Origin: Macrostomum lignano
Lineage: Eukaryota
NCBI GenBank assembly: GCA_002269645.1
Contig: NIVC01002170.1
Location: forward strand, 1 to 64,000
DNA: 64,000 nt
Direction of reading: 5' to 3'
Made by a program: the position numbers and the translations under genes. Position 1 is the first letter of the stretch. Every line of letters begins with the position of its first letter. The notes beneath the pieces are model-generated. The model was not told the origin of the DNA, made no database searches, and saw only the letters and a program-made list of their open reading frames with translations. Positions 1 through 64,000 of the stretch are shown here, piece by piece.

Positions 1-3000
1 GCTACTGCGCTTTGGCATGCAAACTGTTTCCAGATCGACACAAGCTTATAAGCACACAAACACAGTCGAGTGTGCTACTGCGCTTTGGCATGCAAACTGT
101 TTCCAGATCGACACAAGTTGATAAGCGCACAAACACAGTCGAGTGTGCTACTGCGCTTTGGCATGCAAACTGTTTCCAGATCGACACAAGCTTGATAAGC
201 ACACAAACACAGTCGAGTGTGCTACTGGCTTTGGCATGCAAACTGTTTCCAGATCGACACAAGCTTGATAAGCACACAAACACAGTCGAGTGTGCTACTG
301 CGCTTTGGCATGCAAACTGTTTCCAGATCGACACAAGCTTGATAAGCACACAAACACAGTCGAGTGTGCTACTGCGCTTTGGCATGCAAACTGTTTCCAA
401 ATCGACACAAGCTTGATAAGCACACAAACACAGTCGAGTGTGCTACTGCGCTTTGGCATGCAAACTGTTTCCAGATCGACACAAGCTTGATAAGCACACA
501 AACACAGTCGAGTGTGCTACTGCGCTTTGGCATGCAAACTGTTTCCAGATCGACACAAGCTTGATAAGCACAAAACACAGTCGAGTGTGCTACTGCGCTT
601 TGGCATGCAAACTGTTTCCAGATCGACACAAGCTTGATAAGCACACAAACACAGTCGAGTGTGCTACTGCGCTTTGGCATGCAAACTGTTTCCAGATCGA
701 CACAAGCTTGATAAGCACGCAAACACAGTCGAGTGTGCTACTGCGCTTTGGCATGCAAACTGTTTCCAGATCGACACAAGCTTGATAAGCACACAAAAAC
801 AGTCGAGTGTGCTACTGCGCTTTGGCATGCAAACTGTTTCCAATCGACACAAGCTTGATAAGCACGCAAACACAGTCGAGTGTGCTACTGCGCTTTGGCA
901 TGCAAACTGTTTCCAGATCGACACAAGCTTGATAAGCACACAAACACAGTCGAGTGTGCTACTGCGCTTTGGCATGCAAACTGTTTCCAGATCGACACAA
1001 GCTTGATAAGCACAAACACAGTCGAGTGTGTGCTACTGCGCTTTGGCATGCAAACTGTTTCCAGATCGACACAAGCTTGATAAGCACACAAACACAGTCG
1101 AGTGTGCTACTGCGCTTTGGCATGCAAACTGTTTCCAGATCGACACAAGCTTGATAAGCAACAAACACAGTCGAGTGTGCTGCGCTTTGGCATGCAAACT
1201 GTTTCCAGATCGACACAAGCTTGATAAGCACACAAACACAGTCGAGTGTGCTACTGCGCTTTGGCATGCAAACTGTTTCCAGATCGACACAAGCTTGATA
1301 AGCACGCAAACACAGTCAAGTGTGCTACTGCGCTTTGGCATGCAAACTGTTTCCAGATCGACACAAGCTTGATAAGCACACAAACACAGTCGAGTGTGCT
1401 ACTGCGCTTTGGCATGCAAACTGTTTCCAATCGACACAAGCTTGATAAGCACACAAACACAGTCGAGTGTGCTACTGCGCTTTGGCATGCAAACTGTTTC
1501 CAGATCGACACAAGCTTGATAAGCACACAAACACAGTCGAGTGTGCTACTGCGCTTTGGCATGCAAACTGTTTCCAGATCGACACAAGCTTGATAAGCAC
1601 ACAAACACAGTCGAGTGTGCTACTGCGCTTTGGCATGCAAACTGTTTCCAGATCGACACAAGCTTGATAAGCACACAACACAGTCGAGTGTGCTACTGCG
1701 CTTTGGCATGCAAACTGTTTCCAGATCGACACAAGCTTGATAAGCACACAAACACAGTCGAGTGTGCTACTGCGCTTTGGCATGCAAACTGTTTCCAGAT
1801 CGACACAAGCTTGATAAGCACACAAACACAGTCGAGTGTGCTACTGCGCTTTGGCATGCAAACTGTTTCCAGATCGACACAAGCTTGATAAGCACACAAA
1901 CACAGTCGAGTGTGCTACTGCGCTTTGGCATGCAAACTGTTTCCAGATCGACACAAGCTTGATAAGCACGCAAACACAGTCGAGTGTGCTACTGCGCTTT
2001 GGCATGCAAACTGTTTCCAGATCGACACAAGCTTGATAAGCACACAAACACAGTCGAGTGTGCTACTGCGCTTTGGCATGCAAACTGTTTCCAAATCGAC
2101 ACAAGCTTGATAAGCACACAAACACAGTCGAGTGTGCTACTGCGCTTTGGCATGCAAACTGTTTCCAGATCGACACAAGCTTGATAAGCACACAAACACA
2201 GTCGAGTGTGCTACTGCGCTTTGGCATGCAAACTGTTTCCAAATCGACACAAGCTTGATAAGCACACAAACACAGTCGAGTGTGCTACTGCGCTTTGGCA
2301 TGCAAACTGTTTCCAGATCGACACAAGCTTGATAAGCACACAAACACAGTCGAGTGTGCTACTGCGCTTTGGCATGCAAACTGTTTCCAGATCGACACAA
2401 GCTTGATAAGCACACAAACACAGTCGAGTGTGCTACTGCGCTTTGGCATGCAAACTGTTTCCAGATCGACACAAGCTTGATAAGCACACAAACACAGTCG
2501 AGTGTGCTACTGCGCTTTGGCATGCAAACTGTTTCCAAATCGACACAAGCTTGATAAGCACACAAACACAGTCGAGTGTGCTACTGCGCTTTGGCATGCA
2601 AACTGTTTCCAGATCGACACAAGCTTGATAAGCACACAAACACAGTCGAGTGTGCTACTGCGCTTTGGCATGCAAACTGTTTCCAAATCGACACAAGCTT
2701 GATAAGCACGCAAACACAGTCGAGTGTGCTACTGCGCTTTGGCATGCAAACTGTTTCCAGATCGACACAAGCTTGATAAGCACACAAACACAGTCGAGTG
2801 TGCTACTGCGCTTTGGCATGCAAACTGTTTCCAGATCGACACAAGCTTGATAAGCACGCAAACACAGTCGAGTGTGCTACTGCGCTTTGGCATGCAAACT
2901 GTTTCCAGATCGACACAAGCTTGATAAGCACACAAACACAGTCGAGTGTGCTACTGCGCTTTGGCATGCAAACTGTTTCCAAATCGACACAAGCTTGATA

Positions 3001-5529
3001 AGCACACAAACACAGTCGAGTGTGCTACTGCGCTTTGGCATGCAAACTGTTTCCAGATCGACACAAGCTTGATAAGCACACAAACACAGTCGAGTGTGCT
3101 ACTGCGCTTTGGCATGCAAACTGTTTCCAAATCGACACAAGCTTGATAAGCACGCAAACACAGTCGAGTGTGCTACTGCGCTTTGGCATGCAAACTGTTT
3201 CCAGATCGACACAAGCTTGATAAGCACACAAACACAGTCGAGTGTGCTACTGCGCTTTGGCATGCAAACTGTTTCCAGATCGACACAAGCTTGATAAGCA
3301 CACAAACACAGTCGAGTGTGCTACTGCGCTTTGGCATGCAAACTGTTTCCAGATCGACACAAGCTTGATAAGCACACAAACACAGTCGAGTGTGCTACTG
3401 CGCTTTGGCATGCAAACTGTTTCCAGATCGACACAAGCTTGATAAGCACACAAACACAGTCGAGTGTGCTACTGCGCTTTGGCATGCAAACTGTTTCCAG
3501 ATCGACACAAGCTTGATAAGCACACAAACACAGTCGAGTGTGCTACTGCGCTTTGGCATGCAAACTGTTTCCAGATCGACACAAGCTTGATAAGCACACA
3601 AACACAGTCGAGTGTGCTACTGCGCTTTGGCATGCAAACTGTTTCCAGATCGACACAAGCTTGATAAGCACACAAACACAGTCGAGTGTGCTACTGCGCT
3701 TTGGCATGCAAACTGTTTCCAGATCGACACAAGCTTGATAAGCACACAAACACAGTCGAGTGTGCTACTGCGCTTTGGCATGCAAACTGTTTCCAGATCG
3801 ACACAAGCTTGATAAGCACGCAAACACAGTCGAGTGTGCTACTGCGCTTTGGCATGCAAACTGTTTCCAGATCGACACAAGCTTGATAAGCACACAAACA
3901 CAGTCGAGTGTGCTACTGCGCTTTGGCATGCAAACTGTTTCCAAATCGACACAAGCTTGATAAGCACACAAACACAGTCGAGTGTGCTACTGCGCTTTGG
4001 CATGCAAACTGTTTCCAGATCGACACAAGCTTGATAAGCACACAAACACAGTCAAGTGTGCTACTGCGCTTTGGCATGCAAACTGTTTCCAAATCGACAC
4101 AAGCTTGATAAGCACAAACACAGTCGAGTGTGCTACTGCGCTTTGGCATGCAAACTGTTTCCAGATCGACACAAGCTTGATAAGCACACAAACACAGTCG
4201 AGTGTGCTACTGCGCTTTGGCATGCAAACTGTTTCCAGATCGACACAAGCTTGATAAGCACACAAACACAGTCGAGTGTGCTACTGCGCTTTGGTATGCA
4301 AACTGTTTCCAGATCGACACAAGCTTGATAAGCACACAAACACAGTCGAGTGTGCTACTGCGCTTTGGCATGCAAACTGTTTCCAGATCGACACAAGCTT
4401 GATAAGCACACAACACAGTCGAGTGTGCTACTGCGCTTTGGCATGCAAACTGTTTCCAGATCGACACAAGCTTGATAAGCACACAAACACAGTCGAGTGT
4501 GCTACTGCGCTTTGGCATGCAAACTGTTTCCAAATCGACACAAGCTTGATAAGCACACAAACACAGTCGAGTGTGCTACTGCGCTTTGGCATGCAAACTG
4601 TTTCCAGATCGACACAAGCTTGATAAGCACACAAACACAGTCGAGTGTGCTACTGCGCTTTGGCATGCAAACTGTTTCCAGATCGACACAAGCTTGATAA
4701 GCACACAAACACAGTCGAGTGTGCTACTGCGCTTTGGCATGCAAACTGTTTCCAGATCGACACAAGCTTGATAAGCACACAAACACAGTCGAGTGTGCTA
4801 CTGCGCTTTGGCATGCAAACTGTTTCCAGATCGACACAAGCTTGATAAGCACACAAACACAGTCGAGTGTGCTACTGCGCTTTGGCATGCAAACTGTTTC
4901 CAGATCGACACAAGCTTGATAAGCACACAAACACAGTCGAGTGTGCTACTGCGCTTTGGCATGCAAACTGTTTCCAGATCGACACAAGCTTGATAAGCAC
5001 ACAAACACAGTCGAGTGTGCTACTGCGCTTTGGCATGCAAACTGTTTCCAGATCGACACAAGCTTGATAAGCACACAAACACAGTCGAGTGTGCTACTGC
5101 GCTTTGGCATGCAAACTGTTTCCAGATCGACACAAGCTTGATAAGCACACAAACACAGTCGAGTGTGCTACTGCGCTTTGGCATGCAAACTGTTTCCAGA
5201 TCGACACAAGCTTGATAAGCACACAAACACAGTCGAGTGTGCTACTGCGCTTTGGCATGCAAACTGTTTCCAGATCGACACAAGCTTGATAAGCACACAA
5301 ACACAGTCGAGTGTGCTACTGCGCTTTGGCATGCAAACTGTTTCCAGATCGACACAAGCTTGATAAGCACACAAACACAGTCGAGTGTGCTACTGCGCTT
5401 TGGCATGCAAACTGTTTCCAGATCGACACAAGCTTGATAAGCACACAAACACAGTCGAGTGTGCTACTGCGCTTTGGCATGCAAACTGTTTCCAGATCGA
5501 CACAAGCTTGATAAGCACACAAACACAGT
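1..5529. repeat. 74-bp satellite array (~75 copies, runs off the left edge of the window)
   Basis: Unit gctactgcgctttggcatgcaaactgtttccagatcgacacaagcttgataagcacacaaacacagtcgagtgt repeats head-to-tail. ORFs in the track recur every 74 bp. The array ends abruptly at 5529 into AT-rich DNA. Confidence 0.99.
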
Positions 5530-7996
5530 TGGAGAATTTCAACAAGGATAATTGGAAAAAATATCCCTTTGTTAGTTGTGTTTTATCGAGGGCTCATTGA
5601 ATTTTTTTAATTTTCAAATAATATTAAATTATTTCAAATGTTTCCATGTTTCGCATAAATATACAATTAATGAGAAATTGTATATAACAGACTGAGCTGA
5701 ATACTGCAATTGCCAATTATTATAGTTCTATATTTCTAAATTATAATGAGAATAATAAATCTGTTTTTAAAAAGTATAAACTTTTTTGGTAAGTCATCAA
5801 AACGAAATTAGATCTATGTAGGACTGGAATAATTCGAAAAAATAATAGAGAGCACAGCACACAATCTAGATAATTTTATTTACTTTGAATAGCTACGAGC
5901 TAAGTGTATTCAACCAATATGAATTTAGAAAAAACAAACAATTATATAATATCTTTGTATGCCATCTTTTGTGACTTGTCTGCAGCTGATTAGGAAAATA
6001 TTGCTAGCATATTACTAAGGCAGAATATTTTAGCACTCTATAAAATTTTGGAGTCTTTGGTACCATGCCACGATACTAAATGAGTAGCTACAAAGTGAAT
6101 CACTTTTAACTTTCAAAAATCCAAAAGTCAATCTGAATATTCTCTTTAAAGTGTACACTAGACTAAAGAGGCTTATACTAGACTAGACTAGACTAGACTA
6201 AAGATTATTATCTTAATTGTGTCGTGTGTTAATGTGTTACAAAGTGGATTGAGTGTAACACAAAATATGAATCATAATACTGCTAGCTAGACCTAGAAAC
6301 ACGTATCAAGCAATGTTTGTTACTCGATATTGTACAGTCAATAACTAAGTGGCCAATTAGCCTACTGTTAATGTCACAGCCCATAGCTCAAATGAAAGCA
6401 CGTGCAGTAATTCTAAAGTTACGTTATCATTCAATTGCAAGTTAAATTTTAGCACTTCTTCAATTATCCTTTAATAAGAGCAATAATATATAACTACTTG
6501 ATTTATTAGTTTTATAAAACAAATTTTTAACTGAGCTAAAGATAAAAACATTAAAGTACTTTCTGTTTCTTTATTAAATTATAGCTATGTTGTTATAAAT
6601 AAAAACAAAAAATTGTAACACCGGGAGACTTCTATGGTTCAAACAAAAAACTTTATATCCTTGCAAAAGAAGCTGTCGCAAATGTGCCAGTTTCTCAATT
6701 ATACTCTTTGGACATCTGGCAATTGAAAAAGCCAGCTGTCGCAATGTACAGCTCTGAAAAAGTCGAGTGTCGCAAGCGAAATAAAAAATTCGACATTTTT
6801 TAAGTTTTAAAGTCCTCTGCTGACCGAACCATTGAACTTCCAGTTGTGAGAATTTGTCCTTGGTTACAGGACTTGATGGACTATAAGAATCAGCAACTGT
6901 CGCAAGAATTGCCCAAAGCTTAAAATTCCTAAGCCCAAAAAACAAGCCATCCGCACGCTATCCGCACGTAACTAATTTTTAACGCCTCCCCACAGACAAG
7001 CCAAGTACATGGAATGCTTTGAACCTTCTGTTGCATAAATAAAGTGTCTAAATCTTTGCAAAATATCCAGATTTATAGCTGTCGCAAGCATTTAAATTTT
7101 TTATGAGGATGGCATGCGGCTAGATTTACGGGAGTAAGTGAGGCTGTTAAGGCAGTCAAACATTCAACAAAGTTAAAAAGTTATACTGCTTTTTTTCTTG
7201 GAAATCCGAACCGATTCTGGTTCTAGAATCGATTGCCATGAAGAGCCTCTATTTCAGAGTCCGAGAGAAACTAGCTGCTCACGCACATACAGTGGCGACT
7301 TTTCAATGTTGCTGAGTATACTAAAAATGAGTTGTTTGTGGGTATGCGATAGATTTCTGAAAAAACATTTTTTTTCAAAATTTTTATTCAAAAACGTTTC
7401 CCGCCAAACTACCTCACCAGTCCTATCCAGGCTATTCGGCTTTTGTTTTACCAAACAGCGATTCTAAAACGTGACAAGCATAAATTTCCAGGTTTCTTAT
7501 TTGAAGTATTTTACGACCTAAAACTCCTATCAAATCTCAATGTTAACAATCATGGCTAGCTTTTTTAACACCGATTTACAATGTTAAAATTAACTTGTGT
7601 TATTTTGTTATTTAAATATAGACAATCCTAACTGGTTGAAATGACCTCATGACTTAGTCATTCTCATTCAAGACTAGTTAGGCCTGCCCTAGATCTATTT
7701 GTACTGAAATTTCTAAAACTTAGTAGTAAAGATAAAATTAGTTTTTAACTCAAGTTAAATTATTCTTAATCCAGTACATTAAAAATAAGTTGGCAAAGTT
7801 ATTTGGCATGGTCTATCTATATATGTAACAATGTCACCACTGGCAAAGCAATGTAGAGTGCCAAAATGATATTTTATTATAGCAATTGGAAAAAAGGTCC
7901 CTTATTGCAACATCTCCTGAGCCCTGGCACACACTGGGTGACTCTTTCATGTGGCCTATGTACCTTAGAGAGTGACCCTTGGTAGCAAAATTGGTT

Positions 7997-8103
7997 ATCT
8001 TCAAGTTTCGTTCGTTTAATTCCAACACCCACCCACCCCCCACCACCCTTGAATAGAGGGTGAAATAATTCCGGAATTAATTAAACGAACGAAACTTGAA
8101 GAT
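7997..8103. repeat. Short inverted repeat (25-bp perfect arms, ~57-bp spacer)
   Basis: atcttcaagtttcgttcgtttaatt (7997-8021) is the reverse complement of aattaaacgaacgaaacttgaagat (8079-8103). Confidence 0.85.
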
Positions 8104-8702
8104 TGCCGCAAAATTGTGTAGGAGAGATAGGCAAGCTACAATACTAAGCAACTACAACTACAACCCAAGGCCAAAATTTATATATTAGAAAAGATGCATA
8201 GTTACATAGACATAGACAAAAAAGTATGGCCCAAATTTTGGCCATAGCTAAGAGGATAGTCATGGCCTTTTTGCCCCCTCTATATTTATCTTTCTATGAT
8301 CTCTAGCATATATAAGCAAGTTATATAGGTGTACCAATTGATCTTATCTTTATAGGATAGGATACTGTTTATATAGATTCTTGTTTGTTCTAATCAGAAA
8401 AGCTACTTCCTTGCCTAATTTTCTAAATTTTTAGTCTAAGTTTCCAATTTTTTAATTTTATCAAATAATTAGTTTTGCTTTCTTTTTTCAGGCTTTAGGA
8501 TATAAGATGTTTAAGAAAGTGATTAGTAAGTTTTTAAAAAATTATGACTTTTAGCTATTATAATTTATATTTTTGCCTAGAAGTGACTTTCTTAGCTACT
8601 TTGTTAAGTTACTTGATTGCTTTTTCAGGTGGTACAGTAGCACCATTTTTATCAAAGTCTAAAGTCCAAATATCTGTGGCTTTCACTACTGGCCAATTCA
8701 AA

Positions 8703-11700
8703 ATGACTACAACAAATAGCAGTTATACAAATGGTGAACTTGCTAGCAGGAAAGACAGTGCCAGGCGGCTTGCTGCCAACATGGCTGTGGATGAGAATCT
8801 ACAGGTTGGTTGCTTTTTTATGTCTGAATGTGTTTTATTGCTATGAGTTATCAAAGTTCAGGTTTGGAAAGTGATTCATTTCAGTTGAATTTGATCAATG
8901 TGTTCTATATAATTTCAGAACTGCCAAACTATTGGTATTGGATCTGGTAGAACCATGGTGTTTGTTGTTGAGCGCATTGGTAAGTGCTCAAATATTAAGT
9001 CGCATTTTTAGCATATTTCTTCAAAGTTAATAATGTTCATTTTCTTCTATTATTTTAGCTGAGCTTTTGAAGCAGAAAAGCTGGTCAGTTAAATGCGTGC
9101 CAACTTCTTATCAGGTCTGTGAATAAAAATCAAATTCATTAACGACTTCTTCATTCCTCTGTCCTAATTGTGATTGAGTGTAGTGTTGAGTTGTACTTTA
9201 AGGTTTGAGTGCGCGTGTACTTAAGCACTTAAAGTACTCGTATGCCCAAACACTCAAAGTGCGCGTGTACTTAAACTCCTAGAGTGCGTGTGTACTTACG
9301 ATTAAATAGTCCAAGTGCTCGTGTTACTTAAATATTTGAAGTGCGCGTGTAATTTACTGCTTAGAGTGCGCGTGTACTTAACTAATCCAAGTGCTCGTGT
9401 ACCTCAACACTTAAAGTGCTAAGGCGGTACTTTTAACGTGTAACGTGTTCGTGTACTTAATCAGAGTAAATTATAGAATGCAGGATCTGCATACTTCTAG
9501 TACTCGTACGCGCGCATTCATTGTGTCTTATCCACCCTCTTGGCCCTGCGCAGGCAAAGCAGCTAATCAGAGAGCACGGCATGCCGCTGGCTGAGCTGGA
9601 ATACTGCACCGCACCTCTAGACTGGGCCGTCGATGGAGCCGACGAAGTCGACGCCAATTTGGCCTTAATTAAAGGCGGCGGCGGCTGCCTATTGCAAGAA
9701 AAAATCGTCGACACCGCCGCGAATTCGTTAGTAATTGTCTGCGATGAAGCTAAAATTAGTAGGCAATTTGGCGAACGCTGGCGCGCCGGCGTCCCAATAG
9801 AAGTTGTGCCGATGGCCTGGGCTCTGGTTAAGCGGCAAATTGAGACGCGATTTGGCGGACGAGCTGTGCTGCGAGAGTCCGCTGGCAAAATGGTTAGCGC
9901 TGACGCGGTGATTTAGGAAAGAGCAGGAGTTTTTAGCGGCGCCAATTCTGTAGCTGGCGCCCCATTTGTAGCTGGCGCCCATCTGTAGCTGGCGCCCATC
10001 TGTAGCTGGCGCCCATCTGTAGCTGGCGCCCCATCTGTAGCTGGCGTCCTCCCTGTAGCTGGCGTCCATCTGTAGCTGGCGCCCATCTGTAGCTGGCGCC
10101 CCATCTGTAGCTGGCGTCCTCCCTGTAGCTGGCGTCCATCTGTAGCTGGCGCCCATCTGTAGCTGGCGCCCATCTGTAGCTGGCGCCCATCTGTAGCTGG
10201 CGCCCCATCTGTAGCTGGCGTCCTCCCTGTAGCTGGCGTCCATCTGTAGCTGGCGCCCATCTGTAGCTGGCGCCCATCTGTAGCTGGCGCCCCATCTGTA
10301 GCTGGCGCCCCATCTGTAGCTGGCGCCCATCTGTAGCTGGCGCCCCATCTGTAGCTGGCGCCCATCTGTAGCTGGCGCCCCATCTGTAGCTGGCGCCCAT
10401 CTGTAGCTGGCGCCCATCTGTAGCTGGCGCCCCATCTGTAGCTGGCGTCCTCCCTGTAGCTGGCGTCCATCTGTAGCTGGCGCCCATCTGTAGCTGGCGC
10501 CCATCTGTAGCTGGCGCCCCATCTGTAGCTGGCGCCCCATCTGTAGCTGGCGCCCATCTGTAGCTGGCGTCCATCTGTAGCTGGCGCCCATCTGTAGCTG
10601 GCGCCCATCTGTAGCTGGCGCCCCATCTGTAGCTGGCGTCCTCTCTGTAGCTATTTAAATGTATAGCTTCATTTTTTACATTTTTTACAAATTGTATTAG
10701 CTACATATTTAAATGTCGGTGTATCTTGAATTCAGGGTCCTAGCATCAACATGTATATTACAGGGTGTCAACGCTTTTTGTGCCTCTCAAAATGAGTAGA
10801 AAATAAGAAAAGTAGGAAGAATTTCGAGATTGTGCAAGGACGGGACACAGAAGTGCAAATAGCATCTTTTCAAGTTATAACTAAAGCCAAGTATTATTAA
10901 AATAATTAAAGTAATGTTGATTAAATATTGAGATAATGTAATGCACATTTTCTTTCAATAGGTTCGATTGCGCCACTAGATAATTTGGAGAACATACAGA
11001 AATACGATTATACGAAAAGATGTACAACAAAATGAAACATTTCCAAACCACTGAAAATAGTAGATGGAAACAATCGTGAAAAGTTTATATTTATTACACT
11101 TGCAGATGTCACTTATATATGTTGGTTTCCAGGCTGGCTAGCCGCCACGCTCGTTTTCTGTAAGCTGCCTCGCCTACTGCATTTGCGGTGGCCAAGGCAG
11201 CCGCTGCAGCAGTAGTCGCGGTTGTTGGGGGTGCGTCGCATGCAGGTAGGTCCTAGGCCTTGCTCAAGTAGAGGGGCGGGCGCGGGGGTGGCGTTTGCGG
11301 CTGTCACTGGTTCTGTCTCGCTGGGTGGGTGACGATTGGTGCAGGCGGTGCGACGGGATCTGCAGCCGCTGCACCAGGTGTCCCTGTCCGATTCGTTCCA
11401 GGTCAGACAGCGCGCCAGCAGTCGGGGCCGCGCGGTGTGACGGGCTGCTCGGTGAACGGCGGCTGGATAGGATGCCGGTTGGCCGGGTCTGCGCCCTGCG
11501 GATTGGAATCGTATGGCACTCCGTCACAACGGGGCGGCGATGACAAGCCCGGCAGTGGGTGGAAGTCCTCGGATGTTCTGAGTTTGGTCTCTTGAAGAAA
11601 GACGAACGCAGGGCGCGCGGTGTCTAGCCGGGAGATTAGTTACGTAATGCGGCTGCGAAGGCCGTTGCTGTTAAGTTGTGGAAACAGGAACTCTTGGTTT

Positions 11701-12555
11701 GCGGCATTTGTGTCCTGGGGTGTCGTTGGCTTCACCACCCCTGCCGAGGTGCAGAACACGATGAAGGTTCTCTGGCCTGGGGGGGGGCGGCGTATATCCG
11801 GCGCTTCCTTGGCTAAAGCTGCAATTCAATATTTAATATTGTGATAAAATGCATTATCATATTGGAGCAGGCATCTAACATAGCAAACGGTAGATATGCT
11901 ACAAAAGTGAAGCTCTTTTGCACTATAATATGTAGGAAAATACAAATTATTGTAAGACACTTCTGCATGACACAAATTACATTATCCTTACCCATAGATT
12001 CAGTTATTCATATATTTTAATAGTTGAGCTTCTAGATCACTTGATTCAAACAAGTACATAATTTGGTCAAAAACTCTAAGCAAGTAGAATGTGAGGCTAG
12101 AATAAAGGTACTAAAATGTATTTATGTCTCTCATGCAGCCCAGAGCAATGCCTTCGCAGAAGGGCAATGCCAGGCCTCTGAAAAAGGAGATGCAACTCAA
12201 AAGACGAATTTGATTATTCTGAACCGTCATCTGCCTTGCACCTCTTACACTTTCACCAACAGGGTCCGGTAGTGACAGACAATGGCAATTTCCTAATAGA
12301 CTGGCAGTTCGATGCTCAACAGAAATGGGAACAGGTTGATCGGGAACTGCACATGATGCCTGGTGAGCTACTACGAGTATCGAGCCTAAGTAGTAGTAAC
12401 AGTTTTTCCATACCGTTTTTCCTAATTATCTAAATTTGCCAGGTCTAGTCGAGACCGGCCTGTTTATTGGCAAAGCGAGCGCCGTTTATGTTGGCAAGTT
12501 TGATGGCGGAGTTGAGAAACTGCTGCCTCCCGATGGAGACGCTGCTGGAAAATAG
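8703..12555 (+). CDS. RPIA: Ribose-5-phosphate isomerase A, 6 coding exons, ~256 aa
   Basis: Exons 8703-8804, 8919-8979, 9059-9114, 9554-9892, 12263-12362, 12443-12555; all GT-AG with consistent phases (771 nt). The translation has the RpiA motifs IGIGSGRT, PTSYQA, AVDGADEVD, LIKGGGGCLLQEKIV, GVPIEVVP, GPVVTDNGNFLIDW and GLVETGLF. The start Met at 8703 is probable, but an in-frame upstream acceptor near 8628 could extend the N-terminus. Confidence 0.96.
9205..9460. repeat. Degenerate minisatellite in RPIA intron 3
   Basis: Recurring (g)agtgcgcgtgtacttaa-like motif, about 8 diverged copies. Confidence 0.75.
9940..10652. repeat. 17/18-bp minisatellite in RPIA intron 4
   Basis: Units ctgtagctggcgcc(c)cat and ctgtagctggcgtcctcc in tandem. 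Confidence 0.97.
11113..11820 (-). mobile_element. Degraded, internally deleted non-LTR retrotransposon (APE endonuclease N-terminus joined to a Cys-rich segment)
   Basis: GC-rich island in an AT-rich intron. The minus strand at ~11530-11690 reads FPQLNSNGLRSRIT*LISRLDTARPAFVFLQETKLRTSEDF, matching the xNxNGL...LQETK signature of LINE apurinic endonucleases with an in-frame stop. Downstream, another frame reads RLLARCLTWNESDRDTWCSGCRSRRTAC...CMRRTPNNRDYCCSGCLGHRKC. Confidence 0.75.
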
Positions 12556-12792
12556 CCGCTTTTAGGTCTCCTACTACTACTGTTAGTAGGAGAATGAGGT
12601 TTTTAAGCTACGTAATGTATTTTACAAAAAACAATCCAGGAAATTGACTTTTTGGCTGAATTGAAGTCATTTTTGTAAGCTTCTTAGATCATTAGACCTG
12701 TTTGTTCGTCGAAATGATTGCTGTTATTCTGCGCTAAATTTTTATTCAACTTCGACGGACTGCATAAGGCACTTGCTAGCCTTCCTAGAAAA

Positions 12793-15700
12793 ATCGCCCT
12801 TTAAATCCCAGTGAAGAATCGCCCTCTTAATCCCCAGTGAGGACTCGCTCTCCCAATCCCCAGTGAAGAATCGCCCTCAATCTCCAGTGAAGAATCGCCC
12901 TCAATCCCCAGTGAAGAATCGCCCTCTCAATCCCCAGTGAAGAATCGCCCTCAATCCCCAGTGAAGAATCGCCCTCAATCCCCAGTGAAGAATCGCCCTC
13001 AATCCCCAGTGAAGAATCGCTCTCCCAATCCCCAGTGAAGAATCGCCCTCAATCCCCAGTGAAGAATCGCCCTCAATCCCCAGTGAAGAATCGCCCTCAA
13101 CCCCAGTGAAGAATCGCCCTCAATCCCCAGTGAAGAATAGCCCTCAATCCCCAGTGAAGAATCGCCCTCAAATCCCCAGTGAACAATCGCCCCCAAATCC
13201 CCAGTGAAGAATCGTCCTCAATCCCCAGTGAAGAATCGCCCTCAAATCCCCAGTGAACAATCGCCCCCAAATCCCCAGTGAAGAATCGTCCTCAATCCCC
13301 AGTGAAGAATCGCCCCCAAATCCCCAGTGAAGAATCGCCCCCAAATCCCCAGTGAAGAATCGCCCTCAATCCCCAGTGAAGAATCGCTCTCCCAATCCCC
13401 AGTGAAGAATCGCCCTCTCAATCCCCTGTGAAGAATCGCCCTCAATCCCCAGTGAAGAATCGCCCTCTCAATCCCCAGTGAAGAATCGCCCACTCAATCC
13501 CCAGTAAAGAATCGCCCACTCAATCCCCAGTGAAGAATCGCCCACTCAATCCCCAGTAAAGAATCGCCCTCTCAATCCCCAGTGAAGAATCGCCCACTCA
13601 ATCCCCAGTGAAGAATCGCCCTCTCAATCCCCAGTGAAGAATCGCCCCCTCAATCCCCAGTGAGGAATCGCTCTCAATCCCCAGTGAAGAATCGCCCTCT
13701 CAATCCCCAGTGAAGAATCGCCCTCAATCCCCAGTGAGGAATCGCCCCCTCAATCCCCAGTGAGGAATCGCTCTCAATCCCCAGTGAAGAATCGCCCTCT
13801 CAATCCCCAGTGAAGAATCGCCCTCTCAATCCCCAGTGAAGAATCGCCCTCTCAATCCCCAGTGAAGAATCGCCCTCTCAATCCCCAGTGAAGAATCGCC
13901 CTCTCAATCCCCAGTGAAGAATCGCCCCCTCAATCCCCAGTGAGGAATCGCTCTCAATCCCCAGTGAAGAATCGCTCTCAATCCCCAGTGAAGAATCGCC
14001 CTCAATCCCCAGTGAGAATCGCTCTCAATCCCCAGTGAAGAATCGCCCTCAATCCCCAGTAAAGAATCGCCCTCTCAATCCCCAGTGAAGAATCGCTCTC
14101 AATCCCCAGTGAAGAATCGCCCTCAATCCCCAGTGAAGAATCGCTCTCCCAATCCCCAGTGAAGAATCGCCCTCAATCCCCAGTGAAGAATCGCCCTCAA
14201 ATCCCCAGTGAAGAATCGCCCTCAATCCCCAGTGAAGAATCGTCCTCAATCCCCAGTGAAGAATCGCCCCCAAATCCCCAGTGAAGAATCGCCCCCAAAT
14301 CCCCAGTGAAGAATCGCCCTCTCAATCCCCAGTGAAGAATCGCCCCCTCAATCCCCAGTGAGGAATCGCCCTCTCAATCCCCAGTGAAGAATCGCCCTCT
14401 CAATCCCCAGTGAAGAATCGCCCCCTCAATCCCCAGTGAGGAATCGCTCTCAATCCCCAGTGAAGAATCGCCCTCTCAATCCCCAGTGAAGAATCGCCCT
14501 CAATCCCCAGTGAAGAATCGCCCTCTCAATCCCCAGTGAAGAATCGCCCACTCAATCCCCAGTAAAGAATCGCCCTCTCAATCCCCAGTGAAGAATCGCC
14601 CACTCAATCCCCAGTGAAGAATCGCCCACTCAATCCCCAGTAAAGAATCGCCCTCTCAATCCCCAGTGAAGAATCGCCCTCTCAATCCCCAGTGAAGAAT
14701 CGCCCACTCAATCCCCAGTGAAGAATCGCCCTCTCAATCCCCAGTGAAGAATCGCCCCCTCAATCCCCAGTGAAGAATCGCCCTCAATCCCCAGTGAAGA
14801 ATCGCCCTCAATCCCCAGTGAAGAATCGCTCTCCCAATCCCCAGTGAAGAATCGCCCTCAATCCCCAGTGAAGAATCGCCCTCAATCCCCAGTGAAGAAT
14901 CGCCCTCAACCGCAGTGAAGAATCGCCCTCAATCCCCAGTGAAGAATAGCCCTCAATCCCCAGTGAAGAATCGCCCTCAATCCCCAGTGAAGAATCGCTC
15001 TCCCAATCCCCAGTGAAGAATCGCCCTCTCAATCCCCAGTGAAGAATCGCCCTCTCAATCCCCAGTGAAGAATCGCCCTCTCAATCCCCAGTGAAGAATC
15101 GCCCTCTCAATCCCCAGTGAAGAATCGCCCTCTCAATCCCCAGTGAAGAATCGCCCCCTCAATCCCCAGTGAGGAATCGCTCTCAATCCCCAGTGAAGAA
15201 TCGCCCTCAATCCCCAGTGAAGAATCGCCCTCAAATCCCCAGTGAAGAATCGCCCTCAATCCCCAGTGAAGAATCGTCCTCAATCCCCAGTGAAGAATCG
15301 CCCCCAAATCCCCAGTGAAGAATCGCCCCCAAATCCCCAGTGAAGAATCGCCCTCTCAATCCCCAGTGAAGAATCGCCCCCTCAATCCCCAGTGAGGAAT
15401 CGCCCTCTCAATCCCCAGTGAAGAATCGCCCTCAATCCCCAGTGAGGAATCGCCCCCTCAATCCCCAGTGAGGAATCGCTCTCAATCCCCAGTGAAGAAT
15501 CGCCCTCTCAATCCCCAGTGAAGAATCGCCCTCTCAATCCCCAGTGAAGAATCGCCCCCTCAATCCCCAGTGAGGAATCGCCCTCTCAATCCCCAGTGAA
15601 GAATCGCCCCCTCAATCCCCAGTGAGGAATCGCTCTCAATCCCCAGTGAAGAATCGCTCTCAATCCCCAGTGAAGAATCGCCCTCAATCCCCAGTGAGGA

Positions 15701-16220
15701 ATCGCTCTCAATCCCCAGTGAAGAATCGCCCTCAATCCCCAGTAAAGAATCGCCCTCTCAATCCCCAGTGAAGAATCGCTCTCAATCCCCAGTGAAGAAT
15801 CGCCCTCAAATCCCCAGTGAAGAATCGCCCTCAATCCCCAGTGAAGAATCGCCCTCAATCCCCAGTGAAGAATCGCCCTCAATCCCCAGTGAAGAATCGT
15901 CCTCAATCCCCAGTGAAGAATCGCCCCCAAATCCCCAGTGAAGAATCGCCCCCAAATCCCCAGTGAAGAATCGCTCTCAATCCCCAGTAAAGAATCGCCC
16001 TCTCAATCCCCAGTGAAGAATCGCCCCCAAATCCCCAGTGAAGAATCGCCCTCAATCCCCAGTGAAGAATCGCTCTCCCAATCCCCAGTGAACAATCGCC
16101 CCCAAATCCCCAGTGAAGAATCGCCCTCAATCCCCAGTGAAGAAACGCTCTCCCAATCCCCAGTGAACAATCGCCCCCAAATCCCCAGTGAAGAATCGCC
16201 CTCAATCCCCAGTGAAGAAG
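12793..16220. repeat. 24-26-bp satellite array (~3.4 kb) downstream of RPIA
   Basis: Unit aatcgccc(tc)tcaatccccagtgaag with length variants, about 135 copies. Confidence 0.98.
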
Positions 16221-16345
16221 CAAGTTATGCGGTTCTGTCAAGACTCAATAGGTAATCAATATCTATGATGTGAACGTTGGCTTGTCATGATTGATTTAAA
16301 GCACCTGTTGTATCAATATCAATTGTGTCGTTCTGTGCTCAACAA

Positions 16346-17215
16346 TTAATCGTATAGTTGGTATTTTATTTCTGTATCCCCATGCGGACATTTCAACTTT
16401 TGGACAGGCCGCCATTTATTTTGATCAGTTTGTTTCAAGCGAGCCGCCCGTTTATAAATGTTTAAACTTCTCGTTGCGTTCCATTTTATCGTGTGCATTC
16501 TGCGAAATTCTTGTTGTGTCAAGTCCGTCAGTCTTGTTGAGCTGTCCTAAATAATGCAATTTTCATAAATTTATTGGTGCATTATTTGATCTTATTTTTG
16601 TTATACTTTTTCCCCACGCTTTCGATTTTGTGTGTAAATATCCATTAATATATAGTTTGTTCGGTCCTTGGAAATTTCTTTGTTGGTATAGGGCAGGGGT
16701 AGGCAAACTTATTCGCCTTTGCAGGTCTGATGAGAGGAAAATAGAATAGTTAAGAGAGAATCTAAGAGACGCAAACATAAGCGCTTCGAGTATTGTGATG
16801 TTTCAAAGGAACTAAGGCCTCTGCAGACCAGAGTTTGCCGACCCCTGATATTTAGGGAAAGAGCTTAAAAGCTGTAGCATTTCTAAAAAGCTAACAATAT
16901 GAAGTTAGGGTCTATCTAATTACGACTATGTAATTAGTAGTGAGGTCCCAGGTATGCTGTTTTTTGTGCCTCGCGGCAGTATTCTCTCTTGTAGTGTCCG
17001 CGCCAATCTTTTAATTATTCTCTCTGCTTCTTTTAAAACGCTTTCTCTTTCATCTTTTCCTGTGACCGTTTGTGCTTGCTTTTGTCTGATTGACAATCCG
17101 CTTCTTGTGATGCACTTTTCAATAAACTGATCGATCCAGGCCATTTTGATGGACAACTGGTTTAAGACAATGTTTTGTGACCTTCGCCTTCTATAAGCTG
17201 CTTTTATTGCTGCTT
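16346..17215 (-). pseudogene. Possible degraded coding remnant (perhaps a LINE ORF2 C-terminal part), interrupted by a MITE
   Basis: Two open minus-strand segments: ~16926-17215 (REAAIKAAYRRRRSQNIVLNQLSIKMAWIDQFIEKCITRSGLS...) and 16346-16546 (DSSTRLTDLTQQEFRRMHTIKWNATRSLNIYKRAARLKQ...). The resemblance to the post-RT region of LINEs is only a loose impression. Confidence 0.25.
16694..16847. mobile_element. hAT (Charlie-like) MITE, family A copy 1
   Basis: TIRs caggggtaggcaaact ... agtttgccgacccctg (15/16 match). No clean 8-bp TSD. Confidence 0.7.
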
Positions 17216-17234
17216 CCCTCCCAGCCGCCCTCTC

Positions 17235-18072
17235 AGCCCCTCAGTTGCTGGGCCACCACAGCCCTCCCAGATCCTCAGCTGCTGGGCCAGCCTCCCAGAT
17301 CCTCAGCTGCTGGGCCAGCCTCCCAGACCCTCAGCTGCTGGGCCAGCCTCCCAGATCCTCAGCTGCTGGGCCAGCCTCCCAGAACCTCAGCTGCTGTGCC
17401 AGCCTCCCAGTTCCTTAGCTGCTGGGCCAGCCTCCCAGACCCTCAGCTGCTGTGCCAGCCTCCCAGTTCCTCAGCTGCTGTGCCAGCCTCCCAGTTCCTC
17501 AGCTGCTGGGCCAGCCTCCCAGATTCTCGGTCTCTGGGCCAGCCTCCCAGATTCTCAGCTGCTGGGCCAGCCTCCCAGACCCTCAGCTGCTGTGCCAGCC
17601 TCCCAGTTCCTCAGCTGCTGGGCCAGCCTCCCAGATTCTCGGTCTCTGGGCCAGCCTCCCAGATTCTCAGCTGCTGGGCCAGCCTCCCAGACCCTCAGCT
17701 GCTGTGCCAGCCTCCCAGTTCCTCAGCTGCTGTGCCAGCCTCCCAGTTCCTCAGCTGCTGGGCCAGCCTCCCAGATTCTCGGTCTCTGGGCCAGCCTCCC
17801 AGATTCTCAGCTGCTGGGCCAGCCTCCCAGACCCTCAGCTGCTGTGCCAGCCTCCCAGTTCCTCAGCTGCTGTGCCAGCCTCCCAGTTCCTCAGCTGCTG
17901 GGCCAGCCTCCCAGATTCTCGGTCTCTGGGCCAGCCTCCCAGATTCTCGGTCTCTGGGCCAGCCTCCCAGATTCTCAGCTGCTGGGCCAGCCTCCCAGAC
18001 CCTCAGCTGCTGGGCCAGCCTCCCAGTTCCTCAGCTGCTGGGCCAGCCTCCCAGATCCTCAGTTGCTCGGCC
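17235..18072. repeat. 28-bp GC-rich minisatellite (~30 copies)
   Basis: Unit gggccagcctcccagatcctcagctgct with variants (tgtgcc, ttctcggtctct). It generates the spurious 200-307 aa ORFs. Confidence 0.97.
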
Positions 18073-18666
18073 AGCGCCGGCTTCCCAAATCGTCAGATGA
18101 TAGTATAAATGATGAAGTCATTATAACCGAAAAATATGAATTAAAATGTTGGGAAACAATTCTGTTTCTCAATAGCAAGCTGTTTCTGACCTGAAACTGA
18201 CAGCTGTGCGCAGCTTTGAAGTTGTATTTAAGATACCTGTACGAGTATGATGGATTTTGTGCAACTGCAGAGGCAAACGGGAAAAATTGTGCGAAATTAT
18301 TGTGTTTTGCAACAAAAATATTTCATGATATCGTTTGTTAACCGGTGAGGGAGAAAAATATAAAAATAGCATTTAACTTCAAAACGGCGCCCGTCACAAG
18401 TAGAGTCGGTTGGCATTTCATAATAAACATTTTGTAACACTCTGCAATAATCACAGACTTTGTGACCGGTTGAAAAAAATAGTTTTTCTTTCACTCTTAT
18501 TTACTATGTTTTACTTATTTTAAAGATGAATTAACCGCACCGCTAACACCATTAAATATTTTTGAAGCAGACGAAGCGACTAGATGAAGACTAGATTTGG
18601 ACTTGAAAGTGGGATCAAAATTTCTAATCTATAGGAATATTAATATCTATGCATATCGATATACTG

Positions 18667-18838
18667 CAGGGGTCGGCAAACTCTGGCTTGCGAATCCCGC
18701 TTAAGGCTTGTCTCTTAGCTGTCTTCCTCATCTCATCTCTCATCTATTCCCTCTCCATTCCTCTCTCATCTGGCCCGCAGCCATGAGCTGGATTCTCTAT
18801 CTGGTCCTTGATGAGGTAAAACAGTTTGCCGACCCCTG
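18667..18838. mobile_element. hAT (Charlie-like) MITE, family A copy 2 (172 bp)
   Basis: Perfect 16-bp TIR caggggtcggcaaact / agtttgccgacccctg. Exact 8-bp TSD atatactg at 18659-18666 and 18839-18846. Confidence 0.92.
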
Positions 18839-19043
18839 ATATACTGTAAGCTAAGATATGTAGCTAATCTATAGCTCGTTTTAGTAGACAGCAGATTGAA
18901 ACATGTATCGAAGTAAGAAGATAGACAGAGGGACAGGATAAGCAGTTGATATGAGAATAGCTTTGTGCTTTACAGACAGCCAACCTTTATGTGCAATAAA
19001 GGCGCATGCAGTAGCTAAGCATGGGAGAGGTCAGTTGGCTAGT

Positions 19044-24663
<5,620 letters not shown>

Positions 24664-27219
24664 TTGCCTACTTAAAAAAAGATTGGTCAATTGTAATCTG
24701 CAAGCTTGCAAAGTAAAGCTGTTTTAATTAGAGTGGAATTATTGGTTAGAATGGACAGTTGGATTCTAGCGGGTGTCGGAAAAGCATTTAATAGCTCAGC
24801 AGCGACAGCAGCAGCAGCAGGTCGCGCACGGTCGCAAAGCCGAGATCCTGATTCATATTCGAATAATTATTGCTCCTCATCTGAGGATTCCTCTGTCGGG
24901 TGTTACTGTCGATTCTCAACAAGCTGAACTGTTAGACACAACTATGGGGGGGGGACAGGAAGGCAACACTAAAGGGGAGCAGTCAACTTTCCCCTAGGGA
25001 GAGCGGTACGGCAGCAAATATATAGCGGCACTGCAACACTTCCTGTAAGCTGGGGCAAGGGGGAGGAAATCAATCAGTTAGTTAATCGATTTTCGGATCT
25101 AGCCAAGAAACCTCTGCAACTCCCCGCCTTCCCCCCATTGTTGAACACTGTGCAAGCGAGAGAAGAACAGGAAATGGAAAATATGAGGAAGAAAGCCATA
25201 TCGATTTTCTAACCCAAGCGATTGATTTTTTGTATGCGGATTAATTTCCTCTACCTAAGAGTCCCCAGTTCGCGGTCCTGCCTTCCCCATACCTGTCCGC
25301 CTCTAAATAGTGCTGCTAATCCCTAGTGCGCGGCGTACGATTCCCCAAAAGTGCTTGACTATTACCAATCGCCAGCAGTGCAGTTTTTTGTTGAAAATAG
25401 AGAAAATGAAAAGAAAATGAGAGCAATGTATACTAATGCGAATATACTATAAAGTCATAGGCTATTTTGTCCAGTAGTGGCAGTAGTAGGGATAAGACTC
25501 AATCGACCACTGCAGCTTTTTCTCATAGATTTTTGCTACTACTTATAGTAACTAAATACGTTTCAGCTACCCAAATTGTTGAGCGAAATAAATTTGAAAG
25601 GAGAGAAACGAAGGAAATTGTAACCCATTATCTGCTAAAAACTTGTTAAAGCCATATGACCCTTGAACACTTAAAACAACTGAGAAATTCCCTTAATTCT
25701 CATTTGAGCGCTTAGTCAACAGAGAAATTCTCCCTTGATTGGTTGGCTACTTGGAGAATTTCCCTCTGAGCAATTGCTCACATGAGAACTTCCCTTTGAA
25801 AACTTGGGTCATATGAGAATCCCTATTGAGCACTGGCCATTTGAGAAATTCCGCTGGGAACCCATCTAAAATTTCGAAAATTGGTGTTTTATTCTATTAT
25901 TTAAGCTATTGGGAAATTCAAATACAATCGTAGAATGCAACATTTTAGCGAAAACAGCAAAACCAGATAAAAATATTAAAGGCATAATTTATTTTATTTT
26001 GTCTGCATCCGACTACTTAAGCAGGAGAAGCAAATTAAATAACTAGACAGGATACTGAACGTCAGCTAAAATCCTGGATATTATAAGACAGGATATCCCC
26101 TAGACACGAAGTCCAGGACCTGGGTAAGCTAGTCAAGCAAGCCAGCATCTCAATGGAATGCAGCCTACTATAAGAGAATTAATAGAAAAGACAAGCAATT
26201 CCAAAGAAACGACTGCAAATATTAATTTTCTTCGAATGTCAAGACACAAAGCTGCGATTCTTTTCATTTAAACGCTGTAACAGGCGCGCACTGAGCCAGC
26301 TCGAGTAGATAAGAGAGAGAGAGATACTTGAAAACAAGGGGGCATTGAATATATGCTTTTACTGAGCACTGCTCAAACACAAGCATTTCTCTGCAAACTA
26401 TTCACCTCTCTCCCTGCCTCATGCCGCCAGATGCCCCTCACCCGTACGCTTCAACTGTATTATTCTAGGCAGCTATTTCGCTCACTTTAATAATAATAAT
26501 AATAAACTGCAGGGCCAACACGTGCAACAAAAGGCACGCACGCGCCGGCACTGGCTGCACCCTCACCTACCGCTAGCTTCGAGATTTGCGTATGCAGCCC
26601 CTCTAATCTATTATCATTATTACTACTACTATTCCATAGCCTCTAGATTGCCGTCTTGGTAGGGAAAAGGAATTCTAAATATAGACACGAGCGTATTTTA
26701 GTCAAATAAGCTACCTAATCTAACACAACCACCACGAATTTACGATACAAGGCAGCCGCTAATCCTAGTACTAGTAAATTAGCCCCATTTTTAGACAGCC
26801 CAGGGACTCCAGAGGCGCACTGCCTGTCTGCCTGCCTTACCTGTGCAAAGCCAGGGCCTATAGATATTAGATATAAATTTGTTTTTATCATATTTGACTT
26901 ACAAAAAAACACGATCTATTATGACAAATGTAAGCCGAGACAACGAAAAACAGAACAGGATATTTAAGAAGTGTTAGCCCAGGCCCAAGCTCAAGCATTA
27001 GGATCGTGACATGGATTCAAGGCATTTCGAATTTCAACGAAAACACACTAATAACTAGGCTTATAGCCCGCAGTAGCCGTCTGTTGTTTTTCCATTTCTA
27101 GATAAGCTACTTATTATTGACAGAAAAGTAACACCATAGCGCGGTACTCAAGTCACGCACACATTTAAAAATTGCCTCACAACCAGTGCTGGGGCAATCT
27201 GCCCATTCCGCTGACTGCT

Positions 27220-27322
27220 GAGCGCATACAAGCGCGCCAGTACTGTACTCAGGCACGCACTCATGCACACGCTCACGCAGGGTGTACAGCGGCCCTGACT
27301 TTCTGATGCTCAGACATGTACA
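27220..27322. repeat. Dispersed repeat with an inverted homologue at ~51451-51555
   Basis: The reverse complement (tacatgtctgagcatcagaaagtcagggccgctgtacaccctgcgtgagcgtgtgcatgagtgcgtgcc...) aligns by eye at roughly 85% to 51451-51555 (tacatgtctgaggatcagaaagtcagagccgctgtacaccctgggtgagcgtgtgtatgagtgcgtgcc...). Confidence 0.85.
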
Positions 27323-30300
27323 CTCTCTGTGCCCTTTGAGGTTGGCTCTTATCATCCTTATGGCTTTGAATCGCACGACAACCTCCTCGGGCCAATTTTT
27401 GCGCACGCAAGCCACAGTTGAACCTGGGGTCATAGGCGACAAATTTATTGCAATCTCTGCCCTCAATTATCTTGTATAAGTGAAATAAGAAATACTATTT
27501 TGAACTTCCTTGCTAGGTCTGAGAACCATTCTGACCATTTGTAACTATTTCCTATCGTCCAAGCTTTCAAACATGCATATGAGCACTAGTCTGTTTGTCT
27601 TTTTTTAGGAAGTAGTTTTCTAAAAAAATCAAAGTTTATAAATCTAAAAAATTCCTAATTTTGCTATTAAGGAGTACCTATCAGCATGCTAAAGTATGTA
27701 TTATTCTATTAGGGAGCAACCAAGACATTTAGTAAGGAGAGATTTGATTTTTAAGAAAAAAATTTTTCTGATAGCTATTTGCATTCTTTTTACACACATA
27801 ACTGAATGCATTTGAATCAACCATTTTTTACCATCCTTAAATTTTTGCATTAAAATCTATAATGGACAGAAATTTATATATAAATTGGGCTTACCCCTAA
27901 CCTATGTTAAACCTTCCTAGAGTGCAGCTTATATACTTAAATGGCATACTATAAAAATAATCACTAAGAAGAATTAGGCGAAAGCTTAGACTTACATTGT
28001 ATACAAGTTGTCAGATGTTGGTCTTGTCTTGATTCTTTCGTAGGTGTAGGTGATGAATGATAACCTTCAAGACAAGTGCCACAACCGATCAAAGTAGATA
28101 CTGCATCACAGCTGATTACAAATCGATGAAGAGCTTGGCAAGCTGACAATATTGGACAATCACTTAAAAAATTACCATGATCCTTTACTTTACTGAGTTG
28201 ATACTTGCTATCTACAATGGGAATTGAAAAGTATATTTAGACCAAACATATTACTTGTAAACAATTAAAAAACACTGATTTTGGTTATTTTATGTTTGTT
28301 GGAGTTATAAGCCCTAGAATTAGGCATTTAACTTATTGTCTATTATTAAAAAGGTAATAAAAAAAAATAGTACTAGGTTTTATTTTTCAAAATTCTCTTT
28401 TTGCTTTTTATTACCAAAGCATTTTAAAATTGATTAACAAGAAGGCATATCTAATTCTAATAGGCCCCTAAGAAAGAGAAAAATGGAAAGGAAGAATTAA
28501 GTTTATTCTTTTAAAAAGACTATCTAAATCCTCAAAACAACTAATAACAATTTTAATTATTAGTTATATAATAATGACATTTACCTTCATTAATGGTTTA
28601 TTAAATGTTACTATGCAATGTGGCATATAAAAATTCTCCAATGGAAATGTCCTAGTTTTGCATGTTTAAATATTTTGATGGCATATTACAAAAAAAACAA
28701 TTTTATAAAGATATATTTAAGTCAATTAAGATATATTAAAGCATTAAAAATAGCATTATATATATAATAACACAATTGGTCACCCAATATAGTAAATTTC
28801 CAAAAAAATTGCTCAAGTATAAATTTAAAAGGTCAATCACATTACTGGTTCTATTCTGCTACTAGCTATAGAAATTTACTTTCATAAGCAAAGTTTAAAA
28901 CTTGACCATTTTAAAGATCAATGTACATACATTTTAAAATATACTTACTTTACTGTTAGTCTGTTTGCGTAAAACTTTAAATGAAAGTAATTCAACATCA
29001 GGAAACTAGTTCATTACCATAGGAGCATATCAATATATTGAAATTACATTGCATCATACTGTCAAAACTCAAAATAATTTAATTTAGGACATTCTACTCC
29101 AACCAATTGAAAAATAATAATAAAAATACAATCTCACAAATTTTTCTTACCCTCTATTAATTGCTCGGAATGTGCAGTAATAGTTAGTACAAATAAGAGT
29201 ATTACTTTTGTTGTTGGATTGGTAACCAACAACATTGCATTGGGTTGGGTTGAGATAGGCCTATACTGCTTATGGTACAGACGAATCCATAAAATTCTAA
29301 AATAAATTTTAGAACTGAATACTTAGTTATTTAAACACAAAAATTTACTCTCGAATCGTCCTTACAAGCGCATTAAAACTACTATGAGTTACCCTGATTT
29401 TTTAATGAAATATCAATATCGTGCGCGCGTGGGCTAAGGAGGTCCAAATTTAAACACGTACGAAAAAATTGTGGAAATAGTAACTTGTTAAAACAAAAAC
29501 TGTACATAGTTAAAAACACTTCTCGTTTCCATCACTTAGCCAAAGAAAACAGTTTTATGTAAACAATATAAATATAACAGTCGCAGACAACTAAACTTTC
29601 TGTATTCTTAATCCACGAACACTATTAATTTTCGTGTTAGAGGAGAATCTGCGAAGTTTAGATTGAAAAGTTCAACACTGGAACTGAAGTCCGTAAAAAT
29701 TCTCTAGGTAAAACTATAGTCCATCAGTTTCATCTCATTTAAACTGCAATCATGCATAAATTTCCTCTCCGTGAAAATCAATCCATAAAAATCCCTTCAG
29801 TGAGAAGTGGCAAGAAATTGTTCAGGAAGCAATCTTCTGCAAGATATGCTCGGCAAGCACAATGGACTTCTAAATAATCATAAACATAATTTTCCAGCAT
29901 AATCAATATATATAATTTCATCCCCAACACCAGGGGCATTGCAATTTGAACGCAGAACACTTGTCACCGGCCCACCCTCCAATGCGCATGCATGTATAGC
30001 TATAGTCGTCTGGATCTCCTCTCTACCAATTGTAAAATCATACCAGCACCCAGGGACACCGAAAAAGCTTGATTAGGATTTGACTTGAAATTCCGATTGT
30101 AAAAAACCCTGCGCGGGAAAACCTCGGAAGGAAAAACTCGCGCGGGAAACCTCGTCGAGAACTTCCTGCGGGAAATTCGATCTCCTCGTGTTCCCGCTGT
30201 AATCTTGTTCTTGTAAATTTATTTCTTCGATAGTTTACATTTGTACTTTACATGTACATATCTATAAAATGTAGGTATTCAATCATCCAAGTCCTTTAAT

Positions 30301-31835
30301 TGCGTTACCAAGATTTATTAGGGTCCACATTCTGTATGTCTTTCTGAGATCTTACTTTCGCCTCAGCCGGGCTGCATGGAATAGTTTCGTGATAAAAACG
30401 TTTTTTTGTATCTCCGCGGTGTATTTTTCCAGCAAATGGGCTCCCTAAAATACACAATCTTTGAGTTTTACATCCTATCATCAGTAGTCCTTTTGGTACT
30501 GTTTACATAAAGTTTAATCTGATGCAACACTATATATTCTGTAAAAAATGATATATATATAAGTTCATGTACAAGTGACTATTTAATTAATCTATAAAAA
30601 TACGTTAGAAAAAGAGAAGTCAGAATAGTATCTTAAAAAGTCTACCGTAGTTTGTATTAATATTAACGTGCGCACTGAGTTTGTTTTATTTTTTATCACG
30701 AAAACTTTTTAAGCGCCGGACAAACGATAATTGGACCTAATGGTTTGGATATTACAGTATTAAATATACTTAAATAAATCTGCATCTCAATTGTCAAGTC
30801 TTCAAAATGAAGTGCTTACACAAGTTTATCGGGTGATCTCTCTCAATTGGACTTTTTTTATTTGCTTTGAAACATCTCAACTAGAAATGAATAGGCCTAT
30901 AATGGTGTTAATTACTGAATAATTACTGAATCACTGAATAACTGAATAATTACTGAACTGAAGAAAAATCATAGTATCAAAGTTGTTAGTTATGACAAAT
31001 GGTGTTAATTAAACTAAAAATTATTTTTTTCTAGATTTTTCAGTACTTGATTATTGCTAATTAGCCATAAATGAATAAACTGCTACTGCTTGTCCAGATG
31101 TTGTATCCAAAATAGTTAATGAATATTTTATAGTATTTTAAATTTAAATCAATGAACCAGACAGTAATTTTAGACATTTTATTTATAATATTGTTATAGA
31201 AGTGTTAAGTCTAACCAAACACAATCTTTCTTATTTTAAATATTAATAAAAAATTGTCTATGGTGAGAACTTGCTTGGCATAACTTTGGTTTTTCACTCT
31301 AAATTATTTTCTAGATTTTTTCAAACTTTTATAGTATATAAGATTTAAACATAAAAAGTAAAGTCACAGAATAAAAAAGTCAATAAGTCCCATATAGTAT
31401 TCCAAAGCAGGAAAGTGTAGCAGTTGATAAGTTGCCTATCTGTAAATTCCAGAAAATAACCCAGAATGCCAAAGAATAATAATGCTAGAAAAAAAACAGA
31501 AAATAATATTTAAAGTGAGAGATCAAAGTTATGCTAATAAATTAAGATATTATAATCAATACTTTCTTCATTTTTTACTATTATTATAGTTTATACTTTT
31601 AAAATAATTTATAATTATCTACTAGAAAGAATGCCTAACTAGAGTATTCATTATATTATATACTAGACAATTATTTGAGTTTTATAATAAAAAACAAAAA
31701 TTATAATTTTGTGATAGGCCTTTTGGCTCTGTCTTTCTAAACTCATAACTATTGATGCTAGTATTTATTAAATATCCTACAAGCTGCCACCAAAGTTGTA
31801 ACAGGGCTAATTATCTTCTACTTTATCAATTTTAA

Positions 31836-31960
31836 TCCTATATACTAAAAATGAGTTGTCTGTATCTATCTATCTATCTAGCTATGCGATAGATTTCAGA
31901 AATATTGGCTCAACCGATTTTCTTTAAACTTGCACTATTCGATCAAAAATTTTCCTGGGA
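31836..31960 (+). mobile_element. Possible 5' end of a non-autonomous Helitron-like element; related fragment at ~7317-7350
   Basis: A|TCctatatactaaaaatgagttgt is followed by a (tatc)n microsatellite and aaccgattttctttaaactt, the layout of Lep1-type non-autonomous Helitrons. tatactaaaaatgagttgt and tatgcgatagatttc also occur at ~7317-7350. No convincing hairpin + CTAG 3' end was found. Confidence 0.4.
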
Positions 31961-32439
31961 CGGTACATGCATCTTGGCTAAGAAATTGCTCTATGTTAAA
32001 AGGGATTAAATATTCGAAAAACATGCTTTTTTGCAAAGGTCAAGCAAAATTTCTGACTTGAAATGCATTTTAAGAATACTAGAGAAAAAACTGACTGGCT
32101 GAATTTCAATTCTGATAAAGATTGCATCACAACAAGGTGAAAACACTGCCACAGAAATGCGCACAAGACTTGATTAAAATTGCGTAACCATATTGCTAAC
32201 TTAAATTAAGACTGATACTGGCTGACTGAGAAATTGATTATGTCATAACTTTTTACTCTAACTGACTTGCTATAAGTATTGAATTATAAGGGCCACAATT
32301 CATGTGCTCCAATTGAAAAAAGATAGCCTAGATGTGAACAGACTGGACTGCTAATGTAGCGACCTGGGTTCAAATCTTGGTAGCGCAAAATGATTTTTTA
32401 TTAAAACACCTTAAAAGCAAAAAACTGCTAAACATAAAA

Positions 32440-33420
32440 GAAGCGCAATGTAAAACATACAAGAGCCACCATGTCAAACATTAAAGAGCCACCATGTCGA
32501 ACATAAAACAGACACCATTAAGAACATAAAAGAGCCACCATGTCAAACATTAAAGAGCCATCATGTCAAACATTAAAGAGCCACCATTTCAAACATTAAA
32601 GAGCCACCATGTCAAACATAAAACAGACACCATTAAGAACATAAAAGAGCCACCATGTCGAACATTAAAGAGCCACCATGTCAAACATAAAAGAGCCACC
32701 ATGTCAAACATTAAAGAGCCAACATGTCAGACATTAAAAGCCACTGTATCAAACATAAAAGAGTTACCATGTAGAACAAAAAAGAGCCACCATGTCGAAC
32801 AAAAAAGAGCCACCATAAAGAACACTAAAGAGCCACCATGTCAAACATTTAGAAGCCATGTTAAAGATTTAAGAGCCACCATGTCAAAGATTAAAAAGCC
32901 ACCATGTCAAACAAGCCACCATTTTGAACATTAAAGAGCCACCATGTCGAACATTAAAGAGCCACCATGTCAAACATAAAAGAGCCACCATGTCAAACAT
33001 TAAAGAGCCAACATGTCAGACATTAAAAGCCACCGTATCAAACATAAAAGAGTTACCATGTAGAACAAAAAAGAGCCACCATGTCGAACAAAAAAGAGCC
33101 ACCATAAAGAACACTAAAGAGCCACCATGTCAAACATTTAGAAGCCATGTTAAAGATTTAAGAGCCACCATGTCAAAGATTAAAAAGCCACCATGTCAAA
33201 CAAGCCACCATTTTGAACATTAAAGAGCCACCATGTCGAACATTAAAGAGCCACCATGTTGAACATTAAAGAGCCACCATGTCGAACATTAAAGAGGCAC
33301 CATGTCTAACATTAAAGAGCCACCATGTCTAACATTAAAGAGCCACCATGTCTAACATTAAAAAGCCACCATGTCAAACATTAAAGAGCCTCCAAGTCAA
33401 ACATAAGAGACGCAGTTTCA
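32440..33420. repeat. Degenerate 22-bp minisatellite with a 289-bp internal duplication
   Basis: Unit aacattaaagagccaccatgtc(a/g). Block ~32647-32934 is repeated at ~32936-33223; the ORF translations ending at 32934 and 33223 are identical. Confidence 0.95.
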
Positions 33421-33544
33421 AATGTAAAAAGAAGCGTCATGCCAATCACAAAGGAGCCATTATAAAGCTAAGGAAATTGTTGCACTTGCTACTTATTGTC
33501 CGGTGGATGCTTGCTATTTAAGGATCAATACTTGCTATCAATTG

Positions 33545-34160
33545 GTTGCTCGCTATCTGGGGTGCTTGCTATCTGGGGGTGCTTGCTATCTGGGGGTGCT
33601 TGCTATCTGGGGGTGCTTGCTATCTGGGGGTGCTTGCTATCTGGGGGTGCTTGCTAGCTGGGGGTGCTTGCTATCTGGGGTGCTTGCTATCTGGGGTGCT
33701 TGCTATCTGGGGGTGCTTGCTATCTGGGGGTGCTTGCTATCTGGGGGTGCTTGCTATCTGGGGGTGCTTGCTAGCTGGGGGTGCTTGCTATCTGGGGGAT
33801 GCTTGCTATCTGGGAGAGCCTGCTATCTGGGGGTGCTTGCTATCTGGGAGAGCCTGCTAACTGGGGGTGCTTGCTATCTGGGGGATGCTTGCTATCTGGG
33901 AGAGCCTGCTATCTGGGGGTGCTTGCTATCTGGGAGAGCCTGCTAACTGGGGGTGCTTGCTATCTGGGGATGCCTGCTATCTGGGGGGTGCTTGCTATCT
34001 AGGGGTGCTTGCTAACTGGGGGTGCCTGCTATCTGGGGGTGCTTGCTATCTGGGGGTGCTTGCTAACTGGGGGTGCTTGCTATCTGGGGGTGCTTGCTAA
34101 CTGGGGGTGCTTGCTATCTGGGGGTGCTTGCTATCTGTAGGTGCTTGCTATCTGGGGGGA
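33545..34160. repeat. 17-bp minisatellite
   Basis: Unit gcttgctatctgggggt with variants. Confidence 0.96.
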
Positions 34161-34437
34161 TCCTTGCTGTCTTAGGATGTTTTCTTTTTGCATTGCACTT
34201 CATCTGAGCAGTTTTTCTATTGACTATGTGAGGGCTTTGTTTGGCCATCTTATTGATACTTGTAGAGAACAGAGATTCTATCTAGATGTCCCCCATTGGG
34301 GGGCGAAGATTGCTAGTAATCCCACTAAATGCCACCAAGTTGTACAGGTGTTGTTCCTGTCTGCTAACTAGTTTATCTTAATTGCACTTCTATTTTCACT
34401 CCTTAACTGTTTCTTAGAATTCATTTGAATATACTGG

Positions 34438-34568
34438 TAGCATTTTATGTATTAGTCTGGTAGCATCTTATGTATGAGTCTGGTAGCATCTTATGTATTA
34501 GTCTGGTAGCATCTTATATATTAGTCTGGTAGCGTCTTATGTATTAGTCTGGTAGTGTCTTATGTATG
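34438..34568. repeat. 23-bp minisatellite (~5.5 copies)
   Basis: Unit tagcatcttatgtattagtctgg. Confidence 0.9.
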
Positions 34569-35086
34569 GCCTGAGCAGTCTAGTACTGGTACATGAACTT
34601 ATCAGATTGTCCTAGTTGGGCGTTCACCGGGATTAGAGGGTCACAGCACAACTCTCTGAATTTCCTCCCAATCCCTTCTCTTAGCAATTTTCTGAGCATT
34701 GTTACTCTCTCTTTCCTCAAAATAACTAACTCAATAAGATTTCAAAGTTAATCTGAGAATATAGAATGAACCAATATTATAGCGCACAAATATTTCAAGA
34801 GCAAGAAAATGTTACTTTTATTTGGGCAAAATTCACTCGTATATATACTGTTTAGATGGCTATGTTTATAACAAAAATTATTTGTCAATAATATTTTGCA
34901 TACTAAAACAAAATGGTGAGTTTACTTTTAGTTTGTGCGCGAATTCAATGTGACTATTATTAAACTATTTTTACTTGTATAAATCGCAATAATATAACAG
35001 CACTATCATTGTAGATGTTCATTAGGCACATAGAAATACTAAAAACTTATAGGAAGTACAGGCTAGCACAATTTATTAGGCTAATC

Positions 35087-35279
35087 CAGTAGCAAAACTC
35101 GAAATTTTTGAGAGGGGGCATATTATAAAAGGTAAAGACCTAAGGGAGAGGAGCAGAACACCAGAAGGGATGGCTTTGTATTTTGGCAAAAATTATTTTG
35201 GTCCTCCCTTTGATTTTTTCTGGTCTTTACTTAAGGGAAAAGTGACTGCCTTCCTACCTCTCCTTTAGTTGATCCACTG
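35087..35279. mobile_element. hAT-type MITE, family B (193 bp)
   Basis: Ends cagtagcaaaact... and ...agttgatccactg (degenerate TIR). Exact 8-bp TSD ggctaatc at 35079-35086 and 35280-35287. Confidence 0.75.
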
Positions 35280-35746
35280 GGCTAATCAATTAGTTGTTTG
35301 CTATTGATAACTTTAGTGTCTAAGTTTTTTCATATTTTGATTTTATTTTATGTATATCACAAAATTTTTGTCTATTTGCTCACTTCTATTTTTTTATCAG
35401 AACTGATAAAAAATATATGTCAAATATGCTTAAATATATGAGTATCTTATAATTAAAGTTTATAGTAAAAGCTAATATTGTAATATTACTTACTTTATAC
35501 ACTTTTGTTGCTACACTTTATATATGAGTCATGATAATAAAAATGACTGCCATTTGATAGACAGCTACAGGTTTTTTTGCCAATAGTCTTTAATTTCTTA
35601 GTTTTAAGTTTACTGATTCTATTTTTAAGCAGAAAGCTATTGGATAAGAATTATTTTATGCTTTAGTGCATAGACTGCCAACAAGGTCAATGACAAGGTA
35701 GTAGAAGATTAGTTATTCCCATTTATCCCATATTATCCCACTAGGG

Positions 35747-36916
35747 CAGGGCTTGACAAACTTCGGCCTGCGGGCCACATGCGGCCTGTGAAGCTTCTCA
35801 ATCTGGCCCTCGGGTCCTTTGAAACTTCACAATAGCAATCTAGCCTGCTCAAGTTTATGTCTCTTCTCATGCAGTTCTTTCTCTTTCTCTTGTCTCTTCT
35901 CTCTCCCCGGCTCTGATCTTCTATCTCTCCTCATTTCTCTCTCCTCTTCTATCTCTCCTCATTTCTCTCTCCTCTTCTATCTCTCCTCATTTCTCTCTCC
36001 TCTTCTATCTCTCCTCATTTCTCTCTCCTCATTTCTCTCTCCTCTTCTATCTCTCCTCATTTCTCTCTCCTCTTCTATCTCTCCTCATTTCTCTCTCCTC
36101 TTCTATCTCTCCTCATTTCTCTCTCCTCATTTCTCTCTCCTCTTCTATCTCTCCTCATTTCTCTCTCCTCATTTCTCTCTCCTCATTTCTCTCTCCTCAT
36201 TTCTCTCTCCTCTTCTATCTCTCCTCATTTCTCTCTCCTCTTCTATCTCTCCTCATTTCTCTCTCCTCTTCTATCTCTCCTCATTTCTCTCTCCTCTTCT
36301 ATCTCTCCTCATTTCTCTCTCCTCATTTCTCTCTCCTCTTCTATCTCTCCTCATTTCTCTCTCCTCTTCTATCTCTCCTCATTTCTCTCTCCTCTTCTAT
36401 CTCTCCTCATTTCTCTCTCCTCATTTCTCTCTCCTCTTCTATCTCTCCTCATTTCTCTCTCCTCTTCTATCTCTCCTCATTTCTCTCTCCTCTTCTATCT
36501 CTCCTCATTTCTCTCTCCTCTTCTATCTCTCCTCATTTCTCTCTCCTCTTCTATCTCTCCTCATTTCTCTCTCCTCATTTCTCTCTCCTCTTCTATCTCT
36601 CCTCATTTCTCTCTCCTCTTCTATCTCTCCTCATTTCTCTCTCCTCTTCTATCTCTCCTCATTTCTCTCTCCTCTCTCCCGTATCTCCTCTCTGTCTCCC
36701 CTCTCCTCGTCCTCTCTCCTCGCTCTCCTCTTTCCCATTCTCTTCTCTCCCTCCTCTTCTCTCCCCTCTCTACCTTCTCTACTCTCCCATTTTCTCTCAT
36801 CTCACCTATCATCTTTTATCCTTTCTACTTTTCTCTCTCATTTCCTTTCCATGGCCCGCAGCCATGAGCTGTATTTTCTATCGGGCACTTGGGGGTAAAA
36901 AGTTTGCCGACCCCTG
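35747..36916. mobile_element. hAT MITE, family A copy 3, inflated to 1170 bp by an internal CT-rich array
   Basis: Ends cagggcttgacaaact / agtttgccgacccctg. Exact 8-bp TSD cactaggg at 35739-35746 and 36917-36924. The 3' part tggcccgcagccatgagctg...gtaaaa is shared with copy 2 (18667-18838). Confidence 0.9.
35925..36672. repeat. Polypyrimidine minisatellite (tctctcctc-atttc / -ttcta units) inside the MITE
   Basis: Alternating ttctatctctcctc and atttctctctcctc units. It is the source of the spurious 359-aa L/S/F ORF. Confidence 0.97.
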
Positions 36917-37084
36917 CACTAGGGTCTAATGAGACTTTGAGATATAGAATATTTTTGATGACTCTATAATCATTGCCAGTCTAATAGAGTAAAATTGCCA
37001 CTCTTATACGTCACTTTTATTTCAGGACTTAGTTGACAGGACTAAGTTTAAGCTCTACTTGGTTTCAACAGCCCAGCCAAGCCA

Positions 37085-40000
37085 ATGCTGCCAGTAACAT
37101 TTCGCTACCGCCGCTATCTTGGCTGGCGCAAGCACTGGCTATATGGTTTGCTATTAGCGGCATTTATATTTGCAATTGTCTACCTGCTACATGGCGGCGG
37201 CTATCGGGACAGGCTGGCAAACCAAAGGGATTGGCCAACTGTTCAAGCTGCTTTGTCAGCAACACCATGGGAGCTGCCGGACAATGACCAGCTGGTGCTG
37301 TCAGGCCCCGGCAGTCGGCACTATCCAGCAACTTTGAATGCGTCCAAGTCTGGCGTTGCAGAACTGCTGCAGAATCCCATGAAACTCGATGAGCTGCGCT
37401 CCAATGTCAGGAAGACGCTCAGCTATCTAAGCCACTTGGCTAAACCGTCCGAATTTGATGCCAACGCTGGCAGCTGCATGTGTGGCCGAATTGCCGAGCC
37501 GTGCAACTGCTGCGCCAGGCTGACGGCCGACCGGCTTCGGCTCGGACAGACTGCCTGCGTGCAGTTCGCCTATCTGGTGCATCGGCAGGCCATGAGAACC
37601 CGGCTGTTGCTGGCCGGGTCCATACTGGTATGGGGACTGGCTGCTTCTGTGCTGCATCGCGTGGAGAACTAGGTAGCTTAGTCTGAGGATAGGCCAGGAG
37701 AATCGGGTAGCTTAGTCTGAGGATAGGCCAGGAGAATCGGGTAGCTTAGTCTGAGGATAGGCCAGGAGAATCCGGTAGCTTAGTCTGAGGATAGGCCAGG
37801 AGAATCGGGTAGCTTAGTCTGAGGATAGGCCAGGAGAATCGGGTAGCTTAGTCTGAGGATAGGCCAGGAGAATCGGGTAGCTTAGTCTGAGGATAGGCCA
37901 GGAGAAATGGGTAGCTTAGTCTGAGGATAGGCCAGGAGAATCCGGTAGCTTAGTCTGAGGATAGGCCAGGAGAACTGGGTAGCTTAGTCTGAGGATAGGC
38001 CAGGAGAATCGGGTAGCTTAGTCTGAGGATAGGCCAGGAGAATCCGGTAGCTTAGTCTGAGGATAGGCCAGGAGAATCGGGTAGCTTAGTCTGAGGATAG
38101 GCCAGGAGAATCGGGTAGCTTAGTCTGAGGATAGGCCAGGAGAATCCGGTAGCTTAGTCTGAGGATAGGCCAGGAGAATCGGGTAGCTTAGTCTGAGGAT
38201 AGGCCAGGAGAATCGGGTAGCTTAGTCTGAGGATAGGCCAGGAGAATCCGGTAGCTTAGTCTGAGGATAGGCCAGGAGAATCGGGTAGCTTAGTCTGAGG
38301 ATAGGCCAGGAGAATCGGGTAGCTTAGTCTGAGGATAGGCCAGGAGAATCCGGTAGCTTAGTCTGAGGATAGGCCAGGAGAATCGGGTAGCTTAGTCTGA
38401 GGATAGGCCAGGAGAATCGGGTAGCTTAGTCTGAGGATAGGCCAGGAGAAATGGGTAGCTTAGTCTGAGGATAGGCCAGGAGAAATGGGTAGCTTAGTCT
38501 GAGGATAGGCCAGGAGAATCGGGTAGCTTAGTCTGAGGATAGGCCAGGAGAATCGGTAGCTTAGTCTGAGGATAGGCCAGGAGAATCGGGTAGCTTAGTC
38601 TGAGGATAGGCCAGGAGAATCGGGTAGCTTAGTCTGAGGATAGGCCAGGAGAATCGGGTAGCTTAGTCTGAGGATAGGCCAGGAGAACTGGGTAGCTTAG
38701 TCTGAGGATAGGCCAGGAGAACTGGGTAGCTTAGTCTGAGGATAGGCCAGGAGAATCGGTAGCTTAGTCTGAGGATAGGCCAGGAGAATCGGGTAGCTTA
38801 GTCTGAGGATAGGCCAGGAGAAATGGGTAGCTTAGTCTGAGGATAGGCCAGGAGAATCCGGTAGCTTAGTCTGAGGATAGGCCAGGAGAACTGGGTAGCT
38901 TAGTCTGAGGATAGGCCAGGAGAATCGGGTAGCTTAGTCTGAGGATAGGCCAGGAGAATCCGGTAGCTTAGTCTGAGGATAGGCCAGGAGAATCGGGTAG
39001 CTTAGTCTGAGGATAGGCCAGGAGAATCGGGTAGCTTAGTCTGAGGATAGGCCAGGAGAATCCGGTAGCTTAGTCTGAGGATAGGCCAGGAGAATCGGGT
39101 AGCTTAGTCTGAGGATAGGCCAGGAGAATCGGGTAGCTTAGTCTGAGGATAGGCCAGGAGAATCCGGTAGCTTAGTCTGAGGATAGGCCAGGAGAATCGG
39201 GTAGCTTAGTCTGAGGATAGGCCAGGAGAATCGGGTAGCTTAGTCTGAGGATAGGCCAGGAGAATCCGGTAGCTTAGTCTGAGGATAGGCCAGGAGAATC
39301 GGGTAGCTTAGTCTGAGGATAGGCCAGGAGAATCGGGTAGCTTAGTCTGAGGATAGGCCAGGAGAAATGGGTAGCTTAGTCTGAGGATAGGCCAGGAGAA
39401 ATGGGTAGCTTAGTCTGAGGATAGGCCAGGAGAACTGGGTAGCTTAGTCTGAGGATAGGCCAGGAGAATCGGTAGCTTAGTCTGAGGATAGGCCAGGAGA
39501 ATCGGGTAGCTTAGTCTGAGGATAGGCCAGGAGAATCGGGTAGCTTAGTCTGAGGATAGGCCAGGAGAATCGGGTAGCTTAGTCTGAGGATAGGCCAGGA
39601 GAACTGGGTAGCTTAGTCTGAGGATAGGCCAGGAGAACTGGGTAGCTTAGTCTGAGGATAGGCCAGGAGAATCGGTAGCTTAGTCTGAGGATAGGCCAGG
39701 AGAATCGGGTAGCTTAGTCTGAGGATAGGCCAGGAGAATCGGGTAGCTTAGTCTGAGGATAGGCCAGGAGAATCGGGTAGCTTAGTCTGAGGATAGGCCA
39801 GGAGAATCGGGTAGCTTAGTCTGAGGATAGGCCAGGAGAAATGGGTAGCTTAGTCTGAGGATAGGCCAGGAGAACTGGGTAGCTTAGTCTGAGGATAGGC
39901 CAGGAGAATCGGTAGCTTAGTCTGAGGATAGGCCAGGAGAATCGGGTAGCTTAGTCTGAGGATAGGCCAGGAGAATCGGGTAGCTTAGTCTGAGGATAGG

Positions 40001-41866
40001 CCAGGAGAATCGGGTAGCTTAGTCTGAGGATAGGCCAGGAGAAATGGGTAGCTTAGTCTGAGGATAGGCCAGGAGAATCCGGTAGCTTAGTCTGAGGATA
40101 GGCCAGGAGAACTGGGTAGCTTAGTCTGAGGATAGGCCAGGAGAACTGGGTAGCTTAGTCTGAGGATAGGCCAGGAGAATCGGTAGCTTAGTCTGAGGAT
40201 AGGCCAGGAGAATCGGGTAGCTTAGTCTGAGGATAGGCCAGGAGAATCGGGTAGCTTAGTCTGAGGATAGGCCAGGAGAACTGGGTAGCTTAGTCTGAGG
40301 ATAGGCCAGGAGAATCGGTAGCTTAGTCTGAGGATAGGCCAGGAGAATCGGGTAGCTTAGTCTGAGGATAGGCCAGGAGAATCGGGTAGCTTAGTCTGAG
40401 GATAGGCCAGGAGAATCGGTAGCTTAGTCTGAGGATAGGCCAGGAGAATCGGGTAGCTTAGTCTGAGGATAGGCCAGGAGAATCGGTAGCTTAGTCTGAG
40501 GATAGGCCAGGAGAATCGGGTAGATTTCGGGTAGATCGGGTAGATTTGAACACAGGCTGGTAGATTTGAACACAGGTTGGTAGATTTGAACACAGGCTGG
40601 TAGATTTGAACACAGGTTGGTAGATTCGAACACAGGTTGGTAGATTTGAACACAGGTTGGTAGATTTGAACACAGGTTGGTAGATTTGAACACAGGTTGG
40701 TAGATTGGAACACAGGCTGGTAGATTGGACCACAGGCTGGTAGATTTGAACACAGGTTGGTAGATTTAACACAGGTTGGTAGATTTGGAACCACAGGCTG
40801 GTAGATTGGACCACAGGCTGGTAGATTGGACCACAGGCTCGTAGATTTGAACACAGGTTGGTAGATTTGAACACAGGTTGGTAGATTTGAACACAGGTTG
40901 GTAGATTGGACCACAGGCTGGTAGATTGGACCACAGGCTGCTAGATTGGACCACAGGCTGGTAGATTTGAACACAGGTTGGTAGATTTAAACACAGGTTG
41001 GTAGATTGGACCACAGGCTGGTAGATTGGACCACAGGCTGGTAGATTGGACCACAGGCTGGTAGATTTGAACACAGGTTGGTAGATTTAAACACAGGTTG
41101 GTAGATTGGACCACAGGCTGGTAGATTGGACCACAGGCTGGTAGATTGGACCACAGGCTCGTAGATTTGAACACAGGTTGGTAGATTTGAACACAGGTTG
41201 GTAGATTTGAACACAGGTTGGTAGATTGGACCACAGGCTGGTAGATTGGACCACAGGCTGGTAGATTGACACAGGCTGGTAGATTTGAACACAGGTTGGT
41301 AGATTTAAACACAGGCTGGTAGATTTGAACACAGGCTGGTAGATTTGAACACAGGTTGGTAGATTTGAACACAGGTTGGTAGATTTGAACACAGGCTGGT
41401 AGATTTGAACACAGGCTGGTAGATTTGAACACAGGTTGGTAGATTTGAACACAGGTTGGTAGATTTGAACACAGGTTGGTAGATTTGAACACAGGTTGGT
41501 AGACTTAAACACCCGCCGTCCGCCCAGGTGGATAAGCTGCTGTCCGCCGCCAGCATGCCGTCGGCCCTGTGCGCAGGCGAGCACCAGCCCCGCCTGGAAC
41601 TGTGCGCCAGATTTCGCAACGCATCCTACACTGTGCAGATTCACTCCAGGCACAAGACTAGGCTATCTGGCTGTATTGAACTATTAGTTAATCTGGCGAA
41701 TACAACTATTTATGCTTATCCGTTGGGCTGTTTCAACGCCGAGGGTCCCAGCGACTCAGCTGCGGAGTCGGCGGCTGAAAGCGGCAGGAGCGCCAACGCC
41801 AAGGTCGGGCGGCCCAAACACGCGGCCGCTGGCCACAATTTGCACATGGACAATTGGGTGCCTTGA
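37085..41866 (+). CDS. DUF4773-like cysteine-rich protein with an N-terminal membrane anchor, 2 coding exons, ~293 aa
   Basis: Exon 1 is 37085-37627 (donor ctg|gtatgg) and exon 2 is 41528-41866 (acceptor gcccag|gtg), both phase 0. The joined protein reads SCMCGRIAEPCNCCARL...ACVQFAY...LAGSIL|VDKLLSAASMPSALC...LCARFRN...SGCIELLVNL...YPLGCF, the cysteine spacing I recall for DUF4773. Hydrophobic segment WLYGLLLAAFIFAIVYLL lies near the N-terminus. The family call is from pattern recall, not a search. Confidence 0.8.
37665..40525. repeat. 34-bp satellite (~84 copies) in the DUF4773-gene intron
   Basis: Unit ggtagcttagtctgaggataggccaggagaatcg; variation is confined to the aatcg/aatcc/aactg/aaatg segment. 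Confidence 0.99.
40535..41510. repeat. 20-bp satellite (~48 copies) in the same intron
   Basis: Unit ggtagattt gaacacagg(t/c)t, with variant ggtagattggaccacaggct. Confidence 0.98.
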
Positions 41867-42509
41867 GTGCTCAGCTCATTTTTTGCATACGAGTTGCTTG
41901 TCTCTTTTAACCGGATTGGAAAATCAATAAGATTGATAATCGTAAATCTATAGAAAGGTGTCAGCACAGTAAAAGCTTTCATTTAAAGTTGATGCTCACT
42001 TGCCTACTTTCTACTCGGTACTCAGTAGCAAGTAGAGAAAATCGCTATCATTTTTGTCTGCTGGAAGCAACTATTAAGCTGTTATTTTTATTAAGTCAGG
42101 AACAAAATAGTAGCAAATACTACTGACTTGACAGTAGTGTAAAAGAGTATGCGAATTGTGAGAAAACTATAGATATTAATATTAATATTATTCTAATGCA
42201 TGCTCCACTGTATTAAACATCAGTTAGAGAATTTATTTTCTGAGATAATATCTGAGTTTTGCTTATTTTATTTTGTCAACTGCTTCTTTGTGCATTTTTC
42301 TTTTCTATTTTTAATTTCAAAAACCTCTATGTTGCTAAGCTATCTTTTTTGTCGACCTGTTTTTTCTGCTACTGCGCAGGTCTATGAAAAATTAACAACT
42401 TCTAGTAGCTAAAACCCAAAATAGTGCAACTGTTACCTGTTAACCAACATTCAATTGTTTTTATATTTTACTGCGAGTCAAACTGCGAATGAAATGACAC
42501 CCTCTGAAA

Positions 42510-45500
42510 TGGCAGCTTCTCAAATGAAATGACAGCCCCTCAAATGAAATAGCAGCCCCTCAAATGAAATAGCAGCCCCTCAAATGAAATGACAGCCCCT
42601 CAAATGAAATAGCAACCCCTTAAATGAAATGACAGCCCCTCAAATGAAATGACAGCCCCTCAAATGAAATAGCACCCCTCAAATGAAATAGCAGCCCCTC
42701 AGATGAAATGACAGCCCCTCAAATGAAATGGCACCCCTCAAATGAAATAGCAGCCCCTCAAATAAAATGACAGCCCCTCAAATGTAATAACAGCCCCTCA
42801 AATGTAATGGCAGACCCTCAAATGTAATGACAGCCCCTTAAATGAAATGGCACTCCTCAAATGAAATGGCAACCGCTCAAATGTAATGACAGCCCCTCAA
42901 ATGAAATAGCAGCCCCTCAAATTAAATGACAGCCCCTCAAATGAAATAGCAGCCCCTCAAATGAAATGGCAGCCCCTCAAATGAAATGGCAGCCCCTCAA
43001 ATGAAATAGCAGCCCCTCAAATGTAATGACAGCCCCTCAAATGAAATGGCACCCCTCAAATGAAATGGCAGCCCCTCAAATAAAGTGGCAGCCCCTCAAA
43101 TGAAATAGCAACCTCTCAAATGAAATGGCACCCCTCAAATGAAATAGCAACCTCTCAAATGAAATGGCACCCCTCAAATGAAATGGCAGCCCCTCAAATG
43201 AAATAGCAGCCCCTCAAATGTAATGACAGCCCCTCAAATGAAATGGCACCCCTCAAATGAGGTGGCACCCCTCAAATGAAATAGCAACCTCTCAAATGAA
43301 ATGGCAGCCCCTCAAATGAAATGGCAACCCCTCAAATGAAATAGCAACCTCTCAAATGAAATGGCAGCCCCTCAAATGAAATAGCAACCTCTCAAATGAA
43401 ATGGCACCCCTCAAATGAAGTGGCACCCCTCAAATGAAATAGCAACCTCTCAAATGAAATGGCAGCCCTTCAAATGAAATGGCAGCCCCTCAAATGAAGT
43501 GGCACCCCTCAAATGAAATAGCAACCTCTCAAATGAAATGGCAGCCCCTCAAATGAAATGGCACCCCTCAAATGAAATAGCAACCTCTCAAATGAAATGA
43601 CAGCCCCTCAAATGAAATGGCAGCCCCTCAAATGAAATGGCAGCCCCTCAAATGAAATGGCACCCCTCAAATGAAATAGCAACCTCTCAAATGAAATGAC
43701 AGCCCCTCAAATGAAATGGCACCCCTCAAATGAAATAGCAACCTCTCAAATGAAATGGCAGCCCCTCAAATGAAATAGCAACCTCTCAAATGAAATGGCA
43801 CCCCTCAAATGAAGTGGCACCCCTCAAATGAAATAGCAACCTCTCAAATGAAATGGCAGCCCCTCAAATGAAATGGCAGCCCCTCAAATGAAGTGGCACT
43901 CCTCAAATGAAATAGCAACCTCTCAAATGAAATGGCAGCCCCTCAAATGAAATGGCACCCCTCAAATGAAATAGCAACCTCTCAAATGAAATGACAGCCC
44001 CTCAAATGAAATGGCACCCCTCAAATGAAATGGCACCCCTCAAATGAAATGGCAGCCCCTCAAATGAAATGGCAGCCCCTCAAATGAAATGGCAGCCCCT
44101 CAAATGAAATGGCAGCCCCTCAAATGAAATGGCAGCCCCTCAAATGAAATGGCAGCCCCTCAAATGAAATGGCAGCCCCTCAAATGAAATAGCAGCCCCT
44201 CAAATGTAATGACAGCCCCTCAAATGAAATGGCACCCCTCAAATGAAGTGGCACCCCTCAAATGAAATAGCAACCTCTCAAATGAAATGACAGCCCCTCA
44301 AATGAAATGGCACCCCTCAAATGAAATAGCAACCTCTCAAATGAAATGGCAGCCCCTCAAATGAAATAGCAACCTCTCAAATGAAATGGCACCCCTCAAA
44401 TGAAGTGGCACCCCTCAAATGAAATAGCAACCTCTCAAATGAAATCGCAGCCCCTCAAATGAAATGGCAGCCCCTCAAATGAAGTGGCACCCCTCAAATG
44501 AAATAGCAACCTCTCAAATGAAATGGCAGCCCCTCAAATGAAATGGCACCCCTCAAATGAAATAGCAACCTCTCAAATGAAATGACAGCCCCTCAAATGA
44601 AATGGCACCCCTCAAATGAAATGGCACCCCTCAAATGAAATGGCAGCCCCTCAAATGAAATAGCAGCCCCTCAAATGAAATGACAGCCCCTCAAATGAAA
44701 TGGCAGCCCCTCAAATGAAATGGCACCCCTCAAATGAAATGGCACCCCTCAAATGAAATGGCACCCCTCAAATGAAATGGCACCCCTCAAATGAAATGGC
44801 AACCCCTCAAATGAAATAGCAACCTCTCAAATGAAATGGCAGCCCCTCAAATGAAATGGCACCCCTCAAATGAAATAGCAACCTCTCAAATGAAATGACA
44901 GCCCCTCAAATGAAATGGCACCCCTCAAATGAAATAGCAACCTCTCAAATGAAATGACATCCCCTCAAATGAAATGGCACCCCTCAAATGAAATGGCACC
45001 CCTCAAATGAAATGACAGCCCCTCAAATGAAATGGCAGCCCCTCAAATGAAATGACAGCCCCTCAAATGAAATAGCAGCCCCTCAAATGAAATGACAGCC
45101 CCTCAAATGAAATGGCACCCCTCAAATGAAATGGCAGCCCCTCAAATGAAATAGCAGCCCCTCAAATGTAATGACAGCCCCTCAAATGAAATGGCACCCC
45201 TCAAATGAGGTGGCACCCCTCAAATGAAATAGCAACCTCTCAAATGAAATGGCAGCCCCTCAAATGAAATGGCAACCCCTCAAATGAAATAGCAACCTCT
45301 CAAATGAAATGGCAGCCCCTCAAATGAAATAGCAACCTCTCAAATGAAATGGCACCCTCAAATGAAGTGGCACCCTCAAATGAAATAGCAACCTCTCAAA
45401 TGAAATGGCAGCCCTTCAAATGAAATGGCAGCCCCTCAAATGAAGTGGCACCCCTCAAATGAAATAGCAACCTCTCAAATGAAATGGCAGCCCCTCAAAT

Positions 45501-47140
45501 GAAATGGCACCCCTCAAATGAAATAGCAACCTCTCAAATGAAATGACAGCCCCTCAAATGAAATGGCAGCCCCTCAAATGAAATGGCAGCCCCTCAAATG
45601 AAATGGCACCCCTCAAATGAAATAGCAACCTCTCAAATGAAATGACAGCCCTCAAATGAAATGGCACCCCTCAAATGAAATAGCAACCTCTCAAATGAAA
45701 TGGCAGCCCCTCAAATGAAATAGCAACCTCTCAAATGAAATGGCACCCCTCAAATGAAGTGGCACCCCTCAAATGAAATAGCAACCTCTCAAATGAAATG
45801 GCAGCCCCTCAAATGAAATGGCAGCCCCTCAAATGAAGTGGCACTCCTCAAATGAAATAGCAACCTCTCAAATGAAATGGCAGCCCCTCAAATGAAATGG
45901 CACCCCTCAAATGAAATAGCAACCTCTCAAATGAAATGACAGCCCCTCAAATGAAATGGCACCCCTCAAATGAAATGGCACCCCTCAAATGAAATGGCAG
46001 CCCCTCAAATGAAATGGCAGCCCCTCAAATGAAATGGCAGCCCCTCAAATGAAATGGCAGCCCCTCAAATGAAATGGCAGCCCCTCAAATGAAATGGCAG
46101 CCCCTCAAATGAAATGGCAGCCCCTCAAATGAAATAGCAGCCCCTCAAATGTAATGACAGCCCCTCAAATGAAATGGCACCCCTCAAATGAAGTGGCACC
46201 CCTCAAATGAAATAGCAACCTCTCAAATGAAATGACAGCCCCTCAAATGAAATGGCACCCCTCAAATGAAATAGCAACCTCTCAAATGAAATGGCAGCCC
46301 CTCAAATGAAATAGCAACCTCTCAAATGAAATGGCACCCCTCAAATGAAGTGGCACCCCTCAAATGAAATAGCAACCTCTCAAATGAAATCGCAGCCCCT
46401 CAAATGAAATGGCAGGCCCTCAAATGAAGTGGCACCCCTCAAATGAAATAGCAACCTCTCAAATGAAATGGCAGCCCCTCAAATGAAATGGCACCCCTCA
46501 AATGAAATAGCAACCTCTCAAATGAAATGACAGCCCCTCAAATGAAATGGCACCCCTCAAATGAAATGGCACCCCTCAAATGAAATGGCAGCCCCTCAAA
46601 TGAAATAGCAGCCCCTCAAATGAAATGACAGCCCCTCAAATGAAATGGCAGCCCCTCAAATGAAATGGCACCCCTCAAATGAAATGGCACCCCTCAAATG
46701 AAATGGCACCCCTCAAATGAAATGGCACCCCTCAAATGAAATGGCAACCCCTCAAATGAAATAGCAACCTCTCAAATGAAATGGCAGCCCCTCAAATGAA
46801 ATGGCACCCCTCAAATGAAATAGCAACCTCTCAAATGAAATGACAGCCCCTCAAATGAAATGGCACCCCTCAAATGAAATAGCAACCTCTCAAATGAAAT
46901 GACAGCCCCTCAAATGAAATGGCACCCCTCAAATGAAATGGCACCCCTCAAATGAAATGACAGCCCCTCAAATGAAATGGCAGCCCCTCAAATGAAATGA
47001 CAGCCCCTCAAATGAAATAGCAGCCCCTCAAATGAAATGACAGCCCCTCAAATGAAATGGCAGCCCCTCAAATGAAATGGCACCCCTCAAATGAAATGGC
47101 ACCCCTCAAATGAAATGGCAGCCCCTCAAATGAAGTGGCG
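42510..47140. repeat. 20/21-bp satellite array (~4.6 kb)
   Basis: Unit cagcccctcaaatgaaatgg(a) and variants (cacccctc, caacctctc). Confidence 0.99.
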
Positions 47141-47799
47141 CACAAAGGCGCAACCCGCAGTCAAAACTGCTAGCTACGAGGTCCTGAACGCCTTCCTATT
47201 CGTTACTTCTGCACTTTTCTTTTTAATGATATTCTTTTCAAGCACCCGCAGATAGCAATACTTCTTATTATGTAATTTCCTTTCTTCTGCCCAAGTCAAT
47301 ATTTTGAGCAGGCGGGAGTGGCTGGTCTTCTACCTTCCTTCTCAGCTGCAGTCACACGCGATTTGCCTTTGGGAATTTCTGTCTTCCTCGCGCCTGTGCC
47401 ATTTTTTATTTCCTATTATTTGCTATTTTTTGACGGATGCTTTATATACTACTTATATTCTACCATGCAGAACAGCGTTCAACAGACTCGGTATGTATTA
47501 TTTATTATTTCAGTCCACGCAATTACACGGACCTTAAACGGAATAATATTTCATTCACTATATTGACTCTTAAATTGTATGTTGTTTTGCGTTTCGGACC
47601 TTTAAATAAGATTGTTTTTTTTGCTTTGAGATACTTCTCAAGCACAATTGCGAATTGAAATACCTTTATATTTGAAGTAATAAGAATAATATAAAATAAT
47701 AGTAAGTTTACATTAGATTGAAACAATGAAATGAAAAAATTAACGCAGCAAACCTGGTAGACTTCACAGACTTAAATCCCACATTCAGATAGTCAGTCT

Positions 47800-48228
47800 C
47801 CGTGATCCCATCAGCCTTCCTACTCTCTGACTAATCAGCCTTCCCACTCTCTGATCCCACCAGCCTTCCCACTCTCTGATCCCATCAGCCTTCCCACTCT
47901 GATCCCATCAGTCTCTCTGATCCCATCAGTCTCTCTGACCCCATCAGTCTCTCTGATCCCATCAGTCTCTCTGATCCCATCAGTCTCTCTGATCCCATCA
48001 GTCTCTCTGATCCCATCAGGCTTCCCCCTCTCTTATCCCATCAGTCTCTCTGATCCCATCAGTCTCTCTGACCCCATCAGCCTCTCTGATCCCGTCAGCC
48101 TCTCTGATCCCATCAGTCTCTCTGACCCCATCAGCCTCTCTGATCCCGTCAGCCTCTCTGATCCCATCAGTCTCTCTGACCCCATCAGCCTCTCTGATCC
48201 CGTCAGCCTCTCTGATCCCATCAGTCTT
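47800..48228. repeat. 18-bp minisatellite just downstream of the DEF8-like stop codon
   Basis: Unit ccatcagtctctctgatc and variants. Confidence 0.93.
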
Positions 48229-48296
48229 ATCAGATAGTGGGAAGGATGATGGGATCAATATTCCACTCCCTGATCCCACCACTGGGTCCCAGCCAT

Positions 48297-51200
48297 TCAC
48301 ACGGAGAACTGCCGCTTAGCCTGCAGCCGGAAGACTCCGTAATCAGACAGGTGCAACTCGCTACTGGGCGTCACCATCAGCAGCCGCCGCAGCAGCGCCA
48401 GCTGGTCAGCCGTGGTCTGGCCCGGTCGGTAGACGGCCAGCAGCCTGGGATCGTAGGAGATCGGCCCTCCTGCCAGCTGATTGGCTCGGCGAACCTCCGA
48501 CTGGCATTGGCAGACTCGACAAGCGCGGATGGTGTACCGACAGGTCCTGTTTGTTTTTTGCGGCCGGTTTCGGGTGGGGGCCCTTTATTGCAGAGCATTC
48601 AACTGCATACGGCTATGTAACTGAAACCTTAGTGACACCTTACACATGTTGCAACCTTCTTACACACGATGTAACTTTCTTACACACGATGTAACCTTCT
48701 TACACATAATGTAACCTTACACATGATGCAACATTCTTACACATGATGCAACCTTCTTACACATGATGCAACCTTCTTCTTACACATGATGCAACCTTCT
48801 TACACATGATGCAACATTCTTACACATGATGCAACCTTATTCTTACACATGATGCAACCTTCTTCTTACACATAATGCAACTTTCTTACACATGATGCAA
48901 CCTTTTTTAGACATGATGCTTTTTATTGAATTATTTAATGACACATTGTAACCTTCTTACACATGTTGCAACCTTCTTACACACGATGTAACCTTCTTAC
49001 ACATTATGCAACCTCTTTTAGACATGATGCAACCTTCTTAAACACAATGCAACCTCATTAAAGGCATTTTGTATCCTTTCTTACACGTTGCAATTTTATT
49101 CTGACATCGAACGTCTTTAACATACTCTGAAGTCAACCCTTCCCAAGTGAGCACCGCCAAAGCTGACCTGTGGTACATACTGTCGCAGCCGTGGCAGTGC
49201 ACAGCCACCTGGCTGTACTTGTACACCAGTCGCCGAGTGTCCAGACAGACTGGACACACGCGCGGTGTGCAGCTCAAACAAGCGGCCCTGTGATTGGCTG
49301 CGCACTGGGCGATTCTGATTGGCTGGCTGGTCAGCTGAGCCCAGCGGCCCTGTGCCATGGCCAGCAGCTCGCCGGGCGTGAACTCGCTGACCCTGTCGGC
49401 GCTGTCGACAGCGTCATCGTCGACTGTGGGCTGGGCAAAGTACATGTAGTGCATGGAGCCCGGCACCTGGGATGAGGTGTGGTGTACATGGTTTTGGATT
49501 TAATTAGGGATGCTAAAATTAGTGACTTAATGCGAGCATATCTGGGTTTGGACTACATTAGATTTTCAAAGTTTAGACTTAACAACGCTTCAAATCAATT
49601 TGACCGCAGAGGATCCGTGCGCAGAGCAAAGTTTTGCGTGAATTTCTGAGGCAACTATGGCCAGCGCCCCAAAGAGTGAAGATGGTACTTTGCTGAGCAA
49701 CAACTGAGTGCACAGCGATGTGTGTTGTCGAGTATGGGCAATGAAATCATGAACGAATCGCAAAATGCAAGCTCCTCTGTTTGCAAGTAAAGTAATGAAT
49801 TTAATGCTTTCTTTTTTCTGTGCATAATTCTGTCCATAGACAAATTTCAGTCAGTCACAGTGAGCATCATTTTGCAATTGGGCTTTGGTATTGCCATGGA
49901 CTTCTATACTTAGCATCTGGACTGGAGGCGAAAAAATTCTCGCAAAAAAATTACCACATGAGGCCAATTTTTTCCATAGATATGCATTTATCAAAAACTG
50001 CTGCGGCTTATATCGAATACAACTAAACTCACTTTCTTCATTTGACTCTGCATAATGAAAGCATATCCTTCGTTATGGTGAATAAGTGTTCGGCATTCGG
50101 CTGCAGGAGTGGCTTCGCTAATAGTTCGACACCAGACAGGACTGTGACGTTTCATTGTTATCCACTTAACAAGCCGAGTCTACTGGAAAATGGAACAAGG
50201 CGAATCCGAGGAAGGACTTTGAACCCACCAAGTACTCTCGCACCTGCTCACTGCATTTCACATCTGAGGACTTCGTTGAGTCAACACAAGACAACAATTT
50301 CACTCGCAAAGCGAAGAAAGGCCAGCTGGCTAAGCGTTATCTGAGACAAGATGCGGTGCCAACTATTTTTCCAAACGCACCATCATACCTTTCCTCTGTC
50401 CGCCCAGCAGCTCGGATCACATGCACTGCGACATCATCTGCGCGTATGGAGGCGGAAAACAGGCGCCTGGATAATCAGATTTCCGACTTCTTTGCCACTG
50501 ATTCAATTATCGATTGCTCGCCACGAGAAATTCAAGAACTGCTAGATTCTGAGGGGACGAGGCCAGATGGGTTTCAAGCATTTACCTGGAACATTTCATG
50601 GGTCAGATGATGTGCACGGCTGGCCATGATGTAAAAGAGGGAATTATTTGCGCATTTTTCAACTGCATGATGAAAAATTTGGTCAAAGATATTTCGGTTG
50701 GTGGAGCTGGAGCCAAAAGTAAGCGAAAGTCGGCTAAACTTTCCAGTGGCAGTTCATACTAACAACTTTGATTTCTTATGGCCTCATGTGGTAACGCGAA
50801 TTTTTTCGCTTCCAGTCCAGATGCTAAGTATAGAAGTCCATGGGTATTGCTTAAACAAGACATTTATCGATGCCTTCTTAATGAATGAGTGCAGAAGTCG
50901 ACTAGTATACATTTCGATATAGTTTGTGTAGCTCTATGGTTATTTTCGTGGTAACTCTAAAGTTACTTTCGTGGGTATAACTTTTGTTCTCTGGTATCAA
51001 TTTTAAAAATTCAAAAAGCAGTTTGTAGAATAGATTTCCCGCTATATTAGTTCATACAATTTTAAATCACATGTAGCTATGGAACCAGAGCTACGGTTAA
51101 AAGTATCACTACTTTTTGGAAACCCCTCGTAACTTTTCATTTTACGAGCTATAAAGTCGATTAGCTGCGACATGTCGGGAGCACGAGAATTTCCCGCAAC

Positions 51201-54200
51201 ATTTTTTTCCCGCCGAGGTTTGCCCGCAAATGTTCTTTTCTGCAGCGCATTTGGCCAGCTAGAAGATTCTGTCTGCATTCCCACCCCCAATGCTTAGTAT
51301 TGCGTAAGTCTTAATAAAGAGATTTATGGAAGAAAGCGACATTGCATAGGCTTGAATTTATATTTGCTCACCGATGTACCCCTGCGTGTATAGAGCATTG
51401 CGGGCAAACCTCAGCGAGAAAAACTACTCGGCGGGCAATTCTCATGGACCCGTACATGTCTGAGGATCAGAAAGTCAGAGCCGCTGTACACCCTGGGTGA
51501 GCGTGTGTATGAGTGCGTGCCAGCGTACAGTATTGGCACGCTTGAATGTGCTCAGGAGCATGTTTGGGCGCAACCTAGGGATTCACCCGGCCGTTTCTAT
51601 AGGCAACACACACATGTAAGTCGCTATTGGATGGAATAGTAGTCACGTAGTCACTAATAGTAGTCACGTGACTGCTCTCAGCCAATAGCGACTTACATGT
51701 GTGTGTTGCCAATAGAAACGGCCGAGTGATTCCCAAGGTTGCGCATGTATGCTCAAGAGTCGGTGGATCATGGGCAGAATTGCCGCAGCGCTGGTTGAGC
51801 GGGACGATGTCGCCGAAGACGTTGCGCCAGGGTATCTGCAGGCCCTCTCGTGAAATTCAAATTGTAATTCTTGTCCCAATCTGCACTTGAAACATTCCAA
51901 GCCAGTCTGAGCTCCGCAATTTTTTCCCATTTCCCTTCCCCGAGACTCGCCTCATCCGCCAGACGGTCCCGCATGTCCGGGCACAGCCAGCTCGCCAGCA
52001 GCGACTGTCGGGCCCTGACCCGAGCGTCAATCACATCGCCGAGCTTCAGTAGGAACGGCGCCTTCGTCCAGGCGGCCAAATCGGGGTCGCCGCGGTCGCC
52101 GAGTCGCAGCGCCAGGCGGTCCTGGCAGGCGCGCAGCAGGCCGAGGGCGCGTCGGCAGACGGGGACCGGGGTGCAGTCGCCCGAAGCCAGCAGTCTCGAT
52201 GGCAGCACGGCCCGATCGTTCCAATGGCAGAGCGAGCAGCAGCGCTGGCCGTAGTAGTGGCAGTAGCGAGCGGCACCGCTGTATGACGTCATCTCGGCGC
52301 CGCACTGGCCGCAGTGAGTTGCGCCCCGGATCTTCGATGCCCAGCTGCTGGACAGAAGCCGCTGGAACACGGGATGCGTGCGACTTTCTTTCAAATATAT
52401 TTGCACCTGGCAAAGTCCTTTGATCCCACGAATCCCAATATGGAGTACAATTCTGATCCCATAATGCACGGACCCGACCATTCTCCTCGGCATTTATCCT
52501 CAATAAATAATTCTCTGGTGATCGGCTCGCAATGATCAGACTAGTATTCCCCATGATACTCTAATCCGTCCTCATCGGGTGCAGGTCGTTTCGGTGACAA
52601 GTCAGTTCGGTGACAAGACAAGTCATTTCGGGGACAGTCAGTTCGGTGACAAGTGATTTCGGTGACAGTCAGTTCGATCGGTGACAAGTCATTTCGGGGA
52701 CAGTCAGTTCGGTGACAGTCATTTCGGTGACAAGTGATTTCGGTGACAGTCAGTTCGATCGGTGACAAGTCAGTTCGGGGACAGTCAGTTCGATCGGTGA
52801 CAAGTCATTTCGGGGACAGTCATTTCGGTGACAAGTGATTTCGGTGACAGTCAGTTCGATCGGTGACAAGTCAGTTCGGTGACAAGTCAGTTCGGTGACA
52901 AGTCAGTTCGGTGACAAGTCAGTTCGGTGACAAGTCAGTTCGGTGACAAGTCAGTTCAGTGACAGTCAGTTCGGTGACAGTCAGTTCGGTGATAGTCAGT
53001 TCGGTGACAGTCAGTTCGGTGACAAGTCAGTTCGGTGACAGTCATTTCGGTGACAAGTCAGTTCGGTGACAGTCAGTTCGGTGACAAGTCAGTTCGGTGA
53101 CAAGTCAGTTCGGTGACAAAGTCATTTCAGTGACAAGTCAGTTCGGTGACAAGTCAGTTCGGTGACAAGTCAGTTCAGTGACAAGTCAGTTCAGTGACAA
53201 GTCAGTTCGGTGACAAGTCAGTTCGGTGACAGTCAGTTCGGTGACAAGTCAGTTCGGTGACAGTCATTTCGGTGACAAGTCAGTTCGGTGACAGTCATTT
53301 CGGTGACAAGTCAGTTCGGTGACAGTCAGTTCGGTGACAAGTCAGTTCGGTGACAGTCAGTTCGGTGACAAGTCAGTTCGGTGACAAGTCAGTTCAGTGA
53401 CAAGTCAGTTCGGTGACAAGTCAGTTCGGTGACAAGTCAGTTCGGTGACAGTCAGTTCGGTGACAAGTCAGTTCGGTGACAGTCAGTTCGGTGACAGTCA
53501 GTTCGGTGACAGTCAGTTCGGTGACAGTCAGTTCGGTGACAAGTCAGTTCGGTGACAAGTCAGTTCGGTGACAGTCAGTTCGGTGACAAGTCAGTTCGGT
53601 GACAAGTCAGTTCAGTGACAAGTCAGTTCGGTGAAAAGTCAGTTCGGTGACAAGTCAGTTCGGTGACAGTCAGTTCGGTGACAAGTCAGTTCGGTGACAG
53701 TCAGTTCGGTGACAGTCAGTTCGGTGACAGTCAGTTCGGTGACAGTCAGTTCGGTGACAAGTCAGTTCGGTGACAGTCATTTCGGTGACAAGTCAGTTCG
53801 GTGACAAGTCAGTTTGATCGGTGACAAAGTCATTTCGGTGACAAGTCAGTTCGGTGATAAGTCAGTTCGGTGACAAGTCAGTTCGGTGACAAGTCAGTTT
53901 GATCGGTGACAAGTCAGTTCGGTGACAAGTCAGTTCGGTGACAAGTCAGTTCGGTGACAAGTCAGTTCAGTGACAAGTCAGTTCGGTGACAAGTCAGTTC
54001 GGTGACAGTCAGTTCAGTGACAAGTCAGTTCGGTGACAAGTCAGTTCGGTGACAGTCAGTTCGGTGACAAGTCAGTTCGGTGACAGTCATTTCGGTGACA
54101 AGTCAGTTCGGTGACAGTCAGTTCGGTGACAAGTCAGTTCGGTGACAGTCAGTTCGGTGACAGTCAGTTCGGTGACAAGTCAGTTCGGTGACAGTCAGTT

Positions 54201-55379
54201 CGGTGACAAGTCAGTTCGGTGACAAGTCAGTTCAGTGACAAGTCAGTTCGGTGACAGTCATTTCGGTGACAAGTCAGTTCGGTGACAGTCAGTTCGGTGA
54301 CAAGTCAGTTCGGTGACAAGTCAGTTCGGTGACAAGTCAGTTCAGTGACAAGTCAGTTCGGTGACAAGTCAGTTCAGTGACAGTCAGTTCGGTGACAGTC
54401 AGTTTGGTGACAGTCAGTTCGGTGACAAGTCAGTTCGGTGACAGTCAGTTCGGTGACAAGTCAGTTCAGTGACAAGTCAGTTCAGTGACAAGTCAGTTCG
54501 GTGACAAGTCAGTTCGGTGACAGTCAGTTCGGTGACAGTCAGTTCGGTGACAAGTCAGTTCAGTGACAAGTCAGTTCAGTGATAAGTCAGTTCAGTGACA
54601 AGTCAGTTCAGTGACAAGTCAGTTCAGTGACAGTCAGTTCGCTGACAAGTCAGTTCGGTGACAAGTCAGTTCGGTGACAAGTCACTTCAGTGACAAGTCA
54701 GTTCGGTGACAAGTCAGTTCAGTGACAAGTTAGTTCAGTGACAAGTCAGTTCGGTGACAAGTCAGTTCAGTGACAAGTCAGTTCGGTGACAAGTCAGTTC
54801 GGTGACAAGTCATTTTGGTTACAAGTCACTTTGCTCGTATTCTGTTTGCCATCGAACCAGCTGAAATCCTTTCTTCATCAGGACAAAAAGTCTGAGAACT
54901 TGTACGAGCTAACTAGGCCTTAGAAGTTTCATCCACTACCAGCAATAATAGCACAGATGTAGATGTAAGTGATGATAAAACGATAAAACAAATACATAGC
55001 TTACCGGCGGTCCCCAGTACAGCTCGGCCTCTCCACTGTCCACCATCGCCACCGGGCAGCTGTGCACCCGGTTCTTACCGGCGCCAGAGGACGCACCCTG
55101 TTCCAGCAGGCAGGCCCGGTGAAGGCCCAGGCCGCACAGTCTGCACCGGTAGTGCTGAGGCCTGCCGCCTGCAGTGCCACCAGCAGCCCGGCCAGTGGCG
55201 GCCAGCACCAGCCAGCTCTGCAGCGACAGCAGCCGCTTCGCGCACTGTTCGCACCGGTCGCTGCATGCGATTTCGGCAGAAGTACCGGCCGGTCTGTTGC
55301 TGGTGGTGGTGGTGGTTAGACTTAGCCGGCCTGCTGTCACCGGTTGAAGGCTGTGGCCGCGAAATACGAAGCAGGTCAT
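48297..55379 (-). CDS. DEF8: DEF8-like protein (C1 zinc finger + Rubicon-homology/zf-RING_9 domain), 4 coding exons, ~444 aa
   Basis: Exons (-): 55005-55379 (C1: HSLQP...CEQC...YRCRLCGLGLHRAC...C), 51951-52361 (THCGQCGAEM...ARYCHYYGQRCCSLCHWNDRAVLPSRL), 49168-49466 (FTPGELL...HRAACLSC...VCPVC...CHGCDSMYHR), 48297-48546 (TCRYTIRACRVC...stop). Phases are consistent (1335 nt). C1 followed by an RH domain is the DEF8 architecture rather than Rubicon or PLEKHM1. A likely non-coding upstream exon has a donor near 55618. Confidence 0.82.
48630..49037. repeat. 20-bp minisatellite in the last DEF8 intron
   Basis: Unit atgcaaccttcttacacatg with variants. Confidence 0.93.
49895..50842 (+). mobile_element. 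P-element-superfamily non-autonomous transposon (948 bp) in a DEF8 intron
   Basis: Termini catggacttctatacttagcatctggactgga... / ...tccagtccagatgctaagtatagaagtccatg (CAT...ATG; imperfect TIR of ~70 bp including ttaccacatgaggcca). Exact 8-bp TSD ggtattgc at 49887-49894 and 50843-50850. An internal THAP coding region is present. Confidence 0.9.
50075..50610 (+). pseudogene. THAP zinc-finger domain ORF (transposase N-terminus) with one frameshift
   Basis: MVNKCSAFGC...VTFHCYPLNKPSLLE, a frameshift near 50185, then KWNKANPRKDFEPTKYSRTCSLHFTSEDF...LRQDAVPTIFPNAP. This has the C2CH residues plus the conserved P, W, F and AVPTIF box of THAP. Confidence 0.9.
51185..51443. repeat. Imperfect inverted repeat (~50-bp arms), MITE-like
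   Basis: gagaatttcccgc...gaggtttgcccgcaaatgttc (51185-51235) pairs with gagcattgcgggcaaacctc...gcgggcaattctc (51393-51443). Confidence 0.7.
51568..51744. repeat. Foldback hairpin, 63-bp arms (59/63 identical), 51-bp spacer
   Basis: gcgcaacctagggattcacccggccgtttctataggcaacacacacatgtaagtcgctattgg (51568-51630) versus the reverse complement of 51682-51744. Confidence 0.92.
52588..54830. repeat. 14/15-bp satellite (~2.2 kb) in DEF8 intron 1
   Basis: Unit gtcagttcggtgaca(a) with variants. Confidence 0.99.
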
Positions 55380-56418
55380 TACAGATTTATTTGACTATTG
55401 ATTAACCGATAGTAAAAGTTGCAGGTTTTATTCTTTTTGAAATGGCTATCGCGCGTGTCTTCCAGTCTTCTTTTGCCCTCGCTTCACCCTTGTTAATTCA
55501 GTTTGTTCTGTTCTGTCTCTCTCTCTCTCTCTCCCTCTCTCCTGTCTTCCTAGCCTCCCTTTTCTTTTCTTCTTGTGGAATAGCATTGGCTGCGGTTACG
55601 TAATCTCCCTTGACTCACCTTGCCCCAAAGGCAAGTCGGAATTCTGGCCTTATTATTGGAGCCTGCACAGGGGGGGGGGGGCAGTGTACAAATGTTGTGC
55701 GAGTCCCCGATATGACGTGATATAGCTATATGGAGTGGGAATGAGTCATATTTTCAAAGAAATATAGGCTTGCTTTCTACTGTGGAATTACGCGATCGAG
55801 CTAATATTATACAGCTGTAATTTTAAGCACTTGAGTAATTTTATACGTAGAAGTAAAAAGAAAGATGATGGCTCGATCGATCTTTTCTAAGTTGCACACG
55901 CGAAATTTGTACGCGTGCGTCAAAATTGCTATGTCATAAATAATTGGGGGATATGCATCCAACCGTCCATAAATCTCTCTATACCTTATACTGTTTGGTT
56001 TGCTTGCATATATATATGATAAAATAAGTCCTGATCACAATAAATGTTTCTCTCAATGTTTTTGAGATAAAAAACAATTGCTGAGCAGGCAGTTCAACAG
56101 TTTCTTGCGATGATATAGCACAATTGTCTATAGTCTATACTTTCAGTACGTGTTAAACAATGTAATTAAAGCCAAAGGCTGATAAGAAATTCCATATTTA
56201 AATTCTTTCTTTATTCCTTATTTATATGGGCAAGAAACAGCAGGTGCACTTATAGTTGTTGAACATGCAGAAGCCTAATATTTTATGTTTAGTGCTTAAG
56301 AATAAGGTTTTCATGGGCTCATCATATTATTATTGGTGGTAGCATGGGCAAGTCAGGTGGTGGGAATGATGGAAAGCGCGTTTGGACACCGACCGCATTG
56401 GATAGTATTGCGTGCAAA

Positions 56419-58130
56419 GGGGATGTCAACTTAAGCACCAGAATGGAGCCCGAAGTTCAGCTCCGGACCAAACCGACTGCAATCGATAACTTGTCGGCCT
56501 AGACGACTAGAATCGCCGAGACATCCCATCCGGCTCCCTTCCTTGGGGTCCCAGGGGATAAAGGGGATAAAATGGGGATCTCATGTCAACTTAAGGCTCT
56601 GGAATGGAGCCCGAAGTTCAGCTCCGGACCAAACCGACTGCAATCGATAACTTGTCGGCCCAGACGACTAGAATCGCCGAGACATCCCATCCGGCTCCCT
56701 TCCTTGGGGTCCCAGGGGATAAAGGGGATAAAATGGGGATCTCATGTCAACTTAAGGCTCTGGAATGGAGCCCGAAGTTCAGCTGCGGACCAAACCGACT
56801 GCAATCGATAACTTGTCGGCCCAGACGACTAGAATCGCCGAGACATCCCATCCGGCTCCCTTCCTTGGGGTCCCAGGGGATAAAGGGGATAAAATGGGGA
56901 TCTCATGTCAACTTAAGCACCAGAATGGAGCCCGAAGTTCAGCTCCGGACCAAACCGACTGCAATCGATAACTTGTCGGCCTAGACGACTAGAATCGCCG
57001 AGACATCCCATCCGGCTCCCTTCCTTGGGGTCCCAGGGGATAAAGGGGATAAAATGGGGATCTCATGTCAACTTAAGGCTCTGGAATGGAGCCCGAAGTT
57101 CAGCTCCGGACCAAACCGACTGCAATCGATAACTTGTCGGCCCAGACGACTAGAATCGCCGAGACATCCCATCCGGCTCCCTTCCTTGGGGTCCCAGGGG
57201 ATAAAGGAGATAAAATGGGGATCTCATGTCAACTTAAGGCTCTGGAATGGAGCCCGAAGTTCAGCTGCGGACCAAACCGACTGCAATCGATAACTTGTCG
57301 GCCCAGACGACTAGAATCGCCGAGACATCCCATCCGGCTCCCTTCCTTGGGGTCCCAGGGGATAAAGGGGATAAAATGGGGATCTCATGTCAACTTAAGC
57401 ACCAGAATGGAGCCCGAAGTTCAGCTCCGGACCAAACCGACTGCAATCGATAACTTGTCGGCCTAGACGACTAGAATCGCCGAGACATCCCATCCGGCTC
57501 CCTTCCTTGGGGTCCCAGGGGATAAAGGGGATAAAATGGGGATCTCATGTCAACTTAAGGCTCTGGAATGGAGCCCGAAGTTCAGCTGCGGACCAAACCG
57601 ACTGCAATCGATAACTTGTCGGCCCAGACGACTAGAATCGCCGAGACATCCCATCCGGCTCCCTTCCTTGGGGTCCCAGGGGATAAAGGGGATAAAATGG
57701 GGATCTCATGTCAACTTAAGGCTCTGGAATGGAGCCCGAAGTTCAGCTCCGGACCAAACCGACTGCAATCGATAACTTGTCGGCCCAGACGACTAGAATC
57801 GCCGAGACATCCCATCCGGCTCCCTTCCTTGGGGTCCCAGGGGATAAAGGGGATAAAATGGGGATCTCATGTCAACTTAAGGCTCTGGAATGGAGCCCGA
57901 AGTTCAGCTGCGGACCAAACCGACTGCAATCGATAACTTGTCGGCCCAGACGACTAGAATCGCCGAGACATCCCATCCGGCTCCCTTCCTTGGGGTCCCA
58001 GGGGATAAAGGAGATAAAATGGGGATCTCATGTCAACTTAAGGCTCTGGAATGGAGCCCGAAGTTCAGCTGCGGACCAAACCGACTGCAATCGATAACTT
58101 GTCGGCCCAGACGACTAGAATCGCAGAGAC
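56419..58130. repeat. 160/161-bp tandem repeat (~10.6 copies) forming the left end of the transposon
   Basis: The unit starts gtcaacttaag and ends ataaaatggggatctcat. Three variants recur with a 482-bp period (ORFs at 56572, 57054, 57536). Confidence 0.98.
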
Positions 58131-59428
58131 ATCCGCTGTGCCACTATGTTCCGCTATGTGCTGCTTTGCTGCCATTAAGCAGGACTAATATGTTAACGAG
58201 AGGTACAAACCGTATCAGTGGCTGCCGTCAGCCGGCTTCAGTGAGCCCAGCCGATTAGACGTTGTTATCGAGACCTCGATGGCAAAGTACAACCGGGCGC
58301 ATCCAGGTTTTGAATCATTTAAACAGCTTCCACCGTCATGGACAGGGCTATTGTTGTTCGAATTCGGTCAGAATTTCATGCGCCGAGTGTTCTTGTCCAA
58401 CGAACTGGACGAAATTGAGCAGCTGCACTTCAACTGTGATCTGAAGCGTGTTCCCCTGCTAACACAAGGGCATGGATTGCTGTCAACCCGCTGGATCCAA
58501 AAAGCTCGGGGTTCCCCCAATTCACACAGAGAATTTGTCAGAGGTTTCGGTGGGTCCGTATCAACTAAATCAAGCCGATGATTACATTCAAAACATTCGT
58601 GTCAAGGAGGTTCTCGGTAGCTACGAAGGTGACTCCTGGAGAGACTTTGAGTCGCTCACATCCGAACTTCCGAGCCACCTGAAGTGTTGGAAGTTTCGGC
58701 AAGAGACGCCGCTAGAAAACTGGAGCAACCTATTCGGTCGGTGGCATCCGTCTTGATTTTTCTAGCTGTCGTTTTCTCGCGCCATACTCGTAATTCGAAA
58801 TCCTACCGCGTGATTCTTAGAGTGTGTGACAGCAGCAGACAATCGCTTTGGTTTTAGAGATCCAGGATTGCAACTTCTTCATGGCTACTACTCATCAGCA
58901 AAAGCTGGAAGTAGGACTGCAGGCCGCCATTGTCATGTAATGGCAGTGCTCAAACTCCTGGGCTGCTACGCTTACCACCAAGATAGCTATCGAAGGTCTG
59001 GTGCCAGCCTTCGCTTTGTTGATTCCGCTCTTCCACGCAGCCTTGTTGCCAGACTTTATGCCAGAGAAAATGCTTTACCACAGCAGCGGAAGCCTACTGA
59101 GCAACAGTCTAGCGGCCAGCAAGAGGAGTTTCAGTCAGCCCAAGGAAGGGAGCCGGATGGGATGTCTCGGCGATTCTAGTCGTCTGGGCCGACAAGTTAT
59201 CGATTGCAGTCGGTTTGGTCCGCAGCTGAACTTCGGGCTCCATTCCAGAGCCTTAAGTTGGCATGAGATCCCCATTTTATCCCCTTTATCCCCTGGGACC
59301 CCAAGGAAGGGAGCCGGATGGGATGTCTCGGCGATTCTAGTCGTCTGGGCCGACAAGTTATCGATTGCAGTCGGTTTGGTCCGGAGCTGAACTTCGGGCT
59401 CCATTCTGGTGCTTAAGTTGACATCCCC
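56419..59428 (+). mobile_element. Non-autonomous DNA transposon with long TIRs, flanked AAA|...|TTT with no TSD (Spy/PHIS-like); degraded coding remnant with a SWIM-like motif
   Basis: Left end aaa|ggggatgtcaacttaagcaccagaatggagcc and right end ggctccattctggtgcttaagttgacatcccc|ttt; the inverted copy 59139-59428 is ~290 bp. The interior 58130-59138 holds broken ORFs including GVPPIHTENLSEVSVGPYQLNQADDYI and GYYSSAKAGSRTAGRHCHVMAVLKLLG (decayed CxC...CxH SWIM finger). Confidence 0.8.
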
Positions 59429-59544
59429 TTTTGAAATTTGCACGAACTATACGAGGCCGTATATAATAGACCCTCATATAGTGGTAAGTGGTTCCAGTTT
59501 TGCCTGTTCAAAATGTATTCTTAGTCTTATTATTAAGGCTTAAA

Positions 59545-59672
59545 GTCATGGCAGATACCAGCAGATACTGGTAGATACCATGCAGTAGATATGGCAGATA
59601 CATGGCAGATACCAGCAGAGACCAGCAGAGACCAGCAGAGACCAGCAGATACCAGCAGATACCAGCAGAGCC
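59545..59672. repeat. 10-bp minisatellite
   Basis: accagcagag / accagcagat units. Confidence 0.9.
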
Positions 59673-60160
59673 ATTGTAATGTCGCTGTGCAGAATTGCAA
59701 AAATGACTAAGCTGAGTAGCACCACCCTCAGAATGCTGTACAGGGCATACGGAGAAAGCGCTCTCACCTATGGAGCGCCAATCCTGAGCCAAATTTGTGC
59801 GACTAACCAAATCAAATTGCAGAAAATTCAAAACCTGGCTCTCCGTATCTGCTATGGTGTGCCATCCTACATCAGCATCGAATACCTGCACAAGCTGGCA
59901 GGTATGCCGATGCTCGCAGACAGGGTCAAGCAGCTGGGGGTGGCTTGGCTGCTCTAGATGAGGGCAGCCAAGCTCCACAGCTTCCACATTGAGCCGGAAG
60001 CCCCTCGGGCTCCGGGCCGAACCCCCGTCCTCAATGTCCTCTGGGATGCCATGAGGCGTCGGGATAGAAACAGGGGATTCCCACCCCAGGGTTAGGCTGG
60101 CCACCAGCCTCCCAAACCGGAAGTGACCACGCTCTGAAACGCAATTAATAAAACTAAACT
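59673..60160 (+). mobile_element. 5'-truncated non-LTR retrotransposon (ORF2 post-RT region and 3' end)
   Basis: TLRMLYRAYGESALTYGAPILSQICATNQIKLQKIQNLALRICYGVPSYISIEYLHKLAGMP matches the LY...L.YG...LQ..QN.ALR.I.G.P.Y...LH pattern of Jockey/I-type LINE ORF2. An in-frame stop at 59957 and aataaa near 60147 follow. Confidence 0.8.
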
Positions 60161-61018
60161 TGCTGCCTGAGACAGAGATCGGCTGATCTGATCAGACACT
60201 AGGACTGATTAGGTAATCTCAAGTCTCCCTGCGCTCGTTTTTTTATACTGCTCAAACTGTGTTTTTATCCAACTGCTTTTACAAATATTCCTAATCGCTA
60301 TTTTACACCTTTACTGCTAAATTCAAATATGCGCTATTGCATCTTTAATCTCTATTTTTTACTTTAATGTCTTGCTTTTATTCTCAATAGGCCTTCAAAT
60401 ATCTAGCACGTATTTTTTAGATGTCCTGTTTTTATTAGATCCCTTCTTTGTGCGGGATTTCCCTCCCCTCTTTTTTATCCCCAAATGCGTGCAAAATAGT
60501 GCAAAATATTGAAAAATTAGTTTTATATATGTATTTTTATTTCAATATTCGTATAAATATTCAAATCGAAATCTGTAAATATTTTTAATTTTTTCGATCA
60601 AATACAAAATATAACTGCGGCAGAGTTCTTCGGAACGGAACTGACCCGCGCCGGTTTCGACGGCACTTCGTTTTAACAACAAGGCCTAAAGTCGCATCGC
60701 GACGCAAAAATTTGTGAAATGGAGAATCTATACTAGCTTCACATAACCCTATTGTAAGTTACATTTATTAAATCTATTAGTAGAAGAACATTAAAAAAAT
60801 TAAGCAAAGTTTTGATTCACTGAGCAAGGAAAAATTTCAAAGAATAATTTTCCAAGAAACTAAATATTTTATACAAACTTTGCGGCAGATTGCGATATAA
60901 CTAACTACAAGTAGTGAAAAACTAAAAGTTATAGAACTAACAGACTAGCTATTAGCTAGTAAGGAGGCATCTAAGAAAACTAATTGACAAAGAAATCAAA
61001 TTTCTATAATTCGCTCTT

Positions 61019-61081
61019 ATGGATCTCTTAAAACAAGAAATACTACAACGCAAAAGAAAGCTCGAGGAGCTTAAAGTTCTG
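61019..61081 (+). CDS. PRPF18: Probable first coding exon of pre-mRNA splicing factor 18 (gene continues beyond the window)
   Basis: MDLLKQEILQRKRKLEELKVL followed by a strong donor ctg|gtaaga. It resembles the PRPF18 N-terminus as I recall it ([21 protein letters not shown]). No further exon was recognised before 64000. Confidence 0.55.
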
Positions 61082-61454
61082 GTAAGATATATTTATTTTC
61101 TTTTTTAAATGTAATGTTTGTATTTCTATTTTAATCAATATCTCAGCTTGCATCGCTGCCAAATTTTGTTTCAAAGTCATGCACAACAGTGCTGCTAGGG
61201 ACTCAGGGATCCTCTGATATAGACATAATACCTTTTGTTGCTTTTTGTAAGCCTAACTCTATCTCTACTCTATGGAACAACATAGTCAGACCAAATAAGT
61301 AAGCACCACTTCTTGATAAATTAAAGGGTAAAAAATGCACAAAAGTTTGTTAATAAATGAAAGATCAGATCTTCCACTTTTTAACAACTAAATTTTTTAA
61401 TTCTTTTTTTACTAAATTAATTTTTTTACTAAGAGCCATATTGCGGATTGTGTT

Positions 61455-63060
61455 ACATGTATGCCAGAAAGTATTTGGCTATCTAGTAAAGTGTATGCTA
61501 GTAAATTAAACCAATTAATTGTTCTAGTAAATTGTATGCCACTAAAAATTGTGTGATTAACAAGCACATAACCAATCAAACAAGCATTAAATGGCAAATA
61601 ATAATTGTGCTGCAGAAAAACAAAATGTACATCATTTAAAAATGGAAATAATTAGTAAAACAAAAAAGTATACTTTTTATTAGTAACTATGGAAAAGCTA
61701 ATTATATTATTTTTAAAAATAATTTATTGTCAATAAATTTAAAATTAACCTTATTACTGCATACAATTGTTTAGCGTAATTTATGCAATTATGACACATA
61801 TTTCAATGCTTTTGTATACTGTGCCATAAGCTTCAACAAATGTAGTTTAGAATTGTACGCCAATGATTGTGCCAGAAAGTTGTCTTTCCTCTTTGCATTT
61901 GTACGCCAGATATACACCAGTTAAAAGCATTTATTCTGGCATATACTATACATTTCGCAATATGGACTAAGAGTAACACTTAATCTTAAAGTGTGGCTGC
62001 AATTATATATGTAAGTACTGAAAAATAAATAACTTTTTTGATATACATTGGCTATACTTTGTCATAAGTTAAACATTAGCCTTACTAAAGCCAGGGGTAT
62101 GGAAGCAGCAAGCCCTCCACTAGCTTTACTAAAGCCAGTGACATTTGTAGTGACATTCCCTACTTAACAAGGCAACAAATAAACTAAATATAGTCCAATA
62201 AGTTTCTTAGTTATTAATATTTAGGATAAATACATAAACAATATTTAACACAATACCCATTGTCCCATGTTGAAGACAATAAAGAAGGCTAGTGGGGGGA
62301 CTAGCCACCCCTATACTCCTGGCTTTAGTAAGGCTAGTGGGGAGGCTTGCCACCCCTATACCCTTGGCTTTGTAAGGCTATATAATGTTAACTCATAACA
62401 AAGCGTAGCTAGTATATATCAAAAAAATTATTTCTTTTTCAGTAGCTACATATATAATTGCAGCTGCACTTTAAGATTTAGTGTTTCTCTTAAAAATTTA
62501 TTTAAATTTTTTTTAATTTAAAATAAAAAAACTGCAACAACTTGGAATTTTAAACTTTTTACGCAATCACAAGGCAATTAACATATCCACAAAGCCACAA
62601 TTTACTTATGAGAGATCCCTACAGAACACACACATTTTATATAAATGATTATATACATGGCAGCTATGCCTATAAGCTCCAATATTATAAACAGGGATAC
62701 CCACCATGTCTCTAAATGTGAATCCATTCAATATTAACAAGTTTCATTGACATGGCAGCTACATCTCTAATAGTGACTAGGTCTATACTTATAGACATAT
62801 CCCTAGTCACTATTAAAGACATGGCCACTGTCTATAAGTTTCTGCATTATAGACACAGCCACTGTGTCTCTAAGTCTAGTGTAAAAATCTATACTATAGG
62901 TGAAAATAGAGATACTGCACTTACTGCTTGTTGCATTAGTTGTGTGCTTTTTAATCACGCAATATTTAGTGGCATACAATTTACTAGAATACTTGATTTG
63001 TATAATTTATTGGCACACATTGTATTAAATAGCCAAATACTTTCCAGCGTACATGTACCA
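61455..63060. repeat. Nested imperfect inverted repeats in the putative PRPF18 intron
   Basis: Outer pair ~61455-61590 / ~62925-63060 (opposite-strand ORFs share NHxIFSGIQFTR...NLLAx...SQILS). Inner pair ~61965-62155 / ~62320-62490 (ttaaagtgtggctgcaattatatatgta versus tacatatataattgcagctgcactttaa). Confidence 0.75.
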
Positions 63061-64000
63061 TATCTATAATACGGGACAAAGTGACTATTTAGCAAGGGTA
63101 GTGGTATTTGCTATTGACGAAGTGACCAGGTTTAGAAGTTTTACTGATTGGTCAGTTGACAAAATGACCAAGATCAATGGCTTACCACTTACCAGTTGTC
63201 AAAATGAAACAAATTTAGAATTACATTTACTCAATTGCAAATGCACTAAGCATTATTTCAAAAGTCTTCATATGTAAATTTTAATGTTAATATTTACTAA
63301 CAAATTGTTTAGCTATTTTTTTATTTCCTTTAATTTCTTTAAAAAATACCATTTCCTTTGCTGTAATTTATTGTAATTCAAGTATAAATTCAAATGTATG
63401 TATGTATTAGTGCAATTTGAAATTAATTAATAGCTGTTTCACTGCAGTGGTTCATTCATGATGTGAGAGTAAGAGTTGATTTAATAGAACAATTCTTGGC
63501 ATAGATACAGCCATGAACATATCATATGTACAAGTGTACACAATACTGCATTGCATAATATATGTATATGTACAGTTGACAAATGCACAGTTGACAAAGT
63601 GACCACCATTTTAAAGTGTTGCAATTGTCAATTGATGAAGTGGCCACTTTTTGAGATTCACTGATTGGCCAGTTGATGAAGTGACCTGAGAGCAATGGCT
63701 CCCCAGTTGACGAAATGCCAGTTGACAATTTGACTAGGATCCTTTTGATATAGGGCCTAGCCCAAAGGCAAGATTTAGAACAAGTCAAGAGTCGAGTACT
63801 TGTGCAAGTGTTATGGCCCATAAATGAAGGGAAAGAATTAGGGATAGTTGTGCTCTAAGGGAAAGGAAAAGAGATTAGAGGCATAACAATTGAGCATTAA
63901 GAATCAAGTTAATAAAATATAAATTTTGGGATATTGATTTCCACAAACTTGGAAGGATAGGGTTGGCATTTGGTCTAAATAAGAGCATTTTACTGGAAAA

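What the first reader, a model, noticed from the sequence alone, without database searches (positions are those of the whole stretch)
56419..59428. TSD-less transposon inserted between AAA and TTT (Spy-like) whose terminal repeat has become a satellite
Both ends are visible and perfectly inverted, flanked by AAA on the left and TTT on the right with no direct duplication. That is the published signature of Spy elements (PIF/Harbinger-ISL2EU relatives). The termini are built from a 160/161-bp unit: ~1.8 inverted copies on the right and ~10.6 tandem copies on the left. The interior has a decayed coding remnant with a SWIM-like finger and a G.YQL.QA..YI motif that I associate with DDE_Tnp_4-type transposase C-termini. 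I do not recall this combination (AAA|TTT site, SWIM-bearing remnant, asymmetric TIR-derived satellite) being described together; it may be a new lineage and a route from transposon end to satellite. This is the best candidate for a novel system in the window.
Basis: partly seen in the sequence, partly recalled or inferred. Interest (0 to 1): 0.75.

Follow-up and report, generated by a model that had tools for sequence, protein, structure and literature searches.

The report
Flatworm transposon with repeat-built ends
This is a young, non-coding "cut-and-paste" DNA transposon in a Macrostomum flatworm genome; it sits between AAA and TTT with no duplicated target, as Spy transposons do, and one of its ends has grown into a short tandem array. 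It is a plausible new Spy-like member, but that could not be proven from one copy.

Summary
A 3,010-bp element (56419-59428) has 290-nt inverted ends with 3 mismatches. The ends are built from a 160/161-bp unit: 10.65 copies on the left and 1.79 on the right. The flanks are AAA and TTT with no direct duplication.

A P-like element in the same window shows a perfect 8-bp duplication, so the missing duplication here is meaningful. The two flanks also form one small palindrome, which suggests a single insertion site. Spy-type insertion is therefore the best reading (about 0.5).

It is not proven:
- AAA/TTT is self-complementary and could belong to the inverted repeat.
- AAAGGGGAT recurs inside every unit.
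- No other copy's DNA or empty site could be fetched.

The coding claims fail. No remnant piece matches Pfam SWIM or DDE_Tnp_4. Only about 77 aa match one anonymous 86-aa metagenome protein with a Cys/His cluster.

"Satellite" is an overstatement. The array is 1.7 kb, lies inside the element, and grew in place as a 482-bp three-unit block. Tandem repeats inside transposon ends are already known from Foldback, Galileo and Tetris.

The host is Macrostomum lignano or a close relative, where at least one more copy exists. Interest is modest.

The parts
56416..56418 (.). Left flanking AAA (host target half-site under the Spy reading; could instead be the outermost TIR bases)
   Evidence: The inverted repeat as found by the tool includes it.
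56419..58134 (+). Left terminal inverted repeat, expanded to 10.65 copies of a 160/161-bp unit. Order: T, I(C41), I(G41), T, I(C41,A144), I(G41), T, I(G41), I(C41), I(G41,A144), I(partial, 105 nt). This is a 482-bp three-unit higher-order repeat.
   Evidence: T-type units L1, L4 and L7 are 100% identical. They share T at unit position 79, which the right-arm T unit lacks (mismatch at 56500). The amplification therefore happened inside the left arm.
58135..59138 (+). Non-repetitive interior (1,004 bp) with no intact reading frame; the element is non-autonomous.
   Evidence: No other copy in the window.
58279..58581 (+). 100-aa ATG-initiated ORF (MAKYNRAHPG...), possibly the first coding piece of the original element gene. 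It is conserved in the second copy (P0001).
   Evidence: No Pfam or PDB match.
58841..59065 (+). Decayed C-terminal coding piece (NRFGF..PGL...K.G.RTA..CHV.A..LLG.YA) homologous to the end of P0003, an anonymous 86-aa metagenome protein with a C-x3-C...CCCH cluster. The first two Cys are lost in the window copy.
   Evidence: (E 6.9e-4 against 1.84 billion proteins), (36% identity over 77 aa, E 2.6e-9 against the window). No Pfam family.
59139..59428 (-). Right terminal inverted repeat: one T-type unit plus a 126-nt partial I-type unit (1.79 units).
59429..59431 (.). Right flanking TTT.
56411..56418 (.). Left flank CGTGCAAA, the inverted copy of right-flank TTTGCACG (59437-59444). The joined flanks form CGTGCAAATTT-TG-AAATTTGCACG.
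   Evidence: chance 3e-4; anchored alignment p about 0.009.
59437..59444 (.). Right flank TTTGCACG, partner of 56411-56418. A second AAATTT motif lies at 59434-59439.

Best explanation
A young, non-autonomous cut-and-paste DNA transposon of Macrostomum (lignano or a close relative). It must be mobilised in trans by a transposase that is not in the window.

Shown:
- It has 290-nt TIRs built from a 161-bp subrepeat.
- Each unit ends with three copies of the terminal hexamer GGGGAT.
- The interior keeps only fragments of a gene.
- There is no target-site duplication.
- The left TIR grew in place, by unequal exchange or replication slippage of a three-unit (482-bp) block, from about 1.8 to 10.65 units.

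Inferred:
- It integrated the way Spy-group (PHIS superfamily) elements do, by strand transfer at the same position on both strands, exactly between AAA and TTT of an AAATTT site. This leaves no duplication.
- The two coding fragments are the first and last pieces of the lost transposase gene.
For: - Ends and counts.
- Multi-copy and mobile: the M. lignano gene model A0A1I8IYQ6 (P0001) translates another copy, 86% identical over 139 aa (about 95% outside a 13-aa gap) and 91% over 70 aa. Its non-element exons are absent from this window.
- No TSD at any register. A P-like THAP element 6 kb away shows a perfect 8-bp TSD, GGTATTGC, so TSDs are detectable here.
- A random position is the centre of an AAATTT with probability 0.9-1.6e-3 in this window.
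- The two flanks are inverted copies of each other (3e-4; p about 0.009). They therefore come from one site, which argues against a recombinant element that lost its TSD.
- Spy elements insert at AAA|TTT without a TSD, and have TIRs of 9-1,474 bp with G-rich starts (PMC4122938). This is shown experimentally for cgSpy (PMC11304231).
- Published Spy ends include AAA|GGGCCTGG, AAA|GGACCCCG and AAA|GAGCCAAG. Here the end is AAA|GGGGATGT.
- In-place HOR growth: T79 is shared by L1, L4 and L7 but not by R1.
Against: - Only one copy's junctions could be read.
- AAA/TTT is self-complementary and may be part of the TIR.
- AAAGGGGAT occurs inside every unit. The coincidence is about 5% if AAA is host DNA.
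- The terminus matches the Spy consensus GGANNNNG only at positions 1-2.
- No remnant piece matches DDE_Tnp_4 or any transposase family.
- A Cys/His C-terminal piece is not part of the published Spy description (DNA-binding domain plus DDE).
- Spy has not been reported from flatworms.
- Published long Spy TIRs show no subrepeat structure.
Confidence: 0.5

Rival explanations
1. The TIR really begins AAAGGGG... The element belongs to a duplication-making superfamily with long, internally repetitive ends: Foldback/Phantom-type Mutator (a C-terminal zinc finger would fit), P/Galileo-like, or Merlin. This copy lost its TSD through ectopic recombination between two copies or a junction deletion.
For: - The inverted repeat runs through AAA/TTT.
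- AAAGGGGAT is an internal motif of every unit.
- Asymmetric tandem-repeat TIRs are the hallmark of Foldback, Galileo and Tetris.
- The remnant carries a Cys/His cluster.
Against: - No direct repeat at any register.
- The two flanks are related to each other as one palindromic site, which is not expected for a chimera of two insertions.
- No MULE, SWIM or THAP Pfam hit in the remnant.
Confidence: 0.2
2. A separate lineage, unrelated to PHIS, that makes no duplication. Its transposase ends in the P0003-type Cys/His domain, and it has converged on AAATTT or palindromic targets.
For: - The only homologue of the remnant among 1.84 billion representative proteins is an unannotated 86-aa protein with no Pfam family.
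- No PHIS signal was found.
- The target lies in a 24-nt palindrome.
Against: - Only 108 aa of a decayed fragment were searched exhaustively.
- The fragment may equally be a captured host exon or an unrecognised Spy C-terminus.
- The AAA|TTT site without a TSD is already explained by Spy.
Confidence: 0.15
3. Not a mobile element: a local inverted duplication (palindrome) around a minisatellite.
For: - The window is 47% tandem arrays.
- Weak inverted similarity continues about 27 nt into the flanks.
Against: - Identity drops sharply, from 99% inside to about 75% with indels outside, at exactly symmetric points.
- A second copy sits next to different sequence in the M. lignano proteome.
Confidence: 0.03

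Closest known systems
Spy transposons (PHIS superfamily; Han et al. 2014, PMC4122938; active cgSpy, PMC11304231)
   Same: - TIR element flanked by AAA and TTT with no target-site duplication.
- G-rich terminus.
- Long TIR within the published 9-1,474 bp range.
- Mostly non-autonomous copies, as in silkworm.
   Different: - The terminal motif is GGGGATGT, not GGANNNNG.
- The TIR is made of tandem subrepeats; published long Spy TIRs show none.
- No DDE_Tnp_4-like remnant.
- The host is a flatworm, a phylum not in the 2014, 2015 or 2024 surveys.
- The empty site was not seen.
Foldback-type elements with internally repetitive TIRs: Drosophila Foldback, Galileo (P superfamily; PMC3573991, PMC4168063), Tetris (PMC4079207)
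   Same: - Long TIRs composed of tandem units.
- Unequal unit numbers in the two arms.
- Non-autonomous copies.
- TIR repeats as seeds of tandem arrays.
   Different: - Those elements make 7-9 bp duplications; this one shows none.
- No sequence relation.
- Tetris repeats also form kb-size arrays outside elements, which was not seen here.
PIF/Harbinger, ISL2EU, Pangu and Nuwa groups of PHIS (PMC4482050)
   Same: TIRs that start with GG; AT-rich targets.
   Different: They create TWA, AT, ANT, CWG or TNA duplications. None is present here.

Membership tests
Spy (PHIS) | Copy flanked by 5'-AAA and TTT-3' with no target-site duplication | tested here: met
   (one copy only). Chance of an AAATTT centre is 0.9-1.6e-3.
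Spy (PHIS) | AAA/TTT are host DNA: an uninterrupted AAATTT at empty paralogous or orthologous sites, and the same flanks in other copies | not testable with these tools
   No host-genome DNA was reachable. DNA pattern scans and exact-protein look-ups all returned nothing.
Spy (PHIS) | Terminal consensus 5'-GGANNNNG | tested here: inconclusive
   The terminus is GGGGATGT. G1 and G2 match; A3 and G8 do not. Published active Spy ends also vary (GGGCCTGG, GAGCCAAG, TCGGGATT).
Spy (PHIS) | Single ORF encoding a D(79-80)D(44-62)E transposase of the PHIS/DDE_Tnp_4 type with an N-terminal HTH | tested here: inconclusive
   The element is non-autonomous. The remnant pieces give no DDE_Tnp_4 or other transposase hit at E<=10. 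No autonomous partner was available.
Foldback-like / Galileo / Tetris | Long TIRs built of tandem subrepeats, with unit number differing between arms | tested here: met
Foldback-like / Galileo / Tetris | 7-9 bp target-site duplication | tested here: not met
   Positive control: the 8-bp TSD of the neighbouring P-like element.
Mutator/MULE | 8-10 bp TSD; MULE DDE domain and SWIM (CxCxnCxH) finger | tested here: not met
   No TSD. No PF10551 or PF04434 hit for the remnant or its homologue. The homologue has C-x3-C...C-x-H, not CxC.
PIF/Harbinger and ISL2EU | TWA (3 bp) or AT (2 bp) duplication | tested here: not met
   definitions from PMC4482050.
Satellite DNA | Long arrays of the unit outside the parent element | tested here: not met
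   No unit copy elsewhere in the 64-kb window. The genome-wide test was not possible.

The most novel reading that the evidence does not exclude
This is the first Spy-type (no-TSD, AAA|TTT) lineage in Platyhelminthes. Its ends are built from tandem units that each carry three copies of the terminal hexamer. Its transposase carries a C-terminal Cys/His domain not described for Spy. The repeated pseudo-ends would then make this a tractable case of how a zero-stagger transposon end expands into an array.
Probability: 0.25. Interest if true: 0.5.

Novelty: new member of a known kind. Interest (0 to 1): 0.3.

Why it matters
If the Spy assignment holds, it has three consequences:
- It extends the only known eukaryotic TIR transposons that make no duplication to flatworms.
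- It shows that their long ends can be made of tandem subrepeats.
- It gives Macrostomum lignano, a transgenic model, a candidate endogenous scar-free transposon.

If the assignment fails, this is one more foldback-like non-autonomous element in a very repeat-rich genome. Either way, a transposon end growing into a tandem array is already documented elsewhere.

Tried and rejected
- **Pfam on coding pieces.** Five + strand pieces of the interior and the homologue's 140-aa translation gave nothing meaningful.
- **PDB sequence search.** Nothing.
- **AlphaFold2 of the Cys/His piece.** pLDDT was 46, unusable, so no fold search was run.
- **Word-indexed protein searches (three).**
  - A stitched remnant found only P0001, a junk gene model of a second copy.
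  - The repeat-unit ORF found no candidates.
  - The alignment A1 found only P0003 itself.
- **Exhaustive HMMER with the 108-aa piece.** It found one true relative, P0003, and one spurious bacterial repeat protein, P0002.
- **Attempts to fetch other copies or empty sites.**
  - A 25-mer of the unit was scanned in the genome, viral and metagenome collections: none.
  - Exact look-ups of P0001 and five window ORFs: none.
  - The search for related loci with A1 in three collections: none.
- **Flank comparison.** A 400-nt comparison for a larger enclosing inverted repeat was not significant. Only the anchored 40-nt comparison was.
- **Single-strand folding of the unit.** Unremarkable, z = -1.3.
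- **Rfam on the window.** Nothing.
- **LINE hypothesis.** The idea that the element interrupts the LINE fragment on its right was rejected, because the left flank has no reverse-transcriptase frame.
- **Acidic tails.** The Ser/Asp tail of P0003 resembles the C-terminal tails deduced from published Spy ORF primers. I treat this as a lead only, not as evidence.

Full report
**What is there**

The window is eukaryotic and extremely rich in minisatellites. About 47% of it lies in 19 tandem arrays. It also carries ordinary gene pieces: a ribose-5-phosphate isomerase A exon and two Rubicon-homology-domain exons.

At 56419-59428 lies a 3,010-bp element.
- Its outermost 32 nt occur exactly twice in the window, once at each end in inverted orientation, with none expected by chance.
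- The inverted arms are 290 nt with three mismatches. They are 293 nt if the flanking AAA/TTT is counted.
- The arms are made of a 160/161-bp unit. The left arm has 10.65 copies (56423-58134). The right arm has 1.79.
- Between the arms lie 1,004 bp of unique sequence with no intact frame.

**Host and copy number**

A stitched translation of the interior found one protein, UniProt A0A1I8IYQ6 of Macrostomum lignano. This is a junk gene model. Its exons translate the last repeat unit, the start of the interior and the end of the interior of another copy of this element. Identity is 86% over 139 aa (about 95% outside a 13-aa gap) and 91% over 70 aa. Its remaining exons (a LINE-like zinc knuckle and a DUF3480-like tail) are absent from this window.

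So the window comes from M. lignano or a close relative, and the family has at least two young copies in different contexts. No further copy is present in the window.

**The array**

Aligning all 13 units shows two types. A terminal type (T) carries GCACCAGA. An internal type (I) carries GGCTCTGGA.
- Right arm: T, then a partial I.
- Left arm: T-I-I-T-I-I-T-I-I-I-I(partial).

This gives the 482-bp period at 99% identity. The three left-arm T units are identical. They share a T at unit position 79 that the right-arm T unit lacks. The three-unit block was therefore amplified inside the left arm after the arms began to differ, by unequal exchange or slippage in place.

Each unit ends in GGGGATAAAGGGGATAAAATGGGGAT, which is three copies of the terminal hexamer GGGGAT. 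This could be a set of iterated transposase-binding sites (inference).

Nothing here qualifies as a satellite. The array is 1.7 kb, lies inside the element, and the unit is found nowhere else in 64 kb. Asymmetric tandem-repeat TIRs, and their occasional growth into satellites, are already described for Foldback, Galileo and Tetris.

**The junctions**

The left flank is ...ATTGCGTGCAAA|GGGGATGTCAAC. The right flank is GTTGACATCCCC|TTTTGAAATTTGCACG.
- No direct repeat exists at any register.
- Because the inverted repeat is perfect to the tip, shifting the boundary inward cannot create one.
- As a control, a 950-bp P-like element with a THAP remnant, 6 kb upstream, has a perfect 8-bp duplication, GGTATTGC.
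- A random position in this window is the centre of an AAATTT with probability 0.9-1.6e-3.

The two flanks are also inverted copies of each other. CGTGCAAA on the left matches TTTGCACG eight bases into the right flank (chance 3e-4). An anchored 40-nt alignment gives p about 0.009. The joined flanks read CGTGCAAATTT-TG-AAATTTGCACG.

This suggests that both flanks belonged to one small palindromic site. That argues against the usual explanation for a missing duplication, namely a recombinant of two copies. Why the site is a palindrome is unexplained.

**Comparison with Spy**

The published Spy features are (PMC4122938):
- insertion between AAA and TTT with no duplication, proven by empty sites;
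- TIRs of 9-1,474 bp;
- a terminal 5'-GGANNNNG;
- one ORF for a D..D..E transposase with an HTH.

The long Spy TIRs described so far show no subrepeats, and the hosts are arthropods, a bivalve, Hydra and a rotifer.

cgSpy was later shown to integrate at AAATTT without a duplication in human cells. That survey found Spy in arthropods, cnidarians and molluscs (PMC11304231). Primer sequences in its supplement give real Spy ends: AAA|GGGCCTGG, AAA|GAGCCAAG, AAA|TCGGGATT, AAA|GGACCCCG and AAA|GGACAATG.

The present end, AAA|GGGGATGT, fits that loose G-rich pattern. It matches the strict consensus only at G1 and G2.

All other PHIS groups and all other TIR superfamilies make duplications, and none is seen here. 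A full-text search for AAATTT together with transposon terms returned only the Spy papers as relevant.

**Why it is not proven**

- AAA/TTT is self-complementary. In the original Spy work, only empty sites settled whether it was host DNA or TIR.
- AAAGGGGAT occurs in every unit. I estimate about a 5% coincidence if the AAA is host DNA.
- No tool reached the host genome.

**The coding remnant**

No piece of the interior hits any Pfam family convincingly, including SWIM (PF04434) and DDE_Tnp_4 (PF13359), at E<=10.

An exhaustive HMMER search of the 108-aa Cys/His piece against 1.84 billion proteins found one true relative. This is P0003, an 86-aa unannotated protein on a 792-bp metagenome contig.
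- It matches window 58841-59065 at 36% identity over 77 aa (E 2.6e-9 against the window).
- It carries C-x3-C...CCCH, which is not the SWIM CxC...CxH pattern.
- It has no Pfam family.

The window copy has lost the first two cysteines. The GPYQLNQADDYI string has no detectable homologue.

The layout is an ATG-initiated piece about 145 bp inside the left arm, and a C-terminal piece about 70 bp inside the right arm. This is what an internal-deletion derivative of an autonomous element looks like, but that is inference. The remnant therefore neither supports nor excludes a PHIS transposase.

**Verdict**

It is near-certain that this is a young, non-autonomous TIR transposon with an end that expanded in place.

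| Reading | Probability |
|---|---|
| Spy-type insertion | about 0.5 |
| Duplication-making, foldback-like family that lost its TSD | about 0.2 |
| Separate no-TSD lineage with a Cys/His-bearing transposase | about 0.15 |
| Non-mobile inverted duplication | about 0.03 |

If the Spy reading is confirmed, this would be a new host phylum and a new TIR architecture for a known group. That is a modest but real addition, not a new kind of system.

Noticed in passing
window 49887-50850: A 948-bp non-autonomous P-like element. TIR 5'-CATGGACTTC (49-nt arms, 96%), a perfect 8-bp duplication GGTATTGC, and a THAP-domain remnant split over two frames (50027-50607, Pfam THAP E 2.6e-10). It lies between two exons of a minus-strand gene.
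   Followed up: partly
window 51771-52493 and 49041-49499 (minus strand): Two ORFs matching the N- and C-terminal parts of the Rubicon Homology domain (PF13901, E 3e-10 and 5e-6). They are probably exons of one host gene whose intron holds the P-like element. The studied transposon lies about 4 kb upstream of it.
   Followed up: partly
window 9470-9913 (+): An open frame matching ribose 5-phosphate isomerase A (PF06026, E 1e-35). It directly abuts a 17-bp minisatellite (9934-10652).
   Followed up: no
window 1-5529, 12788-16219, 22605-24453, 37672-41512, 42505-47139, 52590-54828 and others: About 47% of the window is made up of 19 unrelated tandem arrays with periods of 4-289 bp (mostly 16-98 bp). 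These include a 74-bp repeat of at least 75 copies at 98% identity that runs off the left edge. Strong GC-skew flips occur between neighbouring arrays.
   Followed up: no
window about 59650-59954 (+): A 5'-truncated non-LTR retrotransposon fragment (reverse-transcriptase C-terminal region, ...LRMLYRAYGESALTYGAPIL...ALRICYGVP...), preceded by a (GCAGATACCA)n microsatellite at 59551-59669. It was recognised by eye only; there was no Pfam hit. The second element copy (P0001) also adjoins a LINE-like zinc-knuckle exon.
   Followed up: partly
window 56411-56418 and 59429-59444: The joined flanks of the element form a 24-nt palindrome (CGTGCAAATTT TG AAATTTGCACG) containing two AAATTT motifs. Weaker inverted similarity extends about 27 nt outward. 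The origin is unexplained: a hairpin-like target, an old MITE, or 8 nt added at the right junction.
   Followed up: partly
window 61451-63060, 61968-62492, 62074-62339, 51568-51744; 27215-27321 vs 51452-51558: Further inverted-repeat pairs suggest other small TIR elements or MITEs:
- 143-nt arms at 83%.
- A nested pair with 105-nt arms whose ends (TA|AGAG...CTCT|TA) look Tc1/mariner-like.
- A 66-nt-arm hairpin.
There is also one dispersed 107-nt repeat.
   Followed up: no
L001 1-70: The metagenome contig carrying P0003 begins with Illumina/Nextera adapter sequence, so its 5' end is an assembly artefact. The reading frame of P0003 stays open upstream to the adapter.
   Followed up: no
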